Source: Ignavibacteriota bacterium
GTDB lineage: Bacteria > Bacteroidota > Ignavibacteria > UBA10030 > UBA6906
Assembly: GCA_963702445.1 (NCBI GenBank)
Contig: CAVPCZ010000005.1
Span: forward strand, 90 to 64,089
Length of the DNA: 64,000 nucleotides
Direction of reading: 5' to 3'
Both the position numbers and the translations under genes were made by a program. How positions within the stretch are numbered: the stretch's first letter is position 1; each line of letters begins with the position of its first letter. Under the pieces are notes generated by a model that made no database searches, had not been told where the DNA came from, and saw only the letters and a list, made by a program, of their open reading frames with translations. This document shows, in pieces, positions 1-64,000 of this stretch.

Positions 1-66
1 CGTATGCGTCTCGAGAACTTCGAAACGGAGATCCGGAATAGCGTGCGGGCGCAGTCAATGAAGGAA
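1..66 (+). CDS. 3' end of an unidentified ORF that begins left of the window
   Basis: Frame 1 is open from nt 1 to TAG at 64-66 (..RLENFETEIRNSVRAQSMKE*). A 7-bp GC hairpin follows at 100-116. Too short to assign a family. Confidence 0.25.
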
Positions 67-211
67 TAGCTGCGGTGCGCGCACGCTACCGTTGCCCCGG
101 ACCGGCCGTGCCGGTCGTGACATCTGTGTGCGAGGCCGGACCCCTGAAGATCTCAAGACGTGCATCCGTCCTCCGAACGAATTCTCCATTTGAACAATAC
201 GAGGTTTTGCA

Positions 212-3200
212 ATGAAATCAATGATAACGCTTCTCGGTTTGCTCTTCTTGCTCGCAACGAGCACCGGCGTCGCTCAGGACGCAAGAGTGTTCGTCGGTGG
301 AGCTCCTTCACCGTACAACACCAACTGGGAGAGAGCGGACAACTGGAACCCCGCTTCTCTGCCGGCACTCACAACATCGACTGATATTCCATACGGCAGC
401 CCGTACGTTGCCGTCACCGGCACAGATTGCAGAGCCGGCCGGCTCGACGATCCAGAGGGTGGGCGGCTCATCATCAAGAAGTCGGATAACGGCAAGAAAC
501 TCACCATTGCAAATGATCTCTTCATCGAAGAAGGTGGCACGTTCAACATCGCCGGAAGCATCGGAGACAATGGTCCGGTGATCTACGTGGGCGGCAACAT
601 CGAAAACAACGGAACCTTCAACCTCCAGGGGTATCGCTTGCAAATGCGGGGCTGGTCCTGACCGGAGGGCACCAGAAACCATTCGCGGCACGAAGGCAAT
701 TGCGCTCGCCAACTTGAGCTCGAATCACAACTTCGTGATAGATGGTGTAACGGTCTTCGTCACCGGCCAGTTCAAAGCCACTTTGGGAGCCACGGCCGTC
801 CTGATCAACGGTGGCCGTCTGATTCTCGACGCGGAATAAGAAGAACCCATTCACAATCACCGCCGAGACAGGACTCAACGGCACCATCTCGCCCGCCGGC
901 CCCACGCTCGTGGTGCCGGGCGAACCCCAGACTTTCACGTTCACCCCCTCCCAGGGATACCGGGTTGAAAGCGTCATCGTGGATGGTACAGACCTCGGTC
1001 CCCTGGCATCGTACACATTCGATTCAGTAATCGCGAATCACACAATCAAGGTGGTGTTCGCGATCGACTACCTCCCGGTTGGCGTGGGTGATCTCACCAA
1101 GTACTATGGAGACCATTTCGTCGTCAACACTACAATCTCGGGGGCATCCCGCTGCACTGGCCCGGGGGACAGAGCGAACTACCATCTCTCCAGCTCCATC
1201 CCGTAAACGGCGGACAACTATGCCTCCGCGATCCGAAATGGGCTTCCTTGCTCTGGGCGGCCGCCCCGCCGACGAACTTCGTAGAGAACACCGTGATCTC
1301 TCCGGACTACCATATCTGGGGCGGGGAAGTGGACGGCGTGAACAATGTCATCTGGGTCAGTACGGGCAAACGCCGGACTCTGGCCGGGGAGGATGAAGGC
1401 GCCACGGCCTGGGTTGAATGCTACGGGAGGTGCGGATGAGCGGATGTGATTGCCCTGACCAGGGTTCGCTACAATGCGATCAGACCGGGCGAGATCACCG
1501 ATGCCGATATCGCATTCAATGCCGTCTCTTCCTTCGTTTTTAAGACCGACGGCGTCACCACTGGGATTCCTGGATGTGGAAAACGCCGCGGCCCATGAGG
1601 CCGGGCACTTTCAGCAGGTCTGGGCAGACATCTACGAGCCGGGCGATCCGGCCTATTCCGCCCTGATGGGATCGGGCGACCCGGATGTGACGATGTACGG
1701 GATCATCAAGGGATCTTCCACGACGCGGGATCGGTTGAAACGAAGAAGCGTGACCTTGCGCCCCCGACATTGCCGGCATCGGCTACATGTCAGGAAGCGA
1801 TCCCACCATCAGGGTTTGGATATCGTTCTGGTGGATCGATGGCTCGAGCACGTTTGCACGGAACGTATGACGGGTTCACACCCTCAAAGGCATCAGCACA
1901 ATCAACCTCGTGCTTGAACATGGAGGGCTGGGCGATCGTGTCGGCATCGTGCAACTGCCCAATACCACGATCCTACCGCTGACGTCCGTCGCGACGGGGC
2001 AGGATGCCATCGTCCAGGCGCTTGCAGGACTTACTCCGGGGGAGGCACGAGTGCCATCGGCCAGGGCCTTCCGCCGGCGTCGGCCTCTTTCTCCACCGCC
2101 GCGCTACAGCCGAGCAACAACCAAGGGCGATGATTCTCTTCAGTGCAGGAGAGGAGACGGGTGCCCCGGGCTGCGCTGAGCCCCACCGTCATCGCCGGGC
2201 TCCAGAGGAGCTCCGGCGCCCAGCTGTTCACGATGGGCTTCACGGGGAGCACTGGTCAGCAGCTGGGAGCCATCCTTGCCGATTCTATGGGAGGCGGGTA
2301 CTATCTTGCGAGTGATTCCACGACCCCCGGCGGCATGCCACAAGCGATTCCGTGATGCTGCGGGTGGTCGACCAGATCTGGACCAGACTCTCCGGCCTTC
2401 GTCTGGTCTACAACGAATCTCTGGCATCCAGTTCCTTTGACTATGGCCGCGGCTTTGTGAGCGGTCAACCCGGAATCATCACCGGCCAGCCAGGATTTGT
2501 AAGCGGTCAGCCGGGGATCGTCTCGGGCAGCCAGGAATTGTTTCGGGTCAACCTGGATTCGTCAGCGGCCAGCCGGGCTTTGTTTCCGGCCAGCCGGGAT
2601 CGTGAGCGGCCAACCGGGTCTTGTTACCGGCCAACCAGGGATCGTGAGCGGCCAACCTGCCATCATCAAGGAGGGGACGAAGATTATGATCCCCACCGCG
2701 ATTACGGAGACTGGAAACATCCCCGCAGGTCCGGTAATGGGCAAGATCGCAGCGGGACAGGCAAAGGTCCAGCTGGGACTGATCGTACCTGGAGGAGCTT
2801 ACCCCAATACGCCTCCGTCCCGACTTCTACAAAGATCTGGCCTCAGGCCAAGTCAAAATCTCTCCCTATTACCTCTTCTATGAATGGGGAGTGATTCTTC
2901 CGGAGAGCGTTCCCTACATCAAATCATGGCCGTCACCATTCTTTTCGGACATCGAATACGTAGAGGGCGAAACGTACTCATACTATGTGATTAAGGATCC
3001 GAAACCAGGACCCTGGGGCCTCTTGACCACAGGTTCCCCGGGAACGCAACGGCAGTACCCGTGCCCGTCACCGCCTCTGTATCGGCGTTCTCAGATGTGG
3101 AAATGAACGTGGCATTCGATAAGTCAACATACAATCAGGGCGATCAGATCACCGTCTCGGCAACACTGTTGCATGCTTCCACCGGAAGCGGTCAGGCCGC

Positions 3201-4618
3201 CGCAGGGATTTCAGCTCCACGACTGACCACCACGAGTTCAGTCGGTCGGACCGATCACCAATGCAACCGTCCAGGCGGTCATCGTCTCACCGGTGGAGGG
3301 ATCACACAAACCGTTCCGCTTGTCCATGTGGGTAACGGCGTGTACAATGGGGTCTTTTCCAACACCGCCGCGGGGGGAACATACGACTTCACCGTTAAGG
3401 CGACGGGGCTACTCCCCCTGGCACAGGCGCCGTTCGTTCAAGAGTACCGGCAATCAGTCTTCGTGACCACTCCACAGAACCTGAATGCAGTTCTCTTTGC
3501 CACCAACTCCGCAGCCATCGGCGAAAATTCCGTTGTCCGTTCGGGGAGTGTCATCGTCAATCGGCAGGGCTCGGGCGCACCCAGCAACCCTCAATACGAT
3601 CTCGTGATATTGGGGGGTGTGTCGACGCCTGCTGGCTTCTCGGTAATGGCATCACGTATCCTCATCAAGGAAAAAGCCACCGTGGGCGGAAACGTCACGT
3701 CCAATACTCTCAGCAACAACGGTACGATCGGTGGAACAAAGGCATCTCCACTCCCGCTTCCGGTTGCTACGTCGATTCCTCCGTTCGAGAGCGCGCCGGG
3801 AGGGTCCAACAACATTACGGTGGCAACAAAGAAAACTACCACCATCACCACCGGAAGCTTTGGTGACGTCGTGGTCCAACCCCAGGCAACCCTTGTACTC
3901 GACGGGACGGGTCCCTTCAACTTCAAGAGCCTTTGGGTGAAGAGCCAGGGGAAAGTCACTTTCAAGAGTGCCGCCAAAGTGCGGATAACGGGAGAGTTGC
4001 GGGCCGACAACAAGACGTATGTCGGACCAGCGAACGGAACCACGGTTCAGCCTGCAGGCATCACCTTCTATGTGGCAGGGCCCGGGTCAGGTGAGCAGTC
4101 TCACCATCGGTGATTCTCGGTCCCTCCGGTGACATGTATGCCACCATCTACGCACCCAACGGGATTATCGAGTTGAAGGAACAGACACAGGTCACCGGCG
4201 CCCTTTTTCCAAAGGATGCCGTACTCGGAGAGAAGGACTCAACTTACGCTCGCAACAGGGTTCACCGTCCTCAGGAAAGAGGCGAGTGGCTCCCTGGACG
4301 CTAGAACCGGGCGAAACGACGGAAAGCGCAGCAGTGCCTACGTCATTTGCCTTAGAGCAGAATTATCCGAACCCGTTCAATCCCTCCACGTCAATCAGCT
4401 ACCACCTGCCCGAGCAACGCACGGTCATTCTGACGGTCTACAACTCCCTCGGCCAGGAGATCACCACACTGGTGAATGACGTCCAGCCAGCCGGAAGGTA
4501 CTCCGTTCAATGGAATGGAACGACCCAGGCAGGCGCACCGGTCAGTAGCGGAGTGTATCTCTACAGGCTCAATGCGGGAAGTTTTGTGGAAATGAAGAAG
4601 ATGATGTTCTTGAAGTAA
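212..4618 (+). CDS. Giant multi-domain secreted T9SS cargo protein (Ig-like repeat, HExxH metalloprotease, VWA-like, heptad repeats, beta-helix-like region, T9SS CTD). Heavily frameshifted as assembled and possibly more than one gene.
   Basis: Signal peptide MKSMITLLGLLFLLATSTGVAQ. ORF pieces in all three + frames read on from one another. Ig-like repeat FTITAETGLNGTISPAGP..HTIKVVF (about 840-1070). HExxH motif AAHEAGH (about 1594). VWA-like pieces DIVLV.. and ..GGGYYLASD (about 1810-2330). GQPGxVS repeats (2463-2670). Gly/Thr/Asn-rich region at 3061-4113. T9SS C-terminal domain FALEQNYPNPFNPSTSISYHL..GVYLYRL..MMFLK* (4340-4618). Confidence 0.6.
2463..2670 (+). repeat. Tandem 21-nt repeat x10 encoding the heptad GQPG(I/F/L)(V/I)(S/T)
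   Basis: Units start at 2463, 2484, 2505, 2526, 2546, 2567, 2588, 2608, 2629 and 2650. Units 4 (2526-2545) and 7 (2588-2607) are 20 nt: one base is missing in a GG/CC or GGGG run, and this produces the frame changes between ORFs 2352..2894 and 2602..2883. Confidence 0.9.
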
Positions 4619-4658
4619 CAGGCGTTCCCCTTCCATACGCGGGCGGAACAGGTGCCCC

Positions 4659-4700
4659 AAGCTACCGCGGATTGCTTTTCCGCGGTAGCTTACTTTTATT
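4659..4700 (+). terminator. Rho-independent terminator after the T9SS cargo gene
   Basis: Perfect 12-bp stem aagctaccgcgg (4659-4670) / ccgcggtagctt (4680-4691), a 9-nt loop, then the T-rich tail acttttatt. Confidence 0.8.
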
Positions 4701-4740
4701 AGTGGTCGAACCGACGAGACCACCCAGCCACACACCTGCA

Positions 4741-7700
4741 ATGAAGCAACGAATCTTCATCCGACGTACAATTGCCCGGCACACATCAGGAGCAAGGGTT
4801 ACTTTGCTCCTCTGTGTCCTGTTGCTCACAGCAGAAGTCATCGCCCAACGAAAGTACGCGTTCGATCATCTCACGGTGAAAGACGGACTGTCTCAGGGAA
4901 GTGTGCTCTGCATTCTTCAGGACAGCAAGGGGTTCATGTGGTTTGGCACGCAGGACGGACTCAACCGTTTTGACGGTTATCATGTGAAAGTCTTCAAGAA
5001 TATCCCCGGAGACTCCACGTCCCTGAACGGCAGCTATATCCTCACCATTGCCGAAGATTCCACGAACACACTGTGGGTACGGACCAACGAGCGCGGAACC
5101 ATGCTCAACCGGTTCGACCGTGTGAAGGAAACATTCACACAGGTCCCTCGTGACAGCGTCGATCTCCTCCGTGCCCGCAAGAATGTTTCGCGCCAGGAAT
5201 ACGACGAACCCTCCGGCGTCCGCTGGCGGGGAACAGCCGCCGGAAGCGGTTTGAGCCGGTTTGATCCCCGGACCGGAACAACAACGGTGTTCAAACACGA
5301 TCCGTCGAACCCTCACAGCCTTATCGACAACCGGATCTACTACATCTACGGTGATCGGCAAGGGACCGTGTGGGTTGGAACACGTTCGGGACTCGATCGG
5401 TTCAACCGCGAAACCGAAACCTTCACGCACTACGTCCACGACCCCCGCAATCTCAATACCCTGAGCGACAGCTGGGTGTGGCCGATTTTCGAGGACCGCG
5501 CCGGCATCCTTTGGGTGGGGACGTACAACGGGGGGCTGAACCGCTTCGATCGGACCTCCGGCATGTTCACTCGGTACCGACATGATGAAGCCGATCCGAG
5601 AAGTCTGAACGGAAATCAACTCCTCTCCATCAACCAGGATCAATCGGGGATGATCTGGGTGGGCATCGACGGCCAAGGCGTTGATCGGTTTCACCCGGAT
5701 CTGGGCGCCTTCAGCAATTTCATGCATGACCCGAGGGATCCTGGCAAGTCTCCTGAACAATACTGTCGTGGGACTCTATGTGGATCGATCGGGAACTCCC
5801 TGGATTGGCACAAAAGCGGGTTTGAGCGGCATGGATCGCACAACCGGCAGGTTCGCTCACTACAGGCCCGATCCAGTCCGCCCGACCAGTCTTGGTGGCA
5901 GCATGCCCCACGTGTTCCTCGAGGATCAAGACGGGGAGATGTGGATCGGGATGATCGGAGGGGGGATTGATCGGTTCGATCGAAGACGTGGCACATTCAC
6001 CCACTACAAACGCAACCCGGCAGACCCGGGAGCCTTAGTGGCAACGAGGTGTATGCACTCTATGAGGATCGTCAGGGGACCATCTGGGCCGGAACAATCA
6101 ACACCGGGCTTGACCGGTTTGACCGCACCACAGGAACATTCACAAACTACCATCATATCGATTCCATCCCCGGCAGTCTCGGGGGCGGTGGGGTGTTCGC
6201 CCTTCTCGAAGACCGGGCAGGCAACTTCTGGGTGGGAACGTTTGGCGGAGGTCTGGACCGGATGGACCGGAAGACGGGGGTATTCACACACTTCCGGCAT
6301 GATGACTCGGATACGAACAGTCTGAGCAACGACCTCATCGCGAGCCTCTATGAAGATCGCGCAGGTAACTTGTGGGTAGGGACGGCCGGCGGATTGAACC
6401 GCATGGACCGCGCGCACCAACACGTTTACTTCGTACCATGTGAAGGACGGACTTCCCGATGACGTCATCCTGGGGATACTGGAAGATGGCCGCGGGAATC
6501 TCTGGCTGAGCACCAACAAGGGACTCTCGAAGTTCGACCCCCGCCGCAAACATTCCGCAACTTCGATTTCAACGACGGGCTGCCGGGAGATGAGTTCAAT
6601 CAGGGGGCGTACGCCATGGATCCCCGCACAGGAGAGATGTACTTCGGCGGGACCAACGGGTTCACCGTGTTCCACCCCGACAGCGTCGCGGACAATCCTT
6701 TCGTCCCGCCCTGTCGTGTTCAGCTCCTTCACCCGATACAACACCGATGATGAGGAGGGGAAGCCGATCGAGGAGAAAGGGGATCGATGCGCAGACCGCG
6801 GATCACACTCTCGTACAAGGACAACGTCGCCAACTTTCGAGTTCGCGGCCCTGAGCTTCTACAACAACTTCAAGAACCGGTACGCATACAAACTTGAAGG
6901 GTTCAGTGACAACTGGATCCAGCTGGGAACGGAGCGCGCGCGCAACATTCACCAATCTCGATGCCGGGGAGTACACGCTCCAGGTGAAGGGCTCGAACAA
7001 CGACGGCGTCTGGAACGAGGAGGGTGCCTCACTCCGGCTGGTCGTGACACCCCCCTGGTGGAAGACCCGGTGGGCATACGCAGGCTATGGCCTGATGGGC
7101 TTCGGACTCCTGTACGGCATGCGGAGTTTCGAAATCAACAGGCGTGAACAGAAAACGCAGGTTCGCGAGTCGGAACTCCGCGCAAAAGCCGCGGAGGCCG
7201 AAAAACGCGTCCTCGAAGCGGAAAACGAACGAAAGACGAAAGAGCTGGAGGACGCCCGGCAGCTGCAGCTCTCCATGCTGCCGCGGGAGGTGCCGCAGCA
7301 TGCCGGACTCGACATCGCCGTCTTCATGAGGACAGCGACCGAAGTCGGCGGGGACTACTACGATTTCACCCGGGCCCAGGACGGCACGCTCAACGTCGCC
7401 TTCGGCGACGCGACCGGACACGGCATGCAGGCGGGGACGATCGTCACGCTGATGAAGGGGCTCTTCCTCTCCGATGCCGCACGCGTCGACATGCGGACAT
7501 TCTTCAACCACTGCAGCCTGACGATGAAGGAGATCAGGCTGGGCCGGCTCTTCATGGCGTTCAGTCTCGTGAGAATGAACGGAAAGAAGGTTAGCTTTTC
7601 GAGTGCCGGGATGCCGCCCGCCTATCTGCACAGGCACGCGACGGATGACCTGGAGGAGATCTTCCTCAAAGGAATGCCGCTGGGGGCGATGAAGAGCTTT

Positions 7701-7952
7701 CCGTACGCCCTGCACGAGATGGAGATGGAGCGGGGCGACACTCTTCTCTTCCTCACCGATGGGCTTCCGGAACAGAAGAACGCCGGCGGGGAGATGTTCG
7801 ACTATGCCCGGGTACAGCAGACCTTCCGCGCCGCGCTTGCGGGGAAGCCGGAGGAGATCATCGCCCGGCTTGTTGCAGCGGGCGAAACCTGGATGAACGG
7901 CGTGCCGCAGGATGATGACATCACGCTGCTTGTCATCAGGAAGACAGCGTAA
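4741..7952 (+). CDS. Sensor protein: periplasmic two-component-regulator propeller repeats + Y_Y_Y domain + TM + coiled coil + PP2C/SpoIIE serine phosphatase (frameshifted as assembled)
   Basis: ATG at 4741 (MKQRIFIRR.. with a hydrophobic signal/TM). Repeated propeller motifs (KDGLSQGSVLCILQDSKGFMWFGTQDGLNRFDG; GTVWVGTRSGLDRFN; GILWVGTYNGGLNRFD; GNLWLSTNKGLSKFDP). Y_Y_Y-like YAYKLEGFSDNWIQLG..YTLQVKGSNNDGVWNE. TM segment WAYAGYGLMGFGLLYG. PP2C motifs EVGGDYYDF, GDATGHGMQAG, DDITLLVIRK. ORF pieces 4672..5970, 5681..6325, 6049..6462, 6440..7147 and 6894..7952, with further frame changes clustered in 6400-6960. Confidence 0.75.
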
Positions 7953-8011
7953 TGGCCCGGCACCGAGGAGCTGCCCACAGAGTGGTATTTCAATTTACGG
8001 AGAGGTTGTGC

Positions 8012-8428
8012 ATGAACGATGCCGTGACGCTCAAGATGTCGCTCCCGAAGATTCCCGACATCGAACTGGTAGCTCTGGAAGGGCTGGACCGGCTCGCACG
8101 CCACCTCGGCATCGCCGACGAGAAGATCGGGGAGGCAAAAATCGTGGTCACGGAAGCGATCATCAATGCCCTCGAGCACTCCGGGGACAAGAATCCGGTC
8201 GTCCGGGTCGAGTTCACGATGACTCCAGAAGAACTCACGGTTTTCGTGCGGGACTACGGGAAGGGGTTCGAACCCTCGGCGGTTGAAGATCCGGACATCC
8301 AGGCAAAAATGGGGAGCAAGAACAAGAGGGGATGGGGACTCAAAATCATGAAGTCCCTTTCAGACGACTTCCGGATCCAATCGGGGAAGACCGGAACAAA
8401 AATCACAATCACCAAGCTGCTGAGCTAG
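8012..8428 (+). CDS. rsbW: RsbW/SpoIIAB-like anti-sigma-factor serine kinase (HATPase_c_2)
   Basis: ATG at 8012 preceded by ggagagg. Motifs VTEAIINALEH, VFVRDYGKGF, GWGLKIM. Sits directly upstream of a STAS gene. Confidence 0.8.
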   Translation: MNDAVTLKMSLPKIPDIELVALEGLDRLARHLGIADEKIGEAKIVVTEAIINALEHSGDKNPVVRVEFTMTPEELTVFVRDYGKGFEPSAVEDPDIQAKMGSKNKRGWGLKIMKSLSDDFRIQSGKTGTKITITKLLS

Positions 8429-8431
8429 ACC

Positions 8432-8788
8432 ATGGAACAACCGTTCAGTCTGACAACAGAGGTCAACCAGAAACGCCTGATCATCACCACATCCGGCTAC
8501 GTGAACAACGTGGGCGGTGCGGCCATCGCGGAAGAATTCCAGCGCCACTTTGCCGGTGGGATCCGGGAAGTGATCATCAACCTCGGTCAATCAAAGGTGG
8601 TGAACTCCGTCGGCATGTCGTTCCTTATCGAGATCATTGAACAGCTCAACGAAGCAAACGGCCGGCTGGTCTTCACGAATCTGGACCCGGCAGTGGAAAA
8701 GATGCTGGCAATTATGGGATTGTTCCAATTTGCCGGCAAGGAAAACACCGTCGAGGATGCCCTCGTATCCCTTTCCGGACGGGCGTGA
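8432..8788 (+). CDS. rsbV: STAS-domain anti-anti-sigma factor (RsbV/SpoIIAA-like)
   Basis: 118 aa. Motif INLGQSKVVNSVGMSFLIEI around the putative phospho-Ser, then ..LVFTNLDPAVEKMLAIMGL. Starts 4 nt after the kinase stop. Confidence 0.85.
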   Translation: MEQPFSLTTEVNQKRLIITTSGYVNNVGGAAIAEEFQRHFAGGIREVIINLGQSKVVNSVGMSFLIEIIEQLNEANGRLVFTNLDPAVEKMLAIMGLFQFAGKENTVEDALVSLSGRA

Positions 8789-10407
8789 CGACCATCGAGG
8801 GACACCCCATGCCCGAACAGACACCGGCCGACCTCCTGGCCCGGCAAATAGCATCGCTCGGAGAGTCGTTCCGCGGACTGTCCAAAGCCGGCAACCTGAA
8901 GGATCTCGCCGGACGTTTTTGCGGCTTTGTGCTTCAGCATGCAGGGGCGAGCAGCGTTTGCCTGTATCACCGCACCAGTGGTGGAGAATGGCAGAGTCTC
9001 TCTCTGGGGAACACAGCCACGACTCCTCCACTCCCGGCCTTTCCTGAAAACGGTTCGTTCGCTGTCACTCTGGAAGATGGGGAGACCCGCCTCCTTGCGG
9101 CGCAGAAACTCGTCGACGGCTCGGCACTGGGCATCGTTGTCGCCCGGCAGCCCGGAAGCCGCACAAGCACGGCAGATGAGATCGTCTCCCTCCGCCTCTC
9201 CGCCACCCTCTTTGAGAATGCGTACCAGGCCTATCTCCACCGGAACAACGAAAAAGAACTGATCTTCTCGCTCAACCACCGCCTTCTCCAGCTCAACAGC
9301 CTGATCGACACGGGGATCGAAGTCGCGAAGCTCGAACAGGACCTCCCACCTTATCGCCTTGCACTGGAACGCGCCGCCGCTCTCACCAACGCTTCCCTGG
9401 GGTCGGTCACCATTACACGGGACGGTTCGGTGATTGAGCGTATTTCGTTCCCGGCGGCTCTTCCGGATGGCGCCCAATCTCCGGGCGAGAGTCATATCAG
9501 TGCTGAATTCGCCTTCGGCGGGAGTACCTATCTCTTCGAACTGATGAACAAAGAGAGCCGGAAGGGCGTGGTTCCGTTCGAGGGGACGGACAAGCTTCTG
9601 CTGGACGCCCTCTCCCGCCAGGTCCAGGCTTCACTGGAAAACCGCTTCCTGCTCCAGCAGTCGCTGGAGAAGGAAAAGATGGAACGGGACCTTGCAGTCG
9701 CCGCCTCCATCCAGCAGAGGATACTACCCGAGACCCTCCCCGTGATCGAGGGTTACGACTCGGCCGGCATTAACATCCCCTCGAAGTCGGTCGGTGGTGA
9801 CTACTACGACTGTATCCCGCTCTCTGACGGCAGGTATGCGCTGGTGATCGCCGATGTTGCGGGAAAAGGAATCCCCGCCGCGCTTCTCGTCAGCACACTC
9901 CACGCGTACCTCTCGGCCTACCTCGAAAGCGGCATGCCGCTCGTGGATCTGAGCGCCCGCCTCAACCGGATGATTCACCGGGCTTCAACAGACGACAAGT
10001 TCATCACGGCATTCTTCGCCCTGCTGGACCCGCGAACCGGCTCCATGGAAACCGTAAACGCGGGGCATAATACGGTATACTGGCGCCGTGCGGACGGATC
10101 GGTGAATGAACTGAGCCTCGGGGGAATTCCACTGGGAATGCTGGACATGGATCTCCCGTATCAGTCCGAGCAGTTTACGCTCGGACCCGGCGACCGGATA
10201 CTTCTTTACACGGATGGCATTCCCGAGGCGCAGAACGAGCGGAATGAGTTGTACGAGACTGAGGTGCCTCTCAAGGACTTTTTCGCGCGTACGGTACCCG
10301 ACAAAGCGGATACGTTCATACAGCAGTTGATTGCCGACGTGAAGCGCTTCACGGGGGATGCGCCGCAGGCGGATGATATCACGGCCCTGTACATGATGAG
10401 GCGGTAG
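8785..10407 (+). CDS. PP2C/SpoIIE-family phosphatase with an N-terminal GAF-like sensor region (RsbU/RsbP-like)
   Basis: Intact 540-aa ORF overlapping the STAS stop (GTGA). Motifs ASIQQRILP, SVGGDYYD, VIADVAGKGIPAALL, DDITALYMMRR. An alternative ATG start is at 8806. Confidence 0.8.
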   Translation: MTTIEGHPMPEQTPADLLARQIASLGESFRGLSKAGNLKDLAGRFCGFVLQHAGASSVCLYHRTSGGEWQSLSLGNTATTPPLPAFPENGSFAVTLEDGETRLLAAQKLVDGSALGIVVARQPGSRTSTADEIVSLRLSATLFENAYQAYLHRNNEKELIFSLNHRLLQLNSLIDTGIEVAKLEQDLPPYRLALERAAALTNASLGSVTITRDGSVIERISFPAALPDGAQSPGESHISAEFAFGGSTYLFELMNKESRKGVVPFEGTDKLLLDALSRQVQASLENRFLLQQSLEKEKMERDLAVAASIQQRILPETLPVIEGYDSAGINIPSKSVGGDYYDCIPLSDGRYALVIADVAGKGIPAALLVSTLHAYLSAYLESGMPLVDLSARLNRMIHRASTDDKFITAFFALLDPRTGSMETVNAGHNTVYWRRADGSVNELSLGGIPLGMLDMDLPYQSEQFTLGPGDRILLYTDGIPEAQNERNELYETEVPLKDFFARTVPDKADTFIQQLIADVKRFTGDAPQADDITALYMMRR

Positions 10408-10433
10408 AGGACAGCGCTCGAAGCCTGAGATTT

Positions 10434-11393
10434 CTAGCGTCGGAGGGGGAAGGTGAGCGTGAGCGCGTCATGGAAGGACATGAAATCTTCGTTCAGCATC
10501 CGTATGGTGAAGCGGACTTCTTCAGCCGTGATGGCGCACCGCATATAGTGAAACATCCGCAGTTCCGTTTTTGCCGGAAACTCGTCAGTCCACCGCCGCT
10601 CCGCCCCGACAAGAAGAGGCTGTTGAAGTCCCCCTCCCCCCCCGATCACCAGGAAGTCCTTTCCACCGTTCTTGAAATGCTCCACGGCATGGCAATGCCC
10701 GCTCACAAAAAGGCGACACTTGGAGGCGGCCAGAAACGGGGGGACAAACAACTGCTGCACCTCCCTGGACGGTGAAACAATGGTGCTGTTCGTGTAAGGA
10801 GGATGGTGGCAGCCGACAATAACCAGATCCACGGTAGAGTCTTTTTCCAGCCGGGCAAGCGTTTCTTCGTACCACGCCTGCTGTTTCTGAGCGTCCTCCG
10901 GGGAGAGATTGCCGAAATTCGAATTGAGGAGGACAACAGCGATCGAACCCAGACGCCGCATATACCCCGTGTTGTTGACATAGGGAAAACGTTCTTCGAA
11001 TTTCTGGCGACCCATCCCCGAAAAAAAGATGAGCTCATGGTTCCCGAGAATGGGTAGGTACGGGATCTTCTTCACAGCGAGTTTTGCGCCGAAGGAGTCG
11101 ATCGCCGCCCATGACTTCTCCAGAAAGCCCAGCGCGATCTGGTCGCCGAGATGGAAGACTGCGGATGGAGCTTCGTCCAGGATGGCATCGAAAATGCGGG
11201 CGCGGGCGAGCTCGTTGTTGTTCCAGTCGAGTTTCAACTTTTCCGGCCAGAGGGGGTTCTGCGTGTCGCTGACAAAATCGGCCCTGAGAGTGTCTCCCGG
11301 CGAGAGCTGCTGGGAAATGCCGGGCGAGCCACAGAAGAAAAGAATGAAAAGGAGAATTGAAAAGGACCTGACAGGTCTTTTTATGAAACTCAC
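10434..11393 (-). CDS. Calcineurin-like metallophosphoesterase, secreted
   Basis: Motifs FVSDTQNP, HLGDQIA, ILGNHELIF, VIVGCHHPPY, VSGHCHAVEHF. The likely start is GTG at 11393 (VSFIKRPVRSFSILLFILFFC.. signal peptide). The longer ORF to 11519 would overlap the upstream gene. Confidence 0.8.
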   Translation of the reverse strand: MSFIKRPVRSFSILLFILFFCGSPGISQQLSPGDTLRADFVSDTQNPLWPEKLKLDWNNNELARARIFDAILDEAPSAVFHLGDQIALGFLEKSWAAIDSFGAKLAVKKIPYLPILGNHELIFFSGMGRQKFEERFPYVNNTGYMRRLGSIAVVLLNSNFGNLSPEDAQKQQAWYEETLARLEKDSTVDLVIVGCHHPPYTNSTIVSPSREVQQLFVPPFLAASKCRLFVSGHCHAVEHFKNGGKDFLVIGGGGGLQQPLLVGAERRWTDEFPAKTELRMFHYMRCAITAEEVRFTIRMLNEDFMSFHDALTLTFPLRR

Positions 11394-11440
11394 GTGTATC
11401 TCCCTATGATGCTTTCTCCACTCGGCGTGGGTTCGGACCC

Positions 11441-11863
11441 TCACTCGCCACAGAGGGTGGCGACAATCTCCCGGCTCCCCCCACGGTCCCGGTGTTCGCA
11501 CAGGTAGATTCCCTGCCACGTGCCGAGGTTGAGACGGCCGTCCGTGACCGGGATGGTGAGGCTGTTGCCCAGCAGCGAGGCCTTGATATGCGCCGGCATG
11601 TCGTCGGAGCCTTCGGTATCATGCGTGTAGTGAGGAGCGTTCTCCGGTGCCATCACATTGAAGTGACGTTCCAGATCCGACCGGACGCTCGGATCGGCGT
11701 TTTCGTTGAGCGTTAGCGATGCCGACGTATGCCGGATGAAGAGGTGCAGAATCCCCCGGCGTATCCCGGAGAGTTCCGGAATCCTGGAGAGGATCTCGGA
11801 AGTGACCAGATGAAAACCCCGCTTTCGCGGGGCAAGGACGAATTCCTTCTGGCTCCAGACCAT
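11441..11863 (-). CDS. yjbQ: YjbQ/UPF0047 family protein (secondary thiamine-phosphate synthase enzyme family)
   Basis: The ATG at 11863 gives MVWSQKEFVLAPRKRGFHLVTSEI..HTSASLTLNENADP..DMPAHIKASLLG..LGTWQGIYLCEHR, the family hallmark pattern. Confidence 0.85.
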   Translation of the reverse strand: MVWSQKEFVLAPRKRGFHLVTSEILSRIPELSGIRRGILHLFIRHTSASLTLNENADPSVRSDLERHFNVMAPENAPHYTHDTEGSDDMPAHIKASLLGNSLTIPVTDGRLNLGTWQGIYLCEHRDRGGSREIVATLCGE

Positions 11864-11871
11864 CCGGGCTC

Positions 11872-12705
11872 CTATCGAATCAAACCCAGTTTCTTTTCCG
11901 CCTCCCGGCCGGCCTCTTCCACGCTCCGATGCTCGCGGTCGAGTCTCCCGTACTGCTTCACCGGGACGGTGCCCTGCGGGTTGTGGTGATACCGGTCCAC
12001 CCCGCGGCACAGATATGTGGTAAAATGGGGATTGATGGCCAGGTCGCATTTCACGTTCGTCCGGGAGTACCGGATCGTCAGCCCGGCGCGCCTTTTGTCC
12101 GACGGATTGCCGGGGGATCCATGTACGAGTTTGTCATCATGGATGGACACTTCGCCGGCGTGTAACGTGGCCGGTACGGCAATGTCCTCGCGGAACTGCC
12201 CCCGTTCGCATTCAAGCATCAGCACGGAATCCGTTTCGCCCACGCGCACATGTTTCAGCAGCCCGGCCGTATGGGATCCGGGAATGACTGTCATCGCGCC
12301 ATTCTCAACCGTGCTATCATCAAATGCAAGCCAGACGGTCAGAGACTCGTGGGGGTCAAGGGGCCAGTAGTAGGCATCCTGGTGCCAGCCGACCGTGGAG
12401 AGGCTCCGCGGTTCCTTGATGAAGAAGTTGGATCCCCAGAGAAAGAAATCGGGGCCGAGGAGGTCTTCCACATAATCCAGGATGACCTGATTCATGCAGA
12501 TGTCGTAGAGAAAACGACTGGATTCGTGCCATTCGCGGATTTCTTTGGAGGTTTCCCCGGGGCGGAGGAGCTTCAGCAATTCATTCAGGCCGTGGTTCAG
12601 ATTCTTCATTTCCGCCACGGAAAATGCGGGTGGCAGCTTGTGCAGATAACCGATCCGCTCGAAATCCGACCGCTGTTCCGGTGAAAGCCGTTTAAGAACG
12701 GGCAT
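11872..12705 (-). CDS. Phytanoyl-CoA dioxygenase (PhyH) family Fe(II)/2-oxoglutarate oxygenase
   Basis: Intact 277 aa. Motifs WHQDAYYWPLDP, MTVIPGSH, HGSPGNPSDKRRAGLTIRY. Confidence 0.8.
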   Translation of the reverse strand: MPVLKRLSPEQRSDFERIGYLHKLPPAFSVAEMKNLNHGLNELLKLLRPGETSKEIREWHESSRFLYDICMNQVILDYVEDLLGPDFFLWGSNFFIKEPRSLSTVGWHQDAYYWPLDPHESLTVWLAFDDSTVENGAMTVIPGSHTAGLLKHVRVGETDSVLMLECERGQFREDIAVPATLHAGEVSIHDDKLVHGSPGNPSDKRRAGLTIRYSRTNVKCDLAINPHFTTYLCRGVDRYHHNPQGTVPVKQYGRLDREHRSVEEAGREAEKKLGLIR

Positions 12706-12995
12706 CAGAAGTCCTTCTTTTAATGATTATCAAGATATGTCTCCTGGGAAACAGAAGCAAACGGCGCATCGAGTCCCACATCGCGTACTTCATCTGAATA
12801 CTTGTGGCGAGATCACACGGGATCTCATGTTGTGCCGGCACATCTGGCATTGTCACGCTGGATTTCGTATGTTGTTGGCGCACATCGGATTTCAAGAGTT
12901 ACTTTATTGAATTGGCTCTACCGTTACCGATGTTCCAATCGATATCTCAAGCTTCTGGACCCGGACCGTTTCACGCCCCCAGGAATGTTGATCTC

Positions 12996-14606
12996 ATGAA
13001 ACCGTTCCGCTTCTTCGTCGTCCTTTTCTTACTCCCGTTTCTGCCCCAGAATGGACAGGCAACTGATGCTCCCCGACTCGTCGTTTTCATTTCCATCGAT
13101 CAGATGCGGGCCGACCACCTGGAACGCTATCGACAACTCTACACGGCAGGGTTCCAGAGAATGCTCTCCGAAGGGACCGCGTTCTCCAATGCCGGCCTCA
13201 ATTACGCCGTCAGCGCCACCGGACCGGGCCATGCGACACTCTCCACAGGCGTCTACCCCTGGAAAAGCGGGATTGTCTCGAACAACTGGACCGACCGCCT
13301 CACAAACCGCAAAGTCTATTGCGTTGAAGACTCCACCGCCCTGCCTGTTGAAGATGATGGTGGAAGAAGATCACCGCCGCTCCTCAATGCAACAACACTC
13401 GGTGATTGGCTCCAGACGGCGTCCCCCCGGTCGAAAGTCGTCTCCCTTTCATACAAAGACCGGGCCGCGATTCTCATGGGAGGTAAACAACCCACCGGCG
13501 CCTTCTGGTATGACCGGAAAACCGGACGAATGGTCACGTCGTCATACTACTTGAACAGGATCCCGGCGTGGGTCAGAACCTTCAATGCAGGCGGATGGGT
13601 GGCACACCACACGCCTGCAGCATGGACAAAACTGAAGGCGGAACATGTCTATACCCCCTTCGGACCCGATACACTCGCCGGCGAAGAACCGTGGAATGGC
13701 AAAACAAGCTTTCCCGCATGCCTTTAACCCACGCTCCATCAACGCCGGGACGTTTGATTCCCCTTTCGGGAATTCATTGTTGCTGGATTTCTCCCGGGCG
13801 GCGATGCACGGGGAGGAACTCGGTCAACGGGGCGTCACCGACCTTCTCTGCATTTCCCTTTCCCCCACGGACAATATCGGGGCCTCGTTCGGTCCAAATA
13901 GCCATGAAATGATAGACAACCTGCTGCGCCTGGATGGCGCCCTCGGCGACTTCATTGCGGATCTCGAAGCAACACATCGGGCGCGAAAAGCTCCTCGTCG
14001 TCCTCTCCGGCGATCATGGGGTCATGCAACTCCCCGAGTACCGGCAGCAGATTGAACATCTGGACCGCCAGACGATTTGACAACAGCAGATCGATCGAAG
14101 TGCATTGAAACAGCTTGATTCTCTTCTGCGTCTCGAATACCCGACAACCGCACGCCTTATCCGGAAAGGCTCACTCAACTACAGCGCGGCGCAGCAAGCC
14201 GGGATTGCTGACAGCGTGCTGGAGCAGCGCGTGCGCAGGGCACTGGTGGCCGTTGACGGGGTATCCGATGTGTATTTCCGGCGCGAGCTGCTCGATCCGG
14301 CCACTCCGCCCAGACCGTACCTCCAATCCTACAGGCACAGTACACAGGCAGACCGTAGTCCCGACTTCTTCATCCGTGATTGCGAGAACTGCCTCATCAC
14401 CTCTGACTCTACGGGAACCTCCCACGGATCCCCCTACGCGTATGATACCACTGTTCCGATTCTCTTCTGGGGCAGTACCATCCCCGCCCAGAAGGTCGAC
14501 CGGGAGGTTCACACCGTCGACATCGCGGCCACACTGGCCAGGTTGCTTGGCCTGGAGGCTCCCGCGAACCTTGACGGCGCTGTTCTGCCCGAAATCACGC
14601 CGGTAA
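12996..14606 (+). CDS. Alkaline-phosphatase-superfamily enzyme (type I phosphodiesterase / nucleotide pyrophosphatase-like), secreted; frameshifted as assembled
   Basis: ATG at 12996 with signal peptide MKPFRFFVVLFLLPFLPQNGQA. Motifs ISIDQMRADHL, ATGPGHATLSTGVYPWKSGIVSNNW and a C-terminal GTSHGSPYAYDTTVPILFWG. Three ORF pieces (to 13727, 13645..14055, 14105..). The exact 3' end is uncertain. Confidence 0.65.
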
Positions 14607-14823
14607 CACATGGCAGATGTCGAGTTTCCTTCGTATGTTGCGGAGAGCCACTCTGGAGGTCCATGGGTTCTCCTGTTACCACCGGCAATACCGGCCGCGG
14701 CGCAATCGGCGAAGACCACCGGCGGCGATTCCCCGCGCGTGTCGGTGCCCGAGCACGCGCAATCACTGCGTTGCTCCGGGTTTCTGATGCTCTCAGGACT
14801 TCAACAACGCGGGACATAAGGAT

Positions 14824-16783
14824 ATGAGCCCGCTTACAGAGTCCCGGACCTGGCTCATGACTACGGCCCGAGAAGCGGGCGATCGGTACTACGACCCCGC
14901 AACCGAACGCTGCCTGATCCCCCGGGATACCTGCTGGTATGCAATCAGCCTTCTCTTCGATGAATCCTCCCACCGCCGCATTCTGGGCAACTATCTCCTC
15001 GGATCGGTGAAGGCGGAGGACGGCACACATACGCCCGCCACCCTCCTGGCGATCCTGCACAGGATCCCCGACATATCACACCGGACGTCCGCGTCACCTG
15101 GAACACACGGTCAAAGAACGGCTCATCGATGCCGCGCTCACGGAATGGCGCGACGGAAACGTCAACCATCCGCTCGGTGCCTATTGCACGCTCATCCTCG
15201 GGGGGGAGAGGTCCGGAGAACGATGGGCGACGGATCTCGGCCTCCGCCGCCTTTCGCATCTTCCGCGAACGGATCGGGGAACACCGGAGCCGGCACCGCC
15301 GCCAGGCGGAAATGTCGGAGTACAACAGCCCCACCTACACCGCTCTCACCCTCTGGTTCCTGGCACTGATCGCGGAGCACTCCACCACCGAAGCGGCGCG
15401 ACGCCTGGCGCTCTTCCTTGAAGAACGGCTCTGGGTGGATGTCGCCATGCATTTTCACGCCCCCAGCCAGCAATTCGCCGGTCCTCATTCGCGATCGTAT
15501 CAGGATGATTCCGTCGGAGGATTCTCCGCACTCCACTGCACGATGCTCGCGGCATTCGAGGAACCGCTCTTTCTTTGTTCCCGAGCTCTGCTACCGGTTC
15601 AACCATCCTTCCACGCTCGTGCAGAATGCACTGGTCGCCATACTTCCCGTTCCATGTTCCCCCGCTGGCGCGCATGATCGCGCGGGAAAAGCCCTTTCCC
15701 TATTCCTTCCGCAAAACGACGTACGGCGAGCACTACCACGAAAACCACCGCCGCCGGGAACCGGCAAAAACGAACGCCTTGTGCACCGCCTCGTCTGACG
15801 GGACAGACCGGAGCGCCAAACCCGGAACGGTCGACAATCCCCCCTTTGCCTTTGACGACGACGTCTACCCCGGCGGGTGGAGCGATCTGACCACCTACAT
15901 GACCGAGGAGTACGCGCTGGGATCGGCATCCATGCCGTACGTCAACGCCGGCCACTCCGACAGCGTGATGCTCAGGATCCGGAGGAGCCAGACGATCCGG
16001 GGAATGGAAGACTTCCGGTCGGCATATACACGCGGCATCTATAACGATGCACGGGTCGGGGAGAAGAATTTCTGCCACGTCGCACAAACCCCCATCGACG
16101 AGAGTTACCTGTACGAGGAAGGACGCTCTGCCACCTACCAGCACGAGAACAAGCTCATCGTGTGCTACAGCCCGAAACGCGCCGGCCACCGCGGCGTACG
16201 CAGCTTCCGGCTCGATCTGATCTTCAGCTACTTCTCGCCGTTTGACATGCTTGTCATCGACGGCCGCCCCGTTACCGGGTTTCCCGTACGCGTTGCGCTG
16301 CCGGCGCGCGAATCTGCTTCCGTGATTTCCAGACATTCGGTGCCGTCATCCCCCTCCAGCCGTCCCCCTCTCCGTCGGCAGTGCCGGTCCTGATCTGGCG
16401 GTGCGGGGAATTCCTGCTGTTTTCCTTCTACAATTATGAGGGAGAGGAGCGCGATTTTCCCCGGCACGAGATCAACGGCTGGCGTACGGGGTTTGCACTG
16501 GAGCTTGCCACGGCCGCGGAGACAACCTGGGAGGCATTTCTTCTCCGCGCGCAGTCCGCCGGAATTGCCGGGACGGTCGAGCGAGGGATCGCTCCGGACC
16601 GATCCGTTTCACCTCCGGAACGGATTCCATGGAGTTGGTCTACGATCCATTCAAGGAGGTGATCCTCTCCCGCCGGTGGAACGGGGAACCCGATTGCGTG
16701 AACTCGTTTGCAGTCTCCGCCGGGGGAAGACCACGGGCCATTCTGTCCCGCCGACGCTCTTCGGAAACGAGGCAATGTCGTGA
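14824..16783 (+). CDS. Large hypothetical protein, first gene of the ABC sugar operon (family not recognised); frameshifted as assembled
   Basis: Pieces 14824..15369, 15129..15677, 15575..16393, 16381..16662 and 16436..16783 read on from each other. Protein-like segments include SEYNSPTYTALTLWFLALIAEH and YALGSASMPYVNAGHSDSVMLRI. The stop TGA at 16781-16783 overlaps the GTG start of the next gene. Confidence 0.5.
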
Positions 16784-17694
16784 ACCCTGTTGCCCGTCGC
16801 CGCAACCTCCTGCCGGGGTACCTCTTCATCTCTCCCTGGCTGATCGGTTTCCTGGTCTTTACCGCGGGCCCCATGCTCGCTTCGATCGGTATCAGCTTCA
16901 CGTCCTGGAGCATGTTGTCGGCACCAACGTGGGTCGGACTGGCCAACTACGAACGAATCTTCACCGAAGATCCACTCTTTCTCCGCTCACTCTGGAACAC
17001 GGCCTACTATGTGCTCTTCTCCGTCCCCCTGACGACCGTGCTTGCGCTGGGCCTGGCGCTCCTGCTGAACCAGAGCCTCCCCGGCATCGGTGTTTTCCGG
17101 ACGATCTTTTTTCTGCCTTCGATCACCAATCTGGTGGCGGTGTCGATTCTCTGGATCTGGATATTCAACCCCGAAGTCGGTCTGCTGAACCGCGCCCTCG
17201 CCGCCGTCGGGATTGACGGCCCGCTCTGGCTGCAGAGCGAGACCTGGTCGAAGCCCGCCCTGATTCTGATGTCCCTCTGGGGCGTCGGGGGATCGATGAT
17301 CATTTTCCTTGCGGCACTGCAGGGGGTTCCGCCCGAGCTGTACGAGGCGGCGGAACTCGACGGGGCCGGCCGGTCCGCCGTTTCTTCCACATCACGCTCC
17401 CCATGATCTCCCCGGCCATGTTTTTCAGTCTGGTCATGAGTCTGATCGGCGGCTTTCAGGTATTCACACAGGCGTTCGTCATGACCGGCACTGCCCAGCC
17501 GGGAACCGAAGGCGGACCGAACAATGCAACCCTTTTCATGGTCCTCTACCTTTACAAGAAGGCGTTCCAGGATTTCCAGATGGGGTACGCTTCGGCACTG
17601 GCCTGGATTCTCTTCTTCTTCATCCTCGTCTTCACACTCCCCCAGAAAAGGGCGGGCAACGATGGGTGTACTACGAGGCGGGAGACGTCCATGA
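16780..17694 (+). CDS. ABC sugar transporter permease (CUT1, MalF/UgpA-like); frameshifted as assembled
   Basis: LLPGYLFISPWLIGFLVFTAGPML.., the EAA-loop region PPELYEAAELDGAG, ..FMVLYLYKKAF... The 3' end ..RWVYYE.. stops at 17692-17694 and overlaps the next ATG. Confidence 0.8.
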
Positions 17695-18561
17695 CGGAAA
17701 ACGGCCGTTTCGGCAAGGTGTTCTGGGCGGCGTTGTCCCGCTATACGGTGATGTATCTTCTGCTGGGAGTGCTTTGCCTTCTTTTTCTCGCCCCTTTCGC
17801 CTGGATGCTGTCTGTGTCCGGTCAGGACCTGGCGGGCGTATTCGCCGCAGCCGTTCCGCTGGATCCCCGAGCGGTACCGCTGGGAGAATTTCGGCCTGGT
17901 CACATCGCTTCTCCCCTTCTGGCGGTATGCCGCCAACACGCTGTTCATCACCGTCCTGGTCCTTATCGGGACCCTCCTTTCGTGCTCGCTCGTGGCGTAC
18001 GGTTTCTCCCGGATTCGGTTCCGTGGACGGGATACATTGTTCGCCCTCTGCCTCTCCACGATGATGCTTCCCGGACAGGTCACGATGATCCCGCTGTACA
18101 TGCTGTTTGTCTCTCTCGGTTGGATCGATACGTATCTGCCGCTGATCGTCCCCGCATTTTTCGGATCGCCGTTCTACATTTTCCTTCTCCGCCAGTTCTT
18201 CCTGACCATCCCGCGGGAATACGACGAGGCCGCGATGCTCGACGGAGCCGGGCGACTGCGGATCTACTGGAGCATCATCCTCCCGCTCGCCCGTCCGGCC
18301 CTGGCGACGGTCGCCCTGTTTACCTTCGTCGGAACATGGAACGATTTCTTCGGCCCGTTGATCTATCTGAACTCTCCCGAGATGGCAACCCTGACGCTGG
18401 GGCTGAACATGCTGAAATCGCAGGTCGTGGGAACGGGTGCCACGCAGTGGCATCTCCTGATGGCGGGCGCCGTCCTCGTCATGCTGCCCAACGTGGTCAT
18501 CTTCTTCCTGGCGCAGAAGCACTTCGTCAAAGGGATCGCCGTCGGAGGGCTGAGGGGATGA
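17691..18561 (+). CDS. ABC sugar transporter permease (CUT1, MalG/UgpE-like); frameshifted as assembled
   Basis: MTENGRFGKVFWAALSRYTVMYLLLGVLCLLFLAPFAWMLSVS.. and, in ORF 17992..18561, REYDEAAMLDGAGRLRIYWSIILPLARPAL and FVGTWNDFFGPLIYL. Confidence 0.8.
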
Positions 18562-19908
18562 AACGCCCATCTTCTGCTGACAGGCACGCTGATCGCCGCA
18601 TCTGTCTCCCCGGTTGCGGAAGGCAGGACGCCGGCGGGAATGCCGAGGTGGTGTACAATTGCCCGGCGAACGCAGCGGATATCGACGCCCTGAAGAGGGA
18701 GATCCCGGCCTTCACGGCAGAATCGCACGTCAACATCAAACTCAATCCGTTCACCGGACAGGACAAGCTCTACGCGATGATGGCCGCGGGGCAGGCGCCG
18801 GATATTTTCTACACGAACACCACAATGCGGGACCGGCTTGCGGCCGAAGGGCGGCTTCTTGACCTGCGGACGGTGAGCGACGGGGATCCCTTTGTGGAAC
18901 GGCTCTGGCCCGCCGTGATCACGAACGGCACATCTCGTCGACAGCGGCTGGTACAGCCTGGGGAATTGGAGTTTCACGCTCGGGGTCTACTACAACCGCG
19001 ACCTGTTCGACGCCGCGGGGCTCCCGTACCCGGACACCGCGTGGACCTGGGAGACGATGCGCAGACTGGCCCGCCGGCTGACCCTTGATGCGGACGGAGA
19101 CGGTGCGCCGGAACGGTACGGGATATTCATCGGAAGCCATTTCGTCGAAGCCATCGAGCTGATGAACGGCGCCGGCATACGGCCGAACACCCTCCTCGCC
19201 TCGCTTCCGGACGCTTCCGCCGAAGCATTCCGGAAGTATCTCGCGCTGATGGAGGAACGGCTCATGCCCGACATCCGCCGTATACAGGCGATGGGCATGC
19301 AACCCGCCCAGCTGCTGCAAAGCGGAAGGGTGGCGATGCTCGTCGAAGCCGTCCCCCACCAGATGCTGATCGAAACGCTCGCCATCCGGTGGGGTGTCGC
19401 GCCTCTTCCGCGATTTGCGGGAAAGCCGCCGCGATACTTCCGGACAGGCAGCGGCGGGCTTTCAATCAGCAGCAGCACGCGTTATCCGGAGGCCGCCTGG
19501 CAGAGCGTGAAGTGGATCGTCGGAAAGGCGAGCATCTACCAGCCAAATCCGGTCCTCCGGGATGTCGACTTCGTCGGAGGCTGGGAACGACGCTATCCCC
19601 GATTGCTCGGAAGCGGGTTCCGGGAAGTGTGGACTCTCAGTCTGCTACATGACGGCGGTGATCCGCGGTTCTTCGTCCGGTTTTCCAGCTGGACTTCCGC
19701 CTCAATTCTGGAACGCCTTCAGCCTCATCTCGACCGGCTCTGGGCACGGGAAATCGGGGTGAACGACGTCCGGAGTGCGCTCCCGGAGATCAATGCACAC
19801 ACCGCAAGGGATCTGCAGGATCTCCTGCAAAGAGAAGGCATCAAACCGGCGTTTCGCCGGGTCATCGAACGCGAACTGAGGAGTCTGGAGCGTGGCGCTG
19901 AGCAGTAA
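18558..19908 (+). CDS. ABC transporter extracellular solute-binding lipoprotein (family 1); frameshifted as assembled
   Basis: ATGA overlap with the permease stop. Motifs FTGQDKLYAMMAAGQAPDIFYT, YYNRDLFDAAGLPYPDTAWTWE (frame of ORF 19057..19908), LDADGDGAPERYG. The N-terminal lipoprotein signal is only visible after two compensating shifts. Confidence 0.75.
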
Positions 19909-21259
19909 ACAGACGGGCGTCGCCTCTCTCATCGTGCGCGATGGGGAAATGGTTGTGTGCGAAATCCGCGACCTGTACCTCAGGAACGTCCGTTTCCACC
20001 CGCACGGCAGGCATCTGATCGGGGCGGATGTCCCTCTTCCGCTCTTCTGGCGGCAATACGCCCACCACCAGCATCCCGAAAGGAACGCGGGAAGCTCAGC
20101 CTCCTTGCGTGTGTTGCAGGAATCGGGAGAGAACATAACGGTCGAGTGTAACGGCACAACTCTTTCGGGTGATGTGATCAGCCGCTGTGTATGGAGTGTC
20201 ACACGCCAGTCCGGTCCAGTCGCCTACATCTATGACGTGTCAACACTTCTGCGCATCGCCGGCAACGGCTCGTGGCATGTGACGCCGAATCCCCAGCACG
20301 GTGAAGTGGAGTTCTGCAATCTCTGGCCGGAGGGCGCCTTTTCGGCGGATCCGCACATGCCGCTCCGCTATGACGCCTGCTATGTCATCCGGCCTGACCG
20401 GGTGGTCAGAATTCCACACCATCATCTCGAATCGAAGGACAAGCGGAACATCACACTGCTGCCGGGCGACCGCCTCGCCTGGCTCACTGACGAGGAAAAC
20501 CTTTGCGTCGAGATCGTGGATGGGGCACCGGCCACGGCAGGCATTTGCGCGTATATGTGGGATGCCCATATCGCCTACAAAGTCTGCAACGCGGATACCG
20601 AAATCATCCTCGAGGGGGGAAGAGAATTCCGGGCACAATTCCGGTTGTTCTCGTTGACACGCGACGAGGCAGAGCAGATCGCAGGCCGGGCGCTGGAAAT
20701 CACGGGGGAGGAGGCGTCGGAGACTCCTGTTATCGTTGACGGCGTGCATTCGTTCGCAGAAACACTCGCCACCTGTACCGGCGATCCCTCGGCAATCTGG
20801 CCCTGGGAGACCGGGATACAGGATGGGGAGACGGAGGATGTCCGATTCACCGTGGACCGTCGAGAGGGATTCGACGACAACAATGCGCTGCGCATTGATT
20901 CCGCCCGCTACGCCACTGCACATTGGAAGGCGACCGCATTCGGATCCGCATTCCGCAAGGAGCCCCTTCCCGGGGGCGTCAGGTTCAGGGTTGTCGCATA
21001 CGTGAAGAGTCACCTGGCGGAGGGATCCGCCGGGATCGGCATCCGGATACACCGGACCGGTGCACCCGGTATTTTTGACACGGAGCAGTATGAGACATAC
21101 CGCAGCACAGGACGAGTTGCGAGTATTTCCGATTGGACTCGCCTCGAGGTGACCACGGATTCCATTGTCCCCCCTCCGGATCGTCTGCACATCTTGCTGG
21201 AAGTATCGGGCAAGGGCACATGCTGGTTTGACAATGTCCAACTGACGAGTATTCCATGA
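19892..21259 (+). CDS. Hypothetical protein with a C-terminal CBM4/9-like beta-sandwich
   Basis: Intact 455-aa ORF (alternative ATG at 19949). The C-terminal part ..NALRIDSARYATAHWKATAF..RVVAYVKS..TCWFDNVQLTS resembles carbohydrate-binding modules. The N-terminal 300 aa are unassigned. Confidence 0.6.
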   Translation: MALSSKQTGVASLIVRDGEMVVCEIRDLYLRNVRFHPHGRHLIGADVPLPLFWRQYAHHQHPERNAGSSASLRVLQESGENITVECNGTTLSGDVISRCVWSVTRQSGPVAYIYDVSTLLRIAGNGSWHVTPNPQHGEVEFCNLWPEGAFSADPHMPLRYDACYVIRPDRVVRIPHHHLESKDKRNITLLPGDRLAWLTDEENLCVEIVDGAPATAGICAYMWDAHIAYKVCNADTEIILEGGREFRAQFRLFSLTRDEAEQIAGRALEITGEEASETPVIVDGVHSFAETLATCTGDPSAIWPWETGIQDGETEDVRFTVDRREGFDDNNALRIDSARYATAHWKATAFGSAFRKEPLPGGVRFRVVAYVKSHLAEGSAGIGIRIHRTGAPGIFDTEQYETYRSTGRVASISDWTRLEVTTDSIVPPPDRLHILLEVSGKGTCWFDNVQLTSIP

Positions 21260-23322
21260 AGATCTCCACTCCACGCAAGCACCCTCCGGAATCACTTCTG
21301 GTCTGGACATTGCCCGACAGTGTCATCGAAGAACCATCTCTCCTCGAGAAGCAGTTCCATGAAATCCGTCTGGCGGGGTTTGGCGGCGTTGCACCCTTCG
21401 TCCGGTGCAGCCGTTATACGTGGAATGATTCACCCGCGCGAAAAGCTCTCCGGGCAATCGGCACGCTGTGCAGGAAGTACGGAATGCAGAATTGGATCGG
21501 ACCGGATCCGCGATTCGTGTCCCGGGAGCTCATTGCCGCTGGAGATGGTCTCGAAGTTCTTCTGTTCGGAAACAAGGCACGGGCCGACGTTTTCCCCAAT
21601 CTCGGCACCGTGACAAACAGCGCTTTTTCAGTTCGGTGCCAACTCGCGCCCCGCCACGTCCATACACTGAACGAGGTCGCAATCGAGTACACACCCACCG
21701 GGCTCGCCGGTGTGTTCGCCGTCCGCCATGAACAGAATGCCGCCTGCCCAGCGGAAGTCGTGGATATCACCCCCAGATTCCCGGTTCTTCTACAACGCAC
21801 GTGACCGGTATGCAGAGGCGTTCGGATCTTTCTCGTCACAGAAAAGACCGGTAACTGGAGCGTGCTCGCGTTTTTCAAGGCTCTGACAAACCACGTCGAC
21901 TACTCCAGCACCCGACAGATGCACGCCTATCTGTCCATGCTCACCGGACTCAAGAAAGAACGGTGTGCTGCAGACGGAGTGATGTGGGATGAACCCGGAT
22001 ACACCTGCACATACGGGACTCTTCCCTATTCTCCGGGTCTCAGGCGGGAGTACGCCAGATCTTCAGGGCGGCTTCTTGAGCCGGACCTGTGGAAGCTTGC
22101 CCTGCCTGCACAGGATGAAAGCCACATCCCTGTCCGTACCACGTACTACCGCGTGATCCAGCATTCTGTGAACAAAGCAAATGCCGCCACCACACTTCAC
22201 ATCAGACGACTCTGGGGAAAGGACATCGTTTCGGGTATTCACGATACATGGCATTTTGAGTCTGCCGATATGTGTGACATGAACCATGGCAGCCTCGATC
22301 TCTGGGAGGCCATGAAGACAAAGTCCGGCGGCTTCGTTGACCTGGGAGGTATCGATCAGCTTCGCAATCCGGCGTCACCGTGGTACGCGCATCTTGCGGC
22401 AATGAGCGTCATCTGCGCATCGTTGGGAAGGAGAAGCAGCGGCGGGTATGCGTTCAACAACCTCTGGACGGTGGGCGATGACAATGGCGAGGGGTGGCAG
22501 ACCGGAATAATGGGGCACTGTGTGGACACCATGGCTCTCTTCGGCACCAGATGGCTGGCACATGCCTACGGCCCCGTCGGCACAATCGGTCAGGAACGCT
22601 CCTTCCTGGATTCCCCTCCCTTGCCCGGGTATCCTGATCACAGCACATGGCCGGGGTTCCCTGAATGGAACCGCCGTCTTGCCGGACATCTTGAAATGAT
22701 CGAGCACCGTCTGCCCGAAGCAAACCTGCTCGTCGTCTTTCCCGTGGAAACCCTTTACGCCCTTGCCGGCCCCCCGGCAGACGATGCCGCAGCCGAGGTG
22801 TTTCGACTGCTCCTCGCCCTGCTCGACAATCACTATCATGTTGACGTTGTTTCGGCAGCCCTGTGCGGCGACGGGAGGTTTGAGAAGGGGGCATACGTTT
22901 CCGGGCAGCGGCGCTATGATGCAGTCATTCTTCCCTTCCCCCGGATACTCCACGCCGGCATTCTTCCCATCCTGCGGCGTCAGAGGAATAACGTGCTTCT
23001 CTTCCAGGGAACGCCGCAGCGGATGAATAACGGCCGGAAAGTTGCCGTTCGTCCTGCTGAAAGCCGGTCAGATATCGACGGCGCACTCCTCTGGCTCGTA
23101 GGATTGCCGCAGCTGCGACCGGTAAAGGCCCCGGCCGGATCATGGGTGACATCGACACCTGTCCGGGCGGGAACGGTGATAAGTCTTGCGCCATCCCGTT
23201 ACGGATATACGTACGGGGGACGTCTGAGCAGACATGGTGTGTCCATTGATATTCCCCGGACAAGCGGCCTGACCCGCGTGCTTTTCCCACACGAGGGCGG
23301 ACCGGTGATCCTGACCTGCTGA
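21256..23322 (+). CDS. Large hypothetical protein (about 690 aa), probable glycan-active enzyme of unrecognised family
   Basis: ATGA overlap with the previous stop. ORFs 21256..21804 and 21862..23322 are in the same frame, separated by a stretch that reads better in another frame (DSRFFYNARDRYAEAFGSF). This implies compensating indels at the C5 run 21770-21774 and the A4 run 21842-21845. Confidence 0.6.
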
Positions 23323-23549
23323 TCCTCAGTTACTGATTGGCTTTGCGTAGACGCAGAGACCTTGAGGCTTTTTCGCCAAATGAGAAAGGAACAGGTGCAC
23401 CTCGGAGCCCCCATTTCCAGGGGATGTTTTTTTGTAGTTGTTCGGACCTGATCGAGGAGTTTTCGTTTCGGCATCGCGGATTCTTTTCTCCGACATTGCC
23501 CGGCAGTCTCTTTCGCTCGTGGACGTGACTATGCTGACGGAGCACAGCC

Positions 23550-23571
23550 TAGTCCGCAATAGTGGAAGGTT
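23550..23571 (+). repeat. Copy 1 of a 22-nt direct repeat TAGTCCG(CA/TG)ATAGTGGAAGGTT
   Basis: 20/22 identical to 26393-26414. Weaker similarity extends about 20 nt upstream (GCTG..GCA.C.G). Both copies lie in low-GC non-coding patches. Confidence 0.85.
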
Positions 23572-23757
23572 ATGTGCAAATCTATTACACATGAATCGCG
23601 ATATTCGCGAAGGCGTCTCACAACCTAGTACAATGTTAGGTGGCCCCACGCTACAAGGAGGCAAGACTGTACAACAGCATGCTACTGGTAACGCTCGAGA
23701 TACTCGTGGTCATCGTTGCGCCTCTTCTGATTCTCTGCGCAGGTGACTGGATACCCG

Positions 23758-23859
23758 ATGGTGTGGTTGAGTATGGCGATCCTCTTCGGGTTCTCGCTGC
23801 TCACAATCGCGCGCGTGCTTGTGGGAAGTGCTTCGCGGGACGGAAGGGCAGCCACCTAA
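23758..23859 (+). CDS. Possible small hydrophobic ORF (33 aa) whose TAA stop lies inside the attC-like left arm
   Basis: MVWLSMAILFGFSLLTIARVLVGSASRDGRAAT*. An upstream hydrophobic ORF (ATG at 23679, MLLVTLEILVVIVAPLLILCAG.., aaggagg at 23654-23660) could join it after a 1-nt shift, giving a protein of about 60 aa with two TM segments. Confidence 0.3.
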   Translation: MVWLSMAILFGFSLLTIARVLVGSASRDGRAAT

Positions 23860-23917
23860 CCCCGGCATGCAAGGGACTCGCTGCGCTCGCCGCTGATGCG
23901 AGGCGTTAGGTGGCTGC
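23848..23917. repeat. 13-bp perfect inverted repeat with integron attC-like core sequences
   Basis: gcagccacctaac (23848-23860) and gttaggtggctgc (23905-23917), 44-nt spacer. Contains ACCTAAC (fits RYYYAAC) and GTTAGGT (fits GTTRRRY). An inner imperfect pairing (..CCGGCAT../..GATGCGAGG..) needs bulged bases, as in attC sites. Confidence 0.55.
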
Positions 23918-23960
23918 GCCGATCGGGGACAAAAATGATTTGAGAGTGAAGGGAATACAA

Positions 23961-24449
23961 ATGCCGGTTGGTTCGCCTTCTGATGTATCCATGCTTCGCC
24001 ATACTGTGGCGACGGTTGTCTATCGAGGTGCGAAGACTCTTCGGGATGCTCCGAGTGGGTTCGACACGTTTCAGGTCAAACCGAGTTCACGTGCACCGCT
24101 GGAGATCGTGGCGCACATCAGCGATCTCTTTGACTGGGCGCTGTCAATGGCCAAGGGAGTGGAGGTGTGGCACAATTCCATTCCTCAAGGATGGGATCAG
24201 GAGGTAGAACGGTTCTTCAGAGTTGTGGCAGCGTTTGATGAATTCCTGGATACTTCATCCAATATTGCGTGTTCATTGGAGCGATTGTTCCAAGGTCCAG
24301 TAGCTGATGCTCTCACGCATATTGGCCAACTGGCGATGCTACGCCGGCTGCATGGTTCCCCGATCAAGAGCGAGAACTACTTCAGAGCAGAGATCACAGC
24401 GGGTCAACTTGGTCTGAAACAGGCGCCACCCAGGAAAGAATTCGATTGA
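23961..24449 (+). CDS. DinB-like (DinB_2 four-helix-bundle) family protein, low-GC
   Basis: ATG at 23961 after gaagggaa. Motifs LRHTVATVVYRG.., ..ALTHIGQLAMLRRLHG. GC is about 50% against more than 60% in the flanking genes. Confidence 0.65.
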   Translation: MPVGSPSDVSMLRHTVATVVYRGAKTLRDAPSGFDTFQVKPSSRAPLEIVAHISDLFDWALSMAKGVEVWHNSIPQGWDQEVERFFRVVAAFDEFLDTSSNIACSLERLFQGPVADALTHIGQLAMLRRLHGSPIKSENYFRAEITAGQLGLKQAPPRKEFD

Positions 24450-24599
24450 GTCTTGAGGCGGTCTCCGGCGAAGCCCATCTAACACGCGGCTTACCTGCGC
24501 CGCGGGTATCGGGGTTGGCACCGTGGCGACAGGCCAAGCGGCCTGCTTCCTGATCTCCCGATGGGGTGCCAGTGGTGGTATGACGGACACTGGCACTCC

Positions 24600-26223
24600 A
24601 TGGGTAAATTTCCGGGAGGATGCTTGAGAATACTTGGATTATCGATACTGCTCTGTCTGCTTGCCCTTGACGGGTTGGCACAAACGAAGGGGGCCGGTCG
24701 AAACTATGACCTGGTCGTCTATGGTGGAACAGCGGGTGGAGTGATGACAGCGGTGGCGGCGGCACGCGAGGGATTGAGGGTCGCGATCATCGAACCGGGG
24801 AGGCATCTTGGTGGGATGGTGACCGGCGGGCTGAGCCGGACCGATTTCGGAGAGCGTGAAGTTGTGGGTGGGATTGCCGTCGAGTTCTACCGTCGCGCGG
24901 GGAAGAAGTATGGTCGCGAGATCGAATGGATGCCGGAGCCGCGGATTGCCGAGCAGGTTTTAAACGAGATGATCCGTGAGGCACGTACCGTGTCGGTCTT
25001 TCTCGGCGAGCGGCTGCGGGAGAAGGGGGGCGTGGCGCGGCAGGGGACGCGCATTGTCTCGATCACGACCGAGAAGGGGCGCCGATTTTCCGGTCGGATC
25101 TTCGCCGATGCGAGTTACGAGGGAGACCTGATGGCCCAGGCCGGAGTCGACTTCACCTGGGGTCGCGAGGGAGTCGCGCAGTATGGCGAGTCGCTGGCTG
25201 GTGTCCGCCCGAAGGACCGCTATCACCAGTTCGACTTTCCGGTCGCGGCGTATGACAAGGAGGGACCCGATCGAAAACTGCTGCCGGAGATCCAGACGGA
25301 ACCGCGCGGTGAGATTGGGGCGGCCGACCGCAAGGTGCAGGCCTACAACTTCCGGATGATCCTCACCGACAATCCGGACAACCGGATCCCCTTTGCAAAG
25401 CCGGCCGGCTACGACCCGTACCGTTTCGAGCTGGCGGCGCGCTGGCTGCAGGGATTTGTCAGTCATCGCGGGCGGGCGCCGCGTATGGACGAGATCCTGC
25501 TTCCGGCCCAGATCGCCGGCGATCGGAAGTGGGACTTCAACAACCGCGGGGCTTTTTCGACTGACTACATCGGAAAGAGCTGGGAGTATCCGAATGCGAG
25601 CTATGCGCGACGCGCTGAGATCTGGAAGGATCACCGGCGCTACACCGAGGAGCTCTTCTATTTTCTGACGACCGATCCGCGGGTGCCCCGGGAGACCCAG
25701 GCGGAGATAGCCCGCTTCGGACTGGCGGAGGACGAATTTGTCGATAACGGCCACTGGCCGTATCAGCTCTACGTGCGTGAGGCCCGCCGGATGGTCGGCG
25801 ACTATGTCGTCACGCAGAAAGACATCCAGACGGAGCTGACCAAGCCGGATGTGATCGGGATGGGTTCGTACAACAGCGATTCGCACAATGTGCAGCGCTA
25901 TGTTCAGCCGGACGGGACGGCCCAGAACGAGGGCAACATGGAGGTGGGCGTCACAGCCCTACCAGATTCCCTACCGGGTGCTGTTGCCGAAGCGGGCGCA
26001 GGCGGTCAACCTGCTGGTGCCGGTCTGTTTCTCGGCAAGCCATGTCACATACTCGACACTGCGGATGGAGCCACAGTATATGATCATCGGACAGGCGGCG
26101 GGAGTTGCCGCGAAGATGGCAATTGAGGGCCGGAAGGCGGTGCAGGAGATCGACACGGCGGCCCTGAAGGAGCGATTGCGCGCGCTCGGTGCGGTCTTCA
26201 CCTGGAATCCTCCGGCAAAGTAG
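24600..26223 (+). CDS. FAD-dependent oxidoreductase (PF12831-like), secreted; one frameshift near 25950
   Basis: Signal peptide [23 protein letters not shown]. Dinucleotide-binding motif [29 protein letters not shown]. The C-terminal part continues in ORF 25888..26223 ([31 protein letters not shown]). Confidence 0.75.
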
Positions 26224-26392
26224 CCTGAGAGACCGAAATCTATATACACGCCGCCTTCGGCGCTTGAGAGGGCCAGACTCGTAGGATCTCAAATCCAACT
26301 CTGACCTTGGGACAAGAACTGGGTGGTCATGGGCACTCCTGGCAAAACCAGGCCTGCCGACAGGTGTTGGATTCTCGGCTGGATCGCAACGG

Positions 26393-26414
26393 TAGTCCGT
26401 GATAGTGGAAGGTT
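26393..26414 (+). repeat. Copy 2 of the 22-nt direct repeat
   Basis: tagtccgtgatagtggaaggtt, 20/22 identical to 23550-23571. Confidence 0.85.
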
Positions 26415-26622
26415 GCTTCCACAGTCGCAGCCGCACGGAAGCTCCGAGCCGACGCAACAGCATCGAAGCGAGCGCTTTGATAACACCAACGTTGTTTTCA
26501 GCTTCCTTCAGCAGCACGAGGCCCGCATCGGAAGAAACATAGACTCCGTTGAAGGACGCAAAGAGGATTGGGATTTTTAGGAATAATTCAGGCTAGAGCG
26601 CACACGAACAGCAAAGGTTTGT

Positions 26623-28053
26623 ATGGCTACAAACCCCTCAGTCAACCGTCCACGACGAAGGAGCCGTTCTGTGGAACCTTCTGTCGCCGTTGCGGCCGAT
26701 CGAATGCCCCGGCCGATCAAGATCACCGTCCTCGGCGCGGGAAGTATGTTCACGCCGAAACTGGTGAACGATGTCCTGAGAATTCCCGGCGAACAGGGGG
26801 GGATCATCGGGCTGGTGGATATCGACCCTGATCGTCTCACCACAATGCACCGGCTGATCAAGCGCCTTATCGCGCACCTCAAGAAGCCATCGTGGAAGGT
26901 TATCGCTTCGACTGACCGCACGGAGGTTCTGGACGGGAGCCACTACCTCGTCAACTGCATCGAGGTGAGCGGTGTGGATTGCGTCCGGTGGGACAATGAT
27001 ATTCCGTTGAAATACGGCATCGACCAGTGTATCGGCGATACGATTGGCCCCGGGGGACTCTTCAAGGCCCTGCGTACAATCCCGGTATGGCTGGAAGTGC
27101 TGCGGGATGCTGAGACCCTCTGCCCCGATGTTCTCGTGCTGAACTACACGAACCCCATGAGTATGATGTGTCTTGCGGCGGGCCGCAGAAGCCCTCTTGC
27201 AGTTGTCGGCCTCTGTCATTCCGTTCAGGGAACAAGCCGTCTCCTTGCATCGCGTGCCGGCGTGCCGTATGACGAAATGGAGTGGGAGTGCGCCGGAATC
27301 AACCATCTTGCCTGGTTCACCACGCTCAGGCATCACGGCGTGGACCTGTATCCTCTTCTCAAAGCGAAAGCCCGCCGGGATCTGGCCGGAAAGCCGGACG
27401 ACCCCGCAGACGCCAAAGACCTGGTCCGCAAGGATGTCATGCTTCAGTTCGGCGCATTCGTGACCGAGTCGAGCGGACACCTGTCGGAATACCTCCCCTA
27501 CTACCGCAAGCGGCCGGATCTTGTGGCACAGTACTGCCGCGATGGCTATGATGGAGGGTCGGGTTTCTACGCGCGTGAGTGGCCGGGCTGGCGCAAGGCG
27601 GCAGACCGGGAACGTCTCGAGATGCTTCAGGGGAAACGGCCGCTGGAGTGGGAGCGGAGCTGGGAGTATGCAAGCTGGATCATCGAAGCGCGGGAAAAAG
27701 ACATTCCCATGCGCATCTATGGCAACGTGATGAACACGTGGAGAGACCAGGGCGCCCTGCTGGCCAATCTTCCTCTCGACGGCTGTGTGGAAGTCGCCTG
27801 CTTCGTCGACCGGAAGGGAATCCGGCCCGTGCGGTTCGGACGACTCCCGGCCCAGATGGCGGCACTCTGTGATGGAAATATGAGAATGTTCGACCTCGGA
27901 ACGACCGCCGCGATGGAACGAAGCAAAGAAGCTGCGGTACACGCGCTGATGCTCGACCCGCTGACCTCCGCCGTGTGCAGTCCTGGGGAGATACGTGCAA
28001 TGTGCCTGGAACTATTTGAGGCGGAACGGCAGTACCTCAAAGGATACAAATAG
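26623..28053 (+). CDS. Glycoside hydrolase family 4 (NAD+/Mn2+-dependent alpha-galactosidase/alpha-glucosidase type)
   Basis: Rossmann N-terminus KITVLGAGSMFTP. GH4 signatures LVLNYTNPMSMM, VGLCHSVQGT, AGINHLAWF. Intact ORF; the start may be the internal ATG at 26704. Confidence 0.85.
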   Translation: MATNPSVNRPRRRSRSVEPSVAVAADRMPRPIKITVLGAGSMFTPKLVNDVLRIPGEQGGIIGLVDIDPDRLTTMHRLIKRLIAHLKKPSWKVIASTDRTEVLDGSHYLVNCIEVSGVDCVRWDNDIPLKYGIDQCIGDTIGPGGLFKALRTIPVWLEVLRDAETLCPDVLVLNYTNPMSMMCLAAGRRSPLAVVGLCHSVQGTSRLLASRAGVPYDEMEWECAGINHLAWFTTLRHHGVDLYPLLKAKARRDLAGKPDDPADAKDLVRKDVMLQFGAFVTESSGHLSEYLPYYRKRPDLVAQYCRDGYDGGSGFYAREWPGWRKAADRERLEMLQGKRPLEWERSWEYASWIIEAREKDIPMRIYGNVMNTWRDQGALLANLPLDGCVEVACFVDRKGIRPVRFGRLPAQMAALCDGNMRMFDLGTTAAMERSKEAAVHALMLDPLTSAVCSPGEIRAMCLELFEAERQYLKGYK

Positions 28054-28065
28054 GCAGCCGGCCCG

Positions 28066-30441
28066 ATGACCCCCGCCCGCACTGAAATCCGGCATGCTCC
28101 AGAACTTCTGGGCACAGCCGACCTGAGCCCGATCGAGGATTCCCCTGGATCCTATCGGGCACAATCAGAGGAGATTCTCCCGGAGGAGACTCTCCATGGA
28201 GAAGTAACGGTGGTATTGGAGTGCCGGGCCACGAGATTTCCCTTTGAGCGGTATTGCAGATATATGAGGCACAAGGGGGGGACACATCCGCACACGTTCC
28301 CTTCGATGGAGTTCGCAGCCAACCCGCCGGGGCTCCGCCTCGGCCCCTGGCCCGGCTGGCGTGGGATCCCGGAACTGCCTTTGCTCACTCTCTCCTGCGG
28401 GACAGAACGAACGCCTGTGCGGGCCACGTTCTGGGGAGACGAAATCGACCGGAGAATTCTGCGGGGGTTCTGCCGCATTACACCGGAATCCGGAAGGGAT
28501 TTGATTGTCACAAGTGCTGATCCGGACATTGTGCCGGTCCGCATCCTGCTCTACCGCACCACCTCGGTGCGGGCCCATCCGATCCCCGTGGCGCTCAAAC
28601 CGGATCTCTCCGGTGTGCATCCACGACTGTTGATCACTCCCTCTACCTTGCCCGCACTTCGCGAACGCGCGGCCGGTTCGCATGCCTCCGGCTGGCAGAT
28701 GATACTGGATTTGCTCGATTCCTGGGATCTTCCCTTTGCCAGGACTGCGGAATCCAAAACCGTCGCCGGCCCGCAACGTTTCACCGGCGAGGATAGAGTG
28801 GTGGTGTCCGCGTTCATCGCCTCCATCGATCCGCAGGAAGAGAATATCAGCAGAGCCCGTCAGGCCTTCCTGAGCTATCTGGAGGAAACAGAGCGTCCGG
28901 ACTTTGAACCGCTCACGATAGACACACAGGCGGGCGAGGTGTTGTTTGTGCTCTGCCTGGGATATGATTGGCTCCACCCGCTCCTGACCGCCGGAGAGCG
29001 GGAACGGGCGAGGGAGCGACTGGACCGGATAGCGGATATCTGCCGGGCATATCTCGGCAATGAACGGCGCGACTACGGACAGGCTCATTATCTCGGGTGC
29101 GGGCTCGGGCTGCTGGCGTTTTCTTTTCTCTTCTGGGAGGATCATCCGGGAGCTGCGGAGCTGGCCGCCCGCCTCCGTGGAGATCTGGACTGCGCCCTCT
29201 CTCTTCTCCCTGAAGACGGATCGTATCCGCACGGCATCAATCTCTGGATCTATGAGTTCGGTTTCCTCCTGCGCTGGCTGGAGCTCATCCGGGTGTGCAC
29301 GGGCGAAGATCTCTGGCGGACGACCTCCGGTGTGGAACGGGCATCCACATTCCGGGCTGCGACGCTTTCCCCCGACGGCCTGTACGGAGTCACCATCGGG
29401 GATCCGCAGTACCGGGTCGGCGGCGACAGCTGGTGCCACTTTCTGATCGCTGCACGGACGGGTTCCCCTCTTGCGCAATCGCTGGGGAAACTGCTGCAGT
29501 TCCTTCCTCATGAAGGTGTCGATGTGCGGAACGTGCCCGCCCGGAGGCGGGTCTACGAGTTCCTGTTCTTTGACCCTTCCATTGCGCCGGCGGACACACT
29601 GCCACAGGTGGAGTATTTTGCCGATGGCGGCCAGATCTGCCTCCGTTCTTCCGATGCCGTCTTCACATTCAGGTCGGGCCCGCCCCTGGGCATGCAACGA
29701 TACCGGAACGGCGAATACGGTGCATACGGCCACAGCGACCCGGCAAACGGGACATTCCTTCTGTACAGACGGAACACATTTCTCGTGAACGGTTCGGGTC
29801 CGGTATACCGCCGCGACTCCTCGCTGCACAATGTTGTGACAATAGACGGCCGGGGACAGATAGGAGACTCCACGGTCTGGTTGCCGGATTTTTTTCCTCC
29901 GGATGTGCTGGCTCCGCCGCCCGCGATTCGGGTCGACGGTACGACAATCGCACTTTCCGTGGAGCTGTCCGGTACGTTTCTGCCGCACCTGGGGGTGGAG
30001 CAATGCACCCGTGCGCTCTACGTTGATCTGCATCGCTGCATCATCGGCGTTGACACGGTCCGGTGCGCCCGTGCGCGTTCCATCGAACTCAATATGCACT
30101 CCTGGGGAAACTTTGTACCCGTAGCCGGAGAACGGGGAAGGGTCTATTCGCTTCCTGGCGGTGTCCGGTACATTCTGCTTGCCCCTTCCGGCGCGACAGA
30201 TGAGACGGGCCTCACGGAGTTTGTCCCGGCATACCCGAATGACGGGACACGGGATCATTACCTGAAGAGCGCCGTGCACGCGGCAGAGACGAGGTTCATC
30301 TGGTGCCATCTGTTGACGCCGGAATCCCTCCCGGCCGTTGAACGGGCCGGGCAATCTCCTTTCCGCATTTCGTTTGCGGGAGGTTATTCTCTTCTGTATG
30401 ACGGCCGCTGGCTGATCCGGGAGCCCTTTCATGCGCATTGA
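28066..30441 (+). CDS. Heparinase II/III-like polysaccharide lyase family protein
   Basis: Intact 791-aa ORF. Alginate-lyase-like (alpha/alpha) N-terminal half (HPRLLITPSTLPALRERA..) and the Hepar_II_III motif YGHSDPANGTFLLYRRNTFLVNGSGPVYRRDSSLHNVVTIDG. Confidence 0.75.
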   Translation: MTPARTEIRHAPELLGTADLSPIEDSPGSYRAQSEEILPEETLHGEVTVVLECRATRFPFERYCRYMRHKGGTHPHTFPSMEFAANPPGLRLGPWPGWRGIPELPLLTLSCGTERTPVRATFWGDEIDRRILRGFCRITPESGRDLIVTSADPDIVPVRILLYRTTSVRAHPIPVALKPDLSGVHPRLLITPSTLPALRERAAGSHASGWQMILDLLDSWDLPFARTAESKTVAGPQRFTGEDRVVVSAFIASIDPQEENISRARQAFLSYLEETERPDFEPLTIDTQAGEVLFVLCLGYDWLHPLLTAGERERARERLDRIADICRAYLGNERRDYGQAHYLGCGLGLLAFSFLFWEDHPGAAELAARLRGDLDCALSLLPEDGSYPHGINLWIYEFGFLLRWLELIRVCTGEDLWRTTSGVERASTFRAATLSPDGLYGVTIGDPQYRVGGDSWCHFLIAARTGSPLAQSLGKLLQFLPHEGVDVRNVPARRRVYEFLFFDPSIAPADTLPQVEYFADGGQICLRSSDAVFTFRSGPPLGMQRYRNGEYGAYGHSDPANGTFLLYRRNTFLVNGSGPVYRRDSSLHNVVTIDGRGQIGDSTVWLPDFFPPDVLAPPPAIRVDGTTIALSVELSGTFLPHLGVEQCTRALYVDLHRCIIGVDTVRCARARSIELNMHSWGNFVPVAGERGRVYSLPGGVRYILLAPSGATDETGLTEFVPAYPNDGTRDHYLKSAVHAAETRFIWCHLLTPESLPAVERAGQSPFRISFAGGYSLLYDGRWLIREPFHAH

Positions 30442-32866
30442 TCCTGAACAGCTGACCGACCGTGGTTGCTGGATCTCCGATGACCGGGTGTATGCATTCG
30501 TTTCGTCGGGAAAAAGCGGCATCGGGGAGATCGGGTACCACGGTGAGCAACCGGTCAGCAGGAACTCCCGCGTGTTTGCCGGAAAAGAGCCGGTTTGCAC
30601 GTTTGCCGTGAACAGAACCGGTCAGGAGCAATTCCCGATCCTGTTCCGGGAATTCGACTGGTGTCCGGGCGGGGTGCAGGTTCACGGAGAGTACGGTCTC
30701 GGGAAAGCGGTGCTGGATGTCGCCGTTTCAGGACGTATCCTGGTTGTGGCCTGCACCGTATCGAGCCAGGAATTCGCTTCTCTCCGGATCCGCTTCTCAA
30801 AAAGCGTCTGGTTCACGCAGGTTCAGGGAACGCGCACCTGGACTAAAGGAGCCGCGGAGAATGGTTCACTTACCCTCCGCTTCAGGGACAGGATCGTGCT
30901 GGATGAATGGATGAACAGGGAAGGCCCGTACGCCGGGGATTTCCTGATCCCTGAACCTGTCCGGCGTACCATATTCAGCCGCCGGTGCCGGTCGGGTCTT
31001 GCGAGACGCGATGATCTGTTGCCGGCGTACCGTGACACGGCTCTCCCCCTGTATGATGCCGGAGTCTCCATCCGGATTGGAGGCGAAGGATTTTTGCTGG
31101 AGGAGGAACCGGATGCATTCGTCTTCAACGCGCGTGTTCCGAAAGACTCCCTGACATTTCCTCTCTTCATGATCGCTTTCGACGAAGAAGTGCACCCCTT
31201 GCCGGAGGATGCCGAACTGAGGAGCATCCCCGCGAGGGTCCGGGCGAACCACGAGCAGTTGACAGCCGGAGCACCGGAGGTCCAGATTCCCGGATATTCC
31301 CAGGTTGAACGGTTCTTTGCGACGGTTCCCGGACTCGTGGAGTCCTGTATCATCCGTGATTATGGTGTCCCGCGCGCAACCCCCGGGGCATACTACTGGA
31401 TCTGGGCGTGGGATGCGATGGTGACCTGCCTGGCTGCCCTCCGGTGGGGAGACACCGGTGTGGCACGCCTCACGACCAGGTTTATCAACACGCATCGGGA
31501 TGAGGGCGGTTACATCCCCATGCGATGGACACGTGCACTTGTCCCTCTTGACACACAACCCCGGGGCGCGCTGGATGTCCTCCTCACATCACTCGCCCAT
31601 GCAACATTCGTGGAGACCGGCGACACTCATATACTTGGCGCGGTGTATCCGCACGTTGTCCGGCATTTTCAAGAGCTTTCTGCAACATGTGAGAGCCGCG
31701 GTCTGTTTGCCAACAGCGGGTTCTATCCGGACCTTCCTACCCGTTTTTCCCGGACGGAAACCAGTGCCGTCGCACTGGAGATTGCCGGATTCTACACGTT
31801 CTGTCGAACCTGCGAGAATATTGCCCGGCACATGGGAGACGAAACCACCGCTCAAGCCGCCGTGGAGATGGCGCTGCGGGTGAGAAAGACATTTTCTTCA
31901 CACGTTCTGGAATAAAGAGCAAGGGTTTCTGATCGATGCGATCGACCTGAAGACAGGGACACTGAATATCAGTTTCCCCCTTTTCACACTTCTGTTTCTT
32001 CATTCCCCCCTCGGGATGTCGCTCATCCGGCCGAAACTTGCAGAGTGTGCCGATTTCATCGCCCGGCATCTTCTCACCCCCGCGGGGCTCCGCGTGTTGC
32101 CTTCGTGGGACGACAACGCGGGTTCGGAAACCGTATCCGGCGCATGGTATCCGCACTGGGATGTCTATGCACTCAAGATCCTTCGAAGGGCAGGGAGAGA
32201 GAAAGACATTCTGCTCTGGCTTGCCTGCGTGGAGCGGGTTCTCAAGAAACTCGGATACTGTCCGGAATACCTTTCGCTGGAGGATTTTGACGGAAACAAT
32301 CCTGACTCCTGGCTCCAGCACGGATCGCCGTCAACCTGAACTGCGTCACCGGATGGTATACCGCCCTGATCGAGGGGCTATTTGGCATTGAGATTGACAG
32401 CGGCGGGCTCACGATTATTCCTCTTGGACTGCCGATCAGGGAGATGCGCCTTGCCGGCCTCCGGTGCCGCAGTGCACGCTATGATGTCCGCGTACAAAAC
32501 CAGGGCCCGTTCCTCCAGGAGCTCCGCCTCAACGGCACGATCCTCCGCGGATGCTGTAAACTTCCCTCCGCCATGATTCATCAAGGAGACAATGTTCTCG
32601 ATATCGTGTACGGACCGGAGCCGCCGGAGTGGTGTTTCAGAGAGATTGTCAACGCTGAAGTACTCGACGTGCACAACGGCGCACATCGTCTCGATGCCCG
32701 GATTCGCGCGCACGGCGTCGTGGACCTCTCTCTCTTTACCCCCGTCTGCTGCGATGTCCTGCTGGACAACGTCGCGGTCGCCACCGCAGGTGAACGGGGA
32801 ATCCACACGATGTCCAGACAATTGCTCATTCACGGAGACCATACGCTCTCCCTGGTGCGTCGCTGA
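30431..32866 (+). CDS. (alpha/alpha)6-barrel glycoside hydrolase-like protein (GDE_C / GH63-like); two frameshifts as assembled
   Basis: Pieces 30431..31915, 32016..32339 and 32444..32866 are contiguous in sense. Motifs YYWIWAWDAMV, GGYIPMRW, GAWYPHWDVYALKILRRAG, CPEYLSLEDF. The family call is tentative. Confidence 0.55.
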
Positions 32867-33094
32867 CCGGACGAACCCCTGTAGCATTCTTCCACGGTGC
32901 CCCCCATGACAGTCATGCATGCTCTTCCGGACGAGCCTTTCGGGCTTACAACGGATCAAAGAGGGCTGGACCGCCCATGCGGCATTTGCCAACGCCGGAA
33001 ACCGGAGGGGCGAAGTGATGACGATCATCTATTGTGCGGATGGTATAAAGCTCATTGAACCGGACAATTCCGTTGACCCGCAATGAAAACCCGC

Positions 33095-33280
33095 GGAGTA
33101 CGGGGGGAAAATGCCGCGCTACCCGAAATGGATCACTCATGGAGTACGTGTGGGGGGGGAAGTCCTTGGCGACTCGGAATCGATCACGCCAGGAGTGAAG
33201 GTGGGAAATGCCGCGCGACCCGGAATCGATTACGCACGGAGCGGGGGGGGAAAATCCCGGGCGGCCCGGATCATGGTCCG
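33095..33280. repeat. Four degenerate tandem units (46, 51, 46, 43 nt), each with a G/C homopolymer, overlapping the 3' end of the URO-D-family gene
   Basis: Units start at 33095, 33141, 33192 and 33238 (consensus GGAGTrCG..G(3-8)AAAATGCCGCGCnACCCGrAATCGATCAC). On the minus strand each unit can encode xFR(V/A)A(R/K)(D/H)FPPx. Confidence 0.75.
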
Positions 33281-34270
33281 GAGGTTGTCCGGAGGGGTGT
33301 GCGGAGGGATCGCGCAGCCGGCGTTGAGAATGAAGCGCGGGTTGCCGGCAAAGATGCTCAGCAATTCGAGAGTCTTCTCTTCCACCAGCGCAGCGGTTCC
33401 ACGCGCAAGCACACCGCTCGGGTCGATGTTCCCCACAAACGTCGTACGGCCCTCACAGGTACTGCATGCGAGCCGCGCATCTGTTCTGTAATCGATTTCA
33501 AGCCCGTCTGCTCCGGTGGTTATCAAATCCCCGAGGATCGGTCCCGTGTTGCCGCAGACATGCAAGAGATACGGCAAACCCAGTTCCTGAGAAGCCTTGA
33601 CCACCCTGCGCTCATACGGCAGGGCAAAACGCCGGAAGAGAGAGGGGGAGACGATGTCGGGTCCTGCGACACTGTCCCCGTTCGAAACCATGTCCGCTCC
33701 GGTTTCAGCCATCAGCCGTATGAACTGTACAGTAACCCCCGTGCAGTAGTCCAGCAACGCGTGTATCAGTTCCTCGTTGCCGGGATCGAGAAGATCCATC
33801 ATCCATCCGTCAATTCCCCGGATGAGACTTGCCAGCGTAAAGGGAGCCTGGTCGCAATTGCCCCGTACGAAGATTTCGTTTCCGCACCGCCGCTTCACCA
33901 AACGCACCGCTTCAAGCCATATCCGGACACCCGGGTAGGACAGAAGGTCAACCGGTTCCAGGTCGCGCACCTCATCCAGGGAATGCAGCAATGCCCCTTT
34001 TACCCGTGCGGGTTCTTCGCGGGGAAAGTCAACGGGCACACCCAGCGCACCGGCAAGGGTGGCGGTGTCGACATCGACAACAATACCGTCGTAGCCGTAT
34101 CGATCCAGAGACCGGAGAAAGGCGCCGGCAATTGTCTCCGGGTCGCTCCGGAACTCCTGCATGGTCACTCCGGCCTCGGCTGCGGCCATCATGAAACTGT
34201 GGAGCATGACGGGAACCGCGTCAACCGGTTCACCGCGCAGACCCGACCAGATTCGCTGGTGACCATTCAT
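33230..34270 (-). CDS. Uroporphyrinogen decarboxylase (URO-D) family protein, MtaA/MtbA-like methyltransferase subfamily candidate
   Basis: Intact 346 aa. URO-D-fold pattern along the whole length (..DGIVVDVDTATLAGALG.., FVRGNCDQAPFTLASLIRG, DMVSNGDSVAGPDIVSP, LLHVCGNT, GADGLEIDY, FILNAGCAIPPHTPPDN). Confidence 0.8.
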   Translation of the reverse strand: MNGHQRIWSGLRGEPVDAVPVMLHSFMMAAAEAGVTMQEFRSDPETIAGAFLRSLDRYGYDGIVVDVDTATLAGALGVPVDFPREEPARVKGALLHSLDEVRDLEPVDLLSYPGVRIWLEAVRLVKRRCGNEIFVRGNCDQAPFTLASLIRGIDGWMMDLLDPGNEELIHALLDYCTGVTVQFIRLMAETGADMVSNGDSVAGPDIVSPSLFRRFALPYERRVVKASQELGLPYLLHVCGNTGPILGDLITTGADGLEIDYRTDARLACSTCEGRTTFVGNIDPSGVLARGTAALVEEKTLELLSIFAGNPRFILNAGCAIPPHTPPDNLRTMIRAARDFPPPLRA

Positions 34271-34302
34271 GGATATGTTCCTGCTTCCCTGTTCACCGGG
34301 GG

Positions 34303-34449
34303 TTAGGGTTTCGATTTCCGCCGTCCTGATTTGCCGAGAAGGTCCCGCAGGTCACTGATTCCCCCGATGGAAACAACGAGCGCTATGCCGAAAAAGAGGA
34401 CCCCGGCGACCGCAAACGTGATAGTCCAGAACAGTGCACCTGATGTCAT
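34303..34449 (-). CDS. 48-aa single-TM protein translationally coupled to the symporter
   Basis: MTSGALFWTITFAVAGVLFFGIALVVSIGGISDLRDLLGKSGRRKSKP. Its ATG overlaps the symporter stop (ATGA at 34446-34449). Confidence 0.45.
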   Translation of the reverse strand: MTSGALFWTITFAVAGVLFFGIALVVSIGGISDLRDLLGKSGRRKSKP

Positions 34450-35933
34450 GTGTGCTCCACGGAAGGAAGGGAACGAGGAGGTGAGGATCGTTGCGTCAGG
34501 AGTGAACCCAGAACCATACCCAGGGCCGCCAGCGCGAAGCTGAGCATGCCGGCGATATTGACGTCGGTGATAAACCAGAGCCAGCCGGGCAGGACATCGC
34601 GTGATTTTTCGAGGAGCAGGAATCCGGCCGGCGCCGCCGCCCCCAACAGGAGCGCCGCATACGCGCCGGCGTTGTTGGCCCTGGGCCAGTAGAGGCCTGC
34701 CGCAACACATCCGAGTGCGCCCGACGTGTACATGGCACCCGTGAGATAGATGTATTGAAATGCCGTGTCCGGGATTTTGTACCAGAGTCCGAAAACCAGG
34801 AGAAATATGCCTATTGCTCCCGCGGCGACTCGCGTGACGGCTACGGTTGTCGCCTCAGGGAAATCCCGCGTCCGGGTGCAGCCGACAATGTCGCGTGCAA
34901 GGACGGAACTCCAGGCAAGAAGATAGGCGCTATACGTCGACATGGACGCAGCCAGCATTCCGGCAACGAGCAAGCCAAGGAACCCAGTCGGCACGATCTC
35001 CCCGAGCAGCCTGGGCATCGCAGCGGTGGTCGGCAACCCCGTGCCATAGAACGCCAGGGCTGCAACGCCCCAGAACATGGGCACCATGGCCCGGCCGGCG
35101 AACGTGAGTCCTGTCCAGAAGAACATACGTTTCGCGATTGCCGGGCTCTCTGACGAAAGCGCCTTGGATGTTCCGGGTTGCCACAATGCGCCGGCCGCAA
35201 CGCTGCTCACCAGGACCCAGACAACAAACGTCCAGCCAAAGCGCGGATTCACAAAGGGATCCACCCCTCCCGCACCGAGCGTCTGCGATACGGCCGTGCT
35301 CATACTCGCCAGATCGACGCGGAGCAGCACCGCCAGGGTCGCCACAAGCATCCCGATGGTCAGGATCACAAACTGCATATAGTCCGTGATGACAATCGAA
35401 AACATGCCGCCCATAATCGTGTATGCGATCACAATCAGGATCATGACGGTCATGATGACCGCAACGGCTCCCGGGCCGAACCCCATGACTTCGGAGAGGA
35501 ATATCCCGTCAAACACCAGGAACACTCCCATATTCAGAACACCCCCCAAAAAGAGAACGATGCCTCCGAGCAGGCGTACCCGGCGCGAATACCGCAACTC
35601 ATAGAACTCGGGGATGGTCATCACACGATGGCGACGGAGGCCTTCAATGATGAATCCTGTCTGGCCGACGGTCGAATACGCAACGAGGGCGAGAATCCCG
35701 ATGATGAACCCGGCGTATCCGGCAACATAACCGAGCTCGCCGTAGTAGACGAACGTGACAGTTCCCAGCTCCGTTGCCACAAATGTGGCGATGCCGAGAT
35801 ACACCTTCACGTTTCTGCCTGCCACCATGTAGCCTGCGAGGTCCTCGACATATCGTTTTGCCCATATCCCCAGCACAACGCTGCCGACAAGGTAGATGAT
35901 CGTCACAACCCAATCGATTGTTCCGAAGTTCAT
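34446..35933 (-). CDS. Sodium:solute symporter (SSS) family transporter
   Basis: Intact, about 495 aa from the ATG at 35933 (MNFGTIDWVVTIIYLVGSVVLGIWAKRYV..DLAGYMVAGRN..). About 13 hydrophobic segments, a typical SSS N-terminus. Confidence 0.85.
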   Translation of the reverse strand: MNFGTIDWVVTIIYLVGSVVLGIWAKRYVEDLAGYMVAGRNVKVYLGIATFVATELGTVTFVYYGELGYVAGYAGFIIGILALVAYSTVGQTGFIIEGLRRHRVMTIPEFYELRYSRRVRLLGGIVLFLGGVLNMGVFLVFDGIFLSEVMGFGPGAVAVIMTVMILIVIAYTIMGGMFSIVITDYMQFVILTIGMLVATLAVLLRVDLASMSTAVSQTLGAGGVDPFVNPRFGWTFVVWVLVSSVAAGALWQPGTSKALSSESPAIAKRMFFWTGLTFAGRAMVPMFWGVAALAFYGTGLPTTAAMPRLLGEIVPTGFLGLLVAGMLAASMSTYSAYLLAWSSVLARDIVGCTRTRDFPEATTVAVTRVAAGAIGIFLLVFGLWYKIPDTAFQYIYLTGAMYTSGALGCVAAGLYWPRANNAGAYAALLLGAAAPAGFLLLEKSRDVLPGWLWFITDVNIAGMLSFALAALGMVLGSLLTQRSSPPRSLPSVEHT

Positions 35934-36182
35934 GGGGCAAACACCTGCTTCCGGAATCGTGCATACAGAGACCACTTCATGAAGTTCATTCCCCGGGACG
36001 GCTGGGAGAGGACCTCCGCACCCGGAATCGTCTTGAGAGCATTGATGAAGGGCTGGGCATAGTTCAACAGTTCGACATCTTTCTTTTCGGACTTGAGCAA
36101 TCGATTCCTTTCCAGCTGACGAGGTCCGGTGTTGTCCGAAGACAGGGAGCGGTGATGGGCGGTGTGCCCACGTGAGGCCGGT

Positions 36183-36974
36183 TTATTTCATTCCCTTCAG
36201 CCATTCCTGAGCGAATGTGCGTGCGGCTTCAGTGGCTTCCTTTCCGGCACGGAACGCGAGCTTCCAGTTGCCGTCTTTATTTTCGAATTCATCGTTCGCA
36301 AAGACCATCATCTTGTTTTTCTTGATCAGCTTGGCGCCATAATCCACGTTCTTCGTTGCCTCCAGAAACGTCTGGAGGCGTTTTTTCACCAGAGGACGCG
36401 GATCGCCTTTGGGATAATCACGCTCATATTCCGCAATCTCTTTCTGGTACTCTTCCGCGGCCGTGCGGTTCGCTTCCTGCGTGTATTTATCCATTTCGGC
36501 ATCTTGCGATGTGTCGGGGTTTTCCATATCCTTCACAGCCTTCCGGAGGGAGGCCAGTATATCCTTGTACATGGCCTTCTGTTCCTCCGGCGCCTTCGCC
36601 GCCGCCTTTTCCTGTTCGGCAAGTGCCGCCTTCATCTCTGCCAGCTGTTTCTTCCGGGCTTCCGCCATCGTCGGCAGGAGTTCAGGCGCTCTCGGTTTCT
36701 GTTCCTCCCTGAATTCATCATAGATCTTCTTGAAGGCGGCGCTCTCCACGAACGTGCGGGTATACTCGCCGACCGCGCGGACCAGGGCGGCGCGTTTGTT
36801 CACCGGGATAAGGGTGCACGCTGATGGATACGAGAAGGACCCGTAGTGGAAATTCGCCTGGATGAAGTCCTCCACCTGCTTCTTTGTGCTCTTCATGTCG
36901 GCCAGGTAGTCCTCGATCCCGGCGCCCAGGGTAACGGCAAACAGCACCATGGAAACAACAAGCACACGTCTCAT
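36183..36974 (-). CDS. Secreted Lys/Glu-rich coiled-coil protein of unknown function
   Basis: Intact 263 aa with a ggagg RBS. Signal peptide MRRVLVVSMVLFAVTLGAG and a central helical charged region (KKQLAEMKAALAEQEKAAAKAPEEQK). No motif recognised. Confidence 0.65.
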   Translation of the reverse strand: MRRVLVVSMVLFAVTLGAGIEDYLADMKSTKKQVEDFIQANFHYGSFSYPSACTLIPVNKRAALVRAVGEYTRTFVESAAFKKIYDEFREEQKPRAPELLPTMAEARKKQLAEMKAALAEQEKAAAKAPEEQKAMYKDILASLRKAVKDMENPDTSQDAEMDKYTQEANRTAAEEYQKEIAEYERDYPKGDPRPLVKKRLQTFLEATKNVDYGAKLIKKNKMMVFANDEFENKDGNWKLAFRAGKEATEAARTFAQEWLKGMK

Positions 36975-37081
36975 AGTGAGACCTCCAATGTGTAAAGGGA
37001 ATCAGCATTCGTCAAGCAGTCGCCACGGCGTTCACGTTCCCCCGCCTGCACGGCAGTTCTGTGTGGATTCCGGCGGACGGA

Positions 37082-38455
37082 TTACAGACCGTAGCTGGAA
37101 GGAGAAAACCGGTGCGCATAGCTATCCGCCATCTCCCCAAGCAGGGTTTCTTCGTTTTCCGGCAGTGCGTCCAGGGCGGCGTTGATTTTCTCCAGCCACG
37201 ACAATTCTCTTCCGGGGAGTGTAAGGGCCCCGTCTGCCGATGCGCGGGTCATGATCCCGACCGCAGTCCGCGCTGCAGCGACCGTCTGCGCATACGGCTC
37301 GCGGTGCGCAACAATCGCGCGGGCAATCTCCAGCGTGGAATCCGGGGAAAGAATGAGCGCCTGCGGGCTTAACGCCGTGTCCGAGTCAACAAGCATCTTC
37401 CGGTAGCCCAGAACCATGTCCTGCCGTATCGCCTCGTTAAAGAGCCTGCAATCGTAAGCAAGCAGTTCCAGAAACGCCTCGGGGGCCGAGCCGGAGAGCA
37501 GACGGACGTTCTGGACCGATTCATTACTCCAGAGGTCGCACATCGCGGCGGCCACATTGCCTACCGGACTGAAATGAGCGCAACTCGCGGATTTTCCCTC
37601 CATGGCGATCGGGGTCCCGGTAATTGCCTTGAGGACCGGCCCTTCGTACGCACAGTCTTTGGATGGTCCGATTGCACCGCATTGATAGGCCACGAGGCTG
37701 CGCACAGCACTTGCAGCGCGGATCACCGTCGCCAGCACCTCGGGGAGCATCCCCTGCGAGGCAAGCTGCATGGCTGTATTCGCGAAGCCGCAGGCGGAGT
37801 CCGCGCCCGGAACAACGTGAAACCGGCCCGATACCTCCACGATCTTCCGCCAGAGCCACTCCATATCGCGCGGGGCGAGGACACCCAGGGCGAATATCGC
37901 CCCGCGGATATCCCCGTACATCAATGCCTCGTCATGCACCTCTTTCCCGCCCACGGATTCTATCGAAAGAATATGTGCTCCGGCATCTGCACATCGTTCG
38001 AACGATTCGCACAGGATCTCCCACTCTTCCCCTGTGCGGAGCAAGGGAGGACGCTGACGATCACGCACATCGGTCGGCGTGACCCGCAGCGCGCAGGGCA
38101 GTTGATACTCTTCGTGGGCCTGCCGGAGGGCGTCGTTCAGAATCGTGGTGATCTCCGCACCCCATGCGGGTTTTTCCGTCATCGGGGGAAGCAATTCGAA
38201 TTCCACCACAAGGCCGGGAAGCCGCAGCCTCTTTGACGCCCTCACGATCATCGCACCGAGTTCCTGATAGTGTGTCCGCACTTCCTGCCACGTCGCTTCT
38301 TCGATGGACATTACGGGTAGGGTGAAATTCAACTCCGGATAGACCTCTCCGGCCCCGATATGGATCCCGTATCCGCACGATACCGGGTGCGGCGCAACGC
38401 CAAACCGGAGATCCTCCGGCCGCGTGATGGCAAGGGTTTCGAATGTTCTGTTCAT
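37082..38455 (-). CDS. mtaB: MtaB-family methanol:corrinoid methyltransferase homologue
   Basis: Intact 457 aa, colinear by eye with Methanosarcina MtaB (recalled from memory). Motifs LSIESVGGKEVHDEAL, GADSACGFANTAM, RSLVAYQCGAIGPSKDCAYEGPVLKAITGTPIAMEGKSASCAHFSPVGN, CDLWSNESV, LAYDCRLFN, and a C-terminal ..FSPSSYGL. Confidence 0.85.
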   Translation of the reverse strand: MNRTFETLAITRPEDLRFGVAPHPVSCGYGIHIGAGEVYPELNFTLPVMSIEEATWQEVRTHYQELGAMIVRASKRLRLPGLVVEFELLPPMTEKPAWGAEITTILNDALRQAHEEYQLPCALRVTPTDVRDRQRPPLLRTGEEWEILCESFERCADAGAHILSIESVGGKEVHDEALMYGDIRGAIFALGVLAPRDMEWLWRKIVEVSGRFHVVPGADSACGFANTAMQLASQGMLPEVLATVIRAASAVRSLVAYQCGAIGPSKDCAYEGPVLKAITGTPIAMEGKSASCAHFSPVGNVAAAMCDLWSNESVQNVRLLSGSAPEAFLELLAYDCRLFNEAIRQDMVLGYRKMLVDSDTALSPQALILSPDSTLEIARAIVAHREPYAQTVAAARTAVGIMTRASADGALTLPGRELSWLEKINAALDALPENEETLLGEMADSYAHRFSPSSYGL

Positions 38456-38591
38456 CGTGAACGTCCTCTTGGCAGTGTATGTAAGTCCTCTCCAGGCGGG
38501 ATACGCCCTCCCGGTCTATCCGTACTGCCGCGTCAGAATACATTCCCCCGAGCGGAATCAGGACTTCGTGTCCACCGGCAGTGTGATGTGC

Positions 38592-38948
38592 CTACTCCCC
38601 TCTGTAGATGCACCCGCTGGTGCAGGTTTCCCGGACGACGACCTTGCTCAACTGCGGCAGTTCCGGCTTCAATCTGTGCCAAATCCATCGTGCGAGATTC
38701 TCGCTCGTAGGATTCTCCAGCCCCGGAATGTCATTGAGATAGTGGTGGTCCAGCTGCTCGTACAACGGCCGGAACGCCTTCTTCAGGTCGGCAAAATCAA
38801 TGACCCATCCCAGATCCGGGTCCACGGGACCCGAGACATGCACGACGACAACAAAGGAGTGGCCGTGGAGCCGGCGGCATTTGTGTCCCTCGGGCAGATT
38901 GGGCAGCAGGTGCGCCGCCTCGAACCGGATTTCTTTGAAGATTTCCAT
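38592..38948 (-). CDS. queD: 6-carboxy-5,6,7,8-tetrahydropterin synthase
   Basis: Intact 118 aa. [47 protein letters not shown] are classic QueD/PTPS motifs. Confidence 0.9.
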
Positions 38949-38957
38949 CGCTGCTTC

Positions 38958-39601
38958 CTATGGTAATCCGAGAATCTTGTGCATTTGCAGGCTCAGTTTC
39001 CACCGGGGGTGCTCCAGACAGTAGCGCATGGCCAGACGCGTGTTTTCCTACCTGGCCGGCCCGTCCATCGGTTGCAGGAAGAACTCGATCGAACTGCAGG
39101 TCCGCAAAACGTTCGGGCTCAGCGCCGGGCTGCGGGAAGATGAGCTTGAGCTCATGTCCGGCATTGACCGCCAGCGTTGTTCCCGCCTTCGGGCTCACGC
39201 AAATCCAATCAATGCCCGGAGGCGGAAGAATGGTGCCGTTTGTCTCGATTGCGACTTCGGCGCCCCACGCGTGAAACACATGAAGAAGCGCCTCGTCGAG
39301 CTGCAGAAGGGGCTCCCCCCCGGTGCAGACAACGAAGGGACGTGCTTCCGGATCACTGGTTGCCGGCCACTGTGATCTGACTGCTTGAGCGACGTCAGTG
39401 GCAGAGAGCGAATTGCCCGCCCCCGGGACCATCGGTGCCGGCAAAATCGGTATCACAGAACCGGCAGACCGCAGATGCCCTGTCCTGTTCACGGCCGCTC
39501 CAGAGATTGCACCCCGAAAACCGGCAGAAGACGGCCGCTCTGCCGCTGTTGGCTCCTTCGCCCTGAATGGTGTAGTAGATTTCTTTGATGGAATAGGGCA
39601 T
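38958..39601 (-). CDS. queE: 7-carboxy-7-deazaguanine synthase (radical SAM); two frameshifts as assembled
   Basis: MPYSIKEIYYTIQGEGANSGRAAVFCRFSGCNLWSG..CRFCDTDF (ORF 39395..39709), then VVCTGGEPLLQ..AIETNGT..WICVSPK (ORF 38797..39492), then ..MRYCLEHPRWKLSLQMHKILGLP* in a third frame. Lies 10 nt upstream of queD. Confidence 0.8.
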
Positions 39602-39632
39602 ATGTCTTCCGGGTGATGTCCGGAACTCCTGA

Positions 39633-41008
39633 TTATCCCCTTGTACTTCCCCGTGCAAGTGACGAAAATACGCCTGCAACACAGAGCGCCGAGAAGACGG
39701 CAAAAGCAATATTCACGCTATGAAGGAACTGCGGGTACGATGACGGCTGAATCTGGACATGGCCGATGAAGATCGCGAACACCAGCATGGCAATGCCGAG
39801 ACTCACCGTCTGACCGGTCATGCGCATTGTGGCCAGCGTTCCCGCCGCCACTCCGTACACTGTCCGATCGACAGAACCCATGACCGCATTGGTATTGGGG
39901 GATGAGAACAGTGCGAAACCGAGACCGAGAAACCCCAGCGCTGTAACGATGAAGGGGAGCGGTGTCGTCGCGGTAAGGAACACAAAGAACAGGAGACCAC
40001 CCACAATCACCCCCATTCCCACCGAGGACACAATACGGGGATCGACCCGGTCGGACAGTTTCCCGGCAAAGGGTGAGCCGGCCGCCATCACCACCGGTTG
40101 AGCAAGCAGCACAAGGCCGGCCTGCTGCGGACTGAGTCCGCGGATGTACATGAGGTAGAGCCCGAGGAGAAAGGATACAGCAAAAGTTGCACTGTAGTTG
40201 ATAAACGCCGCAAGATTGGAGAACGCAAAGACCCGGTTACGCCGGAACAGATTGATGTCGAGCACAGGGACTCTCCGCATGCAGTTCCCACCGGATAAAC
40301 ACCAGGAGCAGAAGGAGTCCGCCGGCCGCAAGAACACGCCCCGGTGACGTCGGGAAGGAGGGAGAATCCGTACATCAGCGCTACAAGAGCGACGGCATAT
40401 ATGCATGATCCGGTCACATCAAATCGGGCTCCCCGCGACTCGGTCCATTCCCCTCTCATCTTCACTACGACAAGGATGATCATCAGTACGCCCAGGGGAA
40501 CATTCGCGAGGAAGATGCTCCGCCAGCCAAAGTGCTGGGTAAGAACGCCTCCGACAAATGGACCGAGCGAAAGACCGACATACACTGAAGCAGTGTTGAT
40601 GCCGAGCACCCTTCCCCGTTCTCCTGCGGGAAAGAGGGAAGTGAGAATGGCAATGCTCGTCCCCGCCATCATGGCGGCGCTGATGCCCTGCAGCACCCGC
40701 GCGCCGATGAGCAGACTCAGGGAAGGGGAGAGACCGCAGAGGAGAGACGAGCATGTATGCAGGGTAACGCCTCCGAGAAACACCCGCCTTCTGCCGGTGA
40801 TATCCGCAATCCGGCCAAAAGGGACGAGGAAGACGGAGGATGAAAGGAGATATGAGGTCGGCACCCATCCCAGCAAGACCGCACTCATGGAAAACTCCGT
40901 CCCTATTGCCGGGAGGGCAATATTGATGGAAGAACTCATGAACGGCGTCAGGAACGAGGCCAGGCTCGCGACAAAAAGCGCCGTTTGCTTGCTCACAGGT
41001 GCGGACAA
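39633..41008 (-). CDS. MFS transporter (14-TMS drug:H+ antiporter-like); one frameshift as assembled
   Basis: N-terminal part in ORF 40088..41008 (FMSSSINIALPAIG.., GRIADITGRRRVFLGG, LQGISAAMM). C-terminal part in ORF 39633..40406 (NLFRRNRVFAFSNLAAFINY..). Confidence 0.75.
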
Positions 41009-41383
41009 TGATGGTAGTCCGGTGATGGTTGGAGAATGTGTTGCCGGCGATCTGGGAAAGTATAACGAGGACCGACCGAAGAATCAAGCGTGTCTACCGG
41101 CGGCAGCCCGAGTGAGGAAGGGTGATGGACAATCGGATTTCCTGGCATTGTATCGGAGCGAAGTGTCATGTGCCCGCACGAGCCAGGAGCGCCGCGGCTC
41201 CGATGATCGCAGCTGTCATCAGTGTCGCCAGGATGAACCCCTGAATGTCCACCCTGTGTCTCTTCCGCGAAAATGTTGACTGGAGGTGAAGCAGGTCGAT
41301 GGGATTGACATTCTCCGCGTTAGCCCGTAACTTCTTCTACAGGTCTCTGTTCTCTCCGCCCCTCGGTACTCGAGGTTTGACCC

Positions 41384-43292
41384 ATGCGCGCATCCGCAGT
41401 CCTGTCGTTCTCACCGAGATACCCCGTAGGGAAGTGTTCCGCACATGCGGCTGCTTGTCCTCCAAGCCGCACTGCATCCTCATCGCATCCCCAGCCACTC
41501 TCCACGCGCAACAGTCCGATACCTACCTTATCCCGACCAGCGATGGCATTTTCCTTGATGCCACGGTTGTCACTCCGGACACAGTGCCGCCCGCCGGAGG
41601 CTTTCCGGGGGTCGTGCTGGTCCACGGGTACGGGGGGACAAGGATGACCTGATCATGTCCGCGATCGCGTCCACCCTCGCCTCCCGCGGATATGCCTCCC
41701 TCGCATACAGCGTACGCGGACAGGGGAATTCGGGGGACTCTCCACAACGAGCGGCCCGCGCGAAATGGCGGACCTCCGGGAGGTGATCCTGTTTTTCAGG
41801 ACGAGGCCGAACATCAATCCCGAGAAGCTCGGTGTGGCCGGCGGATCACAGGGGGGCATCCACGCGTGGTACGCTGCAATGGCCAATATGCCGGGAGTGA
41901 AGGTGATAGCGACCCTCGTGGCGCCGCCATCCTTTGCCATGGACCTCGTGCCGAACAACTGCATCAAACAACAGCTGCACTTCGAACTGAACCTGGGTTC
42001 CGTCCGTTTCTCCCCGGACCGTGACCGGATGAAAGAATTCGTGATCGCCGACCGATGGGACAGCGTCCTCGCGTACAGCATACAGAGGGATTATCGTCCG
42101 TTGCTGGACAGCGTGCGTATCCCGGTGATCCAGAGCCTGGGGTGGGCAGATGTTCTGTTTCCCGTGAACGAGGGCATCCGCACGGTGCAGCGGTTGACGA
42201 AGCCGCGGAATTCCCATCTGGTCCTCTTTCGGAACAAACGGACACGGCGAAGAAATCAACCTTGCGGAGTACGTCTCGTTATTCGACAGGGTGTTCCTCT
42301 GGTTTGACCGCTGGCTGAAGGATGCGCCGCTGGATCAATCCGACAAGGCCCTGATCGTCTATGCAGACGACCGGCCCGACTGGCCACATCGTGAGACCAT
42401 CGGATGGCCCCCGAAACCGGCAGGCTCGCTCCGGCTTGCTCTGTCCAACGGGGCTCTCCGCACCATCCCGCCAAACACCACGGAAGAGTTGCCGTTTGTT
42501 CTTTCCTATGACACGACCTATACACCGAGGCAAGGCTGGACTGACGGCTACAAGGGAACCCGGTTCATCCAGGCATTCAGGAGCAGCGGTGCCCGTTTTC
42601 TCTCCTCTCCCTTCGCCGAAACGCTCGATGTCGCCGGCATACCTTTCGCACACCTTGCGCTTCGTTCCGATGCCCCCCAGTTTCAGGCACACATGCAGCT
42701 GTATGATGTGGCTCAAAGCGACACGGGATTTGTCTGGCGGTTGATGACCCGGGGAACCAACGGTGTCCGATCCTCTACACCCGGCACAACCATCGACCGG
42801 GAGTTCGAGTGCCAGGCGCTTGCGCACCGGATTGTTCCGGGCAACAGAATCGGCGTGGAGGTCACTTCCCTCGACATGTACGACAATACCAGGGCGCACA
42901 TCATTCCGTATTTCTCCTCCTCCGCCAGCGTGCTGATGATCTCTCCCTCGGATCCGTCCTATGTCGACATTCCGTTGATCGGCGGAGCAACCTTCGTCTC
43001 TGTGCATCAGACCGCGTCATCCTCACCTGCCGGGTTCTTCCTGCACCAGAACTATCCGAACCCCTTCAATCCGTCCACCGCCATCCGTTTTTCACTCGCC
43101 GGGCCGGGATCCGTCCTTCTTGAAGTGTTCAACGTGCTGGGGCAGAGAGTGGCAACACTCATCGACGGGCCTCTGGAGCGTGGAGAGCATCAGGTGCAGT
43201 TCCAGGGAAGGGGGCTCTCGAGCGGTATGTATGTCTGCCGTCTGAGCGTCGGCAACAGATCAAACCAACGGACAATGCTCTTGGTGCGATAG
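41384..43292 (+). CDS. Secreted alpha/beta hydrolase of the CocE/NonD / X-Pro dipeptidyl-peptidase (S15) type with a T9SS C-terminal domain; at least 3 frameshifts as assembled
   Basis: IPTSDGIFLDATVVTPD..GFPGVVLVHGYGG; nucleophile elbow GVAGGSQGG; PepX_C-like C-terminal half (ORF 42291..43292); CTD FFLHQNYPNPFNPSTAIRFSL..GMYVCRL. The exact start is uncertain. Confidence 0.65.
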
Positions 43293-43323
43293 AAGGTGCA
43301 GCAGTACGCAGTGTCAACGGTGC

Positions 43324-44407
43324 TCAGCGCTGGATACGTGCCGATCCCCCCTTGGCGAATGCGCGCACCTGCTCGACGGTGGCCATGGTCGTATCGCCGG
43401 GGAACGTCGTGAGCAGCGCGCCGTGCGCCCAGCCCAGTTTCACCGCTTCTTCCGGCGATTCGCCTGTCAGCAGGCCGTAGAAGAATCCGCTCGCGAATCC
43501 ATCCCCGCCGCCGACGCGGTCCAGCACGTCAAGCTCGCAGGTGGGTGCGGTGTAGGTCTTGCCGTTGACCCACGCCACGGCCCCCCAGCTGTGGTGGTTG
43601 GTGGAGTGGACTTCGCGCAGAGTCGTTGCCACGACTTTCACCTGCGGGTGTTTCTTCGACCACCTTGTCGATCATCCCAAAGAACGTGCTCGGATCGAGC
43701 TTCGATTTGGCCGCCACTTCCGGACCGGGGATACCGAGGCCCTTCTGGAGGTCTTCCTCGTTGCCCACCAGGACATCGGCGTTTTCGACGATACGCGCGA
43801 CCACTTCGACCGCCTTCTGCTGCCCGCCCCAGATGTTCCACAGCTTCTCGCGGAAGTTCAGGTCGAAGCTCACGATCGCGCCGGCTTTCCTTGCCGCTTT
43901 CATCCCCTCGATGATCACCTCGCCCGTCGTCTCGGAGAGCGCGGCGAAGATTCCGCCGCTATGGAACCACCGCACGCCGCCCGCGAAGATGGCATCCCAG
44001 TCGAAGTCGCCGGGCTTCAGCTGCGCTGCTGCTTCGTTTGAACGGTTGTAGAACACCACCGGTGCGCGGACACCCTGTCCGCGGTCGCTGTACACGGTGG
44101 CCATGTTCGGCCCGTTGACGCCGTTGTGTTTGAACCGCTTGTAGAAGGGCTTCACGCCCATCGCCTTCACGCGTTCGGCGATCAGATCGCCAATCGGATA
44201 GTCCACCATCGCCGTCGCAATGCCCGTATTCATCCGGAAACAATCGGCAAGATTTGCGGCCACGTTAAACTCACCGCCGCTCACATGAATCTGGCATTCC
44301 GTTGCCTTCCGGAAGGGAATGATGCCCGGATCCAGCCGGTGCACCAGCGCACCGAGAGAAACCAAGTCGAACGCACCATCCGAACGGACATTTAACCCGT
44401 TACTCAT
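43324..44407 (-). CDS. kdgK: 2-dehydro-3-deoxygluconokinase (PfkB family); one frameshift near 43640
   Basis: MSNGLNVRSDGAFDLVSLGALVHRLDPG..GGEFNVAANLA.. and a C-terminal piece DVLDRVGGGDGFASGFFYGLL (ORF 43324..43641). Confidence 0.8.
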
Positions 44408-44675
44408 GTGACACTCCTTGTCTCTGTTGACGACGTCCCTTGTTGCAGCCCGAAGGGCAGGGTGGGTACGAGCAATAATATCGCTCCATATGACCCTTTT
44501 GTCAACATCTGTTTTTGTTCTGCGCGGAGGGGGGGTCTCCGGCAAAGTTACTGTATTGCAGCCGGACCCCTTCTTCCTGCTGTGATGTGCCCGAAAATCT
44601 TCCTTGGTTCTGAAGCGGGGAGTCCGTATATTTAAAGATATTTCCATCATTTCTAAATCCCCGAAAGGTATACCC

Positions 44676-45368
44676 ATGCGCGCACTCTGGGCCGCCGTAC
44701 TGGCGGTCGGACTCATCGGATGTCAAACGACTGGCGAGAAGGATGTAAAGCTCGAAACCCAGAAGGACAAAGTCAGCTACAGCATCGGTCTGAATATCGG
44801 CAAGAACATGACGCGCGATTCCATCGCCATCAACCCGGACATCTTTCTGCGCGGTGTGCTGGATGCAGCGGCGGACAGTGCCCATCGACTGATGACGGAC
44901 AAGGAAATGCAGGAGACCATGATGGCGTTCCAGCAGGAGATGCAGAAAAAGCAGATGGAACAGGCCCACGCGGCCGGCGAGAAGAACAGACTTGAAGGCG
45001 AAGCCTTCCTCGCAGAGAACGCCAAACAACCCGGCGTTGTCACGCTCCCCAGTGGTCTGCAGTACAGGATTCTGGTGGAGGGCAAGGGGAAAAAGCCGAA
45101 CGCCGCGGCCACCGTCAAAACGCACTACAGCGGCAAGCTGCTGAACGGCACCGAGTTTGACAGTTCCATCAAGCGCGGCGAGCCGGCGGTGTTTCCGTGC
45201 AATGGCGTCATCAAAGGGTGGACCGAGGCCCTCCTGTTGATGCCGGAGGGATCGAAGTGGGAACTGTTTATCCCGTCATCGCTGGCGTATGGTGAAGCCG
45301 GTGCGGGCGGCGTTATTCCCCCGAACGCGACCCTGATCTTCCAGGTCGAGCTGATTGCCATTCAATAG
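44676..45368 (+). CDS. FKBP-type peptidyl-prolyl cis-trans isomerase lipoprotein (Mip/FkpA-like)
   Basis: Lipoprotein signal MRALWAAVLAVGLIGC. FKBP_N helix region, then the FKBP_C motifs VTLPSGLQYRIL..VKTHYSGKLLNGTEFDSS..VIKGWTEAL..WELFIPSSLAYGE. Confidence 0.88.
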   Translation: MRALWAAVLAVGLIGCQTTGEKDVKLETQKDKVSYSIGLNIGKNMTRDSIAINPDIFLRGVLDAAADSAHRLMTDKEMQETMMAFQQEMQKKQMEQAHAAGEKNRLEGEAFLAENAKQPGVVTLPSGLQYRILVEGKGKKPNAAATVKTHYSGKLLNGTEFDSSIKRGEPAVFPCNGVIKGWTEALLLMPEGSKWELFIPSSLAYGEAGAGGVIPPNATLIFQVELIAIQ

Positions 45369-45375
45369 AAAGCAA

Positions 45376-45408
45376 GGTGGGGGATGCGATACAGCCGCAT
45401 CCCCCACC
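45376..45408. terminator. Bidirectional hairpin terminator between convergent genes
   Basis: 13-bp perfect stem ggtgggggatgcg / cgcatcccccacc, 7-nt loop, followed by ggtttct on the + strand. Confidence 0.75.
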
Positions 45409-45440
45409 GGTTTCTCCCCGAAGTCTTCTGCACACCACTC

Positions 45441-46565
45441 TTAGCGCATCACCACCATCTTCCGGGTTTGCGTGAACGTCCCCGCCTGGAGGCGGTACAC
45501 ATAGACCCCGCTCGCAAGATTCGCGGCATCGAATTCCACCGCTCTCTCTCCCGCGTCGAAAATCCCGTCCACAACCGTCGCCACTTCTCCTCCCAGCAGA
45601 TTAAACACCTTGATCGTCACCGTGGACCGCTCCGGCAGCCCGAACCGGATTGTGGTCGTGGGGTTGAAGGGGTTGGGATAGTTCTGGCTCAGGCGATATT
45701 CCACCGGAGTGCTTTCCACAATCTTCACGTCGGTGGGAATAGCGACATTCCACCAGGTCGGCGGAGTGACCTCGAGAGAATCGCCGCCGGCCTGGCCTGA
45801 TTCTTTTGCCGTTACTTCCACGCGGGCCAGGCGATCCGACACAAAAATGTATTTCACATCGACGCCCGTTGAGGTGGTATCAACCCTCTTGATCCGCAAC
45901 GCCTGTTCGATAATCCCGCCGGGCATCTTCATTGCACCGTAGGCATCGACGGTATATGTCGCGTTGTGGGTTTTCGTCGTAATGGGGAAGTAATACGTGG
46001 CCCCCAACCGTACAAAACTCGTATCAGTATAGGATGATTTCCATGTCGATTGATATTGCACGGGCAATGCGTACATGGTGTCCGGACGCGAATTAACCCA
46101 TTCAGCAAGTCCATTGCCGAATAAAGGGACGGTTGCAGCCGCCATGTCCCCCAATATGCCCATTGTGGCGGTTGCCCCTCCCGGACTCTTGGCATAGGTA
46201 TAATAGCGCCACGCGGTTGCCACCACGGAAATCACGCTACCGGGGGCTATCGGATAGCTTATCGACGCCTGTCCGTCGTGTGCGTGCGTCGCTCCAACCC
46301 GTGTGAATCCATATGGAGTACTGGACACGGCAACAGGCTTCAGCGGGATCCCGATGTTGGTTTTAAGATTGCTGAAGTCCCACAGGGTGTTACTGCCGGC
46401 AGAACCAATGTACACTTTGGTGGTCACGGAATCGGGAGTATGCGTGTATCCCCGGTTAAGCATGGACTCCGCTTGAACGATGCTGATTGTGGTCTGGGCG
46501 GAGGCAAGCTCCACCATTAGCAGTATCCCGCACAGAACCAAAACAGACCGCACGAAATGGTTCAT
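45441..46565 (-). CDS. Secreted protein of unknown function with a T9SS C-terminal sorting domain
   Basis: ATG at 46565 after aaggagggg. Signal peptide MNHFVRSVLVLCGILLMVELASAQ. CTD YRLSQNYPNPFNPTTTIRFGL..GVYVYRLQAG..KMVVMR*. Confidence 0.75.
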   Translation of the reverse strand: MNHFVRSVLVLCGILLMVELASAQTTISIVQAESMLNRGYTHTPDSVTTKVYIGSAGSNTLWDFSNLKTNIGIPLKPVAVSSTPYGFTRVGATHAHDGQASISYPIAPGSVISVVATAWRYYTYAKSPGGATATMGILGDMAAATVPLFGNGLAEWVNSRPDTMYALPVQYQSTWKSSYTDTSFVRLGATYYFPITTKTHNATYTVDAYGAMKMPGGIIEQALRIKRVDTTSTGVDVKYIFVSDRLARVEVTAKESGQAGGDSLEVTPPTWWNVAIPTDVKIVESTPVEYRLSQNYPNPFNPTTTIRFGLPERSTVTIKVFNLLGGEVATVVDGIFDAGERAVEFDAANLASGVYVYRLQAGTFTQTRKMVVMR

Positions 46566-46748
46566 ATCCCCTCCTTTGTTCTTTTTGTTTAACACTCTCC
46601 AGGGTACACGGAAATCCCTTCTCATGGGCCGCGGACCCGTCTTAGAATTTCACCTTGAGGACAAACACGCAAGTCCTCGGGGCCATTCTCCATGTACTGT
46701 TCGAAACCGGGCTCTCTGTGGATGTGCAGAAGCGCCGGAGCCGTCGCA

Positions 46749-48953
46749 CTAAAATCTTGCTTCCAGCACAAGCACATAGTTGCGCGGGGGCATCATGTTC
46801 CCGATCAACTCCACATAGTTGTACTGCAGGGCATTGCTTACATTGAATGTGGCATTCAGGGGCACGCCCGCAAACCCGAAGTCCGCTCCGATGCGGAAAT
46901 CCGTGACATAGATGGGGACCCGCTCGTCCCCGTCCGGCACGATGCCCACCTCCACCAGTTCGTCGTCGATCCTGTCGACACGGCTGATGTAGCGGAAATC
47001 TGCCCCCGCGGTGACCGGACCGATCCGTGTCGTCAGGTTGGTATAGAACAGATGCCGAGGCCGGTACCGCAGAATATCATCATTCGTGATGTCTTCGGGA
47101 TACACATAGGTGTACCCGAGATTGAACGACAATCCCCCGTCAAAGAGCCCGAGCTTGAAGGATGTTTCCACACCCTGCACACGGGCTTCGATGACATTGC
47201 GCCACTGGATCTGCAGGTCCGATCCGGAGACGATGAGCCCGGCTTCGATGAGGTTGTCGTAGTCGGTCCTGAAGGCCGCAAAATCGAACGACCCGAAATC
47301 GCCCACCGCCTGCGAGACGCCGACTTCATACGAGTAGCTCTGTTCGGGCTGCAGGTCTTTGTTCGGGACTGCAGTCAGGTTGCTCACGCCGGCGGTGATG
47401 AACGCTTCCGCCACAGAGGGGACCCTGAAGCCCTGACCGTACGACGCGCGCAGCGTCGTGCCCCAGAAGGGTTTATACGCAATCGCCGCTTTGGGATTGA
47501 GCTGTGCGCTCGGTTCGGTCAGTCCGAGCGATTGAAAATCAAAGCGCGCGCCGAGGGTGAGTGTGAAGTTCTCCAGCAGCTTCATCTCGTCCTGCCCGTA
47601 GACCGCAAGACCTCCGATGAGCCGGTTACTGAACAGGTCTCCCCCGATCATGTCGACGTTGCCGTCCACCCCGAACGTCATGGTGTGTATGTTGTCAAGA
47701 AGCAGTGTGGCCAGCGCCTCGGCTCGAATGCCGTCGGCGTACGATTCGGCCCTGCCGATCCCGGATCGCGTCTCGAATCCCCAGTCGTTATGAAGCCACA
47801 TCACCCTGGAGGTGAAGAGAAGCTTGTCAGACAGGACCCCGTTGTACTGGCCGCTGACAAAGAACCGCACCGATTTGACGTTGTCCGTCTGCTGCGCGAT
47901 CGGCGGGATGAGCGCCGAATCCAGGGTTCGCCAGTACAGAAACTGTCCTCCGAACTGATTGAGGAGATTGAATGTCAACGTGAGCGCGGAGGACTGTGAA
48001 AGGTCCTGTGTGGCCTTGATGTAGAAGTTGTACCGCCGGCGGTAGTCATTCTCGCGATACCCGTCATCCAGCTGACGGGACATGAACATCGAGAGGCCGA
48101 GACTGCCCGATTTGTACGCATGGCTGACCGATTGGCCGTTGGTGAAGCGATGCTTGTCAGACCACTTCCAATCGACGAATGACGGGTCATTGTACATCCC
48201 CCCATAGGCCCGGACAATCGTCTCAGACTGTTCCGGAATCGGCTTGGTGATGATGTTGATCACGCCGCCGAGCGCACTGGATCCATAGAGCGCTGAACTG
48301 GCTCCTTTGACCACTTCGATCCGTTCGACCTGACCCACCGGAATGGACTCAAAAGTGAGCTCACCCGTATCGCCTGCGATGAAGGGGATTCCATCCACGA
48401 GCATGAGCACGCGGCTGCCGGCACCGCGGCTGTATCCGCTGGAGCCGCGAATATTCACCTGGAACCCCGTCATGTTCACCCCGGGGATGTACCGGAGAGC
48501 GTCATCAATCACGAGGGCATTGCGCTGCTGAATCTCCCCCGCATCCATGATCGACATGCTGACGGGAACATCTTCAAGCGACTGTTTGCGCTTGCTTGCG
48601 GTGATGACATACTGCTCGATTTGCACCGGCGTCTGCACAAGGGAGACGTTCAGGACAGTCTCTTTTCCCTCCTCAACCACCAGGCCGGCTCGCGTGACGC
48701 GCTGATACCCGACCATGGAGATCGTGACCGTGTGTGTCCCGGCGGGCACATCCGCAATGCGGTACTCGCCTTTGAGATTCGTGGTGGTGCCGCGAACGGT
48801 GCCCTGCACGAGCACGGTGGCTCCGATGAGCGGTTCGGCCGCACCGTCGGCACGGGACGTCACCCGGCCTGTGATGGAGCCGCCTCCGCCGAACCCCCGG
48901 TCACACAGGGCAAGGAGCAATAGGAATGTGATCAGTGTCCGTTTCATCGCCAT
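46749..48953 (-). CDS. TonB-dependent receptor with an N-terminal carboxypeptidase-regulatory-like domain
   Basis: Intact 734 aa. Signal peptide, CarboxypepD_reg segment (GSITGRV..LIGATVLVQGT..TNLKGEYRI), plug (DVPVSMSIMDAGEIQQR..DALRYIPGVN), and a C-terminal barrel ending ..VLVLEARF. Confidence 0.85.
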   Translation of the reverse strand: MAMKRTLITFLLLLALCDRGFGGGGSITGRVTSRADGAAEPLIGATVLVQGTVRGTTTNLKGEYRIADVPAGTHTVTISMVGYQRVTRAGLVVEEGKETVLNVSLVQTPVQIEQYVITASKRKQSLEDVPVSMSIMDAGEIQQRNALVIDDALRYIPGVNMTGFQVNIRGSSGYSRGAGSRVLMLVDGIPFIAGDTGELTFESIPVGQVERIEVVKGASSALYGSSALGGVINIITKPIPEQSETIVRAYGGMYNDPSFVDWKWSDKHRFTNGQSVSHAYKSGSLGLSMFMSRQLDDGYRENDYRRRYNFYIKATQDLSQSSALTLTFNLLNQFGGQFLYWRTLDSALIPPIAQQTDNVKSVRFFVSGQYNGVLSDKLLFTSRVMWLHNDWGFETRSGIGRAESYADGIRAEALATLLLDNIHTMTFGVDGNVDMIGGDLFSNRLIGGLAVYGQDEMKLLENFTLTLGARFDFQSLGLTEPSAQLNPKAAIAYKPFWGTTLRASYGQGFRVPSVAEAFITAGVSNLTAVPNKDLQPEQSYSYEVGVSQAVGDFGSFDFAAFRTDYDNLIEAGLIVSGSDLQIQWRNVIEARVQGVETSFKLGLFDGGLSFNLGYTYVYPEDITNDDILRYRPRHLFYTNLTTRIGPVTAGADFRYISRVDRIDDELVEVGIVPDGDERVPIYVTDFRIGADFGFAGVPLNATFNVSNALQYNYVELIGNMMPPRNYVLVLEARF

Positions 48954-49483
48954 GGCTTCGGAGGCAGGTTATGATAATCCACATAGATGTCGATGTCGGG
49001 CGTGATGCGGTGCAACAGGATCCTCACAGGCGCCGGAACGAACGAATCCGGATTCACCGCATACACGCCTGCCGGTCTCCAATCCGCAAAAAAATTCGGG
49101 CCATATCGCCAGGCGACCACGACATAGTTATATGTCGTCACCTGCAGGGTTGTTCCCTCCGTGGTGAAATCATAATGGACCGTATCCGCGAGCCGGTCCC
49201 CTCCGAGGGTCTTCAGTGCACCCTGGACGCCGGTTGTCACCTGAGGATAGACGACGGCCCTGCCGCTGAACAACGCAGTAAGGATGCCGCTACTGTCAGT
49301 CGGGTACTCCGTGAACGCGGCTATCCGCAGCTCAAGGAGGCTGTCGGGGGGCGGCCAATTCTTGTAGTGGATCACGCCGCTGAACCCGGACGGTTCTTTC
49401 AGGGGCTCAAGTCCTTTGTCGCATCCGGAGATGAAAACAAGGAAAAGGGCCATCAACAGTATGAAAAAGGGGGGCTGCTTCAT
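48944..49483 (-). CDS. Lipoprotein of unknown function, overlaps the TonB receptor start by 10 nt
   Basis: ATG at 49483. MKQPPFFILLMALFLVFISGC is a lipobox. 179 aa with no recognisable motif. Confidence 0.6.
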   Translation of the reverse strand: MKQPPFFILLMALFLVFISGCDKGLEPLKEPSGFSGVIHYKNWPPPDSLLELRIAAFTEYPTDSSGILTALFSGRAVVYPQVTTGVQGALKTLGGDRLADTVHYDFTTEGTTLQVTTYNYVVVAWRYGPNFFADWRPAGVYAVNPDSFVPAPVRILLHRITPDIDIYVDYHNLPPKPWR

Positions 49484-49685
49484 GGAAATCCTCATAAACA
49501 AGAACAACATGGCCGGACTAAAAGTTCGTGCGCCCCGTCACAACAACAGAAAAAACTTCTCTTACGAGATCTGACTTGCTTTAAACCCTGCAAGAGCATA
49601 GATTTGTTCTCAGAAGGCTGGTCTGTATCCAGACGAACTCAGCGACGCTGTTCGTGGCCAAGGCAATCACACATACGGAGGTCCC

Positions 49686-50350
49686 ATGAAACACTTTATT
49701 CTTTGTTGTTCGTTCCTCTTTGCATTCTCGGCGGCCTGGGCGCAGGGCATCGGGTTCGGGGTCCACGGGAACATGATCAATTCCAATCTCAACGCGACCC
49801 TCAGGCAGATCGGCAATATTCCCCCCCCACCAGTACGGTTCAGATAGCGCTTGAAGAAATTTACGGTATTGGTTGGGGAGGCGGCGTGCATTTCGACATC
49901 GGTCTCGGGTTCATCAGCTTCCGCCTCTCCGGAGACTACACCACCCTTTCACCCGACAAGGACAAGTTCGCAAGTCTCGTCCAGCAGATCTTTCCCGGTG
50001 TGACGGGGATATCCTATGTGGATGGCGGAAAGGTGGATATGTGGTCCGGCAGTGCCAACGCGAAGCTGAACCTGCTGCCTCTGCCCATCTTCAAAATCTA
50101 CGCAACCGGAGGCATAGGTATTGCAAGCGTCAAGTCGACGAACGCGAACCTGAAAATCGGCACCACCCCCGTCAGCTTCGTGATTCTCGACAACCAGACC
50201 GCCATGACCACGAATCTCGGCGCCGGAACGGATATCTCCCTGGGCGGATTGAGCCTGTTTGCGGAGCTCAGGTTCAACTGGCTCTTCCTCAAAGAAAATG
50301 CGGAGACGAGCACCATGGTGCCCATCGCCTCCGTAGGAATCACGTTCTAA
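49686..50350 (+). CDS. Outer-membrane beta-barrel (OmpW/porin_2-like) protein; frameshift in a C8 run
   Basis: ggagg RBS, then MKHFILCCSFLFAFSAAWAQ. The frame changes at the C8 homopolymer 49821-49828. Alternating beta-strand pattern with a C-terminal ..ASVGITF*. Confidence 0.6.
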
Positions 50351-50438
50351 GCCGTCCAATCGTTCTTCATTCGCGGGCCGGCAGCAGCAGCCCGTTGCCG
50401 GCGACGATAGCCGGCGCTCTTCCCCGCCTCCTCGTACA

Positions 50439-50471
50439 AACGCCCGGTCCCGCAAAGCGGGACCGGGCGTT
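50439..50471. terminator. Bidirectional hairpin terminator between the OMP gene and typA
   Basis: 15-bp perfect stem aacgcccggtcccgc / gcgggaccgggcgtt with a 3-nt loop. Confidence 0.7.
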
Positions 50472-50498
50472 GACATTCAGAGCGGACACCTTCACCGT

Positions 50499-52337
50499 CT
50501 ACCGGGCCACCTCTTCGGCCTCGGCGGCTCTCTTCGACATCCGTTTACGCATATCCGCATCCAGGTACTTTTTCCGGATCCTGATACTCTCGGGCGTCAC
50601 CTCCACCAGTTCATCGTCGGTGATCCATTCGATGGCCTGTTCAAGGGTGAGCATGCGCGGGGGTTCCAGACGCACCGCCTCATCTGACCCTGATGCGCGC
50701 ATGTTCGTCAGCTGCTTCGTCTTGCAGACATTCACCGTCATGTCCTTCTCCCGCGAATTCTCGCCCACGACCATGCCGGCATACACCTTCGTGCCCGGCT
50801 CGATGAAAAAGAGTGAACGCTCCTGCAGCTTCCACATTCCGTAGGCGACCGCTTCGCCCGATTCCATGGCGACCATCGCCCCTTTCATGCGGTGGGTCAT
50901 ATCCCCTTTGTACGGATCATACCCGTGGAAGTTGTGGTGCAGCATGCCCGTTCCCTTCGTCTGCGTCATGAATTCGCCCCGGAACCCGATCAGTCCGCGG
51001 GCCGGCACGATAAATTCCAGGCGGGTATTTCCGTTGCTGGCCACCATATTCTTCATCTCGCCGCGTCTGCGGCCGATGTTCTCGATCACCACGCCGACGA
51101 ACTCATCCGGCACATCGATAATCACGTGCTCCATGGGCTCCGAGAGGACATCATCGATCCGTTTGTAAATCACTTCCGGACGCGAGACTTGAAATTCATA
51201 CCCTTCACGCCGCATGGTTTCAATCAGGATTGCCAGATGCAATTCGCCGCGTCCGCTCACTTTGAAGGTGTCGGGGGAGTCCGTCAGCTCAATGCGCATG
51301 CTCACGTTGGAGCGGAGTTCGCGTGTCAGCCGTTCGCTGAGATGCCGCGTCGTGACATACTTCCCTTCCAATCCGGCGAACGGCGAGTTGTTGACGAGAA
51401 AGTTCATCGAAAGCGTCGGCTCTTCAATCGCCACAAAGGGAAGCGGTTTGGGATCCGCCTCGTCGGCGATTGTCTCTCCGATATCCACGTCTTCCATGCC
51501 CGCAATGGCAATAATATCGCCCGCCCCGGCTTCCTGCACTTCCATGCGCTTGAGGCCGTCAAACGTGTAGATCTTGGTCACCCGTGCGTCTTCCACCTGA
51601 CCGTCGCGATGGATGATTTTCATGGGTGATCCAAACCGGATCGTCCCCCGGTGGATGGTCCCGATTCCCAGACGGCCGAGATAGTCGTTGTAATCGATGG
51701 TGGTTACCAGCATCTGGAACGGCGACACGGTATCGCCGGGCGGCGGCGGCACATGCTGCACAATGGCATCCAGGAGAGGGAGAAGGTTCGTGCTTTCCTG
51801 GTCAAGCTCATTCTTCGCAATACCCTGTTTGGCAATGCAGTAGACGGTCGGGAAATCCAGCTGATGATCCTTCGCCCCGAGGGAGAGAAAGAGTTCAAAG
51901 ACCAGATCCAGCACCTCGTGCGGACGTGCATCCTTCCGGTCAATTTTGTTGATCACCACGATAGGCTTGAGATTCAGATCGAGCGATTTCTTAAGAACGA
52001 ATTTCGTTCCCGGGAGGGGGCCTTCGGCAGCATCCACAAGCAGGAGAACGCCGTCCACCATCGTGAGTGTCCGTTCCACTTCGCCCCCGAAATCGGCGTG
52101 CCCCGGAGTGTCCACGATGTTGATCTTGGTGGTATTGTAATGGATGGAGGTGTTTTTTGCCAGAATGGTTATGCCGCGTTCTTTCTCCAGATCATTGGAA
52201 TCCATGACGCGGGTCACAACCTGCTGGTTCGACCGGAAGGTTCCGGTCTGGCGGAGCATATGGTCAACCAGCGTCGTTTTCCCGTGATCCACGTGGGCAA
52301 TAATCGCGATGTTGCGGATGTCGTTCCTGCGCTGCAT
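50499..52337 (-). CDS. typA: Translational GTPase TypA/BipA
   Basis: ATG at 52337: [55 protein letters not shown]... Intact, about 612 aa. Confidence 0.92.
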
Positions 52338-52409
52338 GAGTCTCCAGTGATTGTCAAGCCAAGCATATAATAAGCAAAAAAAGGGGGTAAATTCCAACGA
52401 AGGATCTCT

Positions 52410-53516
52410 TCACCCCAGCGGAGCGGCCGGCGACGCATACAGCGGGGGCAGATCGCGAAGAAACAGCGTATAGGGATCGTGGTAGAAGCGCAGGAAGTCG
52501 GGGACACTTGCATGACCCGGATACGGGGCAAAATGATGTGTGGTGCTTGCATTCCGCCAGACCGCAGCATAGACGATGTGCGCATTCACGGGATCGTCTT
52601 TGAGGGAACCCAGAAGCACCCGGGTGAACCAATCCGGCGTGGGCAGTCCTTCCTGCCCGACTTCGGTCAATGCGACAAGTTTATCCCGGCTCCGGGCATG
52701 CGACACGACGGTGTGCAGGTTCTCCCTGAACGACCGGAGATCCTCCCGGGAAATGTGCCGGGGAAAGTAGGCGTCCGCGCCGAAGATATCCACGTAGGCA
52801 TCGCCCGGATATCGATCGAAATACCGGTCTCCCTCCCCGACATGACTCAACCCCGGCGAGAACGCCCAGAGGAGGTTGTGCACGCTCATGGTATCCCGGA
52901 GAAACAACGCCGTGAATCGCCAGAGGGCGATATACTCTTCCGGGGTGGCATGCGGAGCTCCCCACCAGAACCAGTCGCCCGTGTGTTCATGAAACGGGCG
53001 GAAGATCACCGGTATGGGTTCGCCGCCCGGCCCGACCAACGAATGCAGGAAGAGCGCAGCCGTTTCCAGTGTCCGCGTGTACTCCTCGTGCCGTTGACCA
53101 CCCGGAAGGATGGAGGCCACAACACGCCTGTTGTTCACATCACCGGCATAAAACCCCCGATGGTCCGGATCCTCGAGATGCCAGCACAGGCTTATGACGG
53201 AGCCCCGGATGTATGCCGACGTGATCCTGGAGGCGAGGCGGTCGACTGCATCGTGTCGTTGCACGCGGTTCAGCTCTTCACTTATCAACGCAGGGTAGTC
53301 GCCGCACACGCTGTGGACGTCAGAACGGTGGTCATCCCCGCTCCACCCGACGCCATAGCCGCAGGCATCCTGCATGCCGAACAGCAAGCCCCGCGTGGTG
53401 AGCAGGAAGAGATTCCTGCACAGATTGCGGGTTTCTGTGGTTGCCAGGGGATCAACGGGAAGACCGGTGCGCGCCGGCCCTTCCCCTTCGGGAGTCAGGA
53501 TGCGACGGGTGTTCAT
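52410..53516 (-). CDS. Glycoside hydrolase family 26 (beta-mannanase-like)
   Basis: Intact 368 aa. GH26 signature IFRPFHEHTGDWFWWG, plus WAFSPG and ALTEVG around the nucleophile region. Confidence 0.85.
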   Translation of the reverse strand: MNTRRILTPEGEGPARTGLPVDPLATTETRNLCRNLFLLTTRGLLFGMQDACGYGVGWSGDDHRSDVHSVCGDYPALISEELNRVQRHDAVDRLASRITSAYIRGSVISLCWHLEDPDHRGFYAGDVNNRRVVASILPGGQRHEEYTRTLETAALFLHSLVGPGGEPIPVIFRPFHEHTGDWFWWGAPHATPEEYIALWRFTALFLRDTMSVHNLLWAFSPGLSHVGEGDRYFDRYPGDAYVDIFGADAYFPRHISREDLRSFRENLHTVVSHARSRDKLVALTEVGQEGLPTPDWFTRVLLGSLKDDPVNAHIVYAAVWRNASTTHHFAPYPGHASVPDFLRFYHDPYTLFLRDLPPLYASPAAPLG

Positions 53517-53591
53517 GCAGCTTGACTTTTCACATCGGTTTCGCTAAGTAGAGTGAACACTTTCAGGAACAACCGTGCCACACACATACAC

Positions 53592-54791
53592 ATGAAGACT
53601 CTGCTGCTGGAACACATCCACCCCCGTGCCGTCGGCGCACTGGTGCAGGCATCCCTGCACGTAACCGGGTCCGCCGGGAGTCTGCATGAAGACGAACTGA
53701 TTGCGGCCCTGCAGGGAGTTTCCGTCCTCGGCATCCGGTCCCGCACCCCCGTGACACGCCGCGTACTGGAGAACGCTCCCGACTTGATGGCGATCGGCGC
53801 CTACTGTATCGGGACGAACCATATTGACCTGGACACCGCCTCACTCCGCGGTGTGGCCGTGTTCAATGCGCCGTACAGCAACACGCGCAGCGTGGCGGAA
53901 CTGGTGATCGCGGAGATCATTTTTCTCGTCAGGCGTCTTCTGCCAAAGGTCGTCAGGGCACATGAAGGGGCGTGGGACAAATCAGCAGAGAACGCCCGGG
54001 AGGTACGCGGCAAGAAGCTGGGCATCATCGGGTTCGGCAACATAGGTTCACAGGTATCGACGCTCGCGGAAGCCATGGGCATGGACGTCCACTACTACGA
54101 CATCGTGGACAAGCTGACCATCGGCAACGCCACGCGGGTGCCGACCCTTCACGAGCTCCTTGGTCTGGCGGACATCCTGACGATTCACGTCGACGGCAAT
54201 CCCGCCAACGCCGATCTGATCGGCGAGGCGGAGTTCGCAGCGATGAAAGAGGGCGTGGTTCTTCTGAACCTCAGCCGCGGGCACATCGTCAATATCGATG
54301 CCCTTGCACGTCACCTCAGGTCCGGCAAAGTCGCCGGCGCCGCAGTGGATGTGTTTCCGCATGAGCCGAAAGATGCAGCGGAGCCGTTCCGTTCACCTCT
54401 CCAGGGCATTCCCAACGTCCTGCTCACGCCCCACATCGGCGGGAGTACCGAGGAGGCTCAGGAGAATATCGCGGATTTTGTCTCCAGCAAGCTCGTTGAC
54501 TACCTTGCCAGCGGCAACACGTTTACGAGTGTTAATTTTCCGAAAATCAGCGTGCCGCGGGCCGATGCAGCGCATTCGCGGCGCGTCCTGCACGTCCACC
54601 AGAATGTCCCCGGCGTGCTCTCCCAGATCAACGGCATTTTCGCCAAGAACAACGTGAACGTCCTCTCACAATACCTGCGGACGAACGAGCTGATTGGTTA
54701 TGCCGTTGCCGACGTGGACAAGTCGCATGAAGAGACGTTTTTCGAGGACCTGCGGCAGGTTGCGCACACCATCAGGGTACGGATCATGTAA
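53592..54791 (+). CDS. serA: D-3-phosphoglycerate dehydrogenase (with a C-terminal ACT domain)
   Basis: [11 protein letters not shown].., NAD-binding motif [12 protein letters not shown], catalytic [18 protein letters not shown], and an ACT-like tail [17 protein letters not shown]. Confidence 0.88.
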
Positions 54792-55776
54792 CCGGGGCCT
54801 GATCCGGCAGGATCCAGCTGAACCGTTCCGTCCCGGTCAGCGTCACACGCTCTGCAAGGGCCCGGTAGCGCGCCGCCAGTCCGCACACGTACTCCTGCGC
54901 TTTGGCCGCCAGATCCGTCAATCCCGTCAGTCCGGCCACCTTCCATGAGGCAACCAGGTCATCCACGATGTCTGCATAATCGTTGGCCGTATACACCCCG
55001 GTCTGCTGCGCCACCTTGGAGAAACGGGTGAACAAGAGGTCGTCCTGACCGTCATACATCAACACCGCGGGCATCGTGATTTTTTTCTTCATCATCGCCG
55101 CAAATGCCCGGACGGCTCCGGCAGGATCAAGGACGAACACCTGCTCCATGAACAGCTTATACGCCTTCTCATGCCGGGCCTCGTCACCGGCAATGACACC
55201 GCAAATGACATGCAGGGAGTCTTCCCCCGCCTTTTTCGCCAACGTGGCCACATTCCGGTGTGAAATCTTCGTTGCCCGTTCCTGGAAGGACGTGTACACA
55301 AAACCGAGATACGGGTCGTTTTCCGTCTGGGGATCGAATCCCCGGTTGAGGAGATGATGGATCGTGGTCTCCACCGCGCGCATATTCACCCTGCCGCTGA
55401 AGGAGAGGTAGCGGTTGAGGAGATCTCCGTGGCGGTTTTCTTCGGCGGTCCACCCCCTGCTCCACCGTGCCCACGGGTCATCACTTGTGCCGGTTGGATC
55501 CGTGAGCCCCTTTAACCGGTTCAACCATGTCTGATAGGTCGGCAGGGCTTCTTCCGTCACCATGTCGCCGACGAGGACGGCCAGCAAATCCTCCGGCAGC
55601 GCGCGGGCCCGTTCGCGGAGTGCTGTCAGGCGTTCGACCCATCCATCTCCCTGCAGGTCGGGCAAAAAATCCGACGGCTGCCAGCTCTCCTCGACCGGTT
55701 TCAGCAGCGTGCCGATGTGCTCATGCACAAACCCGCGCATACTCTGGACCACTTCGATATGACTCTCGATCGACAT
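54784..55776 (-). CDS. Soluble acyl-ACP desaturase (di-iron FA_desaturase_2 family)
   Basis: Di-iron motifs [11 protein letters not shown] and [11 protein letters not shown], plus [12 protein letters not shown]. The ATG at 55776 has a strong ggaggaggg RBS (alternative ATG at 55794). The 3' end overlaps the serA 3' end by 8 nt (convergent genes). Confidence 0.85.
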
Positions 55777-55871
55777 CGGTTCACCCTCCTCCATGTCCGG
55801 TAAATGTACAATATTCCCGCCAATCCTCCAACACTCAAGAAAAAGCCCCGCTCTCGAGCGGGGCTGTTCCC

Positions 55872-57200
55872 TCAGTAGTTGCGCCATCCGGAGGTTTTGT
55901 GGCCCGGGGAGGATGAAGACCTCTTCCGGTCCGGTCTCTTTGTCTTCCGTGTCCCATCGCGCTGCGGTTTCCGGCCGGATGGGTGTGGATGGGCATGTGT
56001 CCGCGCGGGAGCGCTGCTGTGACCATGAGCGGGTGCGTCGGGCCTTCCGCCATGTTCCGGCGCAGGGGGAGTGAATCCGGGATATTTCTGAACGGCAAAC
56101 TTCTTTCCGACGAACTGTTCGATACGCTTGAGGTGCAGTTGATCTTCGCGACCGACGAAGGTAATGGCGTCGCCGTTTGCACCGGCACGTCCGGTACGGC
56201 CGATCCGGTGTATGTAGTCTTCCGCGTAGTGCGGAATATCATAGTTGACAACGTGCGAGATGCCGGTGACGTCGATGCCGCGGGCGGCAATGTCCGTCGC
56301 CACGAGCACGCGATAGGTCCCCTGCTTGAACCCCTCCAGCGCGCGCTCGCGCTGCGCCTGTGTCCGGTTCGAGTGGATGGCAACCGAGGTGATCTGCTTC
56401 CGTTCAAGACGCTTGCAGATCTTGTCGGCGCCATGCTTGGTGCGTGAGAAGATCAGGACAGACTGCATCTCCTCCCTGTCCAGAGCGTAGAAGAGCAGAT
56501 CCATCTTCGCGTCCTGGGAGGCGGCATAGAAATGCTGGACAATCGTTTCGACCGGGTTGCGGCGTTCGCCCACTTCCACGGTTTGCGGATCCCGCAACAC
56601 GAGTGCGGCCAGCGCGTTGATTTCCCTGGAAAGCGTGGCGGAGAACAGCAGTGTCTGCCGCTCGGCGGGTATCGCATCAATGATCTTGCGGACATCGCGG
56701 ATAAACCCCATATCCAGCATTCTGTCCGCTTCGTCGAGGACCAGAGTCTGGATGCGCGAAAGGTCGATGCTGCGCCGCTGCATGTGATCCAGCAGTCTCC
56801 CCGGTGTGGCGACGATGATGTCGGCGCCACGGCGGAGAAGTGTGAGCTGTTTATCCATGCTCACGCCGCCATAGATTGAGACGGAGCGGAGCGACAGAAA
56901 GCGGCCGTAGGTGGCGACCGCGGTTTGTACCTGCTGCGCGAGTTCCCGTGTGGGCGTCAGCACCAGCGCCCTTGGGTGACGTTCGCGGGCCCCGGCGCCT
57001 TCATGCTGCGAAAGACGCTGGAGCAGTGGAAGCACGAAGGCAGCTGTTTTGCCGGTGCCGGTTTGCGCACAGCCAATAATATCCTTCCCGGCAAGAGCCG
57101 GTTGGATAGCGAGCGCCTGGATGGGAGTCGGCACGGTGTATCCCGCTGCGCGCACTCCTTGCATGAGACGGTCGGAGAGACCGAGTTTGGTAAAGCCCAT
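55872..57200 (-). CDS. rhlE: DEAD-box ATP-dependent RNA helicase (RhlE-like) with an Arg/His/Pro-rich tail
   Basis: Q-motif/motif I region [13 protein letters not shown], then PTRELA, DEAD ([10 protein letters not shown]), SAT, and [10 protein letters not shown]. Confidence 0.9.
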
Positions 57201-57475
57201 GAAACATACCTTGAATGAATGGAAAAATCGTGAACCGCCGTGACACGCAGAAGTGCGTGCAGGCGATCCTGCACAACCATACAGGTGATGGGAAGCGAAA
57301 GGGGGGTGGTGAAAAAACCTAGCGTTTCGTCATCGGAAAGCGACTCTCAAACGTCCGCTTCCGATACATTGAGACCGGTTGCGGAATGCCTGTCCGCCTT
57401 GCGGCGGACTGCTGGTTTGCAGTGCTTTACTATACCATTTTTCCCGGTGAATTCCTAATCCGGGCCGGGGAGGAA

Positions 57476-58480
57476 TCAGCGCCAGGCGTCGAACACTGCC
57501 TGCACGTTTTCACTCGAATTGTCCTTCCCCCATTCGCACTGCGCAATCACACCGCCCTTTCCATTGTCCAGCGCCGTGCGTACCCGCAGCACGGCGTTCC
57601 GGACATCCTGCGTTGTGCCGTACGGGAGAATCTGTTGTCTGTCAATTTCCCCCCAGAACGTCACCCTGCCCCGGTACTTCCGCCCGAGTTCTTCAATGTT
57701 CATGCAGAAGAGCTGTGAGTTGAGGGCATCCACGCCGGCTTCGATGAGATCGCCGTAGATGGCCTCGATATTCCCGTCCGAGTGGAAAAAGACAAATTTG
57801 CCGGCCGCATGAATGATATCGCAGTAGGCTTTGTACAGGGGCTTGAACGTGGCCCGCCACATATCCGGACTGATGAGGAGCGCGGTGTTGGAACCCCAGT
57901 CATCCATGAGAGCGACCGCATCCACATTGCTGCGCGCCCATTGGGCCACATCTTCCAGATAGTACTCATGCACCATCGCGATGAGCGTCCGCACCTCCGC
58001 GGTGTCATAGGCAAGATCGATGTAGAGATTCTCCGTGCCGCGGAGAAATTGCAGGCGTTCAAACGGCCGCGCGCAGACACCTGACGTCATAAACTTCTCA
58101 CTCGCTTCACACACCCGGTTGATGTACTCCCAGTCGCGCGAATGGAGAAATTCCCGTGGCGGCCGGAAGTGCGGCAGGTGACCCCAGTTTTCCAGGACGG
58201 GGTGTTTGACCTCGCCGATAACCCCCGGCTCGCCGACCTGCCAGACACTCCCCCATTCATCCGTATAGGTGCCGGGACGGGAGAGCTTCTGCAGATCTTG
58301 ATCGTCCGACCCGGGACTCAACTCGGGACGTCCGAAGTCGATCGGGTAGCGGTCCAGCAGGGCATCCAGCTCTGCTTTCCGGAAAAGGGAGACATACGGC
58401 AGAACCCACAGATCGCGCGGGGCACGGTCGGGTTGTGAGAAGGCGAGGGTCGAGCGGACCCGTTCACGGGAAGTCATCAT
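57476..58480 (-). CDS. Second URO-D (uroporphyrinogen decarboxylase) family protein
   Basis: Intact 334 aa. URO-D-like pattern (..[47 protein letters not shown]..). Only distantly similar to the copy at 33230-34270. Confidence 0.7.
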
Positions 58481-58668
58481 TGGTCGGTCATCTCGCTTTC
58501 GCTATTTTCCGTCCTTTGGCACATAGGTCAAGATATGCCGGATTCTCCCAAGTGTCAACAGCCTCCCCGGTTTTGCATGCTGAGGAAAATTCCTGTACAT
58601 TTATTCAGGCACCGGGTACACGGGTGTACCACCCTCCCCGGATTATCCATCCACCAAGGAAAGCCTCC

Positions 58669-59423
58669 ATGAAAAAGGTCGTGCTCCTCCGTCACGGCGA
58701 AAGCACCTGGAACAAAGAAAACCGGTTCACGGGATGGACCGATGTGGGCCTCAGTGAAAAAGGGCTGGTTGAGGCGCACGAAGCCGGCCGGACATTGAAG
58801 AAGGAAGGGTATGTCTTCGACATCGCTTTCACATCGGTTCTCACGCGCGCCATCAAGACACTCTGGATATCGCTGGAGGAGCTGGACCAGATGTGGATTC
58901 CGGTCCTCCATCACTGGCGCCTGAACGAGCGTCACTACGGGGCTCTCCAGGGTTTGAACAAGGCGGAAACTGCAGAAAAGCACGGAATGGACCAGGTAAA
59001 AATCTGGCGGCGGAGTTACGACATCCCGCCCCCTGCACTGACACCTGACGATCCGCTATTTCCCGGAAAGGATCCCCGGTACGCCGGGCTTGCCGACCGC
59101 GATGTACCCCGACAGAGTCACTCAAAGACACCGTCGCCCGGTTTCTCCCTCACTGGCACGACACCATTGCGCCGGCTGTGAAAAGCGGCAAGCGGGTACT
59201 GATCGCGGCTCACGGCAACAGTCTCCGGGCGCTGGTAAAATACCTGGACAATATATCCGATCAGGATATTGTGGAGCTAAACATTCCCACGGGCATGGCG
59301 CTGGTCTACGAACTGGATGACACCCTGAAGCCTCTCCGGCACTACTATCTCGGCGACCAGGCCGCGATTGAAGCCGCGGCGAAGGCCGTTGCGGACCAAC
59401 AAAAAAGAAGTGACTCCGGGTAA
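58669..59423 (+). CDS. gpmA: 2,3-bisphosphoglycerate-dependent phosphoglycerate mutase; one frameshift near 59110
   Basis: [39 protein letters not shown].., continued after a 1-nt shift as ..[28 protein letters not shown] (ORF 59178..59423). Confidence 0.88.
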
Positions 59424-60296
59424 CCCGTTGTGATCAGCTTCTACGTCGAGTACTACCTCAACCCGCCAGGGCACCAGTATTACCCCCCGCTGCTCCAGGG
59501 CGTTTCGGGTTAGGCCAGCTCGGAGCCTGAGGTCACGTGGAGCGAATCCCCTGCGAAAGACTTGGCAGAGCTGGGCCCCCAAATCAGCGCAGATGGGTCA
59601 GGATCACATCCCAGCACCACATCGCAGCGTCTCGGGAGCCAGGCTCGGTCAAGGGCCACATCGCCGGCCGCCTCGAACTGACGACTCTTCCAGTCCGGGT
59701 CCGTTGCCAACGAAGCGATGACGCCTCGCCCCACCGGGAACTGTTCGTCGAACTGTTCCTGGCGGAGCCCAAGCTCCACTGGGCGAACAGCAGCCCATGC
59801 CTCGCCTCGGCCGCCCAGGATTTCCGACTGTGTCATAACTGCAACGTCGCGACCGTCACCCCGGCAGACGAATTCGTTTAAAGTCGATCTCGCCGACAAA
59901 GTCGGCTCGGACCTTATCCACATCGCCAGCGGCTGCCTCTGCGCGATAGTCCGGCGACAGTCTGCGCGACGGGCTGCACGTCGCCCATGGGCTCGCGGTG
60001 CTCGCACGGTAGGCTGCAGTGACGCCGTCGGGGGAGCAAGCAAAGCCTGTGGCGTGGCAGCTCTTCAATGGGGACGGCTTCCGCGGAGACCGCTGCGCTC
60101 TGATGCTCCAGTGACCAGGGCGGGGTCCAAGGACACCCAGTTTGTCTGGCAATACCCGGCACTCTCGATGCCGCGGAAACAATGGCACTCGTCGATCGAC
60201 ACCGCCTTGCAGGCCGGGCAGCCCGGCTGGCGCATAGACGTGCGATGCCGTGCTACGCGAGTCCGTGGCAACCCCCGGACAACAAGCACGCGACGA

Positions 60297-61449
60297 TCAC
60301 CGACCACATGGCGGGCGTTTGTCGCTTCGTCGCTGTTCCTGTGACTGCCACGGTCGATTTCCAGGTTCGTGGAGGTGTTCATAAAACGGAGTTAGGATGG
60401 AAAGGTCGTTACGCAGACCTGGCCGGACAGAGCGATGCGTGCCCGTTCCTAGAATCGTGAAGGTGAACAGACGCTCGAACGGCCGCGCAAGCTTCATGAT
60501 GGCGCCATCCAGAGCCACCAGCCGGTCTTGGGCGACGGACAGACGATCCCCTGGCATCAGCTGATAATTCGTTTCGACCTCCGCACGCTGAGTGATCGCC
60601 AGCCAATCGATGGGCAAGATCTGACTTGCTGCGCAGTCGCGATCCGGCCGAGCAATCCACATGCGGGTTGAGGACTCGTAGCACAGGCCGTTCACTTGGC
60701 TCAACGCGTCCATCACCGTCTCATTGCCGGTGCAAGGGAAGCGTGCCAGCTGGTCGCCCATGCCGCCCCCCAGCATCACGAGGAATAGACTTTGCTGTTG
60801 TAGGCATAGACGGAAGCGGCCACTTCCGGATGGTCGAGACGCGGCAAGGTGGTCCGCCACCGTGAGACGAATCTCATCCAGCGTCTGACCCACGACCGAC
60901 ACGCTGCCGTATGGTCCTAACGAAATCGTGCCATCCGCCAACACCAGGAACTCACCCGTCAAACGCTGCCGATCCGCCACGCTCCGCAACGACATCGCAA
61001 CGCCAGGATCACGCAGCTGCTTCTGTAAATGGTCGGCAATCTTGTCCGCGCGTCGCGCACGGTCAGTCCGCGAATCTCGATCGCGCCGTACGAATACCCC
61101 AGCTCGACCACACCCCCAGTCCCGATCAGGAACTCGCCCGCGATGGGCTCTTCCGGGAACGTGCCGGTCACTGTGAGCACGACGGTGTCACCGGCCTGCA
61201 AGATGTGCGAAGACTGGGAAACCTGTTGCACCACATCAATCGTCAACACGTCGGGCAGCTCGACCCGGTACATCGCAGCGTGGCCTTGTCCAGTTCGCGC
61301 GGAATCCACGCGTTGCCCGCAACATCCGAAAGCCCGGCCCGGGTGGCCTTGCCGGCGGCGTTTGAAAGACCTGGCAGCCGCCGCTCGTCACCGCGAATAA
61401 TGCGAGCGCAACAAAATCCGGCGCGGAGGATTACGGTTGGTGCATTCAC
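60297..61449 (-). pseudogene. Polysaccharide export protein (Wza-like: Poly_export + SLBB); multiple frameshifts
   Basis: Pieces 61243..61449 (MNAPTVILRAGFCC..), 60959..61309 (YRVELPDVLTIDVV..GEFLIGTGGVVELGYSYGAIEIRGLTVRDA) and 60297..60995 (GEFLVLADGTISLGPYGSVSVVGQTLDE..; TGNETVMDALSQVNGL..; NYQLMPGDRLSV). Confidence 0.55.
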
Positions 61450-61739
61450 GATGTCTTCACGTCAGATCCGTGTTCGAGTACTTGGGCAGCGACCCCCCAA
61501 GGAGTGGGATTACCGGCTATCACAACCGTTATCGGCTGTTTAACCGGAATATCTTGCGTAAACCGCCAAGAACTCCGGTGATACTCCGGCCCGGCTGAAC
61601 GGGCCCACCGACTTTCACCGTGTATTCTTGTTCAGCGGAATGCGCCGGGGACAGTGCGTGGCTGCGGCGAGGGTCGTGCCCAAGGAGGCATGATCGTCGA
61701 AGAAATGGGTTCGGAAACGGGCGATCGACGTGGCAAAGC

Positions 61740-63104
61740 GCAGACCGGTAGCGCAAGTGCTCGCCGACCATAGCGCTCACCGGCGCGGCGAACGCGGATC
61801 AGCGGCAGATGACGACGGCCGTCGAGGCAGTCGATTTCGAAGATGATCGGGTCCCCAGGATCACCTTCCAGACCCACCGCTGCGCGCGCACGGGTGAACC
61901 GCGTGGCCATCGTGTGCGTGGCTCGAAACGCGGCTGTTCGTTGGCGGCCGGGCGCGGTAGTGCACCTCGTTCGGCGTCTTGCCGTCCAAGGTCTCGTGCG
62001 GGCGGTGCTCGTTGTACCAGTCGATGATGAGCTCCAGTTCGCACTCGAAGGCCGTCTGATCTTCGGGGATCGTCGTGAGACGCAGCAACTCTTTCAGCGT
62101 TCTGTGAAATCGCTCCACGACGGCAATACTACCATGCTGGCCGACGGCCCCAAAACGCGGCAGGATGTCTTGCGCCTGACACCAGACGTGCTCGAAGTGC
62201 TCGCATTTGAACTCAGTGCCTTGATCGACAATCAAGTGTTTGGGGCAATCTGTTCTGCGGATATGATGCGATCCAACACCGCCGTGACCTCGGCGGAGGT
62301 GGGCCGGCTCCGGAAACGCCGCATCCGACGGAACGCCGCGAGAAATGATCGATCACATTGAGCACCCACCAGCAAACGGGCCAGCGTTGGGAGATCGCCG
62401 TGGGAATCCAAGGTGTCCAGAAGCCGCCCGAAATTGGCAACGCGGTCAAATCGGCGTTCCAGGTGTGGCCGGGATATTTCGATACGATGCGAACCTGCTT
62501 CTCCCCATTCTCGTGGGTCGGATGCGGGGGCTCGACAGGCCGTTCCTTCAAGATCCGTTCGACGGTCGACTTGCCGATGTGCATGCCGGCCCGGGCCAGC
62601 TTCTCGGCGATCTTCAGCTTGCCGAGCGTCGGGCAGAAGAGTTTGATCTGCTGAACGGCGTAACGCACGACATCCGGAAACCGATTGACCGGTGTTGAGG
62701 TTTGCACGAGTGCGTCATCGTCGACTCGGCGCAGCCAGTCTCGGATCGTGTCGTCGGAGACCAGGAAGTGACGACTCGTTTCCGATTGGTTCCAACCACG
62801 ATGGCGCGCAATTGCAGGATCGCCATGCGTTCCAGGCCGGTGTACTGCGGTCGCCGGCTGGGAAGTACACGCCGCATGCGCGCACTGATGATACGCAACT
62901 CTTCCCGCAGCATCGCCACTTCGGATTCGAGTTGGTGGATTCTGGCGTCTGGCGCATCACCGTTCTTGATCAGCGATTCGCGGGTGCGTGAGCATCGCGA
63001 TCCGCACGATGCCGATCACATGGAGTACTGCCTGCGGACGAGCGCGTGCCAGTTCCTGGGAAGGCCAAGGACTCGGCCTCTTCTTCAAGGATTTCGTCAG
63101 GCAT
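61740..63104 (-). mobile_element. IS transposase remnant with an rve (integrase core) domain; at least 4 frameshifts, ends not defined
   Basis: N-terminal coiled coil/HTH (..IHQLESEVAMLREELRIISARM.., LGKLKIAEKLARAGMHIGKSTVERILK). rve motifs HTWNADLTALPI..WWVLNVIDHFSRR and DQGTEFK..ERFHRTLKE..YNEHRPHETLDGKTPNEV. Tail ..RWPRGSP..GRRHLPLIRVRRA. Possible ATG at 63104. No terminal inverted repeats identified. Confidence 0.65.
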
Positions 63105-63226
63105 GGGGATACCCAGAAATCCCCTACCATACCAGAGTCTCCCAGGCAGCGTACTACGCGACGGACGCTATTGAGGCGGTGAAGCAGCTTCCTCAAGCCC
63201 AGAACTTGAGTGTGTGATTCGAGTGT

Positions 63227-63593
63227 TCAGGATGGTAGCGGGACTACCCGAATGCTTCCCTCCTGGGCCACCGTGAAGTGTCCCTGCCACTCGATATCCT
63301 GCGTCAGAACGGTAAGGAGGAACTTGGTGAGGAATTCGGGAGAGCGAAGGCGGGGGCGCAGCAAGATCACACCGCAAGCTTGCGCCGACTCCTTTACGAA
63401 ACGCCAATTCTCCAAAGTCCTTGTCGAACGTGACAACGACTCGGCTGCCTGTCTTTGCCATCGCAAGTACGGATTCGTCATCCGAGCCGGGTGATGTGTC
63501 TCTCACCCAGGTCAAATCGATTCCAGCTTGCTGAGCCGCATGCACGGCAGCGCTGGGTACGTTTTCGTTCGCCAAAACTTCGCCATCATTCAT
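63227..63593 (-). CDS. DUF5615-family PIN-like putative toxin; one frameshift as assembled
   Basis: MNDGEVLANENVPSAAVHAAQQAGIDLTWVRD..DDESVLAMAKTGSRVVVTFDKDFGELAFRKG, then in another frame ACGVILLRPRL..GHFTVAQEGSIRVVPLP (ORF 63227..63481). Confidence 0.6.
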
Positions 63594-63820
63594 ACCGAGA
63601 GCGGGTAGACTCGATGCTGTTTCATCGCTTCACTGGTATAGCGGAGCGCCGCTTGGATGTCTTCGGCCGCAAGTTGCGGATAATTCGCCAGGATTTGCTC
63701 AGGAGTCCATCCCTCCGCCAGAAGGTCGAGAATGAACTCCACGGCAATACGCGTGCCCTTGATCACTGGTTTCCCCTCCAAGACGGCTGGGTCAATCAGG
63801 ATTCGATCTTGCCACTGCAT
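63590..63820 (-). CDS. DUF433-family putative antitoxin
   Basis: Intact 76 aa. DPAVLEGKPVIKGTRIAVEFILDLLAEGWTPEQILANYPQLAAEDIQAAL is the DUF433 pattern. Its stop overlaps the downstream ATG (ATGA). Confidence 0.7.
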   Translation of the reverse strand: MQWQDRILIDPAVLEGKPVIKGTRIAVEFILDLLAEGWTPEQILANYPQLAAEDIQAALRYTSEAMKQHRVYPLSV

Positions 63821-64000
63821 GTACCGTCTCCGATCAAAGCGAGTATTCTGCAGGTGTCTCAGAGAAGAGCATTGTTTCGATGTGCAGTTCCGCCGACACC
63901 ACCTCTTGGATTATAATGGTGCGGAACATCGAGAAGAACCACCGCATCAGCACGGACGGGGGCGTTGGAAGGGACCTGAGGGATGGTACACCGAAATTGT

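Follow-up and report, generated by a model that had tools for sequence, protein, structure and literature searches.

The window, the whole 64,000-nt (64-kb) stretch of DNA that was analysed, encodes a block of five ORFs, all on the minus strand and all verified at the coordinates below. The features are given with the evidence on which each assignment was based.

37082..38455, minus strand: MtaB-family Zn methyltransferase (MT1), 457 aa (Pfam, NCBIfam, PDB match, AF2 model, conservation)
36183..36974, minus strand: 263-aa ORF with a signal-peptide-like N-terminus, rich in Lys and Glu (no family)
34446..35975, minus strand: sodium:solute symporter, SSS (PF00474, TIGR00813, orthologues)
34303..34449, minus strand: 48-aa ORF with a single TM segment (ATGA junction, relatives)
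33230..34270, minus strand: MtaA/CmuA-like URO-D-family Zn methyltransferase (candidate MT2), 346 aa (PF01208, NCBIfam, 4ay7, grouping)
33095..33268, no strand: ~48-nt direct repeat, about four copies (3 matches versus 0.1 expected)

The first-pass annotation had described the 457-aa protein as a full-length MtaB homologue with conserved Glu/Cys/Cys zinc ligands, and both points were borne out by HMM search and by alignment to Methanosarcina barkeri MtaB (2i2x_A), the zinc enzyme with which the methanol:coenzyme M methyltransferase MtaABC of methanogens removes the methyl group from methanol. The Pfam MtaB family, PF12176, matched with E = 1.4e-153 (512.5 bits, cut-off 25), residues 3-456 aligning with positions 2-460 of the 460 in the profile, and 2i2x_A was matched with E = 2.2e-87. 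An AF2 model (pLDDT 85, pTM 0.90) adopted the same TIM-barrel fold and superposed on 2i2x_A with TM-scores of 0.93/0.92 and an rmsd of 2.4 Å. Residues E166, C222 and C268 align with M. barkeri Glu164, Cys220 and Cys269, which we take to be the numbered zinc ligands of that enzyme, and the motifs around them are alike (GxDxxCxxANTAM and GPxKDCxYE). Among 83 homologues the Glu is present in all 83, as is the Cys at position 268, and the Cys at position 222 in 82; one Glu and two Cys is the zinc ligand type of MtaB (PMC6257451). The window protein is ~35% identical to M. barkeri MtaB and scored 408.5 bits against the NCBIfam equivalog MtaB_Meth (NF040651), under its cut-off of 720.

In reference genomes, 488 stretches match this bacterial branch of MtaB, from Bacteroidota, Ignavibacteriota, Kryptoniota, KSB1, Methylomirabilota and Acidobacteriota, so that the initial view of MtaB as unusual in such bacteria could not be maintained. 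Gene neighbourhoods were surveyed at 80 reference MtaB loci. A canonical mtaC, recognized by an MtaC HMM and by the Pfam B12-binding_2 and B12-binding domains, lies upstream of the MtaB homologue at 54 of them, always within ~2 kb, on the same strand in 52 and usually directly adjacent. URO-D genes accompany MtaB at 56 of the 80 loci and RACo was found at 26. MtaC-linked loci often hold RACo, DUF1638 and URO-D paralogues within sugar-catabolic clusters, and the MtaB loci of Acidobacteria have RACo, DUF1638 and URO-D alongside. This company, together with the upstream mtaC, indicates that the family is corrinoid-dependent as a rule, and a link to sugar metabolism, suggested at first sight of the window, agrees with it. 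The bacterial mtaA(URO-D)-mtaC-mtaB clusters of Ignavibacteriota, Bacteroidota, KSB1 and Acidobacteriota (loci L014-L084), which are automatically annotated and for which expression of mtaB in peat is on record (PMC10805028), encode MtaB proteins 60-69% identical to that of the window with the same conserved columns, frequently beside URO-D paralogues, sugar kinases, aldolases and SSS or other transporters. They differ from the clade of the window protein in having canonical MtaC encoded directly upstream, often with RACo and DUF1638; that clade is without these.

The window itself had been noted to lack a corrinoid protein and its activator, and this was upheld. No B12-binding domain of the corrinoid-protein type, marked by DxHxxG, was found in any of the six reading frames of the 64 kb, either by motif search or with an MtaC HMM built from the relatives; the window extends 25 kb on one flank of mtaB and 37 kb on the other. 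HMMs for the RACo activase and DUF1638 had no match anywhere in the window, and no cobalamin riboswitch was found in the 64 kb. Elsewhere in the clade of the window protein mtaB is an orphan gene with unrelated neighbours, and eight further loci of this orphan clade, with ~10 kb on each side, likewise contained no corrinoid protein gene; RACo, too, is missing from the loci of the clade. Seven operons designated type B keep MtaB and 1-3 URO-D paralogues tightly packed, with no B12-binding ORF within ±10 kb. Both MtaC-less groups are recovered in the tree, the orphan clade with 86% bootstrap support and the type B core with 99%. Entire clades thus share the lack of mtaC, which is no artefact of the window edge, and the MtaC-less condition is a minority among bacterial MtaB loci. 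The possibility that such an arrangement was already common and annotated thus holds for the family, not for its mtaC-less form, most relatives having mtaC; no description of an MtaC-less bacterial MtaB was found in the literature.

Constraint was compared over 224 alignment columns, namely those with at least 90% conservation among 53 MtaC-linked proteins. In the MtaC-less set, 201 of these hold the same residue at ≥90%, the zinc site and surrounding loops are the same, and no fixed residue discriminated MtaC-linked from MtaC-less proteins in this column comparison. Identity within the orphan clade is 74-93%, the window protein being 93% identical to its homologue at locus L005. The window MtaB is under strong purifying selection and is intact and well conserved, with the constraints of its MtaC-linked relatives. 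It is therefore very improbable that mtaB is a functionless leftover, in decay, from a methanol system that has been lost, since a relic would not keep such conservation, including invariant zinc ligands, across many genera. The loss of mtaC, the presence of mtaB in some close relatives and its absence from others, and the many frameshifted genes around it in this assembly, five of them close by, would all agree with decay, but the mtaB ORF itself is intact and full length.

The position of M. barkeri Glu259 is occupied by Gln258 in the window protein. Glu is found there in 52 of the 53 MtaC-linked proteins and in 17 of 21 family representatives, whereas proteins without a linked mtaC divide into 10 with Glu and 16 with another residue (Fisher p = 3.6e-9, kinship ignored). 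Glu259 is gone in at least five separate mtaC-unlinked lineages, including those of proteins P0126 and P0128, and the residues at this site in mtaC-unlinked proteins vary among E, Q, R, S and A, none of them fixed. Constraint on an otherwise near-invariant Glu259 is thus relaxed exactly where mtaC is unlinked, hinting at an altered interaction with MtaC or a partly changed catalytic environment. Since the site drifts among five residues, the pattern looks like one lost interaction rather than a new catalytic design.

A more radical reading of these data is that the MtaC-less clades changed mechanism and no longer dock a corrinoid protein. Free cobamide would then serve as a true co-substrate, or the zinc chemistry would need no corrinoid at all, for instance by acting on a methyl ether or ester derived from sugar through direct transfer or hydrolysis. 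The clade-wide MtaC-less state, the tightly packed retention of all other components in type B operons and the repeated loss of Glu259 argue for such a change, yet everything else conserved in MtaC-linked proteins is kept, zinc site and loops included, and site 259 has acquired no new fixed residue; we regard such a change as rather unlikely. We are similarly doubtful that several bacterial MtaB lineages, that of the window among them, did away with a dedicated corrinoid protein, use Zn to activate methanol or a methylated donor derived from sugar, and have either free cobamide or an MtaA-like partner take the methyl group. If true, this would represent a natural two-component or corrinoid-protein-free methanol methyltransferase in O2-tolerant polysaccharide degraders, with Glu259 marking the MtaC-dependent state.

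Conversely, a canonical three-component methanol system could be present with mtaC and the activase outside the window and acting in trans, in which case the local gene order would be meaningless. The data cover only a 64-kb window of the host genome, the constraints on MtaB are almost those of MtaC-linked proteins, and the block is a patchwork in which the GH3, GATase1-like, mtaB and 263-aa genes are each present or absent between close relatives, all of which would suit this explanation. It is nonetheless unlikely, given the proximity of mtaC to mtaB at all 54 mtaC loci and its absence from both flanks here and from the eight further orphan-clade loci; a relaxed Glu259 would also be unexpected with the same partner.

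The 346-aa protein had been placed in the fold family of MtaA, and this assignment stands. It matched PF01208 (URO-D) with E = 1.5e-66, its best PDB match was MtaA, the methylcobalamin:CoM methyltransferase, of Methanosarcina mazei (4ay7, E = 4e-32), and its best NCBIfam subfamily was MtaA/CmuA (TIGR01463), at 173 bits under a cut-off of 235.4. H237-x-C239...C319 aligned with LHiCGN and GCgiaP of 4ay7, the His-x-Cys...Cys of MtaA presumably being its zinc ligands. Identity as HemE was rejected (TIGR01464, 100.4 bits against a cut-off of 302.95; HemE structures, E = 1e-17 or worse versus 4e-32 for MtaA). When compared with URO-D paralogues from MtaB loci, the window protein falls into one group with those whose genes follow MtaB at a distance of 8-79 nt. 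Its own gene lies 2.8 kb downstream of mtaB on the same strand, a linkage that is not kept at locus L085, where the URO-D protein is 84% identical and the synteny of SSS, 48-aa ORF and URO-D is the same but mtaB and the 263-aa ORF are missing. Consequently, the proposal of a single functional block made up of all five genes had to be abandoned: they are not one conserved unit. The SSS, 48-aa and URO-D genes are a separate transporter-linked module, to which mtaB and the 263-aa ORF are an adjoining variable insertion, and because URO-D can occur without mtaB in close relatives, cooperation between the two remains a candidate reading. Like the window protein, the Mlp proteins of mlp gene clusters are MtaA-like in a non-methanogen (Kountz & Balskus, PMC10418091); unlike MtaA and Mlp, the window protein is encoded after a Na+/solute symporter, the place of which is taken in relatives by a sugar ABC transporter, and no corrinoid protein is encoded nearby.

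The symporter matched PF00474 with E = 6.1e-24 (85.1 bits, cut-off 22.8; residues 49-445 to positions 1-406 of 406) and reached no substrate-specific NCBIfam equivalog. Since its orthologue is called at 495 aa in two relatives, its true start is likely the ATG at 35933, giving that length. Orthologues at L003/L005 and L085 are 90-92% identical. The junction sequence confirmed that the SSS stop overlaps the start of the 48-aa ORF as ATGA, so that the two are translationally coupled, and the small gene is called after SSS in three relatives (85-87% identity). The 263-aa ORF, which had been set aside as an MtaC candidate, gave an hhalign probability of 0.07% against MtaC and matched no Pfam or NCBIfam family. 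It is confined to relatives at 93-96% identity, where it is 80% identical, and is absent from L085; it is lineage-specific and probably outside the methyltransferase system.

The host genome is a soil-type Bacteroidota. The expected background of a non-methanogenic polysaccharide degrader with O2-dependent enzymes was found in the window, which encodes GH26, GH4 and a heparinase-like protein. As to the O2-dependent enzymes and T9SS cargo reported earlier, the acyl-ACP desaturase (54784-55887, minus strand) and cargo with Por_Secre_tail domains (45441-46625 and 42291-43292) are present, whereas the PhyH adjoining URO-D is a 36-aa remnant only; a second, more distant PhyH-like match lies at 12046-12387 on the minus strand.

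Taken together, family membership, fold, zinc ligands and conserved columns support a functional bacterial-branch MtaB. Most likely it still transfers methyl groups from a donor to cobamide with the help of Zn, its corrinoid carrier being either free cobamide or a protein encoded at another place, an explanation to which we give about an even chance. The window MtaB thus adds a variant, as yet unstudied, to an enzyme system that is already known, and does not amount to a system of a new kind. Counting against this explanation are the missed NCBIfam MtaB and MtaA/MtbA equivalog cut-offs and the lack of a corrinoid protein, activase or riboswitch in the 64 kb, as do the like absence from orphan-clade and type B loci, the relaxed Glu259 and the separability of mtaB from URO-D; the O2-dependent host enzymes also count against it, cob(I) chemistry being O2-sensitive and the activase missing. 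Its substrate, the reliance of this clade on corrinoids and joint action with URO-D are inferred. Zn(II) on Glu166, Cys222 and Cys268 would activate the C-O bond of methanol or a similar small methyl-O donor, and cob(I)amide would accept the methyl group. Most relatives have a dedicated acceptor, the MtaC encoded directly upstream; the window enzyme most likely uses a corrinoid protein whose gene lies in another part of the genome, or cobamide that is free or only loosely bound. Free cob(I)alamin is said, in the 1999 work of Sauer and Thauer, to be able to replace MtaC in vitro. That reaction of MtaB and MtaA would be a biochemical precedent for MT1 and MT2, the gene content of the window, acting without the corrinoid protein, but it was carried out in vitro with the enzyme of a methanogen and is not a natural system. 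The MtaA-like protein (33230-34270, minus strand) could plausibly perform the second step, in which a thiol or a folate would take over the methyl group of methyl-cobamide, a role supported by its MtaA zinc motif and its grouping with MtaB-adjacent paralogues; mtaA unlinked from mtaCB is normal in methanogens. In contrast to methanogens, the downstream acceptor presumably cannot be coenzyme M. Physiologically, the enzyme is likely to serve in capturing methyl groups, their source being methanol or the methylated sugars freed in plant polysaccharide breakdown.

At the downstream end of the block, the ~48-nt repeat spans the URO-D stop codon and the spacer beyond it, and a terminator-like hairpin was seen at 33090-33104 on the minus strand.

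The block at 33230-38455 on the minus strand was confirmed to hold five ORFs, with the genes and family assignments claimed in the first-pass annotation.

37082-38455, minus strand: MtaB homologue, 457 aa (Pfam MtaB, E=1.4e-153, residues 3-456 against positions 2-460 of the 460-position profile)
36183-36974, minus strand: ORF of 263 aa
34446-35975, minus strand: SSS transporter
34303-34449, minus strand: ORF of 48 aa, its start overlapping the SSS stop codon (ATGA)
33230-34270, minus strand: URO-D-family protein, 346 aa (Pfam, E=1.5e-66)

The MtaB homologue matched chain A of 2I2X, the only solved MtaB, at E=2.2e-87. Its AlphaFold2 model (pLDDT 85, pTM 0.90) superimposes on 2i2x_A with a TM score of 0.93 and an rmsd of 2.4 Å, the next PDB matches being generic TIM barrels (TM ~0.3). 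Residues E166, C222 and C268 align to the zinc ligands of Methanosarcina barkeri MtaB, Glu164, Cys220 and Cys269. The conservation of these ligands, claimed earlier, was borne out over 83 aligned homologues (E in 83/83, C in 82/83 and C in 83/83). One Glu and two Cys constitute the ligand type described for MtaB (reviewed in PMC6257451).

For the URO-D-family protein the best NCBIfam model was the MtaA/CmuA subfamily, at 173 bits (below its 235.4 cut-off), with hemE at 100 bits. The closest solved relative is the methylcobalamin:CoM methyltransferase MtaA (4ay7, E=4e-32), and H237-x-C239 and C319 align to its segments LHiCGN and GCgiaP. The protein belongs to a large family of Bacteroidota and Ignavibacteria (about 340-342 aa, 60-71% identity), relatives of which lie after a sugar ABC transporter (locus L087) or among ROK and GPI genes (locus L086), with no corrinoid protein found near them in either locus. 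In an Ignavibacteriales genome (L087:10001-12186 and L088), a tandem pair of URO-D-family genes directly follows a four-gene sugar-type ABC transporter with a 4-nt overlap, and no MtaB, MtaC or activase was found within 10 kb of the pair. The window itself also has a second URO-D-family ORF, a divergent one of 334 aa (Pfam E=1.2e-14), at 57476-58480 on the minus strand, adjoining a DEAD-box helicase and the acyl-ACP desaturase; its Pfam match covers the C-terminal two thirds of the profile and no more, and its score is not HemE-like.

The SSS assignment held in profile searches, and the 263-aa ORF matched no Pfam or NCBIfam family. That this ORF might be a degenerate MtaC was ruled out, in agreement with the first-pass annotation, by an hhalign probability of 0.07% against the MtaC profile; the ORF is also present only in relatives at 93-96% identity. 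No B12-binding domain was found in any frame of the 64 kb, either by motif search or with an HMM derived from MtaC sequences of relatives, and neither a RACo activase nor DUF1638 was found in the window. The reported lack of a corrinoid protein and of a reductive activator is thus real at this locus. An Rfam search of the window returned no cobalamin riboswitch or other element. On the minus strand there was no sigma-70-like site, the gaps contained no TAnnTTTG motif, and the one terminator-like hairpin follows the URO-D gene; these signals are uninformative as to co-transcription.

Close homologues of the window MtaB are numerous, exceeding 6,488 at E<=1e-10, and MAGs of Bacteroidota, Ignavibacteria and KSB1 supply the best matches. 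The family as a whole is compact: clustering at 50% leaves 654 representatives, of which about 25 are full length. A collection of species-representative genomes yielded 488 stretches with an MtaB relative, of which the best 80, at 60-93% identity, derive from Bacteroidota, Ignavibacteriota, Kryptoniota, KSB1, Methylomirabilota, many Acidobacteriaceae/Terracidiphilus, Solibacter and one Roseiarcus. All ORFs of these 80 loci were clustered and the recurrent neighbours annotated. In 54 loci the MtaB homologue is preceded, at a distance of no more than about 2 kb, by a canonical corrinoid-protein gene, which is on the same strand in 52 of them and usually directly adjacent; its products carry B12-binding_2 and B12-binding domains with the motif GDxHDIGKN. 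Three arrangements recurred.

Type A (Ignavibacteriota/Bacteroidota): 747-aa protein, PfkB kinase, URO-D, MtaC, MtaB, 777-aa protein, glycerate kinase, EamA, GFO/IDH/MocA, NTP-transferase, GalK-like kinase, SSS transporter
Acidobacteria: (MtaC, divergent URO-D), MtaB, DUF1638, RACo (Fer2, Raco_middle and RACo_C_ter), URO-D
Type B: GH38 alpha-mannosidase, PMI-like cupin, FAA hydrolase, MR_MLE, DHO-dehydrogenase-like, cyclase, M20 peptidase, MtaB, ROK kinase, URO-D, 747-aa protein, LacD-type aldolase, PfkB, URO-D, 777-aa protein, glycerate kinase

Type B loci are tightly packed, and no B12-binding ORF was found within 10 kb on either side of their MtaB. Given the frequency of mtaC and the sugar-gene neighbours, the branch, taken as a whole, is a methyltransferase system that depends on corrinoid and sits within sugar catabolism. 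Since URO-D genes are present in 56 of the 80 loci, and since the window URO-D groups, on a long branch, with an acidobacterial type whose genes lie 8-79 nt downstream of MtaB (among paralogues of MtaB loci), a functional link between MtaB and URO-D is supported at the family level. The window MtaB is less exceptional than the first-pass annotation suggested: the branch is widespread and has already appeared in surveys, most members have canonical partner genes, and the five genes are two modules side by side (see below). Omics-level work has reported mtaB genes of bacteria, expressed in peat by Acidobacteriota, and has interpreted them as anaerobic methanol methylotrophy (PMC10805028), bacterial mtaB/mtaC also appear in PMC6890927, and MtaA-like clusters without MtaB are described in anaerobic Firmicutes (PMC10418091). 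A literature search on the MtaC-less condition of MtaB found no paper.

The secreted proteins of about 747 and 777 aa match no Pfam family and stand beside MtaB and URO-D genes in about 20 Ignavibacteriota/Bacteroidota genomes (loci L014-L044; e.g. L031:5089-7332 and L020:11401-13734), together with PfkB, LacD-type aldolase, glycerate kinase, GH38 mannosidase, PMI-like cupin, and ROK and GalK-like kinases. These may be catabolic clusters for a methylated hexose or a glycosyl-glycerate polymer. In an acidobacterial MAG (L048:9983-11400) the MtaB homologue, with mtaC upstream, is broken by a frameshift into ORFs of 359 and 103 aa. The 1238-aa protein P0141 has a C-terminal MtaB-like domain (38% identity) with both zinc cysteines and the residue equivalent to M. 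barkeri Glu259 replaced (L, S and A); this fused domain is probably non-catalytic or repurposed.

The window MtaB falls in a clade of 12 orphan MtaBs (86% bootstrap; 100% for the window with L005, a 93% relative). No mtaC was found beside any of the 12 in the available flanks, which for eight extend about 10 kb to each side. That mtaC merely lies beyond the window is, for the genome as a whole, a possible but less likely explanation: the absence is clade-wide, so the local absence is not an effect of the window edge, and mtaC, when present, is always close to mtaB (54/54 surveyed loci with mtaC). A neighbour-joining tree suggested that all MtaC-less MtaBs form a single clade, which was rejected because their union had a bootstrap of only 2%, against 86% and 99% for the two sub-clades.

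The first-pass annotation treated the five genes as one block, and this did not survive comparison with relatives. The order MtaB, 262/263-aa ORF, SSS, 48-aa ORF, URO-D is confined to the immediate lineage of the window (P0006/L003/L005 at 93%, P0001 at 96%), with a GH3 or GATase1-like gene inserted in one or other close relative. Locus L085 has the same synteny without mtaB and the 262-aa ORF (QueE-like, PTPS, SSS, 48-aa ORF, URO-D, 811-aa GH-like), at 84% identity to the window for URO-D, 92% for SSS and 85% for the 48-aa ORF. Conversely, orphan MtaBs have neighbours that differ by genome, namely catalase and LysR (L001/L007), an AMP-binding enzyme and NorB (L002) or peptidases (L004), and mtaB is likewise an orphan in L009-L012. 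A single conserved operon is thereby ruled out. The SSS, 48-aa and URO-D genes are a stable unit, beside which mtaB and the 263-aa ORF are a variable insertion; the block is a juxtaposition of two modules. Immediately upstream of mtaB lie genes for queuosine precursor synthesis, QueD (PTPS family, 38592-38948, minus strand) and a QueE-like radical-SAM protein (38961-39601, minus strand), which mark the insertion site since they are kept in all close relatives with or without mtaB.

The proteins without linked mtaC were initially read as free of any divergence. In 201 of the 224 columns at least 90% conserved among 53 MtaC-linked proteins, the 20 MtaC-less proteins (orphan clade and type B) keep the same residue at 90% or more, and no position is fixed differently between the two groups; such near-unchanged columns argue against both a wholesale change of function and decay. 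This reading was qualified once the column-by-column comparison exposed Glu259 of M. barkeri, which corresponds to Gln258 of the window protein, ten residues before the zinc ligand C268. In the model, helix 239-258 has residue 258 as its C-terminal end, and the short strand bearing C268 comes after it. M. barkeri has Glu at this site, and so do 52 of the 53 MtaC-linked proteins and 17 of the 21 family representatives that are full length. Where mtaC is absent and the upstream DNA is long enough for a verdict, 10 loci have Glu and 16 another residue (Fisher p=3.6e-9 for Glu259 state against mtaC, phylogeny ignored). The substitutes are Q or R within the orphan clade, S or A within type B, and A for an NC10 pair. 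Since the window has Q and its 93% relative L005 has E, the site flips, a pattern of relaxed constraint. Two independent family representatives, P0128 and P0126, have intact zinc ligands and Q and L, respectively, at this site. No MtaC gene was found in the canonical slot of either, on short contigs, the gene orders being URO-D, PfkB, 89 aa, MtaB for P0128 and AP_endonuc_2, 2-hydroxyacid dehydrogenase, DoxX-like, MtaB, YHS for P0126. What is new here is that MtaC-less MtaB clades exist, with good support, and that relaxed constraint on a glutamate conserved in the family goes along with them.

The best-supported proposal is that the window MtaB would be a working zinc-dependent methyl-donor:cob(I)amide methyltransferase from the bacterial branch, one whose corrinoid protein is no longer encoded in cis, and would use a carrier that the window does not encode. 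A mechanism free of any corrinoid protein is less likely but has a precedent of 1999, in which Sauer and Thauer reportedly found that free cob(I)alamin can stand in for MtaC with MtaB and MtaA; the Glu259 pattern lends it some positive support. For the working methyltransferase, the adjoining MtaA-like URO-D would be a plausible, not obligatory, second-step partner, and the SSS and 48-aa ORFs would go with the URO-D gene. Methanol is the probable methyl donor, since the protein agrees with the methanol enzyme at the zinc site and in every conserved loop; in view of the sugar-catabolic neighbourhoods of relatives, the methyl groups may ultimately come from methylated sugars or from products of their breakdown.

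A major C1 flux of soils and peat is the methanol that derives from pectin and other methylated plant polymers. To our knowledge, any bacterial mtaB is at present taken in omics surveys as a sign of anaerobic methanol methylotrophy that depends on a corrinoid protein. About one third of the examined reference loci have no corrinoid-protein gene and form their own clades; if such MtaBs have another way of working, or need a carrier whose gene lies elsewhere, inferences from gene counts need a second marker (mtaC adjacency or Glu259 state). A natural MtaC-independent MtaB would also interest those who develop cobamide methyltransferases as biocatalysts that take the methyl group from methanol, and the recurrence of MtaB and URO-D genes in hexose/glycoside catabolic clusters suggests an unexplored route for methylated sugars.

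Around the block, the acyl-ACP desaturase and the T9SS cargo first described were confirmed, the latter as two T9SS-tailed proteins, and GH26, GH4, a heparinase-like protein and a TonB-dependent receptor are encoded as well. The PhyH dioxygenase gene that lies between URO-D and the 811-aa gene in L003 and on the contig of P0001 is reduced at this spot of the window to a 36-aa remnant (32964-33071, plus strand), and L085 likewise has none. The spot beside URO-D is prone to gene gain and loss. Comparison with intact orthologues in the 93%-identity relative L003 identified five flanking genes each split over 2-3 reading frames.

30431-32866, plus strand: 811-aa GH-like protein
38961-39601, minus strand: QueE-like protein
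39636-41008, minus strand: MFS transporter
41384-43289, plus strand: S15 peptidase with T9SS tail
43327-44407, minus strand: PfkB kinase

These frameshifts could be long-read indel errors or real gene decay; despite them, the MtaB, 263-aa, SSS and URO-D ORFs are intact. A direct repeat of ~48 nt is present in about four copies at 33095-33268 (core GCGCGGCATTTTCCCCCC on the minus strand; 3 matches against 0.1 expected). The copies cover the URO-D stop codon and the spacer downstream, the last of them coding for the URO-D C-terminus.
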